This document shows, in pieces, positions 1 to 64,000 of a stretch of 64,000 nucleotides of DNA. The stretch's first letter is position 1, and the number at the start of each line of letters is the position of its first letter. Source of the DNA: Vicinamibacteria bacterium (GTDB lineage Bacteria; Acidobacteriota; Vicinamibacteria; Marinacidobacterales; Marinacidobacteraceae); NCBI GenBank assembly GCA_965199715.1, contig OZ241322.1:2240001-2304000 (forward strand), given 5' to 3'. Made by a program: the position numbers and the translations under genes. The notes under the pieces are model-generated. The model searched no databases. It saw only the letters and a program-made list of their open reading frames with translations, and was not told the DNA's origin.

Positions 1-429
1 GGGCGCGACGATCTCGGCGACGCGCTGTTCGCCGACTGGCGGAAGGCCCCGGACTTCCCGCTGAACGGCGCCGCGGACGCGGGAATCCTCGTCGCCGGGT
101 CGAACTTCGGTTGCGGCTCCTCGCGGGAGCACGCCGCGTGGGCGCTGCGCGACGCCGGGTTCCGGGCGGTGCTCGCCCCTTCCATCGCCGACATCTTCCG
201 GGGGAACGCGATCCGCAACGGCCTCGTGCCGGTCGAGCTTCCCTCCGAGGCGCTCGGGCGGATTCCCACCGGGGCCGAGGTGACGGTGAACGTGGAGGCC
301 GAGTCGGTCACGCTCCCGGACGGCTCGACCGAGCGGTTCGCGCTCCCCCGGTTCGGGCGGCGCTGTCTGCTTTCCGGGCTCGGGCCGCTCGACTTCCTGC
401 TGGAGAACCTTCCGGCGACGGATGGCTGA
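1..429 (+). CDS. leuD: 3-isopropylmalate dehydratase small subunit (5' end outside window)
   Basis: Frame 1 from the window start reads ...ILVAGSNFGCGSSREHAAWAL...APSIADIFRGNAIRNGLVP, the LeuD signature. Confidence 0.9.
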   Translation, partial: GRDDLGDALFADWRKAPDFPLNGAADAGILVAGSNFGCGSSREHAAWALRDAGFRAVLAPSIADIFRGNAIRNGLVPVELPSEALGRIPTGAEVTVNVEAESVTLPDGSTERFALPRFGRRCLLSGLGPLDFLLENLPATDG

Positions 430-994
430 GCGAGTTCGCTGCGGCTGGGCCGAAGGGCGCTCCCCGCTCTACGTCCGCTACCACGACGAGGAGTGGGGCG
501 TCCCGGTCCGGGACGACCGCGTCCAGTTCGAGTTCCTCGTGCTGGAGTCGGCGCAGGCCGGACTGAGCTGGGAGACGATCCTGAAGCGGCGCGAGGGATA
601 CCGGGAGGCGTTCGCCGGATTCGACCCCGAACAAGTCGCTCGCTTCGACCGGGACCGGATCGGGGAGCTGCTGCTGCGCCCGACGATCATCCGCAACCGC
701 GCGAAGGTCGAGTCCGCCGTCGGCAACGCCGCCCGGTTCCTCGAGGTCCAGGCCGAGTTCGGGTCGTTCTGCCGGTACGTCTGGGGCTTCGTGGGCGACC
801 GCCCGATCGCCCGGCTCCGGCGGACGGACGCGGACGTTCCGGCGACCTCGCCCGAGTCGGACGCGCTCGCCCGGGACATGCGCCGCCGCGGCTTCCGCTT
901 CGTCGGGCGCACGATCCTGTACGCGCACATGCAGGCCACCGGACTCGTGAACGACCACGTCCTCGGCTGCTTCCGCCGTCGGCAGTTAGGCTAG
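422..994 (+). CDS. tag: DNA-3-methyladenine glycosylase I
   Basis: RCGW, YHDEEWGVP, FEFLVLESAQAGLSW, IIRNRAK and GLVNDH...C motifs. Confidence 0.93.
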   Translation: MAERVRCGWAEGRSPLYVRYHDEEWGVPVRDDRVQFEFLVLESAQAGLSWETILKRREGYREAFAGFDPEQVARFDRDRIGELLLRPTIIRNRAKVESAVGNAARFLEVQAEFGSFCRYVWGFVGDRPIARLRRTDADVPATSPESDALARDMRRRGFRFVGRTILYAHMQATGLVNDHVLGCFRRRQLG

Positions 995-999
995 GCGGC

Positions 1000-2121
1000 G
1001 TGCGCGCGCTGCTCTTGGTCCTCGCCGGCGCGGTCCTCGCGTCGTGCGGCGAGGGAGTCTCCGGAACCCCGGCGCCGCCGCCCGCCCCGGACCGGCCGCC
1101 GCGCCAGATCATCGGCCTCGAGACGGTCGCCCCCCGCACGGAAATCCGGATCGGGCAGGCGGTCGGGCCGCTCGTGGTCTATGGCGTGTACGACGACGAC
1201 ACGACCGGCACCGTGACGGCGACGCTCGTCTCCTCGGACCCGGGCGTGGTCCGGATCGACGACGAGGGACGCGCCGTGGGCGCCGGCGTCGGCATGGCGG
1301 TCGTGACCGCGAGCTTCGAGGGGTTCGAGACGGAACTGGAGTTCGAGGTCGAGGACCCGATCCCAAGAAGCGTGCGGGACCGCCCCGACGACCTGAGCGG
1401 CCCGCAGATCCACTTCATCTACGCGGTGCCGAGCGATATCGAGGACCGCAACCGGGACCGCTTCGGCGAGCTGGAGCGCTCGGCGCTGGCCCTTCAGGCG
1501 TGGGTCGAGGAGGAGACCGGCCAGCGGCTGCGGATCGACACCTTCGAGGGGCGGCCCGACGTGTCGTTCCTGCGGGCCTCGTTCACCCATCAGGAGGGCG
1601 ACGGCACGGTCGGGCGGACGGTGGCCGATCTCCTCGACGACGCGCAGCGGCTGCAGCTCAGGGGCGACAAGATTCCGGTCTTCTACTACGAGGGCCGGGT
1701 CGTCGGCCTTTGCGGCAGCGCGTACTTCGGCGGGGGCGGCGCCGTGTACCTCGACTGCTCGGACGCGGAGCTCGGGCGGGACGAGTTCACCGTCTCCACC
1801 TTCGAGGCCGTCATGGTGCACGAGATCTTCCACGTGTTCGGCGCGGTGCCGGAGTGCGCCCCCAACTTCATCGAGGGCTGGCACGTCGAGGACCTGAACG
1901 ACGACATCATGTTCGCCGGGACCGACCGGTCCCCCAGGGGCGGGGTGTCCTACATCGACGTGGGGCGCGACGACTACTGGGGCCACGGCCGCTCCGACTG
2001 CCTCGACGTCAGCCGCAGCCGGTTCCTCGAGCCCGTCTCCGGCTCGGCGCTGCGGGCGGGCTCGGTCGAAGTGCGGATTCCGGGACCGGACTGGCCGCTT
2101 CGCTGCGGAGTCGGCCGATGA
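1000..2121 (+). CDS. Lipoprotein with Ig-like (Big_2) domain and HExxH zinc-metallopeptidase-like domain
   Basis: GTG start, lipobox LASC, SSDPGVVRID Ig-like segment, VMVHEIFH motif. Confidence 0.7.
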   Translation: MRALLLVLAGAVLASCGEGVSGTPAPPPAPDRPPRQIIGLETVAPRTEIRIGQAVGPLVVYGVYDDDTTGTVTATLVSSDPGVVRIDDEGRAVGAGVGMAVVTASFEGFETELEFEVEDPIPRSVRDRPDDLSGPQIHFIYAVPSDIEDRNRDRFGELERSALALQAWVEEETGQRLRIDTFEGRPDVSFLRASFTHQEGDGTVGRTVADLLDDAQRLQLRGDKIPVFYYEGRVVGLCGSAYFGGGGAVYLDCSDAELGRDEFTVSTFEAVMVHEIFHVFGAVPECAPNFIEGWHVEDLNDDIMFAGTDRSPRGGVSYIDVGRDDYWGHGRSDCLDVSRSRFLEPVSGSALRAGSVEVRIPGPDWPLRCGVGR

Positions 2122-3710
2122 TCCGGCTCCTCCTGCTGGCGGGGCTGGCGCAGGCGCAGCCGGCGGATCTGCTGATCCGGGACGCGCGGGTCGTCGATGG
2201 GACCGGAAGCCCGTGGTTCCGGGCGAACGTGGCGGTGGACGACGGAACGATCGTCTCGGTCGGCGCGGCGACGCCGGAAGCGAGAGACGTGATCGACGCC
2301 CGGGGCCTCGTTCTCGCGCCGGGGTTCGTGGACATGCACGCCCACTCCGAGTACGGGATGATCGTGGATCCGAGAGCGCTCTCGAAGGCGGCGCAGGGGG
2401 TCACCACCGAGGTGCTCGGCGAGCACCTTTCCGCCGGCCCGGTGCTCGGCCCAGCCGTGAACGACCCGATGATGGTCGCGCCGCCGATCCAGCGCGACTG
2501 GACGACGCTCGGCGGCTACTTCGACCGTCTCGAGCGGCAGGGAGTGGGCGTGAACGTGCTCTCCTATGTCGGCTCCGGGCAGGTCCGGGCGTCGGTGATC
2601 GGATACGAGGAGCGCGCCGCCAGCCGCGACGAGATGGACGCGATGAAGGAGCTCGTCCGGGAAGGCATGGAGGACGGCGCCTTCGGGGTCGCGAGCGGCC
2701 TCGCCTACATCCCGAACGCCTTCGCCGACACGGCCGAGCTCACCGAGCTGGCGCGGGTCGCGGCGGGGCTCGGCGGAATCTACGTGAGCCATCTGCGGGG
2801 CGGAGCGGAAGGCCTGCGCGAGGGAATCCGGATCGCCCGCGACGCCGGGACCGCGCTTGAGATCCACCACCTGAACTCGACGTCGGGCTCCCGCATCCCC
2901 GAGTTCGCCCGGATCATCGCCGAGGCGCGGGCGTCGGGGGTGGACGTCACCGGCAACGTGTACCCCTACATCGCCGGCTGGACCTACCTGCGGTCGCTGC
3001 TGCCTCGCTGGGCGCAGGAAGGCGGGGTCGATCGGATGCTCGGACGGATCGTCGATCCGAACGAGCGGGAGCGCCTCCTCGCCGAGCTTCGCGCCGGCGA
3101 GGCCGAGCGCCCCCGCTGGGGCCGCACGTTCGTGAGCTCGTTCCGCGAGGGGGTGGACGGACTCTCGATCGTCGATCTGGGCGCCTCCCGCGGAACGTCT
3201 CCCGAGGAGGCGCTGCTGGATCTCCTCGTCGAACAGGAGGGCGACGGGTTCCAGATCTCCTTCGGCAACACCGAGGCGAACCTCGTCCAGGCGCTGGCGC
3301 TGCCGTTCACCCACATCGGCTCCGACGGCAGCGCGCTCGCGATCGGGATGCGCACCCCGATGGGCAAGCCGCACCCGCGTTCGTTCGGGACCTATCCGCG
3401 GGTGTTCGCGAAGTACGTCCGCGAGGAGCGGCTGTTCTCGCTGGAGGAGGCCGTCCGGAAGATGACCTCGGCCCCGGCGAACCGGCTCGGCCTCGCCGAC
3501 CGGGGCCTGGTCCGTCCGGGGATGCGGGCCGACCTCGTCCTCTTCGACCCGGACGCGGTCGAAGACCGGGCGACGTTCGAGGAGCCGGAGCGCTACCCGT
3601 CGGGGATCCCGTGGGTGTTCGTGAACGGCGTCGCGGTCATTCGGGAGGGGGAGCCGACCGGCGCCCTTCCCGGCGAGGTGCTGCGCGGCCCGGCGTGGCG
3701 CGGCCGCTGA
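2118..3710 (+). CDS. N-acyl-D-amino-acid deacylase family amidohydrolase (signal-peptide-like N-terminus)
   Basis: APGFVDMHAHS, IGSDG, PHPRSFGTYPR, RKMTSAPA and ADLVLFDP motifs; ATGA overlap with the upstream gene. Confidence 0.88.
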   Translation: MIRLLLLAGLAQAQPADLLIRDARVVDGTGSPWFRANVAVDDGTIVSVGAATPEARDVIDARGLVLAPGFVDMHAHSEYGMIVDPRALSKAAQGVTTEVLGEHLSAGPVLGPAVNDPMMVAPPIQRDWTTLGGYFDRLERQGVGVNVLSYVGSGQVRASVIGYEERAASRDEMDAMKELVREGMEDGAFGVASGLAYIPNAFADTAELTELARVAAGLGGIYVSHLRGGAEGLREGIRIARDAGTALEIHHLNSTSGSRIPEFARIIAEARASGVDVTGNVYPYIAGWTYLRSLLPRWAQEGGVDRMLGRIVDPNERERLLAELRAGEAERPRWGRTFVSSFREGVDGLSIVDLGASRGTSPEEALLDLLVEQEGDGFQISFGNTEANLVQALALPFTHIGSDGSALAIGMRTPMGKPHPRSFGTYPRVFAKYVREERLFSLEEAVRKMTSAPANRLGLADRGLVRPGMRADLVLFDPDAVEDRATFEEPERYPSGIPWVFVNGVAVIREGEPTGALPGEVLRGPAWRGR

Positions 3711-4447
3711 GCGCGCTCCCGGCGGAGCTTCGGGCGCGCTGCCGGGACGGGAGCTTCCGGGGCACGACCTCGGGGCTCGCTCCCGGCTTCGCGCAGGCGA
3801 ACCTCGTGGTCCTCCCCGGCGCGCTCGCCGCCGACTTCCGCCGCTTCTGCGAGCGGAACCCGCGCCCGTGTCCGCTGCTTCACGACGCCGAGTCGGGGGC
3901 GGACTTCCGCACCGACCTGCCGCGCTACGTGGTGCGCCGGCGGGGAGCGTCGCCCCGCGAAACGCTCGACGCGACCGCCGACTGGCGCGACGACTTCGTC
4001 CCGTTCCTGCTCGGGTGCAGCTTCGGCTTCGAGGCGGCGCTCGTCGAGGCCGGGATTCCGCTGCGCCACCGGGACCAGGGCCGGATCGTGCCCATGTACG
4101 CGACCCGCCGGCGCTGCGAGCCGGCGGGGCGGTTCCGCGCGCCGCTCGTGGTCACCATGCGTCCGATTCCGCGCCGGCGGGTCGCCGACGCGATCGCGAT
4201 CTGCCGGGACTTCCCGCTGGCGCACGGCCCGCCGGTGCACGTCGGCGACCCCGCCGAACTCGGGATCGCGGACCTCGCCCGGCCGGACTGGGGCGACGAC
4301 TGCGGGATCGGCCCGGACGACGTCCCCGTCTTCTGGGCGTGCGGCGTCACTTCGCAGCTCGCGGTCGAGGCCGCCGACGCCGAAGTCTCGATCACCCACG
4401 CTCCCGGCCACATGTTCGTGACCGACCTTCCCTCGAGAACCTCATGA
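3695..4447 (+). CDS. DUF1445 / D-glutamate cyclase-like putative hydro-lyase
   Basis: QANLVVLP, FCERNPRPCPL, FLLGCSFGFE, VPVFWACGVT and ITHAPGHMFVTD motifs. Start position approximate. Confidence 0.85.
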   Translation: MARPLSALPAELRARCRDGSFRGTTSGLAPGFAQANLVVLPGALAADFRRFCERNPRPCPLLHDAESGADFRTDLPRYVVRRRGASPRETLDATADWRDDFVPFLLGCSFGFEAALVEAGIPLRHRDQGRIVPMYATRRRCEPAGRFRAPLVVTMRPIPRRRVADAIAICRDFPLAHGPPVHVGDPAELGIADLARPDWGDDCGIGPDDVPVFWACGVTSQLAVEAADAEVSITHAPGHMFVTDLPSRTS

Positions 4448-6858
4448 CAGCCCGAATGACCGCCGCCGCGCTTCTCGTCGCGGTCGCCGCCGACGCCCAG
4501 TGGACGAACCGGTATCCCAAGCTCGAGGGCTACTCGCACCACGTGTACGCCGAGGGCTACGAACTGCCCATCTTCGCGACCGGCCCTACGGATCCGGCCC
4601 CGGCGCCCGACGGGCGGACGATCGCGTTCGCCGCCCGGGGCTGGCTGTGGCTTCTGGACGAGGAGACCGGGGTCGCGCGAAGGCTCACGAGCGGCGCGGC
4701 GGTGGATTCCCGCCCGGCGTGGCGGCCCGACGGCGCGGCTCTCGCCTTTCTGCGCGACGACAGCCTCACGCTCTCGATCTGGACGCTGGATCTCGCGAGC
4801 GGCGAGGAGTCGCGCCGGTTCGCCGACGACTCCATGGTGCTGGATCCGGCGTGGTCGCCCGACGGCGCGTCGCTCTATTTCAGCGCCGCGACCGCGGGCG
4901 ACCTTGACGTCTGGCGGCTCGACGGCGAGACCGGCGAACCGGCGCGGGTCACGACGCGCCGCGGCCTCGAGGTCCGGCCCCAGCCGCTCGCGGACGGCGG
5001 GCTCGCGTACATGGCCAAGGGCCGCGGAACCGGAGACGCGGTGGTCGTGCGCGCCGCCGACGGGACGGAGTCGGTGCTGCGCTCGGAGTCCATCGCCTCG
5101 CAGGCGCGTCCGAGCGCCGATCCCGAGGGCCGGTCGCTCGCCGTGAACTGGCCCGCCGGGGACGGAGCCGACGGCTATCGGCTGATGCTGCTGGACGCCG
5201 CGGGCGGCGACGCGATCGAGCTCGTCGCGGCGCGGGGGCTCCCGGTGGCCCCGGTGTTCGCCGCCGACGGGAAGTCGGTGCTCTACGCCGAGGCCGACGA
5301 ATCGGAGACGTTCCGGCTCAAGCGGGTCTCCGCGTGGGGCGGCCCGGTGGAGGAGGTTCCGATCCGGGCGTGGGACTACGGCGCTCCCACCGGGCGGGTC
5401 CGGATCGCGACCCGCGCCGGCGGGAAGCCCGTCGCGGCGCGGTTGGCGGTGCTCGACGGCTCGTCGCATCCGGCGGCTCCGGAGTCCGCGATGGCGCGCT
5501 TCGACGGAACCCACGGGCGCATCTACTTCTATTCGCCGGGAACGATCGAGATGGAGCTTCCGGTCGGCGGCGAGGCGCGCGTGACCGCGACCCACGGCCT
5601 CGCGCACCTTCCGGCGGAGGCGGCGTTCTCCGTCCGCGCCGGCGAGACCGTGACCGTCGAACTTGACTTCGAGCGGATCTGGGATTCGACCGGGTATCGG
5701 TCCGGCGACCACCACTATCACCTGAACTACGGCGGGCCCACCCGTCTGGACCCGGACGACATGGTCGTGATGCTGGCCGGCGAGGCTCTCGACGTCGGGA
5801 CGCCGCTCATGGCGAACCTGCACCACCGGCTGAACGACACGGAGTTCTTCGCCGAGCGGCGGCTCGCGGACGCCCCGGCGTTCGTGTTCGGGCAGGAGGT
5901 GCGGTCCCACTTCCTCGGACACCTGGGGATCGTCGGGCTCGAAAGCGCCTTCCAGCCGTGGTTCTGGGGCCCCGGCTACCCGGTGTACGCGGACGACGAC
6001 CGCCCGAATGCGGACGCGCTGGCGCACTCGCGGCGCGAGGGAGCGGTGAGCGCCTACATGCACCCGGTCTCGGTGGAGGCCCCGTTCGAGGACCCGGGCC
6101 TGTCCTCGATCCCGGTGAGCCTGATCCCCGACGCGGTGCTCGGCGACCTCGACACGCTGGAGATCGCGTGCCTGTGGACGAACGAGCTCGGGACCGCCCG
6201 CGTCTGGGAGCGGGTGCTCATGCTGGGCGTCCCGCTCGCCGCGTCCGCCGGAACCGACGTGATGCTGGACTTCCACCGCACCATGGCGGTCGGGACCACG
6301 CGCATCTACGTGGAGGCTCCCGGGCCGTTCCAGCTCGGGCCGTACCTGCGAGCGCTCAAGGCGGGCCGGAGCTTCGTGACCACGGGGCCGCTCATGGACT
6401 TCCGCGTCGGCGGCATGCGGCCCGGCGACGCGGTCGCGTCCGGCGAGACCGCATGGACGCTGGAGCTCGCCTCGACCGGGCCGGTGGAGACGGTCGAGAT
6501 TCTCGTGAACGGGGAGATCGTGGAGACGCGGCCCGGCCTTGCGGCGGCCGGGTCGGAACGTCTCGAGGGCTCGGTCACGCTGCCCGAAGGCGGGTTCGTC
6601 GCGGCGCGGGCGCGCGGCGCGGAGGAGGGTTGGCCGGGCATGAACGGCGCCGCCTTCGCGCAGACGTCCCCGATCTGGATCGGACGGGTCGGCAGCTTCG
6701 ACCCGGACGCGGCCAGCCGGGCGGCGACGGATCTCCTGCGGGCGCTCGACGTCGCCGAGGCGCGGGTGGACGCGCGCTACGGGGACGCGCCGATCCCCCG
6801 CATTCGCGCCCGCTTCGCCATGGCCCGGGAACGGCTCGGCGAGTTTCTCCAGCCTTGA
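4444..6858 (+). CDS. Secreted TolB-like beta-propeller + PHP-type (CehA/McbA-like) metallohydrolase
   Basis: Repeated PAWxPDG segments, followed by SGDHHYH, GQEVRSHFLGH and GTD metal-binding motifs. Confidence 0.75.
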   Translation: MTARMTAAALLVAVAADAQWTNRYPKLEGYSHHVYAEGYELPIFATGPTDPAPAPDGRTIAFAARGWLWLLDEETGVARRLTSGAAVDSRPAWRPDGAALAFLRDDSLTLSIWTLDLASGEESRRFADDSMVLDPAWSPDGASLYFSAATAGDLDVWRLDGETGEPARVTTRRGLEVRPQPLADGGLAYMAKGRGTGDAVVVRAADGTESVLRSESIASQARPSADPEGRSLAVNWPAGDGADGYRLMLLDAAGGDAIELVAARGLPVAPVFAADGKSVLYAEADESETFRLKRVSAWGGPVEEVPIRAWDYGAPTGRVRIATRAGGKPVAARLAVLDGSSHPAAPESAMARFDGTHGRIYFYSPGTIEMELPVGGEARVTATHGLAHLPAEAAFSVRAGETVTVELDFERIWDSTGYRSGDHHYHLNYGGPTRLDPDDMVVMLAGEALDVGTPLMANLHHRLNDTEFFAERRLADAPAFVFGQEVRSHFLGHLGIVGLESAFQPWFWGPGYPVYADDDRPNADALAHSRREGAVSAYMHPVSVEAPFEDPGLSSIPVSLIPDAVLGDLDTLEIACLWTNELGTARVWERVLMLGVPLAASAGTDVMLDFHRTMAVGTTRIYVEAPGPFQLGPYLRALKAGRSFVTTGPLMDFRVGGMRPGDAVASGETAWTLELASTGPVETVEILVNGEIVETRPGLAAAGSERLEGSVTLPEGGFVAARARGAEEGWPGMNGAAFAQTSPIWIGRVGSFDPDAASRAATDLLRALDVAEARVDARYGDAPIPRIRARFAMARERLGEFLQP

Positions 6859-6893
6859 CAGGCGAGCGCGTCGGGCCGAGTATCCGCGCCGGA

Positions 6894-8150
6894 ATGCGAC
6901 GGATCGCGGGGCTCCTCCTCGTCGCGCTCGCGGCGGCGTCCGCGCCGGAAGCGCAGACGCGGCCCCGGGTGTTCTTCGACTGCTCCGGCCCCCGGTGCGA
7001 CTCGCGCTACTACCGGACCGAAATCGCCTGGGTGCACTGGGTGAACGACCGCCAGGACGCGCAGGTGCACCTCATCATGACCAGCCAGAACACCGGCGCC
7101 GGAGGGCGGGAGTACCTGCTGGACTTCGCCGGCGCCGGCGACCACGCGGATTACGTGGACCAGCGCCGCTTTCGTTCGCTGCCGACGGACACCGATCGGG
7201 AGACGCTCGACGGGATCGCCCGCGCGCTCGCGCTCGGGCTCGCCGCGTTCGCCGAGGAGGCCGGATACCGGGGACTGGTCACGCTGCAGCCGGCGGACCG
7301 GGTCGAGGAGGCGGTGGAGCGCGGCGTGGTCTCCGGCGACGAAGTGGAGGACCCGTGGAACCTGTGGGTGTTCCGGATCGAAACCGAGGCGGGGATCGAA
7401 GGGGAGTCGCAGTCCCGGAGGACGAATCTGGAGGGCGGGTTCTCCGCGTCCCGCGTCACCCCGGACTGGCGGATCCGCTTCTGGGGCGACGTGAACCACG
7501 ACCGCTACTCCATCGACCTCACCGACGGGACGTTCGAGGACCACCGGACCGGCTGGGACCTCGCGTCGCGCACCGTGTACGCGCTGCTCGACCACTGGTC
7601 CGCCGGAATCGACCTGAGCGCGTCCCGCAACGTGAACTACAACCAGGACTTCCGCGTCGAAGCCTCGCCGGCGATCGAGTACAGCGTCTTCCCCTACGAG
7701 GAGGCCACGCGCCGCAGCTTCACCTTCTACTACACGCTCGGCCCGGCGTACCGGGACTACGTGGAGCGGACCATCCACGGCGAGACCTCCGAGACCAGGT
7801 GGGAGCAGGCGATGGACGTCCGCTTCAGCCAGCGGCAGCGATGGGGCAACGCCTCGGTGAACCTGCGGGGGTCGCACTTCCTCCACGACCTCGGCCAGCG
7901 GCTGGTCCGGCTCGGAAGCTACCTTTCGGTGCGGGTCGTGCGCGGCATCGAGCTCAGCGTCTCGGGCAACGTGAGCTGGGTGAACGACCAGATCTACCTG
8001 CCCGCAGGCGCGGCGACCGACGTGGAGGCGTTGCTCCAGCTCCAGCAGCGGGCGACGGACTTCGACTACGGGGTCGAGATCGGCTTCGAGTTCCAGTTCG
8101 GCTCGATCTACAACAACGTGGTCAACAACCGGTTCGGCCGCCGCTTCTGA
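6894..8150 (+). CDS. Exported, probable outer-membrane beta-barrel protein
   Basis: Signal peptide, alternating aromatic/polar beta-strand pattern, C-terminal FGSIYNNVVNNRF. Confidence 0.65.
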   Translation: MRRIAGLLLVALAAASAPEAQTRPRVFFDCSGPRCDSRYYRTEIAWVHWVNDRQDAQVHLIMTSQNTGAGGREYLLDFAGAGDHADYVDQRRFRSLPTDTDRETLDGIARALALGLAAFAEEAGYRGLVTLQPADRVEEAVERGVVSGDEVEDPWNLWVFRIETEAGIEGESQSRRTNLEGGFSASRVTPDWRIRFWGDVNHDRYSIDLTDGTFEDHRTGWDLASRTVYALLDHWSAGIDLSASRNVNYNQDFRVEASPAIEYSVFPYEEATRRSFTFYYTLGPAYRDYVERTIHGETSETRWEQAMDVRFSQRQRWGNASVNLRGSHFLHDLGQRLVRLGSYLSVRVVRGIELSVSGNVSWVNDQIYLPAGAATDVEALLQLQQRATDFDYGVEIGFEFQFGSIYNNVVNNRFGRRF

Positions 8151-8425
8151 TGGGTCCCCGAACGCCGGAGATTCTCGAGACCGAGCGCGCCTACCTGCTC
8201 GCCAACGCGAAGGAACTTGCCGCCAAGTATCCTGGGAAGCACCTGCTCATCAAGGGCGAGACCGTTTACGGCGCCTTCGAGACGCGCAACGAGGGAGTGG
8301 ATCGCGGGTTCCAGTTGTTCCCGAGGGAGTCGTTCCCGGTGCGCTCGGTGCTGCGCCCGGAGGATCCGGAACCGGTGATCGTTCCGGTCCTGGCGTTGGG
8401 TCTTCCCGTCATTGCCGATCCTTGA
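8150..8425 (+). CDS. Small DUF5678-like protein
   Basis: TGATG coupling to the upstream gene; ELAAKYPGKHLLIKGETVYGAF pattern typical of this family. Confidence 0.6.
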   Translation: MGPRTPEILETERAYLLANAKELAAKYPGKHLLIKGETVYGAFETRNEGVDRGFQLFPRESFPVRSVLRPEDPEPVIVPVLALGLPVIADP

Positions 8426-8590
8426 CGCCAGACTTCCGGCGCCTGGCCGGGATTGGCTCGAGCGGTGCGGTGAGCTCTTTCCGACGGCGATCCTGCGGAC
8501 TTGATCGCCCTGATCGGGCGCGACGCGCTCGAGGGCGCGATCCTCATCTGCAACGGCGTGGACGGCTCGTTCTCGCTCTCCTCCGTGTAG
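8412..8590 (+). pseudogene. Remnant of a clan-AA (retropepsin-like) aspartyl protease
   Basis: TTG-PIL start overlapping the DUF5678-like stop. In another frame, LIALIGRDALEGAILICNGVDGSFSL* (8501-8590) matches the LIGRD C-terminal motif. The catalytic DTG region is absent. Confidence 0.5.
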
Positions 8591-8599
8591 CCCCGCCCG

Positions 8600-9949
8600 T
8601 CAGTGCGGCCGGTCCTGACGGGGGATGAGCAGCAGCCGCTCCGCCCGCGGATCGATGTACCAGGTGGACTCGCCGTCGAACAGCGCGTCCTCCTCCAGCG
8701 CGATCCGCACCTCCTGGCCGCCCCACTCGGGCACCGGAACCCGCGCGTTCAGCTCGATCGAGTGCGCGGTCATCGGGAAGAGCGGGTAATCGCCCTTTCC
8801 GGGCACGCCGTCCTGCCGGTCCCACAGACCGATCGTCGGCCCGGCGCCGTGCCCGTGGTAGCCGATCGGGTGCGTGTAGATGGATGCCTTGATCCCCTCC
8901 ACGCTGGCCTGCTCGAGCGCCGCGCCCAGGATCTCGTTGCCGCTGCGCCCGGCGACGAACTCGGCGGTGAGGACGTCCTGGAGCCGGTTGCCGATCCGAA
9001 GCGCCTCGCGCAGCCCCTCCGGCGCGTCCGTCTCGCCGGGCCGCAGCACGTAGGCGTTCATCTGCGTGTCCGTGTTCAGCCGCAGGTAGGTGATCCCGAA
9101 ATCCACGTGGATCAGGTCGCCCGGCAGGATCACGTTCGGCGCCGGCCGGGCCGAGTAGTCCTCGCGCAGTTCCTCCGCGCCGGTCTCGTGGCGCTGGACC
9201 GAGACGCCCGGCTGGAACCACGCCTGCAGCTTGAGTTCGCGGATCTTCTCCCGGTACCACCACGACACGTCGTCGGTCGTCGTCGCGCCGGGCTGGATCA
9301 CCTCGCCCGACAGCCCCTCGGAGAGGATCCAGCGGGCGAGCCGCACCACGCCGGGATAGACCTCCATCTCCTCGGGCGTCCTCGTCTCGAGCCACGCGAT
9401 CGCGAGCCGCTCGACCCCCTTCAACCGGCTCGCGAGCTCCGGCCCGAGCGCCGCCCGCATCGCGGCGTTCTCGCTCGCCGTGAACCCGTCGGCGAGGCCG
9501 AAGTCCTCCGACCAGTTGATTCCGATGACGTCGGGGTCGCGCTCCCGCACCAGCTCGGCGACCCGCGCCCACTGGTCGGGCTCGTTGTCGGGATCCCACG
9601 CCCTCGGGATGCCGCCGATGTCGTAACGGGCCACCGCGAGCCGCTCCACGCCCTCGGCCGGACCCCGGTCGTGGAACATCAGCACCGTCCGCCGCCGCGC
9701 CGCGAGCCACGTGTACGGCAGCATCGTGCGGATCACCGGATCCTCGTTGTACTCGCGGGCGGCCACGATCCACAGGTCCACGCCCTCCCGCCGCATGATC
9801 TCCGGCAGCACCGTCTCGAAGCGGACCTCGAGCCAGCGATCCACGAGCGCAGCGCGTTCGCGCATGGGAAGGACGCTCGGCTGCGCCGGGGCGACGGACG
9901 CCGCGCAGGCGAGCAGCAGGAACGGGGGAAGGACGCGGCGAAGGGTCAC
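8600..9949 (-). CDS. M24-family (Xaa-Pro) aminopeptidase, exported
   Basis: HVDFG, TDTQ, THPIGYHGHGAG, SIELN and LEED metal ligands; GTG start at 9949 with GAGGAG upstream. Confidence 0.85.
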   Translation of the reverse strand: MTLRRVLPPFLLLACAASVAPAQPSVLPMRERAALVDRWLEVRFETVLPEIMRREGVDLWIVAAREYNEDPVIRTMLPYTWLAARRRTVLMFHDRGPAEGVERLAVARYDIGGIPRAWDPDNEPDQWARVAELVRERDPDVIGINWSEDFGLADGFTASENAAMRAALGPELASRLKGVERLAIAWLETRTPEEMEVYPGVVRLARWILSEGLSGEVIQPGATTTDDVSWWYREKIRELKLQAWFQPGVSVQRHETGAEELREDYSARPAPNVILPGDLIHVDFGITYLRLNTDTQMNAYVLRPGETDAPEGLREALRIGNRLQDVLTAEFVAGRSGNEILGAALEQASVEGIKASIYTHPIGYHGHGAGPTIGLWDRQDGVPGKGDYPLFPMTAHSIELNARVPVPEWGGQEVRIALEEDALFDGESTWYIDPRAERLLLIPRQDRPH

Positions 9950-10008
9950 GGGCGGGCTCCTCGGGGGGCCGGAAGGATACCGGTACACTCGAATTGCGGA
10001 GGCTCTCC

Positions 10009-11577
10009 ATGCGACGACTCGTTCCCTTCCTGCTCGGCTTGGCGCTGACCGGCTGCGCCGAGTCGTACGACGTGATCCTCGTCGGAGGCGAAGTCGTTGA
10101 CGGCGGAGGAGAACCGGCGCGGTCGGCGGACGTCGGCATCCGCGGCGACCGAATCGCGGCGGTCGGCGATCTGATGTGGGCGCGCTCGCCGATGCGGGTG
10201 GACGTCTCCGGCCTGACGGTCGTTCCGGGGTTCGTGGACATCCACTCCCACGCGGTCCGCGGGGTCATGCGCCATCCGCTCGCCGAGAACTACCTCCGCC
10301 AGGGGGTCACGACCGCGGTGGGCGGCCCCGACGGCGGCTCTCCGCTGCCGATCGGCGCCTGGCTCGACGACTTCGAGGCCGAGGGCTCCGCGATCAACAT
10401 GGCGCTGCTCGTGGGGCACGGAACCGTGCGCCGCGAGGTCCTCGGCATGGAGGACCGGGCGCCGACGCCCGGCGAGCTGGAGACGATGCGGGGGCTCGTC
10501 GATACGGCGATGCGGGAAGGGGCCTGGGGCCTCTCCACCGGCCTCAAGTACACGCCCGCGGCCTTCGCCGAGACCGAGGAAGTGATCGAACTCGCGAAGG
10601 TGGCCGCCCGGTATCGCGGCGTCCACATCAGCCACATGCGCGAGGAGGGGCTCGCGCTCATGGACGCGGTGCGCGAGACGATCCGCATCGGCGAGGAGGG
10701 CGGCCTGCCCACCCAGCTCACCCACCACAAGGTCGTCGGGGCGCCGATGTGGGGCCGCAGCGTCGAGAGCCTGCGGCTCGTGGACGAGGCGGTCGCCCGG
10801 GGCGTGGACGTGACCATCGACCAGTACCCGTACACCGCTTCCTCCACCGGGCTCACGATCCTGTTCCCGGCGTGGAGCCTCGCCGGCGGCGGCGACGCGC
10901 TGCTGGAACGCCTCGCCGATCCCGACCAGCGCGAGGCGATTCGGCTCGCGGTGCGCGAGAACCTCGACGTGGATCGGGGCGGCGGCAGCCCCGACAATGT
11001 CGTGATCGCCCGCTGCGCGTGGGACCCGTCGCTCGAGGGGAAGAGCCTCGGCGACATCCTCCGCGAACGCGGCCTCGAGCCGACCACCGACGAGGGCGCG
11101 ACCCTCGCGCTGGAGCTTCAGGAGAAGGGCGGGTTCGGCGGCGTCTTCCACGCGATGCACGAGGACGACGTGCGGCGGATCATGGCCCACCCGCGGACGA
11201 TGATCGCGTCCGACGGCGGCGTGGTGGCCCCGGGAGAGGGCGTGCCCCACCCGCGCAACTACGGAACGTTCGCCCGGGTGCTGAGCCTCTACGTGCGCGA
11301 GGGCGGGCTGTTCAGCTTCGAGGAGGCGATCCACAAGATGAGCCGGATGCCCGCGGACCGGCTCGGGCTCTCCGACCGGGGCCGGATCGAGGACGGCGCG
11401 ATCGCCGATCTCGCGGTTCTGGACCCGGACGCCGTCGAGGAGCATGCGAAGTTCGGGGATCCGCACCACTACTCCACCGGAGTCGGCCACGTGATGGTCG
11501 CCGGCGAGTTCGTGCTGCGCGACGGCGAGGTCACCGGAGCTCGCCCCGGTCGGGCCCTGCGCAACCCGGGCTCGTGA
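10009..11577 (+). CDS. N-acyl-D-amino-acid deacylase (lipoprotein)
   Basis: Lipobox LTGC; PGFVDIHSH, SHMREE, IASDG and PHPRNYGTFAR motifs; GGAGG RBS. Confidence 0.88.
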   Translation: MRRLVPFLLGLALTGCAESYDVILVGGEVVDGGGEPARSADVGIRGDRIAAVGDLMWARSPMRVDVSGLTVVPGFVDIHSHAVRGVMRHPLAENYLRQGVTTAVGGPDGGSPLPIGAWLDDFEAEGSAINMALLVGHGTVRREVLGMEDRAPTPGELETMRGLVDTAMREGAWGLSTGLKYTPAAFAETEEVIELAKVAARYRGVHISHMREEGLALMDAVRETIRIGEEGGLPTQLTHHKVVGAPMWGRSVESLRLVDEAVARGVDVTIDQYPYTASSTGLTILFPAWSLAGGGDALLERLADPDQREAIRLAVRENLDVDRGGGSPDNVVIARCAWDPSLEGKSLGDILRERGLEPTTDEGATLALELQEKGGFGGVFHAMHEDDVRRIMAHPRTMIASDGGVVAPGEGVPHPRNYGTFARVLSLYVREGGLFSFEEAIHKMSRMPADRLGLSDRGRIEDGAIADLAVLDPDAVEEHAKFGDPHHYSTGVGHVMVAGEFVLRDGEVTGARPGRALRNPGS

Positions 11578-13067
11578 GCGCGTCCCGCTCGGTCGTCGCC
11601 GCCGTCGATCAGGGAACCACCAGCAGCCGTTGCCTGCTCTTCGACCGGAGCGGGCGGGTCGTCGGCGCCGCGCAGCGCGAGCACCGCCAGATTACGCCGG
11701 ACCGGGGCCTCGTCGAGCACGACGCGGCGGAGATTCGGGACCGGGTGTTCGAGACCGCCGCCGGGGCGCTCGCGTCCGCCGGCCTGACCGGCGCGGACGT
11801 GGCTGCGGTCGGGATCACGAACCAGCGCGAGACGACGGTCGTCTGGGACCCCGAGACCGGCGAGCCGCTCGCGCCCGCGATCGTGTGGCAGGACACCCGC
11901 ACCCGCGCCCTCGCCGACGGATTCGCGGAGAGGGTGGGAGCCGAGCGGCTGCGGGAGATCACCGGGCTGCCCGCGGCGACGTACTTCTCGGGCCCGAAGC
12001 TGCAGTGGCTGCTCCGCAACGTCCCGGATCTGCCGGAGCGGGCGCTCTTCGGAACGGTCGATTCGTGGATTTTGTGGAACCTGACCGGGGACCGCCGGCA
12101 CCTCACCGACGCGACCAACGCGAGCCGCACCCAGATGATGGACCTCGCCGACTGCCGCTGGAGTCCAGAACTGCTGGAGGCGCTCGGGGTTCCCGCGCGG
12201 ATGCTGCCGGAGATCGTGCCGTCGTCGGATCCCGAAGCGTTCGGCCGGACGAAGGCGGACGGCCCCTTCGGCGCGGAGATCCCGATCGCCGGCGTGATCG
12301 GCGACCAGCAGGCGGCGCTCCTCGGCCAGCAGTGCCGCCGGCCCGGCGAAGCCAAGTGCACCTACGGAACCGGCGCGTTCCTGCTGCTTCACACGGGATC
12401 CCGACCGGTTCCCTCTTCTTCGGGGATGCTCACGACGGTCGCCTACGCCGACCGAACCGGGGTCGAGTACGCGCTGGAGGGCGCGGTGGCGGTCGCCGGG
12501 TCGCTCGTCCAGTGGCTGCGCGACCAGCTCGGGTTCGCCGACACGGCGGCCGCGGTCGAGAAGCTGGCGCTCGACGTTCCCGACACCGGGGGCGTGTACG
12601 TCGTCCCCGCGTTCTCGGGCCTATTCGCCCCGTGGTGGCGCGCCGACGCCCGCGGCGTGATCTGCGGGCTGACCCGGTTCGCCGACCGCCGCCACCTTGC
12701 CCGCGCCGCCCTCGAGGCGACGGCGTTCCAGGTCGCCGACGTGCTCGAGGCGATGCGCAAGGACACGGGCGAGCCGATTTCCGAGCTGCGCGTCGATGGC
12801 GGGATGACGGTGTCCGACCTGCTGCTCGGATTCCAGGCGGACATCCTCGGCGTGCCGGTGGTGCGCCCCGTCCAGCGCGAGACGACCGCGCTCGGGGCCG
12901 CGATCGCGGCGGGCCTCGCCGTCGGATTCTGGGAGTCGGGAGCGGACCTCCGCGCCGCGCTCGCCGAGGACGCCCGCTTCGAGCCGGGCATGGAGGCGGA
13001 GGAGCGCGAGAACCGAATGGCCGACTGGCGGCGGGCGGTGGAGCGCAGCCTCGACTGGGCGCGGTGA
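11574..13067 (+). CDS. glpK: Glycerol kinase
   Basis: DQGTTSSR, GITNQRETT, IVWQDTR, GDQQAAL, KCTYGTG and VPAFSGLFAP motifs. Confidence 0.95.
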   Translation: MSASRSVVAAVDQGTTSSRCLLFDRSGRVVGAAQREHRQITPDRGLVEHDAAEIRDRVFETAAGALASAGLTGADVAAVGITNQRETTVVWDPETGEPLAPAIVWQDTRTRALADGFAERVGAERLREITGLPAATYFSGPKLQWLLRNVPDLPERALFGTVDSWILWNLTGDRRHLTDATNASRTQMMDLADCRWSPELLEALGVPARMLPEIVPSSDPEAFGRTKADGPFGAEIPIAGVIGDQQAALLGQQCRRPGEAKCTYGTGAFLLLHTGSRPVPSSSGMLTTVAYADRTGVEYALEGAVAVAGSLVQWLRDQLGFADTAAAVEKLALDVPDTGGVYVVPAFSGLFAPWWRADARGVICGLTRFADRRHLARAALEATAFQVADVLEAMRKDTGEPISELRVDGGMTVSDLLLGFQADILGVPVVRPVQRETTALGAAIAAGLAVGFWESGADLRAALAEDARFEPGMEAEERENRMADWRRAVERSLDWAR

Positions 13068-13441
13068 TCCGCCGCCTCCAGACCCTGAACTTCCGCTGCC
13101 TGCGGCACATGGACGTGAAGGCAGAACGGGAACTCGGAGTCTCGTGGGTGCGGGAAGTGATCCAGGCCAAGCGGCACAGGCACACGATCCAGAGGAAGGA
13201 ACTCGACGCCCTACGCGGGTCGCTCTACCGATTCGACGCGGTTCGCGGGACCATCGTGGCTACGTCGAGTTTCTCTAAGGGAGCGCAGGACGCGGCGTTC
13301 GCGCAGGGCGCGGCGCCGATCACGCTGATCGACGGCGAGAAGCTCGTTGATCTACTGGTTGAACACAACATCGGGGTCCGAAAGGAGTCCGTGGAGTTCC
13401 TGACCCTGGACGCGGAAGGGCTGGCTCCGGATGAAGACTAG
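13064..13441 (+). pseudogene. Truncated Mrr-like restriction endonuclease fused to an ATPase-like N-terminal stub
   Basis: DV...IQAKR...GTIVATSSFSKGA...ITLIDGEKLVDLL is the Mrr catalytic C-terminal half. The first ~17 aa (IRRLQTLNFRCLRHMDV) resemble an ABC/SMC-type ATPase first strand. Confidence 0.65.
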
Positions 13442-13475
13442 GGCCGCCCGAGCGCCCGCCGAGGACTGATTCGCC

Positions 13476-16261
13476 GTGCGTCTGTCGTGGAAGGAAGTGC
13501 ACGACGCTGCCGTCTGTTTTAGGGAGGAGTGGAAGGACGCAGCCTACGAGAAGGGCGAGGCCCAGAGCTTCTGGAACGACTTCTTCGAGGTCTTCGGCGT
13601 TCGGCGGCGGAGCGTCGCCCGGTACGAGCATCATGTCTCGAAGCTGGACAACACTGCCGGGTTCATCGACCTCTTCTGGCCCGGCGTGCTGCTCGTTGAA
13701 CAGAAGAGCGCGGGGCGCGACCTGAACGCGGCTCTCGACCAGGCCGGGGACTACTTCGACGCCCTGGAGGAGCACGACAAGCCGCGTTTTCTGCTCGTCA
13801 GCGACTTCCAGCGCTTCGAGCTTCACGACCTCGACGAGGACAGTGTGGTGGCCTTCGCGCTCGCCGAACTGCCCGAACACGTCCAGTCGTTCGGGTTCAT
13901 CCTTGGTGTCCAGCGCCGCACCTTTCGGGATCAGGACCCGGCCAACATCGAAGCTGCGGAGCTGGTCGGCGGGCTGCACGACGCGCTGGAGGCCGCGGGA
14001 TACGGCGGGCACGATCTCGAGAGGTTCCTCGTCCGAATCGCCTTCTGCTTGTTCGCCGACGACACTGGCGTGTTCGAGCCGCGCGACATCCTGCTCGACC
14101 TGATCGAGGAACGGACGAGCGAGGACGGGGCGGATCTCGGCCTTTGGCTCGCCCAATTGTTCGAGGTGCTCGATACGCCTGAAGACGAGCGTGCGGCGAC
14201 GCTCGACGAGGATTTGGCGCAGTTCCCGTACATCAACGGCGACCTCTTCCGGGAGCGCTTGGGATTCTTTTCGTTCAACGCCGAGATGCGTCAGAAATTA
14301 CTCGCGGCCTGTCGCTTCGATTGGTCGAACATTTCGCCTGCGATTTTCGGGGCGCTCTTTCAGTCGGTCATGGACCCCGAGGAGCGCCGGAAGAAGGGGG
14401 CGCACTACACGACCGAGAAGAACATCCTCAAGGTCATCGAGCCGCTCTTCATGGACGATCTGCGGGCCGAGTTCGAGCGGTTGCGGAAGCGGCGAGGCGG
14501 TGGGCGCCGCGCCGCCCTCCGTGAGTTTCAGGCCAAGCTCGGGCGCTTGAAGTTTCTCGATCCGGCGTGCGGATGCGGAAACTTCCTCATCATCGCCTAT
14601 CGGGAACTCCGGCTGCTGGAGATCGACGTTCTTCGCGAGATAAAGAGCGCTGGCCCTGCGCTCGATGCGAAGTGGCAGTCGGCCTTGGACGTGCATCAGT
14701 TCCACGGCATCGAGATCGGCGAGTTTCCGGCGCGCATCGCCGAGACGGCGTTGTGGATGATGGACCACATCATGAACAACCGGCTGAGCCTCGAGTTCGG
14801 CCAGAGCTTTCTGCGAATTCCGCTTGAGAGTTCACCGCGTATTCGCCACGCGGACGCCCTCGAAATCGACTGGGCCGAGGTGCTGCCGCCAGAGGAGTGC
14901 TCCTTCGTGCTCGGCAATCCGCCGTTCGGCGGCTCCAAGGTCCAGTCATCGGACCAGCGGAGACAGGTGCGCCGGATCGCGGCCTTGGGCGGGAGCGGCG
15001 GCACGCTCGACTATGTCGCCGCTTGGTTCATCCTCGCGGGTGAGTACGTCAAGTGCGGCGAGGCACGAATCGGCTTCGTTGCGACGAACTCGGTCACGCA
15101 GGGGGAGCAGGTGGCCCAGTTGTGGCCGATTCTGTTTGGGCGCGGCGGCCTCGAAATCGCGTTCGCGCACCGAACGTTCGCGTGGATGTCCGAGGCGCGC
15201 GGAGCGGCGCACGTGTACGTTGCCATCCTCGGGCTTGATCGGCGGAACTCGTCGCGGAGCAGAAAGCGCCTCTTCAGCTACGCGGATGTCAACGGCGATC
15301 CGGTGGAGAGTGCGCACTCTTCGCTCTCGCCCTACCTGTTCGATGCTGGCGGGCTGTCCGATCCGCGCTTGGTGGTGCGGGAAGAAGGCGCTCCGATCAA
15401 TGGAATGCGCCGACTGCTTTCGGGAACCCAACCGATCGACGGAGGTCAGTTCATCTTCGACACTGCTGGCCGAACGGGATTCTTGAACGTGGAACCCGGT
15501 GCTTCTCGTTATCTCCGCCCGTACGTCGGGACGCAGGAGTACCTGCATGGTGGCGAGCGTTGGATTCTCGCCCTGCAGGACGCATCGCCAACGGATTTGG
15601 GGCGACTCCCCCTAGTGCGAGCCCGTATGGCTGCCGTCCGCGAATTTCGGTCGAAGAGCAAACGAAAGAGCACGCTCGCCATTGCACACACACCGACTCG
15701 GTACAACGTCGAGGTTCTGCCGGATGCGCCGTTCCTATTGATTCCGGAGGTCAGTACGGCGCGGCGGGAGTACGTGCCCATCGGGTGGCTAGACCCGCCG
15801 ACGATCCCAAGCAGCCTAGTGAAGCTCTTGGTGAATGCCAGCCTATGTGATTTCGCGCTCCTCACCTCCGCGATGCACATGGCGTGGTTGCGTCAAATCG
15901 GCGGCCGACTCGGCAACGCCTACAGGTACTCCATCGGATTGGTGTACAACACTTTCCCGCCCCCCCCCCAATTTCGCTTGAGCAACTCTCCACCCTCGAC
16001 CCGCTCGCCCAAGCCGTGCTCGACGCCCGCGACAACCATCCGAACGAGACCCTCGCCAATCTCTACGACCCGGATCTCATGCCCGGCGACCTGCGGAAGG
16101 CCCACCGGACGCTGGACCGGGCCGTGGACCGGCTCTACCGCCCCCGCAAGTTCTCGTCCGAGCGGGAACGCGTGGAGCACCTGTTCGGGCTCTACGAGAA
16201 GATGGTCGCCCCGCTTCGGCTGAACGCCGCGAAGAAGAAACGCCGCAGGCGAAGGAAGTGA
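13476..16261 (+). CDS. MmeI-family Type IIL restriction-modification enzyme, frameshifted at 15960-15969
   Basis: IDLFWPGVLLVEQKS nuclease motif, GAHYT, DPACGCGNFL and GNPPF. The conserved C-terminus (LANLYDPDLMP..LRKAH..LDRAVDRLY) continues in another frame to 16261. Confidence 0.9.
15960..15969 (+). repeat. C10 homopolymer at the frameshift of the MmeI-like gene
   Basis: ttcccg-cccccccccc-aattt; C8 or C11 would restore the full-length frame. Confidence 0.85.
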
Positions 16262-16271
16262 TCGAGACGGA

Positions 16272-17339
16272 TCAGACCAGCCGGGTTTCCGCCACCGGCC
16301 AGTGGACGCGCACTTGGTCGCCATCCCGCGCCATTCGAGCCGCCATCGAGTTGCCCCGCGCCAGCAGGCGCTGGCCGCCGCCGAGTTCGAGCACGAGGTC
16401 CAGCCGGTCGCCCAGATATACCACCTGCTTCACGACCGCGCCCATAGAGTTGAATCCGGGGGTCGGCGGGGGATGCCCGACCTCGACGGCCTCGGGGCGG
16501 ACGCCGGCCATGAGGCGCTCGCCCGCCGCCGCCTCGTCCGGCGCGATCCGCAGCGTCTCGCCGCCGGGGAGCCGGAAGCTGCCGGGTCGGTCGGGGTCGG
16601 GTTCGACCGGCAGCAGGTTCATCCTGCCGACGAAGTTGGCGACGAACTCGGTGGCCGGGCGGGCGTAGAGGTCCCTTGGGGTGGCGCACTGGTGGATGCG
16701 CCCCTCGTGGAGCACCGCGACCCGGTCGGCGACGGCCAGCGCCTCTTCCTGATCGTGGGTCACCCACACGGTCGTGGCCTCGTACTCGCGCTGGAGTCCG
16801 CCGACGAGCGCCCGCAGGTCCCGTCGCAGCGTCGCGTCGGCGCTGGAAAACGGCTCGTCCAGCAGGAGCACGGACGGGCGGATCGCAAGGGCCCGCGCCA
16901 GCGCGACCCGCTGCGCTTCGCCCCCGGAGAGCGTGCGCGGGTACTTGTCGCCGTGGGCGTCCAGTCCGACCTTGAGGAGGAGTTCGTCCGCGATCTCCTG
17001 TGCCTCGGCGCGGGGGACTCCGCGGCGCTCGGGGCCGAAGCTGACGTTCCGCCGCACGGTCAGGTGCGGAAACAGCGCGTGGCTCTGGAAGACCATGCCC
17101 ACGTGGCGCTCCTCGGGGGGCGCGCCGGACATCTCGTCGCCGCCGATCCAGATCTCGCCGCCGTCCGGTTCGAGGTAGCCGGCGACGCAGCGCAGGATCG
17201 TGGACTTGCCGGATCCGCTCGGGCCGAGCAGCGCGACCCGCTCGCCCGGCTCGACCGTCAGATCGACGCCGGCGACGGCTTCGACTTCGCCATAGGACTT
17301 GCGCAGCCCGTCGAGGACGAGGCCCTGGCTGCGTTTCAT
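16272..17339 (-). CDS. ABC transporter ATP-binding subunit (PotA/FbpC-like, TOBE domain)
   Basis: GPSGSGKST, LSGGEAQRVALARAL, LLLDEP and VTHDQEEAL motifs. Confidence 0.92.
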   Translation of the reverse strand: MKRSQGLVLDGLRKSYGEVEAVAGVDLTVEPGERVALLGPSGSGKSTILRCVAGYLEPDGGEIWIGGDEMSGAPPEERHVGMVFQSHALFPHLTVRRNVSFGPERRGVPRAEAQEIADELLLKVGLDAHGDKYPRTLSGGEAQRVALARALAIRPSVLLLDEPFSSADATLRRDLRALVGGLQREYEATTVWVTHDQEEALAVADRVAVLHEGRIHQCATPRDLYARPATEFVANFVGRMNLLPVEPDPDRPGSFRLPGGETLRIAPDEAAAGERLMAGVRPEAVEVGHPPPTPGFNSMGAVVKQVVYLGDRLDLVLELGGGQRLLARGNSMAARMARDGDQVRVHWPVAETRLV

Positions 17340-18628
17340 CGGCCGAAGAGCCTTCCGGCGGGGGCCGAAAGCGCCACGGACGCGGGGTCGGGGAGCGTCA
17401 GGTCCGCGGTGAAGCGCTGGAAGCGCTCGCGGATCGCGACCTCGTCGGGCCAGGGGGAGTCCGCCTCCGCGGTCCGGCCGGCGATCGTGACGCGGGCGCG
17501 GCGCACCCGCACTCCCGGCGGGCCGAAGTTCCGCGATACCACCCGCACTCGGCCGGCCGCTTCGCGAACCGCCTCGAACTCGGCGAAGTCCGCGGCTTCG
17601 AGCGGCTGGCGCTTCAGGAAGAGCGCGACGGCGGAAGGGATGTGCATCTGCGCGGCGATCGGGGCGCGAACCGGCTCGGCCCACCCCGAGACGGTCGTCG
17701 AGAACGGATAGGTCTCGACAATTATGGAGCCGCCGTCGTCCGCGCCGAGGGCTTCGAGCGCCTCGAGCGCGGGCTGGATGGCGCGCGAGCCGGGGTGCTT
17801 CTTGGGTTGGACCCTCGGGACGGCGGCCTCGAACCGTTCCCCCGGCGAGCGCGGCGCGGCGGGCGGCTCGGGGAAGGCGGGGTCGAGGACGGCGGCCGCG
17901 CCGAGCGCCTGTCCCCACGCGCCGTAGAGCAGCTTCACCGGGTTCCCTTCGGCGAAGGCGCGGTACGGATGCGCCGGGAGCGCCGCGTCCGCCCGCCGCA
18001 GCGCGGCCGCCATCGCGTCGGGCGCAAGACGCGCCAGCCGTCCGACCGCGGCCGCCGCCGGCAGCGGCGCGGTCGCGCCCGGCGCATGGACTCCGGCCGG
18101 CTCCATGAGCGGGCCGTAGCGGTCGCGGACGAACGCCCCGACCCCGCATCCGACGGTCAGCGCGTCCAGAAGCTCGGCGAGCGGGCGGTCCAGCGCCTCG
18201 GCCGCCGCGACCGCCGCGGCGACGCACTCCGGCCCGGCGTGCAGCTCCAGCGCGTCGCCGACCATCCGGTTCCACAGGATCGCCCCCGTCAGCGGCGCCG
18301 TCGAGGCGCCCCCGACGGGGCGCCACAGCCGCGCCGGCGGCCCCGAACCCCAGTCGGGCAGGGCGCGGGGAACGCCGAGCGTCGCGACCGGGGGCGCCGC
18401 CCCGATCGCGAGCACGTCGGTCAACCAGACGAGCGCCGCCCGGCGGTCCTCGTCGCCGAAGCGCGCCGTCGCCGCCCACTCGGCGGCCGCATCCAGCCCG
18501 GCGAGCCGGGGCAGGGGCGGCCGGGCGAAGGGATCGGGAACGCTCGACGGTCCGGCGGGCGAGTGGAACCCGAAGTCGGGAGGCTCGCAGGCGAACCAGC
18601 GGCCGGGGAGCGGGTCGAGTCCGGTCAC
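17336..18628 (-). CDS. MmgE/PrpD-family protein (divergent)
   Basis: DALELH..., GVHAPGA, VKLLYG and KKHPGSRAIQPA segments resemble MmgE/PrpD; GTGA and ATGA overlaps with neighbours. Confidence 0.55.
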   Translation of the reverse strand: MTGLDPLPGRWFACEPPDFGFHSPAGPSSVPDPFARPPLPRLAGLDAAAEWAATARFGDEDRRAALVWLTDVLAIGAAPPVATLGVPRALPDWGSGPPARLWRPVGGASTAPLTGAILWNRMVGDALELHAGPECVAAAVAAAEALDRPLAELLDALTVGCGVGAFVRDRYGPLMEPAGVHAPGATAPLPAAAAVGRLARLAPDAMAAALRRADAALPAHPYRAFAEGNPVKLLYGAWGQALGAAAVLDPAFPEPPAAPRSPGERFEAAVPRVQPKKHPGSRAIQPALEALEALGADDGGSIIVETYPFSTTVSGWAEPVRAPIAAQMHIPSAVALFLKRQPLEAADFAEFEAVREAAGRVRVVSRNFGPPGVRVRRARVTIAGRTAEADSPWPDEVAIRERFQRFTADLTLPDPASVALSAPAGRLFGR

Positions 18629-19539
18629 TCGCCGAGGATCTCGCGGCGGAAACGCGCCGTCCACCCGGCCCGAAGCTCGCCGAGCGCCGCCATGTCGAGC
18701 CGCAGGAGCTCCGAGGGCGAGGGCAGCCCGTCGGGGAGCGGCACGCCGTCGCGGGAGGGGACGAGCATCAGTTCCCGAGCGGCGACGGCCTGGGCCTCCG
18801 CCGAGAACATGTAGTCGGCGAAGGCGCGGGCGAGTTCGAGGTTCCGCGCGTCGGCGACGACCTGGACGCCCTGCGGCAGCGCCACCGCGCCCTCCTCGGG
18901 CGCGATCCAGCCGACGGGCGCCCCGCCGGCGGCCAGATGGCGGGCCTGCGACGGCAGCCCAAGGGTGAGCCACGCCTCGCCCTGCGCCACCAACTGGTTG
19001 TTCGCGGGTCCGCTGGTCCCGAACTGGAGGACGTTGCCCCGCATCGCCCGGAGCCGCTCGAATCCCGCGTCGCCATCCGTCTCGTCTCCGGTCGCGGCGC
19101 GGGCGAGAACTCCGACGGTCAGCGGGCCGAGCGTGCTCCCGAATCCGAACAGCGCGAGCCTGTCCGTGAGTGCAAGCGCGGCCCACGAACGCGGCGGATC
19201 GGGCAGCGCGTCGGTGTTGTAGAGGAAACCGACCGCCGAGGAGAACGTCGGCGGGAGCGGCCCCTCGACGAGGCCCTCGCTCCCGAGCAGCGCCGCCTCG
19301 CCGGCGTCGATCCACAACACGTCGAGCGACGGGACGCCGCGTTCGATGCGCACCCGGGCCACCTGGTCGCCCGAGCGCAGGCCGGTCGGGACGATCCGCG
19401 CCCCGGTGCGTTCCTCGAACGGCGGCGCGAACCAGGTCTGAAGGTCGGCGATCCGCCCCGGAGGCGCGGCGACCACGAGTTCCGGGCGGCCGTCGGCGCA
19501 CCCGGCGAGCAGGAAAGCGAGGAGCGCGAGACGTTTCAT
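18625..19539 (-). CDS. ABC transporter substrate-binding lipoprotein (polyamine/thiamine/iron class)
   Basis: Lipobox LAGC; FLYNTDALPDPPRSW, PEEGA and FADYMFSAEAQ segments. Confidence 0.8.
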   Translation of the reverse strand: MKRLALLAFLLAGCADGRPELVVAAPPGRIADLQTWFAPPFEERTGARIVPTGLRSGDQVARVRIERGVPSLDVLWIDAGEAALLGSEGLVEGPLPPTFSSAVGFLYNTDALPDPPRSWAALALTDRLALFGFGSTLGPLTVGVLARAATGDETDGDAGFERLRAMRGNVLQFGTSGPANNQLVAQGEAWLTLGLPSQARHLAAGGAPVGWIAPEEGAVALPQGVQVVADARNLELARAFADYMFSAEAQAVAARELMLVPSRDGVPLPDGLPSPSELLRLDMAALGELRAGWTARFRREILGE

Positions 19540-20339
19540 GCGGGCCGTCCGGGGTTGCGGAGCACGCCCGCCAGCCGGTCGGCGGCGAGCGCGGTCAGCG
19601 CGGTGACGAGGATCGCCACGGTGGCGATGGCGGCGACCGTCGGGTCCTGGTAGCGGTCCACGTACTCGAAGATGGCGACCGGCAGGGTGATCGTCCGCCC
19701 GCTCACGAGCAGCAGCGACAGGTTGAAGTTGCCGAACGAGATCACGAACGCGAACACCGCTCCGGCGACGATCCCCGATCGGGCGTTCGGCAGCGTGACC
19801 AGCAGCAGCGTCTCGAGCGGCCCCGCCCCGAGGCCCCGGGCCGCCGACTCGAGCTCCGGGTCGGCCGACTCGAGCGACGCGGCGACGCTGCGGACGACCC
19901 ACGGCAGGGTGATGAGCAGGTGCGCGAACAGCAGCGGGACGAGCGTGCCGGCGAGCTGGACCCCGGTCTCGCGGGCGAACAGGCTCACCGTGGTCAGAAG
20001 GCCCGCCCCGAGCGCGAGTCCCGGCAGGCTCAGTGGCGAGAGCAGGATCCCGAGGAGCGCCGCGCTTCCCGGAAGCCGCGCCCGGGTGAGCGCGAGCGCC
20101 GCCGGAATCCCGAGAAGCAGCGCGCACGCGGTCGCGAGCAGGCCGAGCGCGAAGCTGGTCGCGATCCCCGAGAGCAGGCGCGGATGGTCGAGGAGACCCG
20201 CGTACCAGGCGAGGCTGAGGCCCCGGGGCGGGATCTCCAGCACCGCGAGCGGGCTGAGCGAATAGAGCAGCACCGCGAGCGGCGACAGCAGCAGCACCGC
20301 GTATCCGACCCCGGCGATCAGCCGCAGCGCGAGGTTCAT
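19536..20339 (-). CDS. ABC transporter permease (PotC-like)
   Basis: Hydrophobic helices; EAA loop ESAARGLGA. Confidence 0.88.
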   Translation of the reverse strand: MNLALRLIAGVGYAVLLLSPLAVLLYSLSPLAVLEIPPRGLSLAWYAGLLDHPRLLSGIATSFALGLLATACALLLGIPAALALTRARLPGSAALLGILLSPLSLPGLALGAGLLTTVSLFARETGVQLAGTLVPLLFAHLLITLPWVVRSVAASLESADPELESAARGLGAGPLETLLLVTLPNARSGIVAGAVFAFVISFGNFNLSLLLVSGRTITLPVAIFEYVDRYQDPTVAAIATVAILVTALTALAADRLAGVLRNPGRPA

Positions 20340-21184
20340 GCGCCGAACCACAGCAGCGTGCGCCGGCGGCTGTACGCGGCGGCGAGCGCCATCACGCCCA
20401 TCGCTGCGACGAGCAGCAGCAGCGATGCGGCGGCCGCAGAGGGCCAGTCGAAGCTCAGCGTGAGCAGTTCCCGAATCTCCAGCACCCACGTGCGCGAGGT
20501 CGCGCCGCCGAGGAGCGCCGGGGTCGCGTAGGCCGACAGGGCGCCCACCAGCACGAAGCTGCCGCCGGCGGCGAGCCCCGGAAGCGTGAGCGGGAAGGTC
20601 ACCCGGAAGAACGCCGCCGCGGGCGAGGCGCCGAGGCCGCGCGCCGCCTCCAACAGGCGCGGCTCCACCCGGTCGAGGCTCGCGGCGAGCGCCAGCACCA
20701 TGAACGGGAGGAACGACTCGGTGAGCGCGAGCACCACCGCGGCCTCGGTGTACAGCAGCGAGCCGCGCTCGAACCCGAGCGTCTCGAGCGCCGCGCCGAG
20801 GAAGCCCTGGCGTCCGAGCAGCAGCACCCAGCCGTAGGCCCGCACCACGATGGACATGAGCAACGGCGAGACGACCAGCAGCGTCTGGATGCGCCGCGCC
20901 CGGCCGGTCGAGCGCGAGAGCAGCAGCGCCATCGGAAACCCGAGGACGAGCGTCGCCAGCGTCGTGAGCCCGGCGAGCCGCGTCGTGCGCAGCATCACCG
21001 ACGGGAACGGCTCGGCGAGAAGGCCCGCGAAGGACGCGAGCGTCGGCCCGCCCTCGAGCGGCGCGAGGGGGCCCGGCGGCAGCAGCGAGAGATGCACGAG
21101 GACGCCGATCGGAACCGCCATCGCCAGCGTGATGGCGCCGAGCGCCGGGAGCAGCAGCGCCGCTCCGAGCCGTTGCGACAGCAC
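20336..21184 (-). CDS. ABC transporter permease (PotB-like)
   Basis: VVRAYGW and EAARGLGA motifs. Confidence 0.88.
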   Translation of the reverse strand: MLSQRLGAALLLPALGAITLAMAVPIGVLVHLSLLPPGPLAPLEGGPTLASFAGLLAEPFPSVMLRTTRLAGLTTLATLVLGFPMALLLSRSTGRARRIQTLLVVSPLLMSIVVRAYGWVLLLGRQGFLGAALETLGFERGSLLYTEAAVVLALTESFLPFMVLALAASLDRVEPRLLEAARGLGASPAAAFFRVTFPLTLPGLAAGGSFVLVGALSAYATPALLGGATSRTWVLEIRELLTLSFDWPSAAAASLLLLVAAMGVMALAAAYSRRRTLLWFGA

Positions 21185-21188
21185 CCGG

Positions 21189-22826
21189 TCAGGCGGTCGT
21201 GACCGCTCCCCGGCTGGCGGAGGACACGTTCTTCGCGTAGCGGGCGAGCGCCCCCGTCGCGAACGGGTTCGGCGGCTGGCGGGCCGTGCGCTCCCCCTGC
21301 ATCTCGATGTCCAGCGCCCGCGGTTCGAGGTCGATGGTGATCCGGTCGCCGTCCCGGACGAGCCCGATCGGGCCGCCGGCCGCCGCCTCGGGGCTGACGT
21401 GCCCCACCATGAACCCGTGGGTGGCGCCGCTGAAGCGCCCGTCGGTGATGAGCGCCACGCTGTCGCCGAGGCCGCGCCCGATCACCGCCGCGGTCACGCC
21501 GAGCATCTCGCGCATCCCGGGGCCGCCCTTCGGCCCCTCGTAGCGGATCACGATCACGTCGCCCGCGGCGATCCGCCCGCCCTGGACCGCCTCGAAGGCG
21601 TCCTCCTCCGAATCGAAGACTCGCGCCGGTCCGACGTGGCGGCCCCGGTCGTGTCCGGCGAGCTTCAGGATGGCGCCGTCGGGAGCGAGGCTGCCGCGCA
21701 GGAACGCGAGCCCGCCCCGGGCCTTCACCGGCCGCGCCGACGGCCGGATCACTTCCTGGCCCTCGGTCTCCTGCGCCGCGTCCGCGAGATCGAAGAGCGA
21801 CTCGCCGGTGACCGTGGGCGCGTCGGCGAGCGCGTCCAGCTCGCGCAGGCGCGCCGCGAGCAGGCGCATGCCCCCCGCCGCCTCCATCTCGGGGGCCGTG
21901 AACCGCCCTCCCGGCTTGAGGTCGGTCAGCACCGGCGTGCGGGCGCCGATCTCGTCGAGGTCGTCGAGCGTGATCGTCGTCCCCGCCTCGTGGGCGATGG
22001 CCAGCAGGTGAAGCGCGGCGTTCGTCGAGCCCGCCGTCGCCGAGACCGCGGTCCAGGCGTTCTTCACCGCGTCCCGGGTGAGGAACGTCCGGGCGGTCCG
22101 CCCCTCGCGCAGCAGGTCCATGACCCGGGCGCCGGCGGCGCGGGCGGCTCCGGCCTTGCGCGGCGAGAGCGCCGGAATCTCGTTGCCGGTCATCGGCGAG
22201 ATCCCGAGGAACGCTCCCGCGAGCGACATCGTGTTCGCGGTGAACTGCCCTCCGCAGGCGCCGGCGCCGGGGCAGGCGGCGGCCTCCAGCTCCTCCAGCT
22301 CGGCGGCGCTCATCTTCCCCGCGGCGTGGGCGCCGACCGCCTCGAACACGTCCTGGATGGTCACCCGACGGCCCCGATGGAGTCCGGGCGCGATGGAGCC
22401 GCCGTAGAACATGAGCGACGGGACGTCGAGGCGCGCCAGCGCCATCATCGTGCCGGGGATCGTCTTGTCGCAGCCGGAGATCGCCACCACCGCGTCGAGC
22501 AGGTGCCCCCGGGTGACCAGCTCGATCGAGTCGGCGACCACTTCGCGCGAGACGAGCGACGCCCGCATCCCCGACGACCCCATCGCGATCGCGTCCGAGA
22601 CCACGATCGTGTTGAACTCGAGCGGCGTGCCGCCGGCGGCCCGCACCCCGGCCTTGACCTCCTCGGCGAGTTCGCGCAGGTGGCTGTTGCAGGGAGTGAT
22701 CTCGGTCCAGGTGTTGGCGATGCCGACGAGCGGCTTCCGGATCGCCTCGGCCGAGAGCCCGGTGGCGCGGAGCATCGCCCGCGCCGGGGCGCGGCTCGGG
22801 CCGGTCTTGACTTCATCGCTGCGCAT
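21189..22826 (-). CDS. ilvD: Dihydroxy-acid dehydratase
   Basis: PCN, SLVSRE, GCDKT, GACGGQFTANT, GPKGGPGMREM and TDGRFSG motifs. Confidence 0.95.
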   Translation of the reverse strand: MRSDEVKTGPSRAPARAMLRATGLSAEAIRKPLVGIANTWTEITPCNSHLRELAEEVKAGVRAAGGTPLEFNTIVVSDAIAMGSSGMRASLVSREVVADSIELVTRGHLLDAVVAISGCDKTIPGTMMALARLDVPSLMFYGGSIAPGLHRGRRVTIQDVFEAVGAHAAGKMSAAELEELEAAACPGAGACGGQFTANTMSLAGAFLGISPMTGNEIPALSPRKAGAARAAGARVMDLLREGRTARTFLTRDAVKNAWTAVSATAGSTNAALHLLAIAHEAGTTITLDDLDEIGARTPVLTDLKPGGRFTAPEMEAAGGMRLLAARLRELDALADAPTVTGESLFDLADAAQETEGQEVIRPSARPVKARGGLAFLRGSLAPDGAILKLAGHDRGRHVGPARVFDSEEDAFEAVQGGRIAAGDVIVIRYEGPKGGPGMREMLGVTAAVIGRGLGDSVALITDGRFSGATHGFMVGHVSPEAAAGGPIGLVRDGDRITIDLEPRALDIEMQGERTARQPPNPFATGALARYAKNVSSASRGAVTTA

Positions 22827-23874
22827 GGGGTTCCTCGGAGGTTTCCACCTGGACGCCGCTGCGGAGGTACAGGTTGCGGATCGGGTACGGGATTTCGATG
22901 CCCTCCGCCTCGAAGCGCCGGTGGAGCGCCTTCACGAACACGTTCGTGACCTCGAAGCGCTTCAGCGGGCGCACCGCCATGAGGATCGCGTCGAAGGTGA
23001 TCGCGGAGTCGCCGAACTCGCGCCAGCGGAGTTCGCCCTCCCAGTCGGAGAACGCGCCGGGCGTCTCGCGCTGCATCTTCCGGATCACCTCCAGCGTGAC
23101 CTGCTCGACGCGCTCGAGGTCGCTGTCGTAGTGGACGCCCACCGCGACGGCGATCCGCAGCGTCAGTTCGGGGGCGTGCAGGTTCGTGAAGACCGCGTCG
23201 GCGAGTTGCGAGTTCGGGATCACGACGGTGTTGTCCAGAAGCGACTTGAGCGTCGTCGTCCGCCAGCCGATGTCGGTGACGGTGCCCTCGACCCCGACGC
23301 TCGGAACGCCGATGAAGTCGCCGACCTTGAACTGGTTGGCGGCGACCATCTGGATGCCGGCGAAGATGTTGCTGAGCGTGGGCTGGAGCGCGAGCGCCAG
23401 CGCGATGCCGCCGACGCCGAGCGTCGCGAGGATCGGTCCCACCGAGACGCCGAACTCGTTCAGGATGACGAGCAGCCCCACGACGCCGGCGATGACCCGC
23501 ACCGTGTTCCGAAGGATCGAGACCCCGCTCGTGCCGAGGCGGGTGTTGTAGAGCCGGACGCCGAACAGCGCCGCGTCGGTGGCCAGCCGGATCAGCACCA
23601 GGATGAGGCCGATCTGGAGGCCGATCGTGATGAGCGGTTCGACGTGCGGCGGCGGGGGGCGGAACCGCATCACCGTTGCGACCGCGCCGAAGGCGAACAG
23701 CAGCGGCAGCCCGAAGTGGAAGAGATGGGCGGCGGCCCAGTCGTCCCAGCCGGTGTCGGTGGCGCGGGCGCGTTCGGCGAAGCGTTTGCGGAGGCGGCGC
23801 TCGATCAGGAAGCCGAAGAGCGCGGCGACCGCCACGGCGGCCGCGTACACCGCGATTTCGCGGAGGACTTCCAT
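22813..23874 (-). CDS. mscS: Small-conductance mechanosensitive channel family protein
   Basis: LGVGGIALALALQPTLSNIFAG, GTVTDIGWRTT, IPNS and GIEIPYP motifs. Confidence 0.88.
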   Translation of the reverse strand: MEVLREIAVYAAAVAVAALFGFLIERRLRKRFAERARATDTGWDDWAAAHLFHFGLPLLFAFGAVATVMRFRPPPPHVEPLITIGLQIGLILVLIRLATDAALFGVRLYNTRLGTSGVSILRNTVRVIAGVVGLLVILNEFGVSVGPILATLGVGGIALALALQPTLSNIFAGIQMVAANQFKVGDFIGVPSVGVEGTVTDIGWRTTTLKSLLDNTVVIPNSQLADAVFTNLHAPELTLRIAVAVGVHYDSDLERVEQVTLEVIRKMQRETPGAFSDWEGELRWREFGDSAITFDAILMAVRPLKRFEVTNVFVKALHRRFEAEGIEIPYPIRNLYLRSGVQVETSEEPHAQR

Positions 23875-23894
23875 TAGCCTCAGGGGGTCGCGAA

Positions 23895-24809
23895 ATGGTT
23901 CATGTGCTGGTGTTCGGGGCCGGGGCCACGGGTAGCGTATTCGCGGCGAGGCTCGCCGGAGCGCATTCCGTGCGCGTCGTGGCGCGGGGCGAGCGCCTCC
24001 GGGCCATCCGGCGCGACGGGCTGCGGGTGCGGGGCGCGACCGAGGCGACCGTGCGGATTCCGGCGTCGTCCGAAGTCGAGGGACCCGAGCCGGACTTCGC
24101 GCTGGTCACGGTCAAGTCGGGGGACACCGGCGCGGCGGCCCGGGCGCTCGCCGGGTTCCGCCGCACGACGCTGGTCTCGCTCCAGAACGGCCTCGGCAAC
24201 GAGGAGACGCTCGCCGCTACCGGGCTTCCGGTGGTCGGCGCGGTCTCGAACAACGGCGCCACGCTGGAAGCGTCCGGACGAGTGTTTCACGCCGGGTTCG
24301 GGCCGGTCCTGCTCGGGCGCTTCCAGGGCGACGGGCGCCTCGACCGGCTGCGCTCCTGCCTGCGGGATGCCGGGTTCCCGGCGCAAGTCGTCCCCGACAT
24401 CCGGATTCCGCTGTGGGAGAAGGCCATCCTGAACGCGGCCGCGAACCCGCTCACCGCGCTCCTCGGGCTGCGCACCGGGCGCCTATTGGAGGATCCGGGG
24501 GTCAGGGAGATCGCGCGGCGGATCGTCGCGGAGGCCACGCGCGTCGCGCGGGAGGAAGGAGTCCGCGCGGGAGCCGTCTGGGAGACGCTCGAGGCGGTCG
24601 TCCGGGCCACCGCGGGGAACCGGTCCAGCATGCTTCAGGACCTGGAGCGCGGCCGGCGCACCGAGATCGAGGCCATCAACGGCGAGATCGTCGCCCGGGC
24701 GAATTTCCCGGTCCCGTGGAACCGGCTGATGCTGCGGCTGGTCCGGGCTCAGCCGGTCGCGACCGGCCGGTCCGCGTCGGCGATCCACTCGGACCACGAT
24801 CCGACGTAG
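23895..24809 (+). CDS. panE: 2-dehydropantoate 2-reductase
   Basis: GAGATG, TVKS, LQNGLG, WEKAILNAAANPL, SSMLQD and TEIEAING motifs. Confidence 0.9.
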   Translation: MVHVLVFGAGATGSVFAARLAGAHSVRVVARGERLRAIRRDGLRVRGATEATVRIPASSEVEGPEPDFALVTVKSGDTGAAARALAGFRRTTLVSLQNGLGNEETLAATGLPVVGAVSNNGATLEASGRVFHAGFGPVLLGRFQGDGRLDRLRSCLRDAGFPAQVVPDIRIPLWEKAILNAAANPLTALLGLRTGRLLEDPGVREIARRIVAEATRVAREEGVRAGAVWETLEAVVRATAGNRSSMLQDLERGRRTEIEAINGEIVARANFPVPWNRLMLRLVRAQPVATGRSASAIHSDHDPT

Positions 24810-25561
24810 AGCGCGACTCCCGTGACGCCGGCGGCCTCGAGCGCCAGCGCGTCGTGCGCGGCGGTCACCCCGGAGCCGCAGTAGCAGACGACCGGCTCGC
24901 CCTTGCGGTCGGCCAGAAGCCGGTCGAACGCCGCCCTCAGCGCCGCCGGATCGCGGAAGCGCCCGTCGCCGTCGAGGCTGTCCTTCCAGAAGTGGTTGCG
25001 GGCGCCGGGAATCCGCCCGGCGACCGGATCGAGGGGCTCGACCTCGCCGCGGAAGCGCGCCGGCTCCCGAGCGTCGACGAGGAGGGTCCCGCCGAGCGCG
25101 TCCGCTTCCCGGAGCATGGCGGGGCGGGGCCGGGGCTCGAAGCGGGCGGGCGGACGGCGCTCCTCGCCGGGCCGCAGCGCGCCCGGCCACGCGGCGAGGC
25201 CGCCGTCGAGGACCGCGACCCGGTCGTGGCCGAGGTAGCGGAGCATCCACCAGAGGCGGGCGGCGTACATGCCGCTCGCGCTGTCGTAGGCGACGACGGT
25301 CTTCCCGGAGTCGATTCCGAGCCGGCCGAAGGTCTCGGCCATGCGCTCGACCGGCGGCAGCGGATGGCGCCCGTTCGTTCCGGTGCGCTGGCCGGCGAGG
25401 TCCCGGTCGAGGTCGGCGAAGACCGCGCCCGAAACGTGTCCCTCGAGGTAGCGGGCGCGGCCCCAGGCCGGCTCGGGGAGGTGGAAGCGGGCGTCCACGA
25501 CCACGACGTCGGGATCGGCGAGACGGGCGTCCAGCCACGCGCCGGAGACGAGCGGATGCAT
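24749..25561 (-). CDS. sseA: Tandem-rhodanese sulfurtransferase (SseA-like)
   Basis: GRHPLP, ARLWWML, VLDGG, active site YCGSGVTA, YVGSWSEW. Confidence 0.85.
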   Translation of the reverse strand: MHPLVSGAWLDARLADPDVVVVDARFHLPEPAWGRARYLEGHVSGAVFADLDRDLAGQRTGTNGRHPLPPVERMAETFGRLGIDSGKTVVAYDSASGMYAARLWWMLRYLGHDRVAVLDGGLAAWPGALRPGEERRPPARFEPRPRPAMLREADALGGTLLVDAREPARFRGEVEPLDPVAGRIPGARNHFWKDSLDGDGRFRDPAALRAAFDRLLADRKGEPVVCYCGSGVTAAHDALALEAAGVTGVALYVGSWSEWIADADRPVATG

Positions 25562-25562
25562 G

Positions 25563-27200
25563 TCAGCGGCGGAACGTGGCCTCGCCCGCGGCCCAGGTCG
25601 AGTGGACCTCGAGGTCCAGGAGCGTCCGGTCCGGCGGATCGGGGACCGGTCCGTCGAGGATCACGAAGTCGGCCCACTTGCCGACCGCGATCGAGCCGAT
25701 TTCATCTCCCTGGCCGGCGGCGTCCGCCGGGGCCTGGGTGAAGGCGGCGAGCGCCGTGTCCCAGCTCACCTTCTGGTGGGGGTGCCAGCCGCCTTCGGGG
25801 CCGCCGCCCGGCTTCTCGCGCACCGTCGCGGCGTAGAGCTGGCGCAGCGGGTCGAGCGGGGCGGTGGGCCAGTCGCTGCCGAAGACGAGCTCCGCTCCCG
25901 CGTCCCGCGCCGCGCCCCACGCGAACGCCCACGCCGCCCGGTCCGGCCCGAGGCGGTCCGTGTTGTACACGTCGATCCCGGTGATGCAGTGGTGCGGCTG
26001 GAACGAGGCCAGCACGCCCAGTGCGCCGAAGCGCGGCGCGTCCGCCGGGTCGAGCGACTCGACGTGCTCCACCCGGTCGGGGAGGAGGCCGGGCGCCGGA
26101 TCGCTTTCGAACGCGTCGAGCGAGCGCCGGACCGCGAGGTCGCCGATCGCGTGGATCGCGACCGGGAATCCGGCCTCGTGGAACTCGGCGACGGCGGCCT
26201 CCAGGTCGGGGGCCTCGGTGACCATGAAGCCGCTCGCGTCGGGATCGTCGGCGTAGGGCTCGATCAGCGCGGCGGTGCGGGCGGAGAGGACTCCGTCGGC
26301 CACGAGCTTCGCGTAGCCCAGCGCGAGCGTCGGCCCGCGCCCGGCCTCGATCGGGGCGAGTTCTTCGGCGATCCGGTCGCGCAGCGCGGCGGCTTCTTCG
26401 GATCGGCCGATCGCGCCGGTGGCCCCGAACCAGATCCGCAGCGGGAGCCGCCCGGCTTGCGCCATCTCGAGGTAGCGCTCGGCTCCGGCGAGGCCGGCCA
26501 TGTCGTGCGCCCCGGTCAGCCCGAGGCTCGCCGCGTTGCGCAGCGTCAGCTCCATGAGCTCGCGCTCGCTCGCCGCGTCGAGGGCCGGGACGCGCCGCCC
26601 GACCAGCCCGCCGGCCGCCTCGAGAAGGATTCCGGTCGGTTCGCCGGCGGCGTCCCGGACGATGTGTCCGCCCGGGGGATCGGGCGTGTCCCGCGTGATC
26701 CCGGCGATCTCCAGCGCGAGGCTGCTCGCCCAGGCGGTGTGCCCGTCGATGTCGGCGAGGACGACCGGGTTCTCCGGCGCGGCCCGGTCGAGAATGTCGC
26801 GGGCGGGAAACTCGCCGCCGGAGAGCGTGTGGTCCCAGCGCCCGCCGACGATCCATTCGCCCGGCGCGAGTTCCGCGGCGCGGGCGCGGATCCGGCGTTC
26901 CCACTCGGCGCGGTCGGCGATCCCGGTGAGGTCCACGCCCCGGACGAGGCTGATCCCGCCGCGCAGGTGCGTGTGGCCGTCGATCAGTCCCGGCAGCACC
27001 GCCTCGCCGTCGAGCTCGATCACCTCGGTGGCGTCGCCGATCAGCGGCTCGACGTCCGCCGCCGAGCCGATCCGCGCGAAGCGCCCGTCGCGGACGGCGA
27101 ACGCCTCGGCTCCGCCATGCACCGATCCTCCCCGCACGACGAGGTCCGCCGGCGGCGGCCCGCACCCGGCGAGCGCGGCGACGAGCAGGAGGCGCTTCAT
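25563..27200 (-). CDS. YtcJ-like amidohydrolase (lipoprotein)
   Basis: PGLIDGHTH, KLVADG, HAIGD, RVEH and FGSDWP motifs. Confidence 0.85.
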   Translation of the reverse strand: MKRLLLVAALAGCGPPPADLVVRGGSVHGGAEAFAVRDGRFARIGSAADVEPLIGDATEVIELDGEAVLPGLIDGHTHLRGGISLVRGVDLTGIADRAEWERRIRARAAELAPGEWIVGGRWDHTLSGGEFPARDILDRAAPENPVVLADIDGHTAWASSLALEIAGITRDTPDPPGGHIVRDAAGEPTGILLEAAGGLVGRRVPALDAASERELMELTLRNAASLGLTGAHDMAGLAGAERYLEMAQAGRLPLRIWFGATGAIGRSEEAAALRDRIAEELAPIEAGRGPTLALGYAKLVADGVLSARTAALIEPYADDPDASGFMVTEAPDLEAAVAEFHEAGFPVAIHAIGDLAVRRSLDAFESDPAPGLLPDRVEHVESLDPADAPRFGALGVLASFQPHHCITGIDVYNTDRLGPDRAAWAFAWGAARDAGAELVFGSDWPTAPLDPLRQLYAATVREKPGGGPEGGWHPHQKVSWDTALAAFTQAPADAAGQGDEIGSIAVGKWADFVILDGPVPDPPDRTLLDLEVHSTWAAGEATFRR

Positions 27201-28252
27201 CGGCCCTCGCCCCTCGCGGCGAGCCGGGCGATCCGGTCGCAGAGTTCGGCGAAGGACATCCCGGCGACGGCGGCCGACTGCGGGAGCAGGCTCCGCGTGG
27301 TCATGCCGGGCAGCGTGTTGGCCTCGAGGACCATCGGCCGGCCCTCGGCGTCCATCCGGAAGTCCACCCGCGAGAAGTGCCGCAGCGCGAGCGCCCGGTG
27401 GCACATCACCGCGAGCTCCCGAAGCTCGCGCTCGAGCGACTCGGGAACGTCCGCCGGGAAGATCTCCTCGGCGAGGCCCGGCGTGTACTTGGCGTGGTAG
27501 TCGAAAAGACCCTCGCGCATGACGATCTCGCCGACGCCGAGCGCCTCCGGCTCGCCGCCCTCGGTCTCGAGCACGCCGACCGTGAACTCGCGGCCGGGAA
27601 GGAGCGCCTCGATGAGCACCACCGTGTCGTGGCGGCGCGCTTCGGCCACGGCGGCCCGCACGTCCTCGAACCCGGTCGCCTGGCGCAGGCCCACCGAGGA
27701 GCCGACCCGGGACGGCTTCACGATCACCGTCTCGCCGAGCGCCGCGATTTCGGCCCGCCGGTCCTCGGGCCGCTGCCGGTGCAGCCGCTCGAAGGGCGCC
27801 GTCGGAATCCCCGCGCCCCGCAGCACGTGCTTGGCGGCGGCCTTCTCCATGGCGAGCGAGCTTCCGAGCACGCCGCTGCCGGTGTAGCGGACGCCGCTGA
27901 GCTCCAGCACCGCCTGCACCCGGCCGCCCTCGCCGTCGAGGCCGTGGAGCACGAGGAACGCCGCGTCGGCCTCGTGCATTTCGCCGAGCCGCAGCAGCCC
28001 CGGAACGTCCTCGCGTTCGCGGAGTTCGGCCAGCTCCTCGTCCGAGGGGGGCTCGCGGGCCACGCGCTGCGCGAGCCGGGCGCCCTCCTGTTCCGGATCC
28101 AGCGGGCCGCGCACCGTGTCCACCGCGACCACGTCGTGCCCGGAGAGGCGCAGCGCCCGCACCACCTCGCCGGCGCCCGCGAGCGCCACGTCGCGCTCCG
28201 GCGTGGACCCCCCGGTGAGAACCGTGATCTTCAGGGGCGGCGCGGAGATCAT
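27197..28252 (-). CDS. ddl: D-alanine--D-alanine ligase
   Basis: GGSTPERDVA, LHGLDGEGG, KP..GSSVG, GREFTV, FDYHAKY, RVDF and EANTLPGMT motifs. Confidence 0.92.
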   Translation of the reverse strand: MISAPPLKITVLTGGSTPERDVALAGAGEVVRALRLSGHDVVAVDTVRGPLDPEQEGARLAQRVAREPPSDEELAELREREDVPGLLRLGEMHEADAAFLVLHGLDGEGGRVQAVLELSGVRYTGSGVLGSSLAMEKAAAKHVLRGAGIPTAPFERLHRQRPEDRRAEIAALGETVIVKPSRVGSSVGLRQATGFEDVRAAVAEARRHDTVVLIEALLPGREFTVGVLETEGGEPEALGVGEIVMREGLFDYHAKYTPGLAEEIFPADVPESLERELRELAVMCHRALALRHFSRVDFRMDAEGRPMVLEANTLPGMTTRSLLPQSAAVAGMSFAELCDRIARLAARGEGR

Positions 28253-29679
28253 TGAGTCAGGGCGATTCGCGCGCTTGAGCCTACCGACTTCGCCGGGGCG
28301 AGCTGCGCCGAGGCGAGGAGGACGACCGATCCGACCGCCATGCCGACGAGCGCCGGGGGGACCACGAGACCGCGTCCCTCGAGCAGGAGGTGCGACGAGA
28401 GCCCGGCGGCCATGGCGAGCGCCGCGCCCCGCGCCGGGACTTCGGGCAGCATCAGGCCGAGCGTGAGGACCGGCCCGAGCCCCGAGGCGAACGCGCCGAA
28501 GGCGAGCGTCCCGAGGAACGCGATGAGCGCGCCGCCGCCGAGGTGGGCCGCGGCGATCCCGAGCGCGACGAGCCCCACGGCGAGGCACGCCGCCCGCGCC
28601 GCGAGCAGGCCGGAGAACCCCCCGCCCCCGAACGCCCGCGGCAGGTCCCGGACGAGCGCGGCGGCGGCGAGGTTCATGAACGTGTCGGCGGTCGAGAGGA
28701 TGGCCGCGAGCACGGCCGCGGCGACGAGGCCGACGAGCGCCGGCGGGGCCTCGAGGATGCGCAGCACGAGGAACGAGGCCTCGTCCGGGTGCCCCAGCGC
28801 GTGGAGCCGGCCTTCGGCGGCGAGGACCATGGCTCCGAGGCCGAGCCCGATCCAGACCAGCAGGCTGAGCGCGTGCGCCCCGCCGAGAACCATGGGCAGG
28901 AACCGGAGCGCGTCGGGGTTCCGGAGCATGAGGAACTTGTGCAGCGAGTGCGGCTGCCCGAACACGCCGATCGAGAACAGCAGCATCATCCCGAACGCGG
29001 TCCCCGGGCTCCAGACGCCCACCGGGTCCAGCCGCTCGGGCGCAAGGCGAGCGAGCGCGTCCAGCGCCTCGCCGGGCCCGCCGAGCCGGCCGAGCACGAA
29101 CGCGAACGCGGCGACCGCGCCTATGGCCATCAGGATTCCCTGGAACACGTCGGTGTCCACCGACGCGATCATCCCGCCGAGCAGCGAATAGGCCAGTAGC
29201 AGCGAGAGGCCCAGCGCGAGGCTGGCCCCGGTCCCGAGGTCGGGAAAGGCGAAGCGCAGCGCGACCGAGAGCGCCGCGATCTGGAGGCCGAGGTAGAGGA
29301 CGCTCCCGAGCAGGATCGCGACCGCGGCGAAGCCGCCCGGAAGCCGGCTGTCGAAGCGGAACCGGAGCGCCTCGGGGATCGTGAAGGCGCCGCTCGCCTC
29401 GGCGATGAGGGCCAGCCGCCGGCCCACCGTCCGGCAGACGAGCGCGGCGGTGAACCCGATCGGGACCACGAGGAAGAGCGCGCCGGCGCCGACCTCGTGC
29501 ATCAGCCCGGCGCCGCCGACGAAGACGAACCCGCTGAACGAGGACGCGGCGGCGCCGAGCCCGGCGCGGAACGCCCCGAGCCGCCGCCCAGCGGCGAAGA
29601 AGTCGATCGCGCTGCGGGTCCGCCGGGCCGCCCAGGCCCCGATCGCGAGCGTGATCGCGAGCGTCAGGACCGGGATCAC
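28249..29679 (-). CDS. Sodium:solute symporter (PutP-like)
   Basis: DFFAAGR, SGFVFVG, YSLLGG...TDVFQG, GQPH and AAILSTAD motifs. Confidence 0.85.
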   Translation of the reverse strand: MIPVLTLAITLAIGAWAARRTRSAIDFFAAGRRLGAFRAGLGAAASSFSGFVFVGGAGLMHEVGAGALFLVVPIGFTAALVCRTVGRRLALIAEASGAFTIPEALRFRFDSRLPGGFAAVAILLGSVLYLGLQIAALSVALRFAFPDLGTGASLALGLSLLLAYSLLGGMIASVDTDVFQGILMAIGAVAAFAFVLGRLGGPGEALDALARLAPERLDPVGVWSPGTAFGMMLLFSIGVFGQPHSLHKFLMLRNPDALRFLPMVLGGAHALSLLVWIGLGLGAMVLAAEGRLHALGHPDEASFLVLRILEAPPALVGLVAAAVLAAILSTADTFMNLAAAALVRDLPRAFGGGGFSGLLAARAACLAVGLVALGIAAAHLGGGALIAFLGTLAFGAFASGLGPVLTLGLMLPEVPARGAALAMAAGLSSHLLLEGRGLVVPPALVGMAVGSVVLLASAQLAPAKSVGSSARIALTQ

Positions 29680-30035
29680 TCGCGGCCCTCCCGCAGCTTC
29701 TTCAGAACCTCCGGGTCCACCGGCTCGAAGGCGAGCGCGAACCCGGTCGCCGTGACGAGGAGCGGGACGGCGGAGACTCCCAGCAGCAGCCCGAGGAAGC
29801 CCGTTTCCGGCGAGAGCGCCGCGAAGAGGCCGCCCAGGAGGAGCGACGCGAAGAGCGCGGCGCCGAGAAGCCGGTCGCCCCTCCGGCGCGGCGTCCCGCT
29901 CGCCCACAGCGCGGCGACGAGGACCGCGAACAGGACCGCGTGGAGCGCCCCCGCGCCGGGCAGGAGCAGCGCCGCGAGCACCGCCGCGACCAGCGAGAGG
30001 GCGACGACGGCGGCGTGGTTACGATTCGGGCCCAT
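29676..30035 (-). CDS. Small membrane protein upstream of the symporter
   Basis: Several hydrophobic helices; GTGA overlap with the symporter. Start uncertain. Confidence 0.55.
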   Translation of the reverse strand: MGPNRNHAAVVALSLVAAVLAALLLPGAGALHAVLFAVLVAALWASGTPRRRGDRLLGAALFASLLLGGLFAALSPETGFLGLLLGVSAVPLLVTATGFALAFEPVDPEVLKKLREGRE

Positions 30036-30822
30036 GCGTTTTCTGCTCGCGTCGTCCGTCCTGCTCGTCGCCGGGTGCGACGCGCCCCGACTCGGTCCCG
30101 AGGCGGTGGCCGACTGGCGGATGGTCGATCTGAGCCACGGCTACGGAGACACTACGCTGTATTGGCCCACGGACACGCGCGGGTTCGAGCTCACCTCGCT
30201 CGCCGACGGCGTGACCCAGGCCGGCTTCTACTACGCGGCCGGGGAGTTCGCGAGCGCCGAGCACGGCGGAACCCACCTCGACGCGCCCTCGCACTTCGCC
30301 GAAGGCGGCGTGGACGCCGCCGAGGTCCCGCTCTCCCGGCTGATCGCGCCCGGAGTCGTGGTGGACGTGCGGGAAGGCGCCGCCGCCGACCCCGACTACC
30401 GGGTCGGTCCGGACGAGATCGCCGCGTGGGAAGCGGCGCACGGAACGATCGCGCCGGGGACGGCGGTGCTGTTCCGCACCGGCTGGGCCGAGCGCTGGCC
30501 CGAGGCCGGGCCGTACTTGGGCGACGACGCCCCGGGCGACGCGGGAAACCTGCATTTTCCGGGGATCCACGCTTCGGCGATGGAGCTTCTCGTCGAGCGG
30601 GACGTCGCGCTCGTGGGCGTGGACACGGCGAGCATCGACCACGGCCCCTCGGCGGACTTTCTCGCGCATCAGGTGGGCGCGGCCGCCGGGATCCCGAATC
30701 TGGAGAACGTGGCCGATCTCAGCGAAATCCCGCCGACCGGCTTCCTGCTGCTGGCGCTCCCGATGAAGATCGAGGGCGGGAGCGGCGCCCCGGTCCGGAT
30801 CGTCGCGCTCATTCCGGAGTAG
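30034..30822 (+). CDS. Cyclase / kynurenine-formamidase-family metallohydrolase (lipoprotein)
   Basis: VDLSH, EHGGTHLDAPSHF, GVDTASID, LENV and GSGAPVR motifs. Confidence 0.88.
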   Translation: MRFLLASSVLLVAGCDAPRLGPEAVADWRMVDLSHGYGDTTLYWPTDTRGFELTSLADGVTQAGFYYAAGEFASAEHGGTHLDAPSHFAEGGVDAAEVPLSRLIAPGVVVDVREGAAADPDYRVGPDEIAAWEAAHGTIAPGTAVLFRTGWAERWPEAGPYLGDDAPGDAGNLHFPGIHASAMELLVERDVALVGVDTASIDHGPSADFLAHQVGAAAGIPNLENVADLSEIPPTGFLLLALPMKIEGGSGAPVRIVALIPE

Positions 30823-30832
30823 CGCGGCTCCC

Positions 30833-32224
30833 GTGCCCGCCCGGCTGCGGGCGTTTCTCGGCCTGCTCCGGGAAGCGCTGCGGGGCACCGACCGCGACCT
30901 GACCCGGGGGGCGCTCGGCCCCTCCGTCTTCGTGCTGGCGGTCCCGATGGCGCTGGAGATGGTCGGCGAGTCCATCTTCGCGGTCGTGGACGCCTTCTTC
31001 GTCGCCCGGCTCGGCGCGGCGGCGCTCGCGGCCGCCGGCATCACCGAGACCGCGCTCGGGCTCGTGTACGCGGTCGCGATCGGCTTCTCCTTCGCCGTGA
31101 CCGCGCTCGTGGCGCGCCGCTACGGCGAAGGGGACCGGAAAGAGGCGGCCTGCGCCGGGGTGCAGGCGATCGGCCTCGGGATCGTCGCGTCCCTCGTCAT
31201 CGGGGCGCTCGGCGCGATCTACGCGCCCGAGATCCTCACGTTGATGGGGGCCGACGAGGAGACGGTCGCCGTCGGAACCCCGCACGCCCGGATCATGTAC
31301 GGGGGGATGGCCACGATCCTGCTGCTGTTCCTGAACAACGCCATCCTGCGCGGCGCCGGGGACGCGCCGGCGGCCATGCGGGCGCTGTGGCTGTCGAACG
31401 GGATCAACATCGTGCTGGATCCCTGCCTGATCTTCGGACTGGGCCCGTTCCCCGAGTTCGGCCTCCCCGGGGCCGCGATCGCCACCACGATCGGGCGCGG
31501 GACCGGCGTGCTCTACCAGTTCTGGGTGCTCGCCCGGGGCGCCCGGCTGCGCATCCGGCGCGAGGACATGCACGTCCACTGGAACGTCCTGAAGAACCTC
31601 TGCCGGGTCTCGGTGGGCGGGGTCGCGCAGATGCTGGCCGACATGCTCCCATGGATCGTCCTGATCCGCATCATCGCGAGCTTCGGCACCGTCGCCGTGG
31701 CCGGCTGGGTCATCGCCGTGCGGATCGCGCTCTTCGTGCTGCTGCCGTGCTGGGGGCTGTCGAACGCCGCCTCCACCATCGTGGGCCAGAACCTCGGGGC
31801 GGGGAAGCCGGAGCGGGCCGAACGCGGGGTGCGGATCACCGGCCTGTGGAACATGGCCTTCATGGGGTGCGTGACGGTCGTGTTCGTCGCGTTCGCGCCG
31901 CAGATCGCCGGGTTCTTCACCGACGACCCCGAAGTGCTCGGGATCGCCGCCGCCGCGCTGCGCGTGGTCAGCTACGGCTACGTGCTCTACGCCTGGGGAA
32001 TGGTCACCCGGCAGGCGTTCAACGGCGCCGGGGACACCCGCACCCCGACGTGGATCGACGTCGTGTGCTTCTGGCTGTTCGAAATCCCGCTCGCGTGGCA
32101 GCTCTCGCGCACGGGCCTCGGGGTCGAGGGGGTGTTCTGGGCCGTCGCAATCGCGTACTCGCTCTCGGCGGCGGTCAGCGTGACGATCTTCCGGCGGGGG
32201 CGGTGGAAGCTGGAGAAGGTCTGA
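30833..32224 (+). CDS. MATE family efflux transporter
   Basis: About 12 TM segments; RGAGD, NIVLDP and VGQNLGA motifs. Confidence 0.9.
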   Translation: MPARLRAFLGLLREALRGTDRDLTRGALGPSVFVLAVPMALEMVGESIFAVVDAFFVARLGAAALAAAGITETALGLVYAVAIGFSFAVTALVARRYGEGDRKEAACAGVQAIGLGIVASLVIGALGAIYAPEILTLMGADEETVAVGTPHARIMYGGMATILLLFLNNAILRGAGDAPAAMRALWLSNGINIVLDPCLIFGLGPFPEFGLPGAAIATTIGRGTGVLYQFWVLARGARLRIRREDMHVHWNVLKNLCRVSVGGVAQMLADMLPWIVLIRIIASFGTVAVAGWVIAVRIALFVLLPCWGLSNAASTIVGQNLGAGKPERAERGVRITGLWNMAFMGCVTVVFVAFAPQIAGFFTDDPEVLGIAAAALRVVSYGYVLYAWGMVTRQAFNGAGDTRTPTWIDVVCFWLFEIPLAWQLSRTGLGVEGVFWAVAIAYSLSAAVSVTIFRRGRWKLEKV

Positions 32225-34241
32225 GCCGGCTGAGTCCGATCAGGAACGAGTGGATCTCGGCGATCTCCTCGAGGCCCCGGTAGCGCCCCGAGCGCCCGCC
32301 GTGGCCGGCGTCCATGGATGTCCGCAGCAGGATGAGCCGGCCCGTCGCGGCGTTCTTCTCCCGGAGGCGCTGGACCCACTTGGTCGGCTCCCAGAACTGG
32401 ACCTGCGAGTCGTGGAGGCCGCTCGTCGCCAGCACGTGCGGCAGCGGCGCCTCGGGGACGTTCTCGTAGGGCGCGTAGCCGCGCATCACGTCGAAGAAGC
32501 GCCGTTCGCTTGGGTTCCCCCACTCGTCGTACTCGCCGGTGGTGAGCGGGATGTCGGGATCCAGCATCGAGTTCACCACGTCCACGAACGGCACCATCGC
32601 GACCACCCCGTGGAAGAGGTCGGGGGCCATGTTCAGCGCCGCTCCCACGAGGAGCCCCCCGGCGCTGCCCCCCATGGCGTACACCCGCTCCGGATCGCAC
32701 TTCCCGCCGTCGCGGAGCCGCTCGGCGCACGCGATGAAGTCGTGGAAGGTGTTGGACTTCCTGAGCAAGCGGCCCTCGTCGTACCAGCGCCGCCCGAGCT
32801 CCTGGCCGCCCCGGACGTGGGCGGTCGCGACCGTGAAGCCGCGGTCCACGAGCGAGGGCCGGGTGAGCGAGAAGACGGGGTCCATCGAGATGCCGTAGGC
32901 CCCGTAGCCGTACAGCAGGAGCGGGCGATCCGGCCCCGGCGGAAAGTCGCGGTGGTGGACCAGCGAGATCGGGATGCGCGCGCCGTCCCGGCCGCGGGCC
33001 GTCAGCCGGGCGAGCCGGTAGGAACGGGAGCGGAACGTCGGAACGCGCTCCTTCTGGAGCGCGCGGCGGAGGCCGGTCGCGAGATCCACCGCGAACGTCG
33101 TCGTCGGGGTCTTCGGGTTGCTCACCGTGACCCGGATCTCCCGACTCCCGGAGTCGGGATTCGACTCCTCGTCGAGCGCCCGCACCGCGCCCGGCAGCGC
33201 GACCCGGCGGGACGTTCCGCTCTCCCACTCGACGAGGCGCAGCTCCTGCCGCCCGGCCTCCCGCTCGAAGAGCGCGAGGTGCGAATCGAACAACTGGAAC
33301 CCCTCAAGCTGGACTCCCGGCGCGGCCGGCGCGACCTCCGTCCAATCCTGCGGGCGATCCTCGGGCGCGGCGACCAGCCGGAAGTCGGGAGCGTCCCGAT
33401 TCGTGCGGATGTAGAACCGACCCCGGAAGTGGTCCAGCGCGAACTCGTGTCCGTCCTCCCGGGGAAGGACGAGGCTCGGCTGGGCCTCGGGGTTCGCCGC
33501 CGGGACGGCCCACGTTTCGGCGCGCTCGGTCTGCTGGCAGTGGATGAGGAGAAGTTCCCGCGACCGGCTCTCGAACACCGATATCCAGAAGGCCTCGTCG
33601 GCCTCCTCGTACACGGTCGCGTCGGCTTCGACCGGCGTTCCCAGCCGGTGGCGGCGGATCCGGTGCCAGCGCAGCGTCTCCGTGTGGACCTCGGTATAGA
33701 GGAGCGTCCGCCCGTCGGCCGACCACACGAAGTTGGGGGCCGCCCCCGGAATCCGGTCCGGGAGTTCGTCGCCGGTCTCCGGGTCACGGAAGCGAATCTC
33801 ATAGATGCGTCGCCCGACGGTATCGACGGCGTAGGCGAGCCGGTCGTGGCGCGGAGTCATCTCCACCGCCCCGATCCGGAAGTAGCCGTGCCCGGCGAGG
33901 ACGTTTCCGTCGAGCAGGGTCGTCTCGGGACCGGACGGCCGCCGGCGCATGAAGACCGGGTACTCCTCGCCCCGCCGGTAGCGCCAGCGGTAGAGGAACC
34001 CGCCGTCGGCGACCGGCGGCGAGGACTGGTTCGGGGCGACTCGCGCCTTCATTTCGGCGAGAACCCGGTCGCGTTCGGCGGCGAACGGGGCGAGCGAGCG
34101 TTCGGTCCAGTCGTTCTCGGCCCGGAGCAGCGCGAGGACTTCGGGATCGTCCCGATCGCGGATCCACGCCCACGGATCGGAACGGGGCACGCCGTGTTCG
34201 CGATGGACGTGCTCGCGCCGGGCGGCCTTCGGGGCTTCCAT
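32175..34241 (-). CDS. ptrB: Oligopeptidase B (S9A)
   Basis: YGYGAYG, HVRGG, GGSAGG, VPFVD, DSQV and AGHGG catalytic triad context. Confidence 0.88.
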   Translation of the reverse strand: MEAPKAARREHVHREHGVPRSDPWAWIRDRDDPEVLALLRAENDWTERSLAPFAAERDRVLAEMKARVAPNQSSPPVADGGFLYRWRYRRGEEYPVFMRRRPSGPETTLLDGNVLAGHGYFRIGAVEMTPRHDRLAYAVDTVGRRIYEIRFRDPETGDELPDRIPGAAPNFVWSADGRTLLYTEVHTETLRWHRIRRHRLGTPVEADATVYEEADEAFWISVFESRSRELLLIHCQQTERAETWAVPAANPEAQPSLVLPREDGHEFALDHFRGRFYIRTNRDAPDFRLVAAPEDRPQDWTEVAPAAPGVQLEGFQLFDSHLALFEREAGRQELRLVEWESGTSRRVALPGAVRALDEESNPDSGSREIRVTVSNPKTPTTTFAVDLATGLRRALQKERVPTFRSRSYRLARLTARGRDGARIPISLVHHRDFPPGPDRPLLLYGYGAYGISMDPVFSLTRPSLVDRGFTVATAHVRGGQELGRRWYDEGRLLRKSNTFHDFIACAERLRDGGKCDPERVYAMGGSAGGLLVGAALNMAPDLFHGVVAMVPFVDVVNSMLDPDIPLTTGEYDEWGNPSERRFFDVMRGYAPYENVPEAPLPHVLATSGLHDSQVQFWEPTKWVQRLREKNAATGRLILLRTSMDAGHGGRSGRYRGLEEIAEIHSFLIGLSRLRPSPASTAPAGRSSR

Positions 34242-34280
34242 GACGGCTCGGAGTCTAGAGGCGGGGCCTATAGTGAAGGC

Positions 34281-37200
34281 GTGGCAGCACGGTTCGTGAG
34301 CGCGCCCCGGGCGTCCCGCCGCATCGCCGCTGCGACCGAGTTCCTGCTGGGCCTCCCGCCGCGGGAACCGTTTCTCGTCGTGGCGCACACCCGCGCCGCC
34401 GCCGACGCGCTCGCGATGGACGTTCTGGAGCGTCGGGGGAGCGGCGCCGCGCTCTTCGGGGCGACCCGCTTCGCCTTCCTCTCGCTTGCCCACGAGCTCG
34501 CCGGCCCGGCGCTCGCGCGAGCCGGGCTGCGTCTACTCGCCCCGGCGGCCGCGCAGACGCTGGTCGTCCGGCTCGTCCATCGGTTTCGCGCCGAGGGGCG
34601 GCTCGGGCGTTTCGAGCCGGTCGCGGAAGGACCGGGCCTCGCCCGCCGCCTCGGGAGCACGTTCCGGGAGCTGCGCCTCGCCGGGATCGCGCCGGACCGG
34701 ATCTCCGCCGCGGATCCGGCGCTCGGAGCGCTGTACCGCGCCTATGCGGAGGCGCTTCAGGACGCCGGCCTCGCCGACCGCGCCCGGGTGCTGGAGATCG
34801 CCGCCGAGGCCGTCCGGCAGCGGCTCCCGGTCGTCTTTCTTGACGTGCCGCTGCCGAATCCGGCCAGTCGCCGGTTTGCCGGGGCGCTCGTCCACGCCGC
34901 TCCCGAGGCCCTGATCGTCGCTCCCGACGAAGATTCCGGAGCCGAACGCGCCGCGACGGACATCGGAATCCGCCAGGTCGCCGCCCCCGAAGAGGAGCCC
35001 GCGGCGGCGGACGCCGTCGATGCGGCCCAGCGGCATCTCTTTCGGAGCAGCCGCCCGAATCGCGATGTTTCCCGGGAGGGGCTTTTCGTCGTGGACGCTC
35101 CGGGGGTGCTCGCGGAGGCGATCGAAGTCGCGAGCGCGCTCCTCGCCGAAGCCCGCCGGGGCGTGAGCTTCGACCGCATGGCGGTATTGCTCTCCAGACC
35201 GCGGGAGCAGGCCCCGGCGTTCCGGGAGGCGCTGTCCCGCGCCGGGATTCCCGCGTTCTTCGAGTCGGGAGCTCGCTGGCCCCACCCGGCGGGACGCGCC
35301 TTCCTGATGTTGCTCGACTGCGCGCTCGAACGGCTTCCCGCGAACCGGGTCGCGGACTACCTCGCGATGGGCGAGACGCCGTCCGGTGAGGCGGGCTTCG
35401 CCGCGCCGCGGTACTGGGAGCGGCGCATCCGCAGCTCCGACGTGGTGGGCGGGCTCGACCGCTGGGAGCGCCGGTTCCGGGAACTGCGGGCGCGTCTCAG
35501 CGAGGACGGCGAGGACGACGCCGGGCCGGGCAGCCGGGAGGTCAAGCGGCTTGCCGAGGAAGTGCGCGGTCTCTCGGAGGTGATCCTCCCCATCCTGCGA
35601 TCGCTGGACGCGCTTCCCGAACGCGCCTCCCAGCGGGAGTGGCTGGATCGTCTCCGGGGTCTGGCCCGACTCGGATTGCGCCACCCGGAGGGAGTCCTCG
35701 CCTGTCTCGCCGAGGCGGGAGCCGCCGATGGGGCCGGCGAGCTCACGCTGCCGGAAGTGCGCGATGGACTCGCGCCGCGCCTGCGGGAGGTCGTGGTCCG
35801 CGCCCCCCGCAGCCGGTCCGGGCGGGCGTGGGTCGGTCCGATCGAGGCCGCCCGCGGCCACTCCTTCGCGTTCGTGGCGCTGCCGGGCCTCTCCGAGCGG
35901 GCCTTTCCGCAGATCGTCCGCGAGGACCCGATCCTGCCCGATCGCCGGCGCTCGGCACTGTCCCCGGATCTGCCGTTACGCTCGGACCGCAGCGATGCGG
36001 AACGGCTCCGCCTGCGGCTCGCGGTCGGCGCGTCGAGCGGACGGCTGCTGCTCAGCTTTCCCTCGCTCAACCCGGCGGAAGGAAGACGGCAGGTTCCTTC
36101 GTACTATCTGGCCGAGACCTTCCGGGCCGGCTTCGGGAGAGTGCCGACCCTCGCCGAAATCCGGAAAGCGGCGGCGCGGGAGCAGCGGGTGATCCGGGGA
36201 ATCCGCGCCCCGCGGGAGCCAGCGCTCGCGATCGACCGCCGCGAGTTCGATCTCGCCCGGGTGGCGGAGGCGCTGGGGCAGGGGGCCGGCGAGCCGCGTC
36301 CAGGGACCGCGGCCTACCTGCTCGGTGAGTCCTCGCTGGCCCGTTCGCTGCGGCAGGAGTACATGCGGCAGGCGCGGAAGTGGCAGTCTCCGGACGGGTT
36401 CCTGAATCCCGGCAAGAACGCGCAGACGGCGCTCCAGCGCTATCGGCCGCACGAGCGCTCGTACTCGCCGACCGGGCTCGAGGGGTATTCCTCCTGCCCG
36501 TACTCGTTCTTCCTCCGCAACGTCGCGGGCCTCACGGCGCGCAGGCATCCGGTTCCGGCCATGCCGCTCGACTCGCTGACCCGGGGAAGCCTCCTCCACG
36601 AGGTGTTCGCTCGGCTCGGGGCCAGGCTGCCCGACCTCGGAACCCGGCCCCGGATCGAGTTGCGGACCGTCTTCAGGGAAGTGGAGGCCATCTTCCGGGA
36701 GGTGGAGCGGGAGTACCGGGAGCGGCTCTCGCCCCCGGTGCGCCGGATCTGGGACGACGAGATGGACGGACTGCTTGGCGATCTCCGCGGATTCCTCGAC
36801 CGTCACCTCGAGAGCGGGCGGGTGTTCCTCGCGAACGAGCGGGCGTTCGGCATGACTCCCGGCAAGGCCAACGATCCGTCGAGCACGGCCGAGACTCCGG
36901 TGTTTGAAGGCGTGATCCGGGTCCATGGCTCGATTGACGCGGTGGAGCGACGGAAAGACGGGAGCATTCAGGTCACCGACTACAAGACCGGTCGCGCCGG
37001 CGACGCCGTGGGCGCGGACGCCGTGCTCCTTGGCGGTCAGACGCTCCAGCCGGTGCTCTACGCCCGGGCGTGGGAGGCGCTCGACGGCGAGCCGGTCGCG
37101 TCCTCCCGCCTCTACTACGCGACGCTGCGGGGGGCGTTTCAGGAGACCGCCGTGAACACGGGCGCTCCCGAATCCCGCGAAGTCTTCCGGGAGTTCGTCG

Positions 37201-37391
37201 CCGCGCTCGACGCGGCGATTTCCGAGGGGCAGTTCGCCGCGCTTCCGCGTCGGGACCGGTTCCTCGCCTGCGACTGGTGCGACTTCCGGGCGATCTGCGG
37301 CCCGCGCCCGGCGAGCCACGAGCACGTGAAGCCGAGCGCGGCGGAGTCGGGCCGACTCGCGGCGCTCGCAACCATCCGGGCGCTCCCATGA
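34281..37391 (+). CDS. addB: AddB-like subunit: inactive helicase scaffold + PD-(D/E)xK nuclease with Fe-S cysteines
   Basis: SPTGLEGYSSCPY, GSIDAVE..TDYKTG, LQPVLY and CDWCDFRAIC motifs; coupled to the addA-like gene. Confidence 0.8.
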   Translation: MAARFVSAPRASRRIAAATEFLLGLPPREPFLVVAHTRAAADALAMDVLERRGSGAALFGATRFAFLSLAHELAGPALARAGLRLLAPAAAQTLVVRLVHRFRAEGRLGRFEPVAEGPGLARRLGSTFRELRLAGIAPDRISAADPALGALYRAYAEALQDAGLADRARVLEIAAEAVRQRLPVVFLDVPLPNPASRRFAGALVHAAPEALIVAPDEDSGAERAATDIGIRQVAAPEEEPAAADAVDAAQRHLFRSSRPNRDVSREGLFVVDAPGVLAEAIEVASALLAEARRGVSFDRMAVLLSRPREQAPAFREALSRAGIPAFFESGARWPHPAGRAFLMLLDCALERLPANRVADYLAMGETPSGEAGFAAPRYWERRIRSSDVVGGLDRWERRFRELRARLSEDGEDDAGPGSREVKRLAEEVRGLSEVILPILRSLDALPERASQREWLDRLRGLARLGLRHPEGVLACLAEAGAADGAGELTLPEVRDGLAPRLREVVVRAPRSRSGRAWVGPIEAARGHSFAFVALPGLSERAFPQIVREDPILPDRRRSALSPDLPLRSDRSDAERLRLRLAVGASSGRLLLSFPSLNPAEGRRQVPSYYLAETFRAGFGRVPTLAEIRKAAAREQRVIRGIRAPREPALAIDRREFDLARVAEALGQGAGEPRPGTAAYLLGESSLARSLRQEYMRQARKWQSPDGFLNPGKNAQTALQRYRPHERSYSPTGLEGYSSCPYSFFLRNVAGLTARRHPVPAMPLDSLTRGSLLHEVFARLGARLPDLGTRPRIELRTVFREVEAIFREVEREYRERLSPPVRRIWDDEMDGLLGDLRGFLDRHLESGRVFLANERAFGMTPGKANDPSSTAETPVFEGVIRVHGSIDAVERRKDGSIQVTDYKTGRAGDAVGADAVLLGGQTLQPVLYARAWEALDGEPVASSRLYYATLRGAFQETAVNTGAPESREVFREFVAALDAAISEGQFAALPRRDRFLACDWCDFRAICGPRPASHEHVKPSAAESGRLAALATIRALP

Positions 37392-40300
37392 CTTCCGGCG
37401 CACTCGTGGACGACGCGGCCCGAGCGCGGATCCGCCGGGAACACGACACGACGTTCATCGTCGAGGCGGCGGCGGGCACCGGCAAGACCACGGTCCTCAC
37501 CTATCGCGTCGTGGAAATGGTCGCCGTGGGGGCGGCCCACATGCGCGAGATCGCCGCCATCACGTTCACCGAGAAGGCGGCGGGCGAACTGCGCCTGCGG
37601 GTGCGGCAGGGCATCGAGGACCGCATCGACGGGGCCGCCCCGGACGAACGGCGGCGGCTTGAGAAAGCGCTCCATCACCTTGAGGAAGCGGTCATCGGCA
37701 CGATCCACGCGTTCGCGGGCGGGATTCTCCGGGAGCGCCCGATCGAGGCCGGGGTGGATCCCGACTTCGAGATCCTGTCCCAAGCCGATCAAGCGCTGCT
37801 CTTCGGGCGGGTCTTCGACGAGTTCGCTCGCGAGGCCCTGGAGGTTCCGGGTCCGGGGATCGCCCGCCTGCTCCGTCGCAGCCGCAATCCCCGCCAGAGC
37901 CCCCTCGACGTGCTCCGTGAAGCCGGGCGCAAGCTGCTGGACTACCGGCAGTACGACGCCCCGTGGACTCTTGGCAAGTGGGATGCGGCGGCGGCGACCG
38001 AGGAACTCCTTGGCCCGGACCCGCCCGAGATCGTGCGGCCGGGCGCGGAGGCGCCGACCCGTGGTCCGACGCTCTTCGAGATCGAGCGCCTGTACGGGGC
38101 GTTTCCGCCCGACCCTCCGGGCGGAAAACCGAACTGGCTGCGGTATTCCATGCAGGAGGCGGCGGCGCTCGCCCGGGAGATTCGGGCACGGCGCGCCACC
38201 GGCGACACCGACCCCGAGTGGTTGGAGCAGGCGCTGGCCGCGTTGAAGGTCGCTTCCTACCACGGCGCGTGCCCGGCCGGACTCCCCGGCGCGAAGGACT
38301 GGAGGGAGAGCTTTCGGGTGGCGCTCGAACAGTACAAGAAGCACAGCAACGCGGGCCTCGCGGCGTTGCTTCGGGAGGATCTGCGCGGGCTGGTGGCGCA
38401 GTACCAGCAGGCCAAGCAGAAGGCGGGAAAGCTCGATTTCGACGACCTGCTGCTCCGCACTCAGCGGCTCCTCGTTCAGAACGCCGAAGTGCGCAACGAG
38501 TTGCGGGACCGGTATCGCCACATCCTGCTGGACGAGTATCAGGACACCGATCCGCTCCAGACCGACATCGCCCGGATCCTCACCTCCGAGGATCCGCCGG
38601 ACGGGGACCAGGAGAGCGCGCAGCTCATTCCGGGGCGGCTCTTTCTGGTCGGCGATCCCAAACAGTCCATCTACCGCTTCCGCCGCGCCGACATCGGCCA
38701 CTACCTGCAGGTCAAGGAGACCCTGCTGGAACAGGGCGCGGAGGAGCTGCAGCTCACGACGAACTTCCGCTCGGTGCCGGGAGTCTGCGAGCTCGTGAAC
38801 AACACGATGGAGCCGCTGTTTACGGGGACCCCAGTCGAGCTCGACCGGTACGACGAGATCCCCGAGATCACTCAGGACCTGAAGGGAACGCAGGCTCCGT
38901 GGGCCCCGCTCCACCCCGACCGGAAGCCGATGGGAGACCATCCGGGGATCGCGGGCATTGAGGTGGAGTCGGCGCGTTACGTCCGTCAGCTCAAGGGCGA
39001 GCCGAAAGCGGTTGCCCGCTTCGTCGCGCAACTGCTCGCCGAGGGGTTTCCGGTTTCGGACGGGGACGGGAAGCGCCCGGTGCGGCCGGACGACATATGC
39101 CTCCTGTTCCGCCGGTTTCGGGTGTGGGGCAAGCTGAACGCGCAGCGATGGGCGGATGCGCTTCGGGAGCTGCAGATCCCGCACTCGCTCGCCGCCGTGG
39201 AGAGCTACGTGGCGAGTCCGGAGATTTCCTTCCTCCGCGCCGCGCTTACCGCGGTCGAGTTCCCGGACGACGAGGTGGCCGTGTACGCGACCCTGCGCGG
39301 CCCTCTCTTCGGGATCCCGGACGAGGACTTGTTCTTGTACCGGGAGCGCCGCCGGGGGGAACCGAACCTCCGGCCGGGGTGGGCGGCGCGGGCGGAGCGT
39401 CCCGAGGGGATGCCGGCGATCGAGCGGGAGATTCTGGCCGCGCTGCAGTTTCTGGACCGGCTGCATCGGCAGCGCAACCACCGTCCCATCACGCTCACGA
39501 TTCAGGATCTCCTCGGCGAGCACCGCGCCGAGAGCGGCTTCGCGTTCTGGCGATCCTCGGATCAGGTGTTCGCCAACCTGCGGCGGCTCGCCGAATCGGC
39601 CCGAGCGTTCGAGGCGGGGGGCGGGCTCTCCTTCCGCGAGTTCGTGGAGCGGCTGACCGCCGAGGCGGAAACCCCGGACCCGGCCGCCGCGCACACCATC
39701 GACGACGAAATCGGCGGCGTTCGCATGATGACGGTGCATGCCGCGAAGGGCCTTGAGTTCCCGGTCGTGATCCTCTGCGACGGATCGTTCGCCAGGAACG
39801 CGCGGGGCTCTCGCGTCGTGAGGCCGGAGGAAAACCTCCACGCCTGCGATCTCGGGAGCGGACTGGTTCCGTGGGAGCTCATCCATCATCAGGCGACCGA
39901 GATCGCGGAGGAGCTGGCCGAGTACGACCGGCTCCTCTACGTGGCCATGACCCGCGCCCGGGATCTGCTCGCCGCGCCGGCGTCGCCGTTCGGGTATCCG
40001 AAGGCGAGTTTCCTTTCCCCGGTGGCGGAACGGCTCGGCGCCTTGCTTCTTGACGCGCCGCCCGCTTCCGCGCCGCGCCCCGCGCCTGTGGGCAGAGCCG
40101 ATCTCTGGAATCTGCTCAACACGAAGGACGACGCCGAAGCCGCCGCCGAGGGCCGCGCCCGAGAGGCGGAGTTCGTCAAGGAATCCGAGCGGACGCTGGA
40201 GGACGGTCGCACGCCGCGGCGGCTCATCGCCCGTGCGGGCAGGCTCGGCGACGCCGGACTCGAAGCGGGGCCGGTGGAGATCGAGGCGATCGCCCGGGAG

Positions 40301-40834
40301 CCGGACCGCCCCAAGGGAGAGGCGTTCGGGATCCTCGTCCATCGGATTCTGGAGACGGTCCCGCTGGACGCCGCCCCGGAAGCGGTCATGGAAGCGGCGG
40401 CGCGGGCGGCCGTGGAGCTGGGTGCTGCCGAGGCGCTCGTGGGACCCGCCGGACGCGCCGCCGCCGCCGCGCTTCAGAGCCCGCTGATGCGGGCCGCCCG
40501 CGCCGCCCCGGTCCTCCACCGCGAACTCCCGCTCCTCCATCAGGAGGAATCGGTGCGCCTCCCCGAGAGCGAGACCTCCGAGGCGGACTCCGAGCTTGAG
40601 CGTGCTTCCGAGCCCGAGGAGAGCGAGGGAGACGGGCCGGTCGTCGTGGACGGAGTCGCAGATTTGGTGTTTCAGGAGGAACCGGGCGGGCCGTGGACGG
40701 TCGTGGACTTCAAGACCAGCGATCCCGCTATTACGCAGCAGGGCGACGCCTATCGAGTTCAGGTGACGCTCTACGCCCGGGCCGTGGAACGGGCCACGGG
40801 CGAGCCGGCGCGGGCGGTGCTGCTGTTCGTGTAG
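37388..40834 (+). CDS. addA: AddA-like UvrD helicase-nuclease
   Basis: AAAGTGKT, ITFTEKAA, DEYQDT, VGDPKQSIYRFR, TVHAAKGLE, YVAMTRA; C-terminal GVADLV..VDFKT..QVTLY. Confidence 0.87.
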   Translation: MTSGALVDDAARARIRREHDTTFIVEAAAGTGKTTVLTYRVVEMVAVGAAHMREIAAITFTEKAAGELRLRVRQGIEDRIDGAAPDERRRLEKALHHLEEAVIGTIHAFAGGILRERPIEAGVDPDFEILSQADQALLFGRVFDEFAREALEVPGPGIARLLRRSRNPRQSPLDVLREAGRKLLDYRQYDAPWTLGKWDAAAATEELLGPDPPEIVRPGAEAPTRGPTLFEIERLYGAFPPDPPGGKPNWLRYSMQEAAALAREIRARRATGDTDPEWLEQALAALKVASYHGACPAGLPGAKDWRESFRVALEQYKKHSNAGLAALLREDLRGLVAQYQQAKQKAGKLDFDDLLLRTQRLLVQNAEVRNELRDRYRHILLDEYQDTDPLQTDIARILTSEDPPDGDQESAQLIPGRLFLVGDPKQSIYRFRRADIGHYLQVKETLLEQGAEELQLTTNFRSVPGVCELVNNTMEPLFTGTPVELDRYDEIPEITQDLKGTQAPWAPLHPDRKPMGDHPGIAGIEVESARYVRQLKGEPKAVARFVAQLLAEGFPVSDGDGKRPVRPDDICLLFRRFRVWGKLNAQRWADALRELQIPHSLAAVESYVASPEISFLRAALTAVEFPDDEVAVYATLRGPLFGIPDEDLFLYRERRRGEPNLRPGWAARAERPEGMPAIEREILAALQFLDRLHRQRNHRPITLTIQDLLGEHRAESGFAFWRSSDQVFANLRRLAESARAFEAGGGLSFREFVERLTAEAETPDPAAAHTIDDEIGGVRMMTVHAAKGLEFPVVILCDGSFARNARGSRVVRPEENLHACDLGSGLVPWELIHHQATEIAEELAEYDRLLYVAMTRARDLLAAPASPFGYPKASFLSPVAERLGALLLDAPPASAPRPAPVGRADLWNLLNTKDDAEAAAEGRAREAEFVKESERTLEDGRTPRRLIARAGRLGDAGLEAGPVEIEAIAREPDRPKGEAFGILVHRILETVPLDAAPEAVMEAAARAAVELGAAEALVGPAGRAAAAALQSPLMRAARAAPVLHRELPLLHQEESVRLPESETSEADSELERASEPEESEGDGPVVVDGVADLVFQEEPGGPWTVVDFKTSDPAITQQGDAYRVQVTLYARAVERATGEPARAVLLFV

Positions 40835-40941
40835 CCGCGATACCCTGCCGGCTTGCCCAAAGCAGGATTTGACCGGAAGGCCTCGCGCACCCGTCGCGCT
40901 GGCCTCGGGCTCCTCGCCTGAGCGCCCGGGCATCGCGCCCG

Positions 40942-41348
40942 GCGGACTTTCGGGCGGCGCACGTCCGTCATTGGGAGGACGCTGAGTTGCTCCGCGACCA
41001 CCACCGCTGGGGAACGCGGACCAGTTGTACGGCTTCAGCGCGGAGTGCGGGCTGAAGGCGATAATGCGGTCCATGGGGATGGCCGTGGACGAATCGGGAG
41101 CGCCGACGGCGGGGGCGCACCGCGTCCACATCCAGAAGCTCTGGCCGGTGTTCGTGTAGCTGCTTCAGCTCTCGGGCGACCAGCGGCTCAGGATGGTGCT
41201 CCCCGTGGGTGAGCCGTTCTCCGATTGGTCGCATCATGACCGCTACGCTGCGGGGAGCCACTGCGGACCGGCTTGCGTCGCGGCGCACCGCAACGCCGCC
41301 GATCGCATCCGCACCATGGTGCGCGAGGCAACAGGAAGGAAGGCTTGA
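40942..41348 (+). pseudogene. Decayed HEPN-like small gene
   Basis: ADFRAAHVRHWEDAELL..RW / NADQLYGFSAECGLK...PFSDWSHHDRY...KA*, with a frameshift at the G run ~41009-41012 and an in-frame TAG at 41157-41159. Its final TGA overlaps the ATG of the next gene. Confidence 0.6.
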
Positions 41349-42592
41349 TGACCCCGGACTTCATCTCCTTTGATGAGACTTGGAGCCGCGTGCGAGCGAT
41401 CCTGTCCGAGGCCGATCTCCCACAGCGCGCCCGCCCCGTGTACCTCGTCCGTGACGCGCACGGGCGCATCCGGATCTCGGCGCCGCTGGCGTTGGAGGAC
41501 GACGGCCCGTGCAACGAGGCGCTGGATGCGTTGGCGGACCGGCTGGATCGGAGTCTCGGGCCGCATTCGGACGGGGCTCGGGGCAGCGTCCTGTATCTTG
41601 ACGATCAGTACCTGAACCTCCTCACCGGGACCCGACGCGAACTGCCGGAACTGCCCGGAGTATTCGCCGAGGAGCGCCTCTTCGTCGGCGAGCATTGGTG
41701 GGCGGTCAACGGCGCGAAGGAGTCCGGCGCCCGACGGTTCACGCTGTATTCGGTCAAGGGCGGCCTCGGATGCAGTACGACGGCCGCAGCCCTCTCCCGC
41801 CATCTGGCCGCGCAGGGCGAACGGGTGCTGGTCATGGATCTCGACCTTGAGTCGCCGGGCCTTGCCGCGGTGCTGGAGCCGGAGCGCCGACCGCGCTTCG
41901 GCGTGACCGACTGGTTCGTCGAGAACCTCGTGGGGCAGGGCGATCACGTGGCGGAGCGGATGCTCGGCTCCCCGGCGTGGGCCGATGCGCTCGGGGGCGA
42001 AGTACGCATCGCGCCGGCCGACGGCGCGACCCCGGGGGAATACCTCGCCAAGGTCGGCCGCGTCTATATGGAGCGTCTCGACTCGCTTTGGCCGGACCGA
42101 CTCGCGGGTCTCGTGGAACGTCTGGAGGCTCAGCTTCAGCCCACGACCGTGCTGATCGAGAGCCGCAGCCGCTTCCACGACATCGCCGCCGCGACCCTCA
42201 CCGATCTCGGGGCGGAAGTCCTGCTGTTCGCGACGGATGCCGAGAGTGTGTGGGCCGATTACGAAATCCTCTTCAAGCACTGGAAGGACAAGGGCTTGGC
42301 CGATGCGATCCGGGATCGGCTGACCTTCGTCTCGGCGCTTACGCCGGAACGCGACCGGGAGGCGTGCCGAAGCCGGTTCCGCTCGCGGACGGCGGAACTG
42401 ATGCGCACGCTCTACGGCGATTCCGGTGCGTTCCCCGAGCCGCTTGAAATCGGCTGGCATCCCGGGCTCGCGGCCGGGGCCTCGCTGCGGACTCTGGACG
42501 CTGAGGCTGTGGCGTCGGCGTACGGGAATTTCTGGAGGCCGCTTGCGGAGCGCCTGCCGCGAGGCGAGTTTGCCGGGGCTCAGGCTCCCTGA
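41348..42592 (+). CDS. ParA/MinD-like ATPase (KGGVGR-variant type)
   Basis: YLVRD..GRI N-terminal domain; YSVKGGLGCST deviant Walker A; DLDLESPG; GVTDWFVE. Confidence 0.75.
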   Translation: MTPDFISFDETWSRVRAILSEADLPQRARPVYLVRDAHGRIRISAPLALEDDGPCNEALDALADRLDRSLGPHSDGARGSVLYLDDQYLNLLTGTRRELPELPGVFAEERLFVGEHWWAVNGAKESGARRFTLYSVKGGLGCSTTAAALSRHLAAQGERVLVMDLDLESPGLAAVLEPERRPRFGVTDWFVENLVGQGDHVAERMLGSPAWADALGGEVRIAPADGATPGEYLAKVGRVYMERLDSLWPDRLAGLVERLEAQLQPTTVLIESRSRFHDIAAATLTDLGAEVLLFATDAESVWADYEILFKHWKDKGLADAIRDRLTFVSALTPERDREACRSRFRSRTAELMRTLYGDSGAFPEPLEIGWHPGLAAGASLRTLDAEAVASAYGNFWRPLAERLPRGEFAGAQAP

Positions 42593-42622
42593 ATGGACGC
42601 GCTAGCTCTGCTCATGGCGAAG

Positions 42623-43123
42623 TCAGGTGTCGTCTGGAGTCGGCGCAGACTCTGAGCGCACCTCGTCAAGCAGCGACTGCGCGAGCTCCAGCGTGCGGTC
42701 CAGCGGCGTGGTCTGAAGGTCGCCCGAGAGCTGCTTGAGCACGACTGGACACCCGGCGGCCGCCAAGCGATTGGCGACGTCCACGATTCGCTTGGGATCG
42801 CCGGTTTCAGGGCTGTCATGACCCAGGCGCGCCACTGAGACGACGGCGAGAAGGGAGCCGAGGTCTTCATCCATAATCTGTGACGTGTAGATGAACAACT
42901 TTCCCCACCGTGAGACCGGGCCCTGACGCGGCTCGAGCCCTCGCGCTAGGGCGGTTGCAACACTGAAGGCCCAGAAATCCACCTTCCTCCGAAAGGGGCG
43001 CTGTTCGACTCTCTCACGCTCCCCTGAGTGCATGCCCACGTAGCCGTTGACTGCGTCCTCGTGCTCTCGCGGCAGCATGAGCGACAGTCCTTGGGCGCGA
43101 AACAGATCTCGAAATTCACTCAC
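42623..43123 (-). CDS. Small dnd-associated (PbeD-like) protein
   Basis: 166 aa, GAGGAG RBS; PFRRKVDFWAFS...ANRLAAAG resembles the dnd-associated protein 4 pattern; lies directly after the ATPase. Confidence 0.5.
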   Translation of the reverse strand: MSEFRDLFRAQGLSLMLPREHEDAVNGYVGMHSGERERVEQRPFRRKVDFWAFSVATALARGLEPRQGPVSRWGKLFIYTSQIMDEDLGSLLAVVSVARLGHDSPETGDPKRIVDVANRLAAAGCPVVLKQLSGDLQTTPLDRTLELAQSLLDEVRSESAPTPDDT

Positions 43124-43135
43124 AGCGGACTCTCC

Positions 43136-45358
43136 TCAGCGCGGCTGCCAGGCCGGGTTCGCCGCCTGCCCGGCACGCTCGCACACCTTGCAGTACTGCC
43201 TTGGACCGCAAGGACACAGGAGCGACACCTTGCGGGCATCGGTCAGGTTGACCACATCTCCCCCGTGGTCCGTGTGTTGCCACTGCGCTGTCAGCGTGTA
43301 TGTGGCTCCGGCGTAGCGTGAAATCAGGTCGACTTCACTTTGGGCTTCCAAGTCGGACCCCGTGAGCAACAGAATGGGCTGGTTAGCCGTCTCGGCAGTG
43401 ATGCGCACCGTGTTGGTCCGGACGGCACCGGACATGAAGTTCAGCATCGAGTCCGCGACCAGGGGCGCGAGAGTCCGGCTGACCTTACACAGGGCCAGCA
43501 CGAACGAGAGCGCGAGAATCCTCCTTGACGCGCCATTGATCTCCGTGGGCGGCATCGATCGGCCTCGGCTGTTGAGCGCGAAGATCTCGTAGTCGCCCTC
43601 ACTCTGCTCCAACCGCGTGAGTCCAACCTGCTCGATCATGTGCATCTTGGCCTTGGGGCGGTCGTCCTCCATGCCGTCGTCGTCCATCACATTGGCGGCC
43701 ATGCGCAGAAACAACCGGTTCATTTCCTTCCCCAGCTCGGCTACCTGATCATCCCGAATGCGTGCTTGGGCATTGCGAATGATCTGGGCGAGGAGCGACG
43801 CCGTTTCCTCCTGCCGCTGCAGGTCACGAGCCTGCGTCTGGCCTCTTTGGGATCGACGGATCACGCCCTCAAGCCTTCCAATCTCCTGGCGCTGCCGGTC
43901 AGCGTTCTCCCTGTCACGGATCAGATCGCGCTCCAAGTTCTCCGATCGGGTCTCCAGCATCTCGATCTGTCCACGCACGGCCTCGATTCCCTGATCCTTG
44001 ATCGTCGAGAGCTTGCTCTCGATGTCTCGCATGGACTGGACGAGGCCGCCGAGTTCATCGTCACGTGCGCTGATCGTGGTTTCGAGGTCTTCCCGGCGCC
44101 GCATCCAGGAATCGCCGTCTCGGTGGGAGTGCAGCGCCCGTGCGGCCTGCAGAACTTGGGTCAGGTAGTCGGCGCGGTCCACCTGAACGCGGGAATCGGC
44201 CAAGACACGCCGAATCTTGTCTCGATGTTCCCCTTGTGCGGTCAAGTCTTGACCGCAAACACACGTGCCCTGATCGAGCAGGCCCTCGACGAACGCAAGA
44301 TGGCGGACTGGAATCGTGCCGTCGTCGTACAGTGGCTGCAGGCAATGGCAGACGTGTGCGATCTCTCGGGAAGCCAGCGCGGCCAGCAGTTCGACGGAGC
44401 CGATCGTGTTGGAGAGGGCTACCGCCGCCTCCCGTCGGTCCGCACGTGCTCGGAGTATGCGTTCCTCGTGCTCCTTTTTCCGGGCGAGAAGCTCGTCGTG
44501 GGCCCCGAGTCGGCTGATGCGGGCCTCGAGTTGGCCCCGCTGCTGCGCCAGATCATCGTCGATGTCGGTCTTCTCCTTTCTGTTCCGCTCCACTCGCTCC
44601 TCCAGCGCCTTGTTCGCCTGTCGGAGGCCATCCAATTCGTCCTGCTTGGCGTCCAGATCGTGGTCTCGCGCCGCCTTGGTCGCTTGCCGGCCCAGATCAT
44701 GTTCGATGGACCGAATTCGTCCTGCGGCTTCCTCGAATACCTCGAGGCCCAAGAGTGAGCGTACGGCGTAGGACGTCTTGGCGATGACGTCTTGTCGCCG
44801 GAGGCTCTTGTTCTCGCTTCCACCCACGAAATCGGCGGCCTCGTCCGCATCCATCACGAAGAAATCGCGCAGCTCCCAAGGCAACAGCTCCCGAATCATG
44901 GAATCGACGCCGTGTTCGTACGGCATCCAGCCGTCTTCCTCCTTTACGAGGAGCTGCGTCGATTCGTTGACCCGGTGGTAGTCCGGGTCTCCCGTCTCGG
45001 TGCCGCTTCGGGCCAGTGTCGTGACGGATCGGTGCAATTCGTATTCGGTCGTCGCCGGACCAGACTCGGGATGGTGGCGGGTCGAACCATCGGTCTCGAA
45101 GAGAATGGAGACACGGGTCTCGACTCCTGCGGCGTCCGGCTCCCACGATGCTGGGTGGAGGGAGAACTCGGCCGGGTTGCCGGGCAACCCCCTCTCTCCG
45201 TACATCCCCCATCGGATCGCTCGCAGCAGAGTGGTCTTTCCGGATCCGTTCTCCGCCCGTACCACCGTAAGGGGTTTGTTCCGGTCAGTGGACGGGAACA
45301 GTCTGAGGCGATCGAAGCACACGAAGTTCGTGATTTCGATTCGACGAATCAGCAGCAT
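43136..45358 (-). CDS. Rad50/DndD-like coiled-coil ABC ATPase, CxC type (PbeC-like)
   Basis: IEITNF, AENGSGKTT, FFVMDAD, coiled coil with central CVCG, INGASRRILALSF signature, LVADS Walker B, C-terminal CPC..CKVC. Confidence 0.8.
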   Translation of the reverse strand: MLLIRRIEITNFVCFDRLRLFPSTDRNKPLTVVRAENGSGKTTLLRAIRWGMYGERGLPGNPAEFSLHPASWEPDAAGVETRVSILFETDGSTRHHPESGPATTEYELHRSVTTLARSGTETGDPDYHRVNESTQLLVKEEDGWMPYEHGVDSMIRELLPWELRDFFVMDADEAADFVGGSENKSLRRQDVIAKTSYAVRSLLGLEVFEEAAGRIRSIEHDLGRQATKAARDHDLDAKQDELDGLRQANKALEERVERNRKEKTDIDDDLAQQRGQLEARISRLGAHDELLARKKEHEERILRARADRREAAVALSNTIGSVELLAALASREIAHVCHCLQPLYDDGTIPVRHLAFVEGLLDQGTCVCGQDLTAQGEHRDKIRRVLADSRVQVDRADYLTQVLQAARALHSHRDGDSWMRRREDLETTISARDDELGGLVQSMRDIESKLSTIKDQGIEAVRGQIEMLETRSENLERDLIRDRENADRQRQEIGRLEGVIRRSQRGQTQARDLQRQEETASLLAQIIRNAQARIRDDQVAELGKEMNRLFLRMAANVMDDDGMEDDRPKAKMHMIEQVGLTRLEQSEGDYEIFALNSRGRSMPPTEINGASRRILALSFVLALCKVSRTLAPLVADSMLNFMSGAVRTNTVRITAETANQPILLLTGSDLEAQSEVDLISRYAGATYTLTAQWQHTDHGGDVVNLTDARKVSLLCPCGPRQYCKVCERAGQAANPAWQPR

Positions 45359-45579
45359 CAGGAACTCTCCGGTGGGTGGGGCCGCTTCACAGCGCTCTCG
45401 ATCAGGGATCGAATTTCCTGGCGAATTCTCGGATGGGCCTTGATCCGATGCTGGTCCTCAAGATCAACGATTTCCATGACGAGCTTTACGACGTCCTCCG
45501 GGTCAAGTTTGTACGAGGGGGCGAGCCGACTCGCCTCTCTTCGGATCTCCGCAAGGAGTCGCTCAAAGTTGCTTACCAT
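45358..45579 (-). CDS. Small helical protein (PbeB-like position)
   Basis: 73 aa (MVSNFERLLAEIRREASRL...); overlaps the helicase stop and the ATPase start (TGATG). Confidence 0.6.
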   Translation of the reverse strand: MVSNFERLLAEIRREASRLAPSYKLDPEDVVKLVMEIVDLEDQHRIKAHPRIRQEIRSLIESAVKRPHPPESS

Positions 45580-47777
45580 GGCCTTCCCTTCGGCGTGGTC
45601 GTGGCCACCCAGTGCTCGTGAGGGCCGCTGAGGAGTGGGGGCCGTGCGCCTCCGAGTGGCCAGTAGGCTTGTGTGAGGCGCTCCAGATCGGCGGCGACCC
45701 CGTTCGGCCCCGCAAGGTTCTCGGCGTACCGTCCGAAGGCTTGGGCTCGGCTCAGTTCGGTTCGGACGATTCCCGCCACGGAGGGGTTTCCGTCGCTTCG
45801 AACCACGGACACCGGCGGCAGCCCGAGGAAATCGTGGACGATCGCTCTCGGCTTCGACGGGTGCATGCGCAGGACCCGGCCTCGCCGCTGTACCCACTCT
45901 CGCTCGACGGTTGACGATGCGACGATGAACGCCTCTCGGACGCTTGGGATATCGACCCCCTCGTCAAGTACGCGCTTGGCGAGAAGCACTTGGATTGCCC
46001 CCTCGGTGAACGAGTCAAGCACCCTCGCCAAGAGTCGAGGCTTCGCTGTCGTGTCCTGCGTGACTTGTGACCACCGAACACCGAGTTCGGTCAACACGCG
46101 CCCGATGTCTGTGAACTGGCTGGGTCGTTTCGCCGAGGCGTAGATGAGCGTGTGCTCAAGTTCGCTCGGCTCCCGGCGCAGCAATACAACCCGCAGCAAA
46201 TCGATCTTCGTTTGCGCGGTCTCGACGATGCGCCGGCGTGCGATGAGGAGCCGTCGCACGGCCTCATCTCCATCGTCGGACGCCATCGCTGCGCCGATGC
46301 GCTGGCTCAGGCGCTCGAACTCCTCAAGCTCGTCTCCGCCCAGAGTACAGGCGTGCACGTAGTACCGGTAAGGCACCAGGCAGAACCCAATCGCTCGGTC
46401 CAAGCCGAACTCGTACGCTGTTTTTCCGAAGAAATCGAAGATGGCCTCGGTCCCGTCGGGGTCGTATTGCCGCTCCGGCGTGGCGGACAGCGCAAGGCGC
46501 CTCTGGAAGAACTCCGGCTTGTTCTGGACGAACGAGTCCGCTCCAAGCGTGTGCGCCTCATCGCCGATGAGCATCGTCTCGACCGGTTCAGGCGCCGACC
46601 GGAGCTTCTGCTCCACCGTCCTCTGGAATCGCGCCGAGCAGAGCAGCCTGTTCGTCGCGACAACTACATGAGTTCCACCTCGCCGGAGGCTCCGGAAGAG
46701 TTGTGTGAGCTGCCTGTCAACGTCGCCGAGGCTCGGCGCGATCGCCTTCATGCCGAACTTCTTCACCTCGTCGCGCCACTGCAACACGAGCGGAACCGAA
46801 GGAGCCGAGATCACGACCAAGAATGCTTGGTGGTTCTTGAGGCGATCCTGGCAGCGGGCGGCGCAGATCAGCGCAGTGAGCGTCTTTCCCGCTCCAGTGG
46901 CCATCGCGATCACGCCGGTCTCGGGAGCTTCACCGCCTTCCCAAGCCTCTACCGCCTCCCCTTGATGAGCATACGGACCCGTCCTCCACTCAAGACCTGA
47001 CGGGATGCGCAGCCGGCGGACCGGGAGTGGCGCTGGTGCGGGAAGGGGATTCGGGGGCCGAATGAGGCGCTCGTAGTCGGCTGGTCTCGGGGCGGTTTCC
47101 GGCGCTGCCCGGATGATGTCCTCGCGCAGGGCGTCCGGTAGGTCCAGAACCCGGTGGATGCCGGCGCTCTCACCTTTCGTCCAGTCGCTCAGCGTCTTCA
47201 GGCCGGTGTGCACCCGTGCGGCGCTGTCAGCCACCCAAGAGACGTCCACGTCAAGGTGCTCGACGCCAGCAGCGACGCCTCGGCCCGTCGCGTTGCCGGA
47301 GCCTCGAGCCAGTACCTGATTGGTGCCGTCGTCAAACAGCCAAAGCTTCGGGTGGTAGTTGGACTCCGGTGTCGGGACGGCGATTCGCAGGCGAAGGCGA
47401 TTCGTGGCGATCATCCAGGAGAGGCAGTCCAGCGCGTGACGTGCGAGGCCGCCGCTCGTGGGTCGGCCGCGCAGGAAGACGTGGCCCACCAGCTCAGCCG
47501 CCTGCGTGTCGCTCATCTGCACTCCGCGCTCGATCGCCGAACGCTCGTCGGGGAACAGCGCCGGAGCGACGGTGAACTCCAACGGCTTGGCGTTCTCTCG
47601 GTTGAGGTAGAGGGCGAGGCCCGGCGCCAGTTGCCCGATCCAACCAGCCGTGAACCATCCGAATGCGCCCTTGACCGATGTCGCGGCGCGGAACCCGGGA
47701 ATGAGCACTTGAGCGGCCACGGGCTCGTCCGGGAGCCTGTAGAGCCTTGGCTCCAGTGTGCGCTCGTCCGAGAGCAT
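45573..47777 (-). CDS. PLD/HKD-like nuclease domain + SF2 DEAH helicase (PbeA / dnd restriction-enzyme-like)
   Basis: YHPKLWLFD...GSGNAT, then MATGAGKT, DEAH, LSAT, VLDEGVDIP and QRRGRVLR. Confidence 0.82.
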   Translation of the reverse strand: MLSDERTLEPRLYRLPDEPVAAQVLIPGFRAATSVKGAFGWFTAGWIGQLAPGLALYLNRENAKPLEFTVAPALFPDERSAIERGVQMSDTQAAELVGHVFLRGRPTSGGLARHALDCLSWMIATNRLRLRIAVPTPESNYHPKLWLFDDGTNQVLARGSGNATGRGVAAGVEHLDVDVSWVADSAARVHTGLKTLSDWTKGESAGIHRVLDLPDALREDIIRAAPETAPRPADYERLIRPPNPLPAPAPLPVRRLRIPSGLEWRTGPYAHQGEAVEAWEGGEAPETGVIAMATGAGKTLTALICAARCQDRLKNHQAFLVVISAPSVPLVLQWRDEVKKFGMKAIAPSLGDVDRQLTQLFRSLRRGGTHVVVATNRLLCSARFQRTVEQKLRSAPEPVETMLIGDEAHTLGADSFVQNKPEFFQRRLALSATPERQYDPDGTEAIFDFFGKTAYEFGLDRAIGFCLVPYRYYVHACTLGGDELEEFERLSQRIGAAMASDDGDEAVRRLLIARRRIVETAQTKIDLLRVVLLRREPSELEHTLIYASAKRPSQFTDIGRVLTELGVRWSQVTQDTTAKPRLLARVLDSFTEGAIQVLLAKRVLDEGVDIPSVREAFIVASSTVEREWVQRRGRVLRMHPSKPRAIVHDFLGLPPVSVVRSDGNPSVAGIVRTELSRAQAFGRYAENLAGPNGVAADLERLTQAYWPLGGARPPLLSGPHEHWVATTTPKGRPW

Positions 47778-47779
47778 CG

Positions 47780-49729
47780 CTAGGACGGTCGGCGCCGGCG
47801 GAGCATGCGCTGCAAGAGGGCGTCCGCATCGCCCACCTGATTCGCTTCCGTCGATGCGTCGCCGGAGCTCAGTTTCGCGGAACCGGGGCCGAGGATTGTC
47901 ACTCTGGCCCGGTCGCCCGGTTGAAGGCCGAGGCGCCGCAACGGCCCTGAGACGTAGCCGAGCGTTGCGCCGGTCGGGGAAGCCAGCTTCCATCGCAACG
48001 ACATTTCCCGACAGCCAATGGGACTCTCCAACGAGACCGCCACGCCGGAATCGGGCTCGCATCCGAGCGCCTTGGCGATCTCCCCGGGAACCCCGGTCAC
48101 GCTGTGGCCCTCGAAGTAGCGGCCATCCACGACGAAGCTCCAGTAGGGTGCGCCCTCGTCGTCATGTCCGTGCACTACGTCGTCCAACGGCCTTAGCTGG
48201 ACGGAGGAGGCGCTGGCCAGACTGATCATCCCGTCACGCACCGAGAAGCGAGCAGTCTTCATGTATGCCTCAACGCTCGTGGCCTGAACGCCGAATTTGG
48301 CGGGAATCTCCGCCAGTAGCCTCTTGGTCGTCGTGACGCCTCCGTCCTCGTCGATTCGCTGGATGATCTCGCCGACGATGCCGTCGTATTCATCGTCGAT
48401 CCACTCCTTGAGTCCCCAACGTTCCTTGTCGGCTCGCACGACGCTCGGAACGCTGGAGAGCGTGGCACCGACTCGAAGGGGATCAGCGATCCCGGAAGCG
48501 GCGGCGATTTCGGCCTTCGTGGCGGGTCTTCCGATGGAGATCAGAGCTGCTTTGGCCCGTGCTTTGGCTGTATCCCGACGCGCTAGCAGCCCACGGATAC
48601 GGTGCAGTCGATTGTGTCGGAGCAGCCAGTCCCAGAATCGCTCTCGGTAGTCCTCCGGGACATGCTGCATCAGAGCAGCCTCGACGATAAGGCCCACATC
48701 GTCTGCGAGCTCACCAACGCCATTCTGGAACTCCGAGAGGAACTGCCGACCGCGCTCATCAACGAAGACACCGGCTTCCAGCGAGTACCGCATGGCGTCC
48801 AGCAACGCGCTTTGGAATAGGCGGGTAGTGATCTGGTCTTCATCCGGCGAGATGTCGTCGAGGACTCGCCGCATGTCATTCTCAGACAAGATGGGATCGA
48901 GTTGGTCGTGGATCGTCGAGGCGACGACCCCCATCTCCGCACCAAGAGCGACACGAAGTTTCCGATGGATCTTTGCTTCCAACTGGCGAACGCGCTCCCG
49001 GGTCACGCCGAGTCGCTCGCCGAGCGCCTCCAGCGTGTCGCGCTTCTCACCGAGAAGTCGCCCCTCCAGAATCAGGCGATTCCGCTCGTCGAGCGCTTCC
49101 ACCGTACGGCCCAGCCGCCGGATGATGAGTACCGGGAGGCTGGGAGTCCCGGCAGCGAGGTCACGAACCTCAACCTCTTGGAGAGCCGCTTTGACTTCCA
49201 TCCGATCCGCCAGCACAACAAGTTCGGAGCACAGCGCCTCAAGGAGCGTCTGGGGGCCGCGCAGGTCGGCCGCAGTGGCGAGAAGCGTGCTGAGCGTGGG
49301 TGCGATCTCGCCCCAGCGTTGAGCGCTCTTCGGCAGCGCCTCTACTCGATCGGCTGACGTCACGGCGGCCTGAACGTCTTCCATCGCCTGCATGCGATCG
49401 GTCAGGAACGTCTCGAGCGCAGACAGGAGATCCCGGAGTGATGTCCATCCGAAACCCCTCATCCGCAGCAGCTCCTGCACCGTGAGTGCGCCGTCGCCCT
49501 GCGCAAATTCCTTCTGCCGACAGCAGTTGGCCGTTCGCACCTTCAGGACGAGCCAGCGCACAGTCGATCGCTCGAGGCCGGGGGGCCAAGCGATGGCGTG
49601 GAGTTCGGTCCGGGTGCCCTTGCGAACTGTGCGCAGCGCTGCGGAAATGGCTTGCAGATGGAGCCGTGCGGCCTCGGCTGAAGGGACCACTGTTCCCAGC
49701 GACCCGTCAGGCCGCGACATTCGGCTCAT
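47780..49729 (-). CDS. Protein with RNAP alphaCTD-like HhH, sigma70 region-4 HTH and wHTH repeats
   Basis: VRTANC...TVQELLRMRGFG.TSL, then TLEALGERLGVTRERVRQLE, then VRADKERWGLKEW. Start at 49729 or 49720. Confidence 0.7.
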   Translation of the reverse strand: MSRMSRPDGSLGTVVPSAEAARLHLQAISAALRTVRKGTRTELHAIAWPPGLERSTVRWLVLKVRTANCCRQKEFAQGDGALTVQELLRMRGFGWTSLRDLLSALETFLTDRMQAMEDVQAAVTSADRVEALPKSAQRWGEIAPTLSTLLATAADLRGPQTLLEALCSELVVLADRMEVKAALQEVEVRDLAAGTPSLPVLIIRRLGRTVEALDERNRLILEGRLLGEKRDTLEALGERLGVTRERVRQLEAKIHRKLRVALGAEMGVVASTIHDQLDPILSENDMRRVLDDISPDEDQITTRLFQSALLDAMRYSLEAGVFVDERGRQFLSEFQNGVGELADDVGLIVEAALMQHVPEDYRERFWDWLLRHNRLHRIRGLLARRDTAKARAKAALISIGRPATKAEIAAASGIADPLRVGATLSSVPSVVRADKERWGLKEWIDDEYDGIVGEIIQRIDEDGGVTTTKRLLAEIPAKFGVQATSVEAYMKTARFSVRDGMISLASASSVQLRPLDDVVHGHDDEGAPYWSFVVDGRYFEGHSVTGVPGEIAKALGCEPDSGVAVSLESPIGCREMSLRWKLASPTGATLGYVSGPLRRLGLQPGDRARVTILGPGSAKLSSGDASTEANQVGDADALLQRMLRRRRPS

Positions 49730-51224
49730 CACCCGGCGGGTGCGTCGCAGCACTGCGGATCAATCGGTGTCCCCTCAGAGAGAGACCCTTTTCCTGAAGT
49801 CGCCGGATCCATCCATCGCGAGTGCCGATTCGAGGTGTGTCGCTGTAGAGGCCCTTCGACTCCTCGATCCGGGTCAGACGGGCGAACTTCGGGCGCAACG
49901 GATGCTCGGGCAGAACGAACGCTTCCTTCCGGTGGAGAATCGGGGGGTTCCGGGACGCTGCGTAACTTCTTTCCCGTACATTGAAGCTCTGGAGGTGCAC
50001 CGTCAGGGAATCGCGGAGGGCCGGGTGAGGATCGGACTCGAAGTCCGGGTATGAGAGGTAGGACACCAAGGGTTCGTCGACGTGAAGCTTGACCACGTTG
50101 GCTCCGGCTACATGGCCGATGTACCTTCTGGCGCAGCCTTCGTAGAGCCTGAGCGCGAGGGGGAGCCCCTCCAGCGCACTCTTGTGGACGTAGATGGCGG
50201 TCGGCATGCGCTTCCCGACCGAGGACTGTCGGGCTGCCCTCGCAATCCGAGTCGGATCTCCGATGGCCAGGAGCGCCCGGTCCGCCTCCTCGCACGCTCG
50301 CCGATATGTGGAGAACAGGCTTCTGAGGTCCCGCTGTAGGACGGTAGGCAGACGGCCCATGGGGACCCGCCCGTCAAAGCGGCTCAGCGCGAGGAAGAGC
50401 AACAATTCCTGAGTTCTCGCAGCGATGATGAGTCTCCACTGGCGGCGGTCGTGCGTGCGCTCAATGAGTCGAAATGCTCGGCGCACGCTCCCGAAGCGCT
50501 CGGCGATCCGTTGAGGGTCACTCAGCTCATCTTCCCGTGGGGCGCGAGCGTGGCGGTGGAAGAAGGCGATCAGGGGCTCCAAGAGCTCCCGGTGTTCCAG
50601 AACGATCGACACGGCGGTCGTGCGGCTCCGAACCGTGGTCCCCTCGAATCGGCGCGCCAGGAAGGCTGCCCGGTCGGTGCTGTCCCGGAAGACGTAGAAG
50701 ACCCCCGGCGCTGCGGCGACGGCACGTTTGCCGAGCACGGCTTCGACCCAGTCCGCCAGCTCGCGCTGCTCGTAGAATTTCTGGAAGGTTCCGATTGACG
50801 TGACGCACCCATCCGCATGATGTCCGGTTGGGACAAGCCCCGTGGACTGCGAGGCGAGACGCGCCGAAACGATGAGTGCCTTTCGGGCGAAAGACCACGC
50901 CTTGCGAAGGCACTCCGCCCTCTCTATTGGATCCTCGATGACGTTCACGACGTATCCGAGGTTCACAATCTGGGCGGGCGCGCGGGAGTCAGGGCCTTGA
51001 TGCGCCGGGTCCCACCCCCAGCTCTTGATGCCCCGACGGCGCAAATTTCGGACATCGTCACCGAGTCCGCAGCCGTAGTCGAACACACTCGTTGACGGTG
51101 TGATGAGTCCGTCCGACAAGGCAGCGGCGACCGGCCGGGAAAGGTCCAGGCGAGCGATGGCGGTGCGACGGCGATTTCGGCTGAGCGCCGCCGCGCCATC
51201 CCGACACTCTGCGTAGCGCTTCAG
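49707..51224 (-). CDS. DNA phosphorothioation-associated putative methyltransferase
   Basis: RTAIAR..LSRPV, FDYGCGLGDD, GWDP, VNLGYVVNVIED, GTFQKFYEQ, LSYPDF..DPHPAL and NPPILHRKE. Start codon ambiguous. Confidence 0.82.
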   Translation of the reverse strand: MKRYAECRDGAAALSRNRRRTAIARLDLSRPVAAALSDGLITPSTSVFDYGCGLGDDVRNLRRRGIKSWGWDPAHQGPDSRAPAQIVNLGYVVNVIEDPIERAECLRKAWSFARKALIVSARLASQSTGLVPTGHHADGCVTSIGTFQKFYEQRELADWVEAVLGKRAVAAAPGVFYVFRDSTDRAAFLARRFEGTTVRSRTTAVSIVLEHRELLEPLIAFFHRHARAPREDELSDPQRIAERFGSVRRAFRLIERTHDRRQWRLIIAARTQELLLFLALSRFDGRVPMGRLPTVLQRDLRSLFSTYRRACEEADRALLAIGDPTRIARAARQSSVGKRMPTAIYVHKSALEGLPLALRLYEGCARRYIGHVAGANVVKLHVDEPLVSYLSYPDFESDPHPALRDSLTVHLQSFNVRERSYAASRNPPILHRKEAFVLPEHPLRPKFARLTRIEESKGLYSDTPRIGTRDGWIRRLQEKGLSLRGHRLIRSAATHPPGDEPNVAA

Positions 51225-52102
51225 GAGGCCCTCTCTACGGCGTCTTCCATGATTTGGTCCAGATCGTCGTCGCGCAGGACACCCAATTCGAGAGCGCCCT
51301 GCAGCGCCGTCGTCCTTCTGCACAGGCGGCGAAGACCCTTGGAGGAACGCAGTTTCGTTTTCTCCGTCTTGTCTAGGAAACAGGCCAAGGCGCGCAGGAA
51401 GGAACCGCGGATGTTGTCGGACCCAAAGGTTGAGTTGCGGAACACGATCCGGTCCACGAACTTCTCCCAATAGTCCTGACTGAGGCGCACGACGGCGCGA
51501 ATCCGTGCGGCGCACTCTTCATCGCCACGACTCGCTTGCGCAACGATGCGCTCGCGCCACCACGCCCTTGCGAAAGGACAGTCCACGAAAACCGACCGAT
51601 TGCCGCGCACCTCGGGCAGCCCCCCCAAGCGTCGGAGGACAGTACGCACACACGAATCCATCAACTTGGGTGCCTGTTGGGATGAGTCGGCCAACGCGGC
51701 GTCGATGCGCTCGGCGCCGCCGGAGAGATTCCCGCCATTGCACGCCAAGTAGGCGGACTCGATCCGCCCCTCCCGGATGTGAGTCAGCGTGAGATTGGCC
51801 CAGAAAGCAGACCTTGAAGCGGCGGCCGGGGTCAGCGCGGACCACATCAAGAACAGTGCGTGCTCGGTGTCACTCGGTGGGTCCTTGTACTCGTTCTCTG
51901 TCAATGGATCCGCCGCTACTGCCGCGCGAGTGGCGCCCATCCGGGGGATCTCGGTGAAATAATCCAAGAACTTCGTCGACTCGCACGCAGCCTCCAAGAA
52001 TTCTCGCTGGGCATCCGATCCCTTCTCTCGGAGGAGTGTTCTCCGGGTCTTCGTGTAGACGGCGTCATCCAAGACCTCGAAGTCCGCCCCAGAGCCGCTC
52101 AT
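51221..52102 (-). CDS. Hypothetical protein (DUF6339-like)
   Basis: 293-aa ORF with ATGA overlap; AFWANLTL and ARAWW recall the DUF6339 'RLWW' pattern (family call tentative). Confidence 0.6.
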   Translation of the reverse strand: MSGSGADFEVLDDAVYTKTRRTLLREKGSDAQREFLEAACESTKFLDYFTEIPRMGATRAAVAADPLTENEYKDPPSDTEHALFLMWSALTPAAASRSAFWANLTLTHIREGRIESAYLACNGGNLSGGAERIDAALADSSQQAPKLMDSCVRTVLRRLGGLPEVRGNRSVFVDCPFARAWWRERIVAQASRGDEECAARIRAVVRLSQDYWEKFVDRIVFRNSTFGSDNIRGSFLRALACFLDKTEKTKLRSSKGLRRLCRRTTALQGALELGVLRDDDLDQIMEDAVERAS

Positions 52103-52974
52103 GCGCTCGCTGCGCCGTCGACTTCTGTCGTGGGCTCACTGGGAACGACCAGGGGAGTCAACTCCGTTGCGACCTTTTCTGGACGGAATCCCGAGTCACT
52201 CCAGTGCCCGAGCTTCTTCTGGCTCAGTTGATCCGCCAGCGATCGGAGGGCCGAGTGCGACTTCCATCCCATCTCTCCATCGTCATCGGCGAAGTCTCGC
52301 TGCAGCCGTGCCAGACAGGCGGTCACAATGTGGGTCAGCGTGTTGTGACGCTCGATGGCGTCGCGGCGGAAGCGCAGGAACTTGTGCATGTCGCGATCAA
52401 CCTTGACGCGAAAGCGGAACGGTTCCGTGTCCACGTCCACTTCTACATGTCCCTTCGGAGCCTCGTCATTGGTCTTCAGATGGATCAGGTGGAAGACTGA
52501 GGTCTGAAGTTGGAACACGTTGCCGACGGCAAGGCGGGACCCAGGCCTGAGCATGATGGTCCGCTTGTCCCAGATCTGATGTACGTCATGACTCGCCGCG
52601 CTGAGACTGACCGATTGATGTCGCCTACAGACGATAAGCGGCGTGAAGAGTGGTGGTTCGGCGAGCTCCGCGTCCTTCCAAGCTACGTCGTGCTGAGGAG
52701 AATCGGACACGTGTATCTTGCGGTAACCGGACGAGGGCGCTGACACGATGCATGCGAACCGAACGGAGCCTGTCTTCACAAGGTTGCCGATCAGGCCCGC
52801 GTGTTGAGTGCGGTGGGTAATTCGAAAGGACGTTCGATCCTCGCCGGCCTCGAAATCCAGCCAGTAGCGTCCGAGGGGAAACGAGGGGTTTCCCGGCTCC
52901 AGAATAGGGTGGTCGTGCGAGCGCACCGCGTTAGTGAACTGAGGTTCGACGACCGTGATTTGCGTGATCGCCAT
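52099..52974 (-). CDS. Hypothetical protein
   Basis: 291-aa ORF in operon context; beta-rich N-terminal half and helical C-terminus. Confidence 0.7.
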   Translation of the reverse strand: MAITQITVVEPQFTNAVRSHDHPILEPGNPSFPLGRYWLDFEAGEDRTSFRITHRTQHAGLIGNLVKTGSVRFACIVSAPSSGYRKIHVSDSPQHDVAWKDAELAEPPLFTPLIVCRRHQSVSLSAASHDVHQIWDKRTIMLRPGSRLAVGNVFQLQTSVFHLIHLKTNDEAPKGHVEVDVDTEPFRFRVKVDRDMHKFLRFRRDAIERHNTLTHIVTACLARLQRDFADDDGEMGWKSHSALRSLADQLSQKKLGHWSDSGFRPEKVATELTPLVVPSEPTTEVDGAASA

Positions 52975-52991
52975 CGCTACCGTTCCGAGTC

Positions 52992-54962
52992 TTAGTCGCT
53001 GGTGGATTCTGCAGTGTCCGACGGTGCGCTCTGGAACAGCTGAACCCGGAGCGATGCCCCGGCCATGCCAGCGAAGTCGCCGGCAAGGCCGTAGTCCACA
53101 TTGACGACCTTGACTTCGCCCGCACGCAGTTGGCCGATGCGGATTCCCGTCACGACTGCGCCCGTCTTCACCAAGGCGCTCTGTGTGGCCTCTTTGCCGT
53201 CGATTTGAACATTGTCCAATTCGAGCGGTGTGTACTCGTCTTGGCCGGGTCGTAGGCAGGTCGCGTCGAGCGCCTCGTCCACAACGAGGCGGAGCTCGGC
53301 GTCATTGAAATCCTTGATTGACTCGACGTGGATCGAGCGTCGCGACGATCCGAGGGGGCACGACACGACTCGAAAACATTCCGGGAGCGACGGTCTCCGG
53401 CGTTGGTCGGGATTCCGGGGAGGCGAGGATCGACTCTTGCTGGCTGTTGCTCCACTGGGTTCACCGGTCCCACGGGGGACGGGGACTTCAAACGGACGCT
53501 GTCGGTTCGGGTTCTGAGCGATCACGCTGGGGCTACCCCAGAAGTTGCTACGCGTCTTGCCACCGGTGCCTGTACCGTCCTCAGAGTCGATAGAGAGGAA
53601 GTCGTCGGCTGCGAACGCGTCTGTGCGGATTTCCTGTGTGTTGTCGCGAATCCAATCCTTGATCTCGTGAAACGCAGCGCGGCAGGCCCTGCGGTTGAGA
53701 GGAGGAAGGCGCTTGATGTGGATTGCGTCGTGCAGCGGTCCCTCCGCCAGTCGAACGAATTCGTGAAGGTCGTCGCCAGGCACGGAGTCAAGGCAGAGGA
53801 CTGCGTGGAAGGGGACCCGGTCACCGAAGTAGCTCGTAATGCCCGGGAGTCCTGAGGTGATCCACATCCCGTTCCGGCAAATGTCAATGCGTGTTCGTCC
53901 GCTTGGCCGTTCCAACAGATGGATTTCAACGTCGCCGCTGCTCGTCTTGATCGTGTCAATCGATCCGCCTCGGTGCGCTTCGTTGGCTTCGAATGCGTCA
54001 CGACCGTTCAGAAAAGCTCGCCGCTGAACGGTACTGGCGTTGCGCCGCAGAATCTCGAGCAGATTGGACTTGTCCAGAGTGCTGGAGCCGAATTCAGGGC
54101 TCGGACGCGCATCCTCGACCGTCACGATGAGATCGCCTCGAGCAATCGCAACGAAAAAATTGGCGGCGGCAGCGGCGGACACGACGCGATCAAGATCGTC
54201 ACTTCCCTTGTGCAGGAAGTGGTTGAAACCGGGGATGGTGACCGCACTCCCGTGGTCCCACGAACTGCGAATTTCCGTGAGTATGTCCTTGAAGAAATGA
54301 GGTATGTCGCGGCCAGTGGCAAAGTGGTAGGGCCGACCACCACTTCCGAATCCCTTTACTAAAAAACCGTCACCCGATCGAAGCGTGCCGCCACGGTTGA
54401 AGTGGGATGCGAGGACGGCGTGGCCGCACGCAATCCTCCGACCGCTGGACGTGACGCCGGCATACAGCAGATAACGAAGATTGGAAGCCGGGATCGCCGT
54501 TGTATGGCCGTTCCCGTAGGTGCCGGTTGCGCCCGTCCCTTTGACGCTTACGCCGTCACTGAGAAGTGCCGTGAGTCGTTTCCTGTCGAGGCCGACGCCG
54601 TTGTCGAGAACCGTGAGTACCTCGATCTCATCGCGAGCGAGCTCCTCCTTCATGCGGGCCACAACAAGCTGGGCCTGCTGCGCCAGATCGCCGCCAACCC
54701 TCCGCTGCGTTGCGACCGCGTGCCTGAGTGCCTCCTTGTACGAGGCCATTCCCGGGATCTGCGTCCGCTCGATGCGCGACAACCGAAACAGCACGTGGGC
54801 AGGAGTGCGGTCGGCCTCTCTGGCCGCATCCATGGCGTTCTGGATCAGTTCTCGAACGATCGCCGCTGGACGCAGGTCGTCGAAAGCGGCGATGCCCGCG
54901 GCAGTGAAACCGGAGATACCGTCACTCCGCCCGAATCGCAGATCCGGCGCTCCGTGCGGCAT
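52992..54962 (-). CDS. GHKL (Bergerat-fold) ATPase-like protein
   Basis: N-box RELIQNAMDA, G1 DNGVGL, G2 GTYGNG, G3 HGSAVTI; low-complexity linker and beta-rich C-terminal domain. Confidence 0.72.
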   Translation of the reverse strand: MPHGAPDLRFGRSDGISGFTAAGIAAFDDLRPAAIVRELIQNAMDAAREADRTPAHVLFRLSRIERTQIPGMASYKEALRHAVATQRRVGGDLAQQAQLVVARMKEELARDEIEVLTVLDNGVGLDRKRLTALLSDGVSVKGTGATGTYGNGHTTAIPASNLRYLLYAGVTSSGRRIACGHAVLASHFNRGGTLRSGDGFLVKGFGSGGRPYHFATGRDIPHFFKDILTEIRSSWDHGSAVTIPGFNHFLHKGSDDLDRVVSAAAAANFFVAIARGDLIVTVEDARPSPEFGSSTLDKSNLLEILRRNASTVQRRAFLNGRDAFEANEAHRGGSIDTIKTSSGDVEIHLLERPSGRTRIDICRNGMWITSGLPGITSYFGDRVPFHAVLCLDSVPGDDLHEFVRLAEGPLHDAIHIKRLPPLNRRACRAAFHEIKDWIRDNTQEIRTDAFAADDFLSIDSEDGTGTGGKTRSNFWGSPSVIAQNPNRQRPFEVPVPRGTGEPSGATASKSRSSPPRNPDQRRRPSLPECFRVVSCPLGSSRRSIHVESIKDFNDAELRLVVDEALDATCLRPGQDEYTPLELDNVQIDGKEATQSALVKTGAVVTGIRIGQLRAGEVKVVNVDYGLAGDFAGMAGASLRVQLFQSAPSDTAESTSD

Positions 54963-54968
54963 GTCGGT

Positions 54969-56120
54969 TCAGGCGGCTAGAGCGGGTGCCACGGCGGCTG
55001 CGAGGGCCGCGACCGCCTCGCTGACGTCCTCGTCCGTCGTGAAACGTCCGAGACCGATGCGGACGCCGGTCGAGGCTGCAGCCCGGTCAAGACCCAGCGC
55101 GAGCAACACGCGGGATGGCTCGAAGGTCGCCGATGCGCACGCTGATCCCGACGAGATGGCGATCCGTTCGGACACGGCGCGGATGACCTCGTCGGCATTC
55201 AGCCCCGGGAAGCCGACGTTCAGGTTTCCGGCTACGCGCTCACGCTCGTGGCCGAACAGTCGCAGGTCTGGTCTAACCGCACGGAGTTCGTTGTAGAGGC
55301 GTTTCGTCAGCGACGCGATCCGGGCCCGATCTTCCTCCTGCCGCACTAGGGCCACCTCGCACGCCCTTCCGAATCCGGCGATCAGGGCTGTGGGCACGGT
55401 GCCGCCCCGGCGGCTCCGTTCCTGGGAGCCGCCGGTGATGACCGGTCGGAGTTCGACCCCCGAGCGCACGTACAGGGCCCCCACCCCCTTGGGTCCGTAA
55501 ACCTTGTGGCTCGAGATGCTGAGGAGATCCACGCCCCACTCATCGACATCAATGGTCAGCCGACCGGCCGCCTGTGTCGCATCCGTGTGGAAGAGCGCGC
55601 CGCAGGCATGACAGAGCTCGGCGATCTCCGGGATCGGCTGCAGGACTCCGATTTCGTTGTTCACGGCCATCACCGAGACGATCAGCGTGCGCTCGTCCAG
55701 AACTGACTCAAGGCGCCCAAGATCAGCAAGCCCGTCCTTCCCGACGGGGAGAATCGCAATCTCATGGCCGTCGCTACCCAGATCCCGCACGGTCTCAAGG
55801 ACCGCCGCGTGCTCGGTGGCCAGCGTCACAATGCGATTTCGGCCACCGTTGCGTTTTCGGTTGGCGACGCCACGCAGCGCGAGGTTGCAGCTCTCCGTCG
55901 CCCCGGACGTGAACACGATCTCATCGTCGTCGGCGTTCAGAAGGCTTGCGACCTGCGCCCTGCCGAGTCGGACCGCCTGGGATGCGTTCCAGCCGAACCG
56001 ATGGCCGTGCGAATGCGGATTGCCGAACTCCTCTGCGAGGTAGGGGCACATCGCCTCCCGAACTTCAGGATCCATCGGAGTCGTCGCCTGGTAGTCCAGA
56101 TAGACGGGCCTGTGACTCAT
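54969..56120 (-). CDS. Cysteine desulfurase, IscS/DndA type
   Basis: YLDYQATTP, GNPHS, FTSGATES, NNEIG, HTDATQ, SSHKVYGPKG and catalytic SSGSAC; ATGA overlap with the upstream gene. Confidence 0.92.
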   Translation of the reverse strand: MSHRPVYLDYQATTPMDPEVREAMCPYLAEEFGNPHSHGHRFGWNASQAVRLGRAQVASLLNADDDEIVFTSGATESCNLALRGVANRKRNGGRNRIVTLATEHAAVLETVRDLGSDGHEIAILPVGKDGLADLGRLESVLDERTLIVSVMAVNNEIGVLQPIPEIAELCHACGALFHTDATQAAGRLTIDVDEWGVDLLSISSHKVYGPKGVGALYVRSGVELRPVITGGSQERSRRGGTVPTALIAGFGRACEVALVRQEEDRARIASLTKRLYNELRAVRPDLRLFGHERERVAGNLNVGFPGLNADEVIRAVSERIAISSGSACASATFEPSRVLLALGLDRAAASTGVRIGLGRFTTDEDVSEAVAALAAAVAPALAA

Positions 56121-56122
56121 TC
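56095..56122. repeat. Left arm of the inverted repeat flanking the PAPS-reductase-like gene
   Basis: Minus-strand GAATGAGTCACAGGCCCGTCTATCTGGA; matches plus-strand 57620-57645. Confidence 0.75.
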
Positions 56123-57607
56123 GGTGCAGTCGCAGGGGAGCATCGTCTCGGCGAGTGCGCCCAGCTCGCGGCCGTTGGCCACGTCGTCGTAGGAAAAGTC
56201 GTTGTTGCCGAAGAATCCGATGTGCTTCACCTTGCTTCGCGTAGCTCGCTTCTCTGCCTCGAGATCGCGCCCGTACTTCGCCTCCATTCGCTTCCACCAC
56301 GCCAAGTCACACGGCGTGCCCGAAAATGCACCGTTCCCACCTGCTCCGTTGGTCATGTGGGCGTGAACGGTCCTCAGATTCACCGCGCCCTTGAGGAAGC
56401 AGTACACGCAGTTGGACAGGCCAGAGTCATGTGGCAGCTTCAGATCCCACGTTTGGCCCTCCCAGAAGCGATTCACGTCCTCCCTGGCGACCGCCATGTC
56501 GGCGAGCGGCATATAGATGTGCTCGCCCTCATAGCCTGAAGCGGAGTCGTTGCGGCTGCTCACTCGCTGCACCCGGTGCGGCTCATCGTGGCGCAGGCCG
56601 ATGAACGCTACGTACTGGGCGCCGCCTTTGCCGAACCGAGCCTTGCCGCCGAAGGTCTTGCCCTTGAGATGTTCGTTCTCGAACGGCGTCCAATCGGGCC
56701 AGTAGTCCTCGAATCGTTGCTCAGGTCGAAAGTGAGGCCTCTCCCAAGCGAACCGACGCTTCTCAAGGAAGATTTCCCTGGGCACGCCGCCCTGGTTCTT
56801 CAGGTGCCGCCGGTAGGCCGCGTCCGGGTTCATGCGTGGCCTGCGTCCAAAGTGACCCATGCGCGGAATTCCGGGCTTCCCGGAGAACCAATCCCGAAGA
56901 AAGGCGCGAGTCACTTCCAGCTTGAGGTGTCGCGTGCAGATTCGCTGGAACTGATTCGGGACGTAGCCTGACCACGACAGTAGTTCCTCAAACACCTCGC
57001 CTTGCCAGTGGAACCCATTCGGGTTGGACGCCGACCGGGGGTTCTCGTTCACAAGGCGGTAAGTCGGAAGACGTGTCCATTCCCCCTGCCGGGCGTCCTC
57101 GTAGGTTTGGAATTCGATCTGAAAGAACGGGATTCCGTAGCGGTGCGCGGCGCGGATGCAGTCCCCTACGAACTCGTAAGTGCCCGGGTGCTCCGCGGCC
57201 GTGTTGTTGAAGACGATCACGTCGCCCCGGTCCTGCCGCAGGAGTCCGTTGTGGAGAAGCGTGAAGAGAAGCATCCCGCTGGAACGGCCGCCGGAAAACT
57301 TCACGACGTGCGGCAGCGAGCTGTGCTTTCTGGACCGGTACCGGAAGAGATGCGCACGGTTCGGGTCGTGCGTGGCAGGGGAGCGGGCGATCCTCGTTGA
57401 GGGCGACAGCGACGGGATGCCGCAAACCTCAAAGCTCGGGGCCGATTGTGGGCCCGGTCGGGTGGCAGCCGGTTCGCTGGTCACCGGCGGCTGCGCCGAG
57501 GTGATCGGAAGCTCCCATGCCGTGTTCGCACCGATGACGGTTGAACCCTGAGAGCCGTCCGAACGTCGGCTCGCCTGCGACGCGGTGACCATGCCCAATT
57601 GTGGCAT
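56117..57607 (-). CDS. PAPS-reductase-family PP-loop protein (DndC-like fold, NinC-like subtype)
   Basis: VKFSGGRSS, FNNTAAE, RICT..LK, IGLRHDE..R, SNCVYCFLKG and terminal CDCTE. Start at 57607 or 57592. Confidence 0.82.
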   Translation of the reverse strand: MPQLGMVTASQASRRSDGSQGSTVIGANTAWELPITSAQPPVTSEPAATRPGPQSAPSFEVCGIPSLSPSTRIARSPATHDPNRAHLFRYRSRKHSSLPHVVKFSGGRSSGMLLFTLLHNGLLRQDRGDVIVFNNTAAEHPGTYEFVGDCIRAAHRYGIPFFQIEFQTYEDARQGEWTRLPTYRLVNENPRSASNPNGFHWQGEVFEELLSWSGYVPNQFQRICTRHLKLEVTRAFLRDWFSGKPGIPRMGHFGRRPRMNPDAAYRRHLKNQGGVPREIFLEKRRFAWERPHFRPEQRFEDYWPDWTPFENEHLKGKTFGGKARFGKGGAQYVAFIGLRHDEPHRVQRVSSRNDSASGYEGEHIYMPLADMAVAREDVNRFWEGQTWDLKLPHDSGLSNCVYCFLKGAVNLRTVHAHMTNGAGGNGAFSGTPCDLAWWKRMEAKYGRDLEAEKRATRSKVKHIGFFGNNDFSYDDVANGRELGALAETMLPCDCTE

Positions 57608-57619
57608 GTGCGGGTGTCA

Positions 57620-57645
57620 GAATGAGTCACAGCCGTCTCTCTGAA
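57620..57645. repeat. Right arm of the inverted repeat flanking the PAPS-reductase-like gene
   Basis: Plus-strand GAATGAGTCACAGCCGTCTCTCTGAA; 13-bp perfect core shared with 56110-56122. Confidence 0.75.
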
Positions 57646-57652
57646 TCAGCCC

Positions 57653-60055
57653 CTACGGCGCCGGTTCCAGCATCAGCCGGTGCTCGGTCACCGATTCCAC
57701 GCGCCCCCGGGTGTACGCCAGCGGGAAGTACTGGTTGCGCACCCAGAGGTCGAACAGGTCGCGGTAGTGGGGGTTCATCGGATCGCCTGACTGGCCGGGG
57801 GTCGAGGTCGCGATCGAGTTGTCCCAGTCGGACGGGTCGAGGATGACGCGGAAGCTGCCGCCGGAGCGCTGGTTGTCGCCGCCGCCGGTGTTGTTCACGG
57901 TGGACTCGTAGCCGCCCCGGGGGTAGGGGCCGACCTCGAGCAACTGCCGGGTCTCCTCGTCCACCGCGTCCGCCATGTAGTGCGTGATGTGGACGTGCTT
58001 CATGTTTTCCTGCCCGTAGCGCCAGTTCGCCATGTCGGTTCCGAGCCGCTCCTCGACGTCCTGGACGCCGTCGGCGAGCGCCTTGACCAGCAGCGCGTCC
58101 CGGGCGTTGATGGGATCGTTCCCGAACCGGCCGTCGGGGGCCATCAGGTGGTCGAGCATCCGCTTCTTGTTCACCCGAGAGACGTAATCCCGCGCCGCTT
58201 CCGGGATGTACAGCTCGCCGACCGCTTCCGACACGCGCCGCTCGAAGTGCAGGTAGATCGTGGCCGCGACCGAATCCATTCCCATCACGAAGTCCCAATC
58301 CTTGAGCAGCGTCAGCGCCGGGCTCTCGGGCGGCTCGGCGAGCAGCAGCAGCGGCACGAGGTTGCGCGCCACGACGCTGAGCTCGTCGTGCTGGTAGGCC
58401 ATCATGTCCTGGACGGTCATGCGCCGCCCGTCGCGCATCAGCTCGTCCACCCGCAGGCCCCGCATCTCGTCGCCCCACGTGAAGTGGAGCGCCTCGGGGT
58501 GCGGATAGTCCGACTGGACCGCCGGCGCCATCAGGTTGTTCGCGGTGCCCCAGAAGCCTTTCTCCGGGTTCTTCACCGAGGGCAGCGCCTTGATCGGGAG
58601 CAGGCCCGACCACTCGTAGCGCCCGTCGCCGGGAACCGGCACGAGGCCGCTCCAGTTCGCGTTGCGGATCGGCGACACGCCCACCGCCTGGTAGCCGATG
58701 TTGCCCTTGACGTCGCCCCAGATCATGTTCTCGGCCGGGATGCCGCTGTAGGCGCACGCCTCGACGAACTCCTCCCAGGTGCGCGCCTGGTCCATGCGCA
58801 GGCTGGCGAGATAGGGAGAGTTGCCGATCTCGAGCCAGGCGGCGTTGAGCGCGTACGCCTTGTGGTTCTCGCCGTCCTCGTGGAGCACCGGCCCGTGGCG
58901 GGTGTACTTGAGCGTCGCGACGTGGTCGGCCTGTCCCTTCACCCGGATCGTTTCCGTCCGGATCGTCATCGCTTCCCACTCGCCGAGGTAGCGGTACTCG
59001 TGGGGGTTCTCCGGGTTCGTGTCATAGACCATCAGGTCCTCGTTGTCCTGCCCGAAGACGGTCAGGCCCCACCCGCCGTATTCGTTGTGCCCGATGGAGA
59101 GGCCGGGCAGCACCGGCTCGCCGCCCCCGATCACGTTCCATCCCGGCCCCTTGATGTGGACGAAGTACCGGAGCGACGGCGCCACGATGGTGCGATGCGG
59201 GTCGTTGACGATCAGCGGGAGTCCGGTCCAGGTGCGTTCGCCGCCGACGACCCAGTTGTTGCTGCCGATGTGCTCGCCGAGATCCACGAGCCGCAGCTCG
59301 GAGGGGAACTCCTCGAGCAGCGCCAGCCGCTCGGCGTCCCGGTTGCGGTACTCGGCGGCGATCTGGTCCGGGCTGAAGGTGACCGGTCCCCGGAAGGCCC
59401 GGTAGACGTCGAGGATCTCGGGCTTCAGCAGCGAGCCGTCGATCGCCGGATCCAGCGCGAGCTGCGGCGTCCCCGGCCGATACCAGTCCACGCCCATCAT
59501 CGCCTCGGGGCCGACCGCCGCCACCGCCATCCCGATGTTGAGCTCGCTCGTGACGTTCGAGAGCAGCCCCTGATGCCGGGAGATGACGTCCTTTTCGGTC
59601 CACGGTTCGGGAAGGATCCCGAGCAGCCGGAACTCCAGCGGCAGCGAGTCCGGATCCTGCCGCGCCCGCTCCACGGCGGCGTTGATCCCCCGCACGAACG
59701 CCGGGATGATCTTGTCGCCCCTCTCGTGGTACCAGCGCATCTCCTCGCCCATGTCCTTGCGGAACTGGTGGAGCCTCGTCCCGATGTCGCGCTGGAGCTC
59801 GCCCGGGCCGAGGATCTCGGCGACCGTGCCCGTGGCCTGCCGGCGCCACATCTCGAACTGGAAGAGCCGGTTCTCCGCCGCTCGGTAGCCCTGCGCGAAG
59901 AAGAGGTCGTCCTCGGTCTCCGCGTAGATGTGGTCCACTCCCCAGCGATCCACGAGCACCTCCACCGCCCGCTCCAGCCCGGCGACGGCGCGGGTCTCGT
60001 CCTGGGCGAGCCCCGGAGCGGCGAGAAGGATCAGCGCGGCGAGGAATCGGGTCAT
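57653..60055 (-). CDS. Penicillin acylase family (S45) Ntn-hydrolase
   Basis: Signal peptide, DRWGVDHIYA, RLFQ, GSNNW autocleavage site, NDPH, TRHGP and TANN; AAGGAG RBS. Confidence 0.9.
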   Translation of the reverse strand: MTRFLAALILLAAPGLAQDETRAVAGLERAVEVLVDRWGVDHIYAETEDDLFFAQGYRAAENRLFQFEMWRRQATGTVAEILGPGELQRDIGTRLHQFRKDMGEEMRWYHERGDKIIPAFVRGINAAVERARQDPDSLPLEFRLLGILPEPWTEKDVISRHQGLLSNVTSELNIGMAVAAVGPEAMMGVDWYRPGTPQLALDPAIDGSLLKPEILDVYRAFRGPVTFSPDQIAAEYRNRDAERLALLEEFPSELRLVDLGEHIGSNNWVVGGERTWTGLPLIVNDPHRTIVAPSLRYFVHIKGPGWNVIGGGEPVLPGLSIGHNEYGGWGLTVFGQDNEDLMVYDTNPENPHEYRYLGEWEAMTIRTETIRVKGQADHVATLKYTRHGPVLHEDGENHKAYALNAAWLEIGNSPYLASLRMDQARTWEEFVEACAYSGIPAENMIWGDVKGNIGYQAVGVSPIRNANWSGLVPVPGDGRYEWSGLLPIKALPSVKNPEKGFWGTANNLMAPAVQSDYPHPEALHFTWGDEMRGLRVDELMRDGRRMTVQDMMAYQHDELSVVARNLVPLLLLAEPPESPALTLLKDWDFVMGMDSVAATIYLHFERRVSEAVGELYIPEAARDYVSRVNKKRMLDHLMAPDGRFGNDPINARDALLVKALADGVQDVEERLGTDMANWRYGQENMKHVHITHYMADAVDEETRQLLEVGPYPRGGYESTVNNTGGGDNQRSGGSFRVILDPSDWDNSIATSTPGQSGDPMNPHYRDLFDLWVRNQYFPLAYTRGRVESVTEHRLMLEPAP

Positions 60056-60105
60056 GGGACGCTCCTTCGGGGACTCGATCATACCGGCTGATAATTTCCA
60101 CGCCG

Positions 60106-61293
60106 ATGAACCGGCTCCCTTCGCTCGGGACCCTCATGCTGGCCGGGATGCTGGCCGGCGGAGCCGCCGGGCTTCTCGTCGGCGAGGCCGCGACCTCGGT
60201 CCATTTCCTGGGCGACGCGTTCATCCGCCTCCTGATGCTGGCGGCGATCCCGCTGGTGTTCTGCAACATCGCGCTGGCGATCGCCGCCGCCCGGCCCGCC
60301 GGCGGCCTCGGCCGCCTCGCGCTCGGGATCCTCGCCTTCTTCGGCCTCACCTCGTTCGCCGCGCACCTAGTCTCGTTCGCGTCGCTCGGGCTGATCCGCC
60401 CCGGCGACGGGTTTCCGGGGTACGCCGCCGACTCCGCGCCCGCGGTTCCCGCCGCGGCCGAATTCCTTTCGGCGCTCGTGCCCGGCAACGCGGTCGGCGT
60501 GTTCGCGAACGGGCAGGTGACCGCGATCCTTGTCCTCGGCCTGATGCTCGGCGCGGCGACCCGCGCGCTCGAGGACGAGCACCGCGACCGCGTCGTCGCC
60601 TTCCTGCGGACCGGGGCGGAGCTCTTCCGCAAGCTCGCCACCGGGGTCATGTGGTACGGCCCGATCGGCGTCGCCGCGCTGTCGGCTTCGTCGCTCGGCG
60701 AGTACGGGCAAGCCGTCTTCGGGCCGCTCGGCCTCTACATCGTCGCGATCTGGACGGCCGAACTCGGGATGCTCGGCGGGTATCTCCTGATCCTGCGGGT
60801 CTTCTCGAACGCCTCGCCGATCCGGTTCCTGCGCCAGACCGCGACCGTCTGGACGACGACGATCTCGACCTGCTCCAGCCTCGCGAGCCTGGGAGCCTCG
60901 TTCCAGGCCGCCACCCGCATGCGCCTGCCGGCGCCGGTCACCTCGTTCACGCTTCCGCTCGGCGCCCAGCTCAACAAGGACGGAAGCTCGATCCTCCTGG
61001 CCGGGATCGTCCTGTTCACGGCGCAGGCGTCCGGGGTCTCGCTGGACCTGCCGCAACTCGCGCTCGTGACCGCCATCGGCGTGCTGCTGTCGGCCTCGGC
61101 GCCGGGGATCCCGAACGGCGGCGTCGTGAACCAGCTTCTGCTGCTGCAGGTGGTCGGCCTGCCGCTCGACGTCGCGGTGCTCGTGGCCGGCGTGTACCGA
61201 CTCGTCGATATGCCCACGACGACCCTGAACATCGTCGGGGACCTCGTCGGCTCCACCGTGATGGCTTCGCGCGAACGTGCCGGAATCGGTTGA
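60106..61293 (+). CDS. Dicarboxylate/amino acid:cation symporter (DAACS)
   Basis: FIRLL..PLVF, TCSSLASL, LPLGAQLNKDG and TTLNIVGD motifs. Confidence 0.88.
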   Translation: MNRLPSLGTLMLAGMLAGGAAGLLVGEAATSVHFLGDAFIRLLMLAAIPLVFCNIALAIAAARPAGGLGRLALGILAFFGLTSFAAHLVSFASLGLIRPGDGFPGYAADSAPAVPAAAEFLSALVPGNAVGVFANGQVTAILVLGLMLGAATRALEDEHRDRVVAFLRTGAELFRKLATGVMWYGPIGVAALSASSLGEYGQAVFGPLGLYIVAIWTAELGMLGGYLLILRVFSNASPIRFLRQTATVWTTTISTCSSLASLGASFQAATRMRLPAPVTSFTLPLGAQLNKDGSSILLAGIVLFTAQASGVSLDLPQLALVTAIGVLLSASAPGIPNGGVVNQLLLLQVVGLPLDVAVLVAGVYRLVDMPTTTLNIVGDLVGSTVMASRERAGIG

Positions 61294-62467
61294 GCGCGCC
61301 CGGGCGCTGTTCCCGGGGGCCGCGCGGCGGCCGTACCTGAACGTCGCGGTCCGCAGCCTGCTCGCCGCTCCGGTGCGCGCCGCGGTGGACCGGTTCCTCG
61401 ACGCCGCGGCGTACGGCGGGCCGGACAAGCCGGGACTCTTCGCCGTCGTCGAGCGCGGGCGCGCCGCGTTCGCCGACTGGATCGGCGCCGGGGCGGACGA
61501 GGTGGCGTGGACCCGCAACGTGACCGACGGGCTGAACCTCTTTCTCGGGTCGCTCGAGTGGGCGCCGGGCGACGAGGTCGTCCTCTGCCCCGATCTGGAG
61601 CACCCCGCGAACGTGCTTCCGTGGCGGAACCTCGCGGCGCGCCGCGGGGTCCGCCTTCGGGAGATTCCCGCGGACGGCGGGCGCATGCCGGTCGAGCGGA
61701 TGGCCGACGCGGTGGGGCCGCGGACGCGAGTGATCGCCGCGGCGACGATCTCGTTCAGCCCGGGTTTCGTGACCGACCTCGCCCCGCTCAAGGAGGCGCG
61801 CCGGGGCCGCGACGCGCTGCTCGTGATGGACGCGGCGCAGTCGGTGGGAGCGCTGCGGACCGACGTGGACGAGCTCGGGGCCGACGCGCTCGCGGTCGCG
61901 ACCCAGAAGGCGCTCGCCGGCTTCTACGGCGCGGGATTCCTCTACGTGCGCCGTGAGGTCGCCGAGTCGGTCGCGCCGCCCGCGCTCGGGCGCTTCGGCG
62001 TCCAAGCCGAGGGCGGCGAGACGGCCGTGCCCGAGAACGGGCTTCCGTACGCCGCCGGGGCGCGGCGGTTCGATCTCGGAAACTACAACTTCATCGGAGC
62101 GATCGCCGCGGACGCCGCGCTCGCCCTGCTGGCCCGATTCGGGGCCGGGGCCATCGAGAGCCGCGTCCGCGGCCTCGCGCTGGACCTCGCGGAGGGCTTG
62201 CTCGAACTCGGGCTCCCGGTGGCCGGGGGCCCGCCCGGCGACCATCTCGGACACCTCGTGTGCGTCGGGCCTGCGGGCGAGGGCTCCCTCGACGGGGCGG
62301 ACGATCCGCTCGTTCGGGAGTTCGCCCGGCGGCTCGAGGCGGCGGACGTCGCGTGCTCGATCCGTCGGGGGGTGGTCCGGTTCTCGCCGCACCTGTACAA
62401 CGACGCGGGGGACGTCGGGCGGGCGCTCGAGGTCGCGTCCGGGCTCGTCCGGCGGAGCTCGAAGTAA
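61277..62467 (+). CDS. Class V PLP-dependent aminotransferase
   Basis: YLNVA, EHPAN, MDAAQSVG, TQKAL and RFSPHLYN motifs. Confidence 0.85.
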   Translation: MPESVERARALFPGAARRPYLNVAVRSLLAAPVRAAVDRFLDAAAYGGPDKPGLFAVVERGRAAFADWIGAGADEVAWTRNVTDGLNLFLGSLEWAPGDEVVLCPDLEHPANVLPWRNLAARRGVRLREIPADGGRMPVERMADAVGPRTRVIAAATISFSPGFVTDLAPLKEARRGRDALLVMDAAQSVGALRTDVDELGADALAVATQKALAGFYGAGFLYVRREVAESVAPPALGRFGVQAEGGETAVPENGLPYAAGARRFDLGNYNFIGAIAADAALALLARFGAGAIESRVRGLALDLAEGLLELGLPVAGGPPGDHLGHLVCVGPAGEGSLDGADDPLVREFARRLEAADVACSIRRGVVRFSPHLYNDAGDVGRALEVASGLVRRSSK

Positions 62468-62876
62468 GTCGCGAACGAAGTTTGGGCGGAGCGGGTTCCG
62501 GTACTATCCGCAATGCGTCCACTATTGACGCACTCGCCTGCGTCCGCGCGGCGCGCCGACCCGCCGTAAGGGCGTCAGGAGGTCACCGCATTGCGAGCAG
62601 CGCGCACGGTCGGATCGCGGACCGGCCCGTCGTGGAAACGTCCCTCCAACTGGTGGAACGAGCCCGCCGATCCGTACCACAGCCGCGCGGCGTCGCGAGT
62701 CTCGAGCCGGTCCCGGAGTCGCTGGCCGATCTGGGATCTGCTGATGCGGGGGTTGCGCATCCGCCGCTTCCGCTGGTTCGTCGAGAAGTCGCCGCGCCGG
62801 CACGCGCGCCCGAAGCCCGGGGCGCGGTACGAGCGGTACGTCGCGGCCCACTCCGGGCAGGAGGAGTGACCGCGGG

Positions 62877-63907
62877 TCAGGCGGCGTAGCCGCGAAGGTC
62901 GGCCTCGACCTCGGCGAGGGGGCGGTCCAGCAGTTGGGCGGCCCGGATCGGCGCGATCAGATCCTCCCCGACGGCGCGCCAGACGAGCCGCTCGAACCGC
63001 TGCGGTCGTTCCTCCCGGGCGAGGCGATCGTCCAAGCCGATCGGCTCGGCCTGCTCGACGGGCCACGGGCGGGCGTAGGTGCGGAAGGCGCGGTCCACCG
63101 CGGCCCGCGAGGGGACGCCGACCTGCCCCAGGCAGACCAGCAGGGCCGCCGCGGGGACCCCGCAGAGCCGCTTCAGGCGCATGAGTTCGGGGACACCGAA
63201 TCCGGTGCGGCGCGGACCGACGTCCCGCCGCTGGCGCCCCCCGGGCGTCAGGAAGGCCGCGGGGAATCGGTCCGCCGCCTGCCCGGACGCGGTCTCGAGC
63301 GCGCGGCGTCCGAGCTCGCGGGCGAGGTGGAACCGTTTCCGTTCGACGCCGCTGCGACCGGAGACCAGCGCCAGCGGAACCACCCGGCAGGAGTCCGAGA
63401 GTCGGGCCTCCCCGGTTAGCGCGTGGACGTTGTCCGGCAGGTGCGCCTCGATCACCCTCACGTCGCGATCCTCGAGAAGGCGCGTCATGCTCGGAATCGG
63501 GCGATTCCCGAGCGTGCCGCAGCCGGTCCGCGACCTCTTCGATGGAGCCGCCGCCGGCGAGCCGTTCGGCCAAGCGCGGAAACGGATCGCCGGGGTCCGG
63601 GATCTCCAGGATCGCTTCGATCGCCAGATGCGCCTCGAGCCGTTCGGTGGCGACCGTTTCCACGCGCGCCCGATCCCGAACCGAAGCGCGCGAGCGGAAT
63701 TCAATCCCCTCCAGCGCGGTGACCCAGGTTCCCATCAGGAAGTCGAGCGAGACGTCGAGCGCACGTCCGAGGCTGACGAGCACGGCCGCGGAAGGGAGCA
63801 TCTTCCCGTTCTCGTACCGGCTGAGGGTCTTGGCGCTCACCGGCGGCGAGATTGCGAAGCGAGAGGCCCGCTTTCTTCCGCGCCAGCTTCAACCGTTGGT
63901 CGAACAC
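62877..63907 (-). pseudogene. XRE-HTH + ImmA/IrrE metallopeptidase fusion, doubly frameshifted
   Basis: VFDQRLKLARKKAGLSLRNLA / VSAKTLSRYENGKMLPS...LDFL / LGNRPIPSM..RKRFHLARELGR..PQRFERLVWRA in three frames (shifts near 63843 and 63515). HExxH has decayed to RELGR. Confidence 0.78.
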
Positions 63908-64000
63908 TCCCCGAGCCTCTTCGGAGGCGGCCAACTCAGCTCGTGAGCCCCGAGGCGGGCGCGAGGGGCCCCGTGCGACGCCGGAGCCTTTCCGATACCG

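Follow-up and report, generated by a model that had tools for sequence, protein, structure and literature searches.

The locus analysed here raises the question of why the two ends of one gene, encoding a PAPS-reductase-like enzyme, carry inverted copies of the same short sequence, and whether this repeat is a DNA switch, an RNA element, the scar of a past event or an accident. The window, i.e., the whole stretch of 64,000 nucleotides that was analysed, contains the following features.

57653..60082, minus strand: penicillin-amidase-family gene (PF01804, 9.4e-188)
57608..57652, minus strand: 45-nt spacer from the amidase stop to the first ATG of the PAPS-like ORF, holding the right arm
57620..57645, plus strand: right arm of the inverted repeat, non-coding, within the 45-nt spacer
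57449..57652, minus strand: remodelled 5' patch (N-terminal extension and leader), without counterpart in any homologue
57569..57581, plus strand: partner of the second complementary block, within the PAPS-like N-terminal extension
56117..57607, minus strand: PAPS-reductase-like PP-loop enzyme (DndC/SspD-like), 496 aa (ORF with weak profile and fold matches)
56129..56141, minus strand: second, weaker complementary block, 12/13 match with 57569-57581
56095..56122, minus strand: left arm of the inverted repeat, coding sequence (sequence, repeat search and alignment)
54969..56120, minus strand: cysteine desulfurase (DndA/SspA/IscS-like), 383 aa (PF00266, 1.3e-82)
42626..54962, minus strand: rest of the operon-like island (profile searches; GC 0.61-0.66 vs 0.69-0.76 in the flanks), made up of the next eight entries
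52992-54962, minus strand: PDC-M33A-like
52099-52974, minus strand: PDC-M33B-like
51221-52102, minus strand: DUF6339
49707-51515, minus strand: phosphorothioation-associated (dnd-associated) methyltransferase
47780-49753, minus strand: protein with a sigma-70 region-4 HTH (PF04545, 2.6e-9)
45573-48062, minus strand: PbeA
43136-45358, minus strand: PbeC/DndD-like ABC ATPase
42626-43123, minus strand: 166-aa ORF

The repeat and the genes at its arms

The sequence-only reading had described a perfect 13-bp core, extended to 24 of 26 aligned bases with a 2-nt gap, and these figures were all reproduced by the repeat search and the alignment. The arms of the core (56110-56122 and 57620-57632) are 13 nt long, 100% complementary and separated by 1497 nt. 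By sequence reading and local alignment, the left arm reads GAATGAGTCACAG-GC-CCGTCT-A-TCTG-G-A on the minus strand (56122-56095) and the right arm reads GAATGAGTCACAG--CCGTCT-C-TCTG-A-A on the plus strand (57620-57645), the differences beside the core being the 2-nt indel and two substitutions. The core includes the 7-bp palindrome TGAGTCA, and the second block lies at a 32-nt offset from the main diagonal. It had also been proposed that a stop codon and the desulfurase start codon fall within the repeat; indeed, the TGA of the PAPS-like ORF (56119-56117) and the ATG of the desulfurase (56120-56118) form an ATGA overlap inside the left arm. This arm spans the first 9 desulfurase codons (MSHRPVYLD), which the last two PAPS-like codons, GAA TGA, overlap; the desulfurase product begins MSHRPVYLDYQATTP. 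On the other side, the right arm starts 7 nt from the amidase stop codon.

The assignment of the bracketed gene relies on several distant similarities. PADLOC matched its product to SspD (8.9e-8) and BrxP (0.0024); the protein alone gave no Pfam match, while PF01507 was found weakly in 11 of 19 family members (best E 4.3e-4), and a sequence search of the family against PDB chains gave no match at E up to 1. The predicted model has a pLDDT of 81, falling below 50 over residues 1-57, which are lineage-specific and predicted to be disordered; the start codon is uncertain, being the ATG at either 57607 or 57592. The top Foldseek match of the model was CysH (E 0.02, probability 0.98), with GMP-synthase PP-loop domains also at the top, and the family shows an invariant K-F-S-G-x-R-S-S motif, in which x is G in at least 90% of the sequences. 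The genomic context agrees with a DndC/SspD-like role: both this locus and 16 of the 29 other loci have a desulfurase directly downstream, and the same cluster here contains further phosphorothioation genes (TIGR04096, 5.6e-167; PbeA; PbeC). The desulfurase itself is well supported by PADLOC SspA (3.5e-143), PADLOC DndA (6.3e-143) and TIGR03235 (1.8e-117).

In the homologues, an upstream product ending in '...PCDCT[ED]*' followed directly by 'M..P[VI]YLD' recurs at the junction, and the two genes overlap in 5 of the 26 other loci listed, by ATGA in L014, L018, L020 and L025 and by GTGA in L019. To judge from this comparison, the left arm is coding-constrained and ancestral.

The island edge and the homologous loci

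The right arm lies at the edge of the island. The amidase gene immediately upstream is co-directional and belongs to the core genome, being 80-82% identical in three genomes of the same genus (G001-G003), and homology to these genomes stops at 57653 (57660 for L015), at the amidase stop codon, beyond which the sequence differs in each of the three. Across this junction the GC content falls from ~0.72 to ~0.63. The right arm is, on this alignment evidence, the first island-specific sequence. Moreover, the homologues align to the PAPS-like protein only from query residue 48-99 onward, and a blastn search of the 213 nt from 57440 to 57652 against the genome and all fetched loci gave no convincing source, the best match being a GC-rich one of 62 nt at 77%. 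The 45-nt spacer contains an in-frame TGA (57619-57617); a scan limited to the sigma-70-type consensus found no promoter-like site in it, and no minus-strand terminator-like site was found between the amidase and the PAPS-like gene. As candidate att sites of the island, 57590-57700 and 41000-43300 were compared and rejected, the best direct and inverted scores being 20 and 21, with a mean of 21.1 and a maximum of 28 in shuffles.

The repeat was sought in homologous loci, as the sequence-only reading had suggested, together with any case of the gene in the opposite orientation, and neither was found. The desulfurase is directly downstream and collinear in 16 of the 29 loci and inverted in none, the DNA fetched for the other 13 containing no desulfurase. 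Leader-junction duplexes were scored in 24 other loci, two further loci being skipped for lack of flank; the z-score was -2.05 at this locus, a value that 1 of 100 shuffles also reached, and ranged from -1.06 to +1.59 elsewhere, so that complementarity was seen in 0 of the 24, in a test whose power is limited because duplex folding tolerates very loopy duplexes. A repeat search in L014 and L005 found no comparable inverted repeat. In sum, as far as these alignments and scores reach, the repeat is lineage-specific and not conserved in the homologues. The leaders of 11 homologous loci were also inspected and gave no common motif; an isolated TGACTCA lies at the ATG of L043, alone among them.

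Chance, DNA switch, scar and mRNA helix

Short repeats of this kind are common in such a genome (GC 71.5%): perfect inverted repeats of 13 nt or longer within 3 kb number 1,767 in one contig (C1), with an arm GC of 0.54-1.0 among the matches listed vs 0.46 for the focal arm. In the 2,656,567-bp genome, the exact 13-mer occurs at two sites only, which are the two arms; its one copy with 1 mismatch shows no extension and sits inside unrelated ORFs. Ranked among 9,602 seeds in 548 kb by a gapped score weighted for composition, the focal pair came fifth with 37.7 bits; of the four pairs above it, three belonged to one repeated element. In three first-order Markov simulations of these 548 kb, pairs at or above 37.7 bits numbered 0, 0 and 1, the single one reaching 40.6 bits, which corresponds to about 0.04 expected per 64-kb window. 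The local alignment score of the 241-nt flanks (41) was reached by 2 of 1,043 real control windows and by none of 500 shuffles. The repeat is thus genuine, and chance is an unlikely, though not astronomically unlikely, source of it, given that it was picked after the sequence was read. We consider it improbable that an A/T-rich 13-mer with a fortuitous extension fell at two gene boundaries by accident: the abundance of perfect 13-mers, the single simulated pair, the two control windows, a comparable GC-rich pair of 37.2 bits within the PbeC-like gene of the same island and the post hoc selection from among very many windows all make room for it, but they are set against the low expected frequency, the uniqueness of the 13-mer and the position of both arms, a few nt from the boundaries of one gene, which by a rough estimate adds an extra factor of ~1e-3.

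The sequence-only reading had also put forward an on/off switch, in which a site-specific recombinase would flip the 1.5-kb gene between the repeats and turn modification off. Its geometry holds, as the repeat brackets a discrete segment and a crossover in the 13-bp core would disrupt neither ORF, GAA-TGA and ATG being core bases. It was equally right that no invertase is present in the window: PF00239 (serine invertase/resolvase) and PF01548 (IS110/Piv-type) are unmatched in the genome (93% complete), and none of its 9 matches to PF00589 (tyrosine recombinase) falls in the window, even if these enzymes, encoded elsewhere, might act in trans. RecA-dependent inversion generally needs more than 13 bp of identity. 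In the switch's favour, the invertases behind validated intragenic invertons of Bacteroides thetaiotaomicron are described as not yet identified (bioRxiv 10.1101/2023.03.11.532203). Against it, however, are the collinear orientation in all 16 loci with a visible desulfurase, the lack of conservation of the repeat and the imperfections next to the core; moreover, a flip would silence the modification enzyme alone, leaving the PbeA-type nuclease genes in place, which would presumably do harm instead of being adaptive. There is no support for a DNA on/off switch, and an inverton at this locus is scarcely credible. More generally, inverted repeats bracketing genes in GC-rich genomes are not to be read as phase-variation switches unless recombinase or orientation evidence accompanies them.

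Very improbable, too, is that the arms are two binding sites for the island's sigma-70 region-4 HTH protein (PF04545, as listed above) or for a host factor. The palindrome in the core would suit an operator, as would the presence of one copy in the leader and of a second where the next gene begins; but GTGACTCAT occurs 5 times in the window with at most 1 mismatch vs 7.0 expected, the 13-mer with at most 2 mismatches is found only at the two arms, the motif is absent from the 11 leaders inspected apart from the isolated TGACTCA at L043, and a 24/26 match far exceeds what operator copies need. A transposon with terminal inverted repeats was rejected, the flanks CCTGGTAG and TCAGCCCC not forming a direct repeat, so that there is no target-site duplication; furthermore, no transposase was found and the enclosed gene is a conserved operon member. 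A MITE-like multicopy element was discarded too, since the 13-mer has no other exact copies in the genome.

The explanation that fits best, although we give it somewhat less than an even chance, is that the repeat is a lineage-specific rearrangement scar, in which a short piece of sequence, the stop-start junction of the DndC-like and DndA-like genes, was copied in inverted orientation. The sequence-only reading had mentioned the scar of a past inversion as its third option, and its intuition is thus retained, with the same reserve, in the form of an inverted copy of the junction. Two overlapping coding sequences would keep the left arm fixed, while the right arm would be the copy, about 26 nt long and possibly once ~70 nt, deposited in the remodelled 5' end of a phosphorothioation-type defence island of putative horizontal origin, right where the island meets the core genome. 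The location of the right arm, within ~200 nt of lineage-specific sequence at the extreme end of a low-GC island, is consistent with this, and the second 12/13 block on a nearby diagonal gives the appearance expected of a longer, decayed copy with indels. On the other hand, the flanking blocks are of marginal significance (2/1,043 real control windows score as high), and no source event, intermediate or close relative with the island was found in the collections searched, so that copying is inferred from similarity alone. A neutral copy could, in addition, derive from anywhere nearby; by our own estimate, an exact copy of the gene's own stop/start junction would arise about 1 time in 100 under pure neutrality, which favours selection for an RNA helix.

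As for what the repeat may do, its only plausible activity, on the folding models, would be a 25-bp long-range mRNA helix burying the desulfurase start. It is plausible that transcription runs through the right arm, since the PAPS-like gene follows a co-directional core gene after only 45 nt and no terminator- or promoter-like site was seen in between; as the island also has no visible promoter of its own, the right arm is probably transcribed. The transcribed arm could then pair with the junction 1.5 kb downstream and bury the UGA/AUG overlap, in which case the desulfurase start would be reachable only by ribosomes finishing the upstream ORF. The duplex of the two arms has a computed energy of -36.6 kcal/mol; in the minimum free energy structure of a 1,616-nt transcript, 25 of the 26 right-arm bases pair with the left arm, the 13 core pairs have probabilities of 0.73-1.00, and, read as mRNA, one of the two positions mismatched in the DNA gives a G.U pair. 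This folding ignores ribosomes and co-transcriptional kinetics over a 1.5-kb translated ORF, and any inverted repeat within a transcript would yield such a prediction. The pairing with the desulfurase initiation region that the sequence-only reading had envisaged is therefore thermodynamically sound, but unconserved in the 24 loci scored.

Whether such a helix was also selected is a distinct matter, which we regard as unlikely on balance, yet deserving real weight. The leader and the stop/start overlap would pair and loop out the whole DndC-like ORF, the leader copy being retained after a promoter-less landing behind a host gene, for which it would compensate; desulfurase synthesis would proceed strictly by termination-reinitiation from ribosomes that had translated the DndC-like ORF, in step with its partner, or else the 25-bp duplex would serve as an RNase III processing site. 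One arm covers exactly the region where translation of the next cistron begins and its partner lies in the leader that the same putative transcript would carry, the predicted energy, pair probabilities and G.U pair are as given above, and the block at 57569-57581 would contribute another helix. ATGA overlaps are associated with termination-reinitiation coupling in the literature (PMC6728339), and in the rpmI-rplT leader a documented long-range pairing sequesters nucleotides beside the initiation site (PMC1888825). Conversely, complementarity is missing in all 24 other loci scored, those with the same ATGA overlap included; being a single instance, the helix has no covariation; it would abut the DndC-like gene's own start, 12 nt off; and its 1.5-kb span is translated, while E. 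coli operon mRNAs are described as ORF-centred folding units, mutually insulated and not bridging start sites (PMC5318159).

If the repeat is a scar only, it would document, on a small scale but cleanly, the rebuilding of a defence island's 5' end upon insertion, with its promoter and native start lost, an N-terminal extension recruited and an inverted patch added. A helix that forms and has an effect would be a case of mRNA structure of unusually long range (1.5 kb), bracketing a whole ORF and enforcing translational coupling in a defence operon. Were it selected as described above, it would be a built-in limiter of stoichiometry or dosage for a DNA-modification module that is potentially harmful. 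The helix is easily testable because one arm is non-coding and freely mutable.

Comparison with known systems

The island resembles CxC-ABC-ATPase-anchored (PbeABCD) and Dnd/Ssp systems, with which it has in common PbeA (HKD nuclease and SF2 helicase) and a PbeC-type ABC ATPase, and also a DndA/SspA desulfurase, a PAPS-reductase-like enzyme and a dnd-associated methyltransferase, as these systems are presented in PMC10853773. It differs from these systems in that its DndC equivalent has no Pfam match of its own and a weak match to SspD, in that canonical DndE, DndB and SspB/C were not recognised at this locus, and in its additional PDC-M33A/B-like, DUF6339 and sigma-HTH genes.

Among invertible elements, fimS and hin are invertons. 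The repeat shares with those catalogued by PhaseFinder and PhaVa, as described in bioRxiv 10.1101/2023.03.11.532203, the short inverted repeats around a discrete segment. In contrast to them, the segment is here a complete conserved gene and not a promoter or gene portion, the arms are imperfect, and neither a nearby invertase nor a relative with the inverted orientation was found. Templated or inverted micro-duplications at rearrangement junctions are scars of template-switch repair, and to our knowledge such scars have rarely been described for bacterial island boundaries; the locus shares with them that nearby sequence is copied over a short length, inverted and with small indels, exactly at a novel junction, and it differs in that no mechanism or intermediate is demonstrable from one genome.

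Long-range pairing in mRNA can control the translation of a cistron, as in the long-distance interaction of phage MS2. A close parallel to the predicted helix is the leader pseudoknot of the E. coli infC-rpmI-rplT operon, as reported in PMC1888825, in which a far-upstream leader partner meets an initiation-region partner; likewise, the pairing here would sequester a start, which would be freed when the upstream ORF is translated. Different from both are the span of ~1.5 kb, the enclosure of a whole ORF, the fact that no protein ligand is implied and the nature of the case, a single, unconserved and predicted instance. Finally, the locus is akin to ATGA stop/start overlaps with termination-reinitiation coupling in that the DndC-like and DndA-like genes overlap by ATGA; such overlaps are ordinary in themselves, and what this locus adds is a complementary copy of the overlap in the leader.

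An inverted repeat at the two ends of the PAPS-reductase-like gene

The inverted repeat was confirmed. Its perfect 13-nt core (arms 56110-56122 and 57620-57632, spacing 1,497 nt) was found by reading the sequence and by a repeat scan, and the match between the arms continues outward to 56095 and 57645, where local alignment of the flanks again gave 24 of 26 bases with a 2-nt gap and two substitutions, exactly as in the earlier sequence-only reading. The left arm holds the ATGA overlap formed by the TGA of the PAPS-like gene (56119-56117) and the ATG of the desulfurase (56120-56118); the right arm lies in a 45-nt spacer, starting 7 nt past the stop codon of the amidase gene and stopping 12 nt short of the PAPS-like ORF's first ATG. 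All the relevant genes are on the minus strand, and those of the island are co-directional:

57653-60082, minus: penicillin-amidase-family gene (PF01804, 9.4e-188)
56117-57607, minus: PAPS-reductase-like ORF, 496 aa
54969-56120, minus: cysteine desulfurase (PF00266, 1.3e-82; PADLOC SspA 3.5e-143, DndA 6.3e-143)
island, minus: PDC-M33A-like protein (PADLOC, 1.7e-34)
island, minus: PDC-M33B-like protein (PADLOC, 2.8e-5)
island, minus: DUF6339 protein
island, minus: 'DNA phosphorothioation-associated putative methyltransferase' (TIGR04096, 5.6e-167, above cut-off)
island, minus: protein with a sigma-70 region-4 HTH
island, minus: PbeA (PADLOC, 3.7e-150; TIGR04095, 3.2e-94, below cut-off)
island, minus: PbeC/DndD-like ABC ATPase (PADLOC, 8.2e-40)
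island, minus: 166-aa ORF without a family

A second, weaker complementary block pair (12/13, 56129-56141 and 57569-57581) lies 32 nt off the main diagonal. Decay, with indels, of an inverted copy once some 70 nt long would leave such a pair, although its significance is marginal. Within the 32-nt stretch between the two blocks, a 19-nt quasi-palindrome (57590-57608) with 6-bp perfect outer arms spans both candidate ATG starts of the PAPS-like gene, which it would occlude in the mRNA by folding into a small hairpin.

The repeat is real and improbable by chance. In this genome (GC 71.5%) perfect inverted 13-mers within 3 kb are commonplace, with 1,767 maximal pairs in contig C1, and the arms of those listed are richer in GC (0.54-1.0) than the focal arm (0.46); for these reasons inverted pairs were ranked by a gapped local score weighted for composition. 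At 37.7 bits the focal pair came fifth among the 9,602 seed pairs of 548 kb; of the four that outscored it, three are members of one repeated element. Three first-order Markov simulations of 548 kb gave 0, 0 and 1 pairs of at least this score, which puts the expectation at about 0.04 per 64-kb window. In the 2,656,567-bp genome the exact 13-mer is confined to these two sites, and its lone one-mismatch copy has no extension and falls inside unrelated ORFs. The alignment score of the 241-nt flanks (41) was attained by none of 500 shuffles, but by 2 of 1,043 real control windows taken from the window. A useful internal control on the ease of such pairs is a GC-rich inverted repeat within the PbeC-like gene, perfect over 15 nt (44038-44052 and 44834-44848), which has no positional meaning and at 37.2 bits scores nearly as well as the focal pair.

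The host island and its junction with the core genome

GC content is 0.61-0.66 across about 42.6-57.65 kb, against 0.69-0.76 on both sides (overall about 0.63 and 0.72). PbeA has been identified as a fusion of an HKD nuclease with an SF2 helicase, PbeC as an ABC ATPase of the CxC type and PbeD as a DndE cognate (PMC10853773); taken with these descriptions, the gene content makes the island at 42626-57607 a phosphorothioation-type defence locus of variant composition. Nothing in it was recognised as a canonical DndE, DndB or SspB/C. The bracketed gene probably encodes a divergent PP-loop enzyme: the protein alone matched no Pfam model, weak PF01507 matches came from 11 of the 19 family members (best E 4.3e-4), and PADLOC returned SspD (8.9e-8) and BrxP (0.0024). 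Its AlphaFold model, built on a 19-sequence alignment (pLDDT 81, pTM 0.82), gave the CysH PAPS reductase and GMP-synthase PP-loop domains as best Foldseek matches, at an E of only about 0.02, and no PDB chain matched the family by sequence. The family reaches the threshold of no Pfam model; a PP-loop-like motif, K-F-S-G-x-R-S-S (with G at x in at least 90% of the sequences), and a C-terminal P-C-x-C-T are invariant in it. Arguably, a host locus with such a divergent DndC-like enzyme is more interesting than the repeat at these coordinates. Between the island and a gene of roughly 1,300 aa there is a KGGVGR-motif variant AAA ATPase (41273-42592, plus strand; NF047398, 2.2e-41); the high GC seems to have produced, as a wrong-strand artefact, the longer minus-strand ORF at 41243-42460.

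The PAPS-like gene is absent from the three other genomes of the genus (G001-G003), in which the amidase is present at 80-82% DNA identity. Their homology to the window stops at the amidase stop, at 57653 in two of them (loci L016 and L017) and at 57660 in the third (L015), and the sequence beyond differs in all four genomes: around position 3045 of these loci it is AT-rich in G001, a release-factor-like (GGQ) ORF in G002 and other sequence in G003, and here (57646-57652) the 15-kb island. In two of the three, homology resumes at about 40.8 kb of the window. The site just past the amidase is therefore a hot-spot for variable insertions, and island-specific sequence begins with the right arm. 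The two island ends were found to share no att-like repeat.

Homologues of the PAPS-like gene occur in one genome locus (L014, 69% identity), in the relative G009 (L005, 53%) and in 34 or more metagenomic loci. Across the 26 other loci with junctions listed, the protein ends in PCDCT[ED] and the desulfurase, where present, starts with M..P[VI]YLD; an ATGA overlap is again present in L014, L018, L020 and L025, and L019 has GTGA. The two proteins thus dictate GAATGA and CC.GT.TA.CT.GA in the left arm, which is ancestral and coding-constrained; of the two arms, the derived one must be the right. The gene's 5' end is remodelled over roughly 200 nt (about 57449-57652): homologues align only from residue 48-99 on, residues 1-57 are predicted to be disordered, and the position where homologues start has no ATG, GTG or TTG here. 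Neither the genome nor any of the loci fetched contains a detectable source of the 213 nt at 57440-57652, which span this stretch.

Origin and possible activity of the repeat

It had been proposed that crossing-over in the core flips the gene as an on/off switch. The geometry holds, such an event leaving both ORFs intact; the evidence on recombinase, orientation and conservation went against the switch itself. Searches for serine recombinases (PF00239) and IS110/Piv-type enzymes (PF01548) gave no match in the 93%-complete genome, and the nine tyrosine-recombinase matches all lie far from the window. Some of the latter form clusters of adjacent genes unrelated to the window (C1:759392-760737, C2:305465-306810 and C2:10024-11366); identical scores in two clusters suggest duplicated elements, perhaps of a 'recombinase-in-trio'-like kind. 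Among the 29 other loci the desulfurase is collinear and directly downstream, head-to-tail, in 16 and on the opposite strand in none; the sequence fetched for the other 13 shows no desulfurase, in several cases because it runs out at a contig end. The repeat was not kept in homologous loci. Furthermore, the arms carry an indel beside the core, and inversion would presumably silence the modification enzyme only, leaving the nuclease-helicase genes in place. An invertible switch was thus rejected as extremely improbable.

Transcription through the right arm is plausible, because only 45 nt separate the co-directional genes and the spacer has no promoter-like site (sigma-70 consensus scan) or minus-strand terminator-like site. 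The arm duplex is predicted at -36.6 kcal/mol, one of the two DNA mismatches being a G.U pair in the mRNA sense. In the minimum-free-energy fold of a 1,616-nt transcript that starts at the amidase stop and extends into the desulfurase gene, 25 of the 26 right-arm bases pair with the left arm, the 13 core pairs having ensemble probabilities of 0.73-1.00; this calculation takes no account of ribosomes or kinetics, and every inverted repeat that is transcribed would fold likewise. Counting against the suggested pairing of the leader with the desulfurase start, complementarity between leader and junction appeared at this locus alone (z -2.05, 1 of 100 shuffles as low); z was -1.06 to +1.59 in the 24 other loci scored, four pairs of which are near-duplicates, two further loci having been skipped for lack of flank. 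The leaders of the 11 homologous loci compared share no motif. Positions 1-110 of L005, at the 5' end of its contig, are poly-C/poly-G junk, probably an assembly artefact, which made that leader unusable for the conservation test.

The most economical account, which we hold tentatively, is that the island's rebuilt 5' end, abutting the core genome, would retain an inverted copy, specific to this lineage, of the junction between stop and start. In this form the earlier suggestion of a scar is the one favoured. A long-range mRNA helix hiding the desulfurase start is the only plausible activity of the repeat; that such a helix was selected seems rather unlikely, its main argument being that the copied segment is exactly the stop/start junction, and the main argument against it the complete lack of conservation. 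A chance pair, to which noticing the repeat after the fact lends some weight, is improbable, the more so because both arms lie at the boundaries of one gene. We leave a slim share to explanations outside those considered, and two copies of a protein-binding site, an operator pair for which no extra motif copies were found, are very improbable. As a type of feature the repeat is ordinary, and the RNA hypothesis is mildly interesting and easily testable.

As for known systems, ATGA overlaps are associated with termination-reinitiation coupling (PMC6728339). A precedent for the long-range pairing proposed here is the rpmI-rplT leader, where such pairing adjoins an initiation site (PMC1888825). 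In contrast with the proposed helix, E. coli operon mRNAs are reported to fold as ORF-centred, mutually insulated units (PMC5318159).
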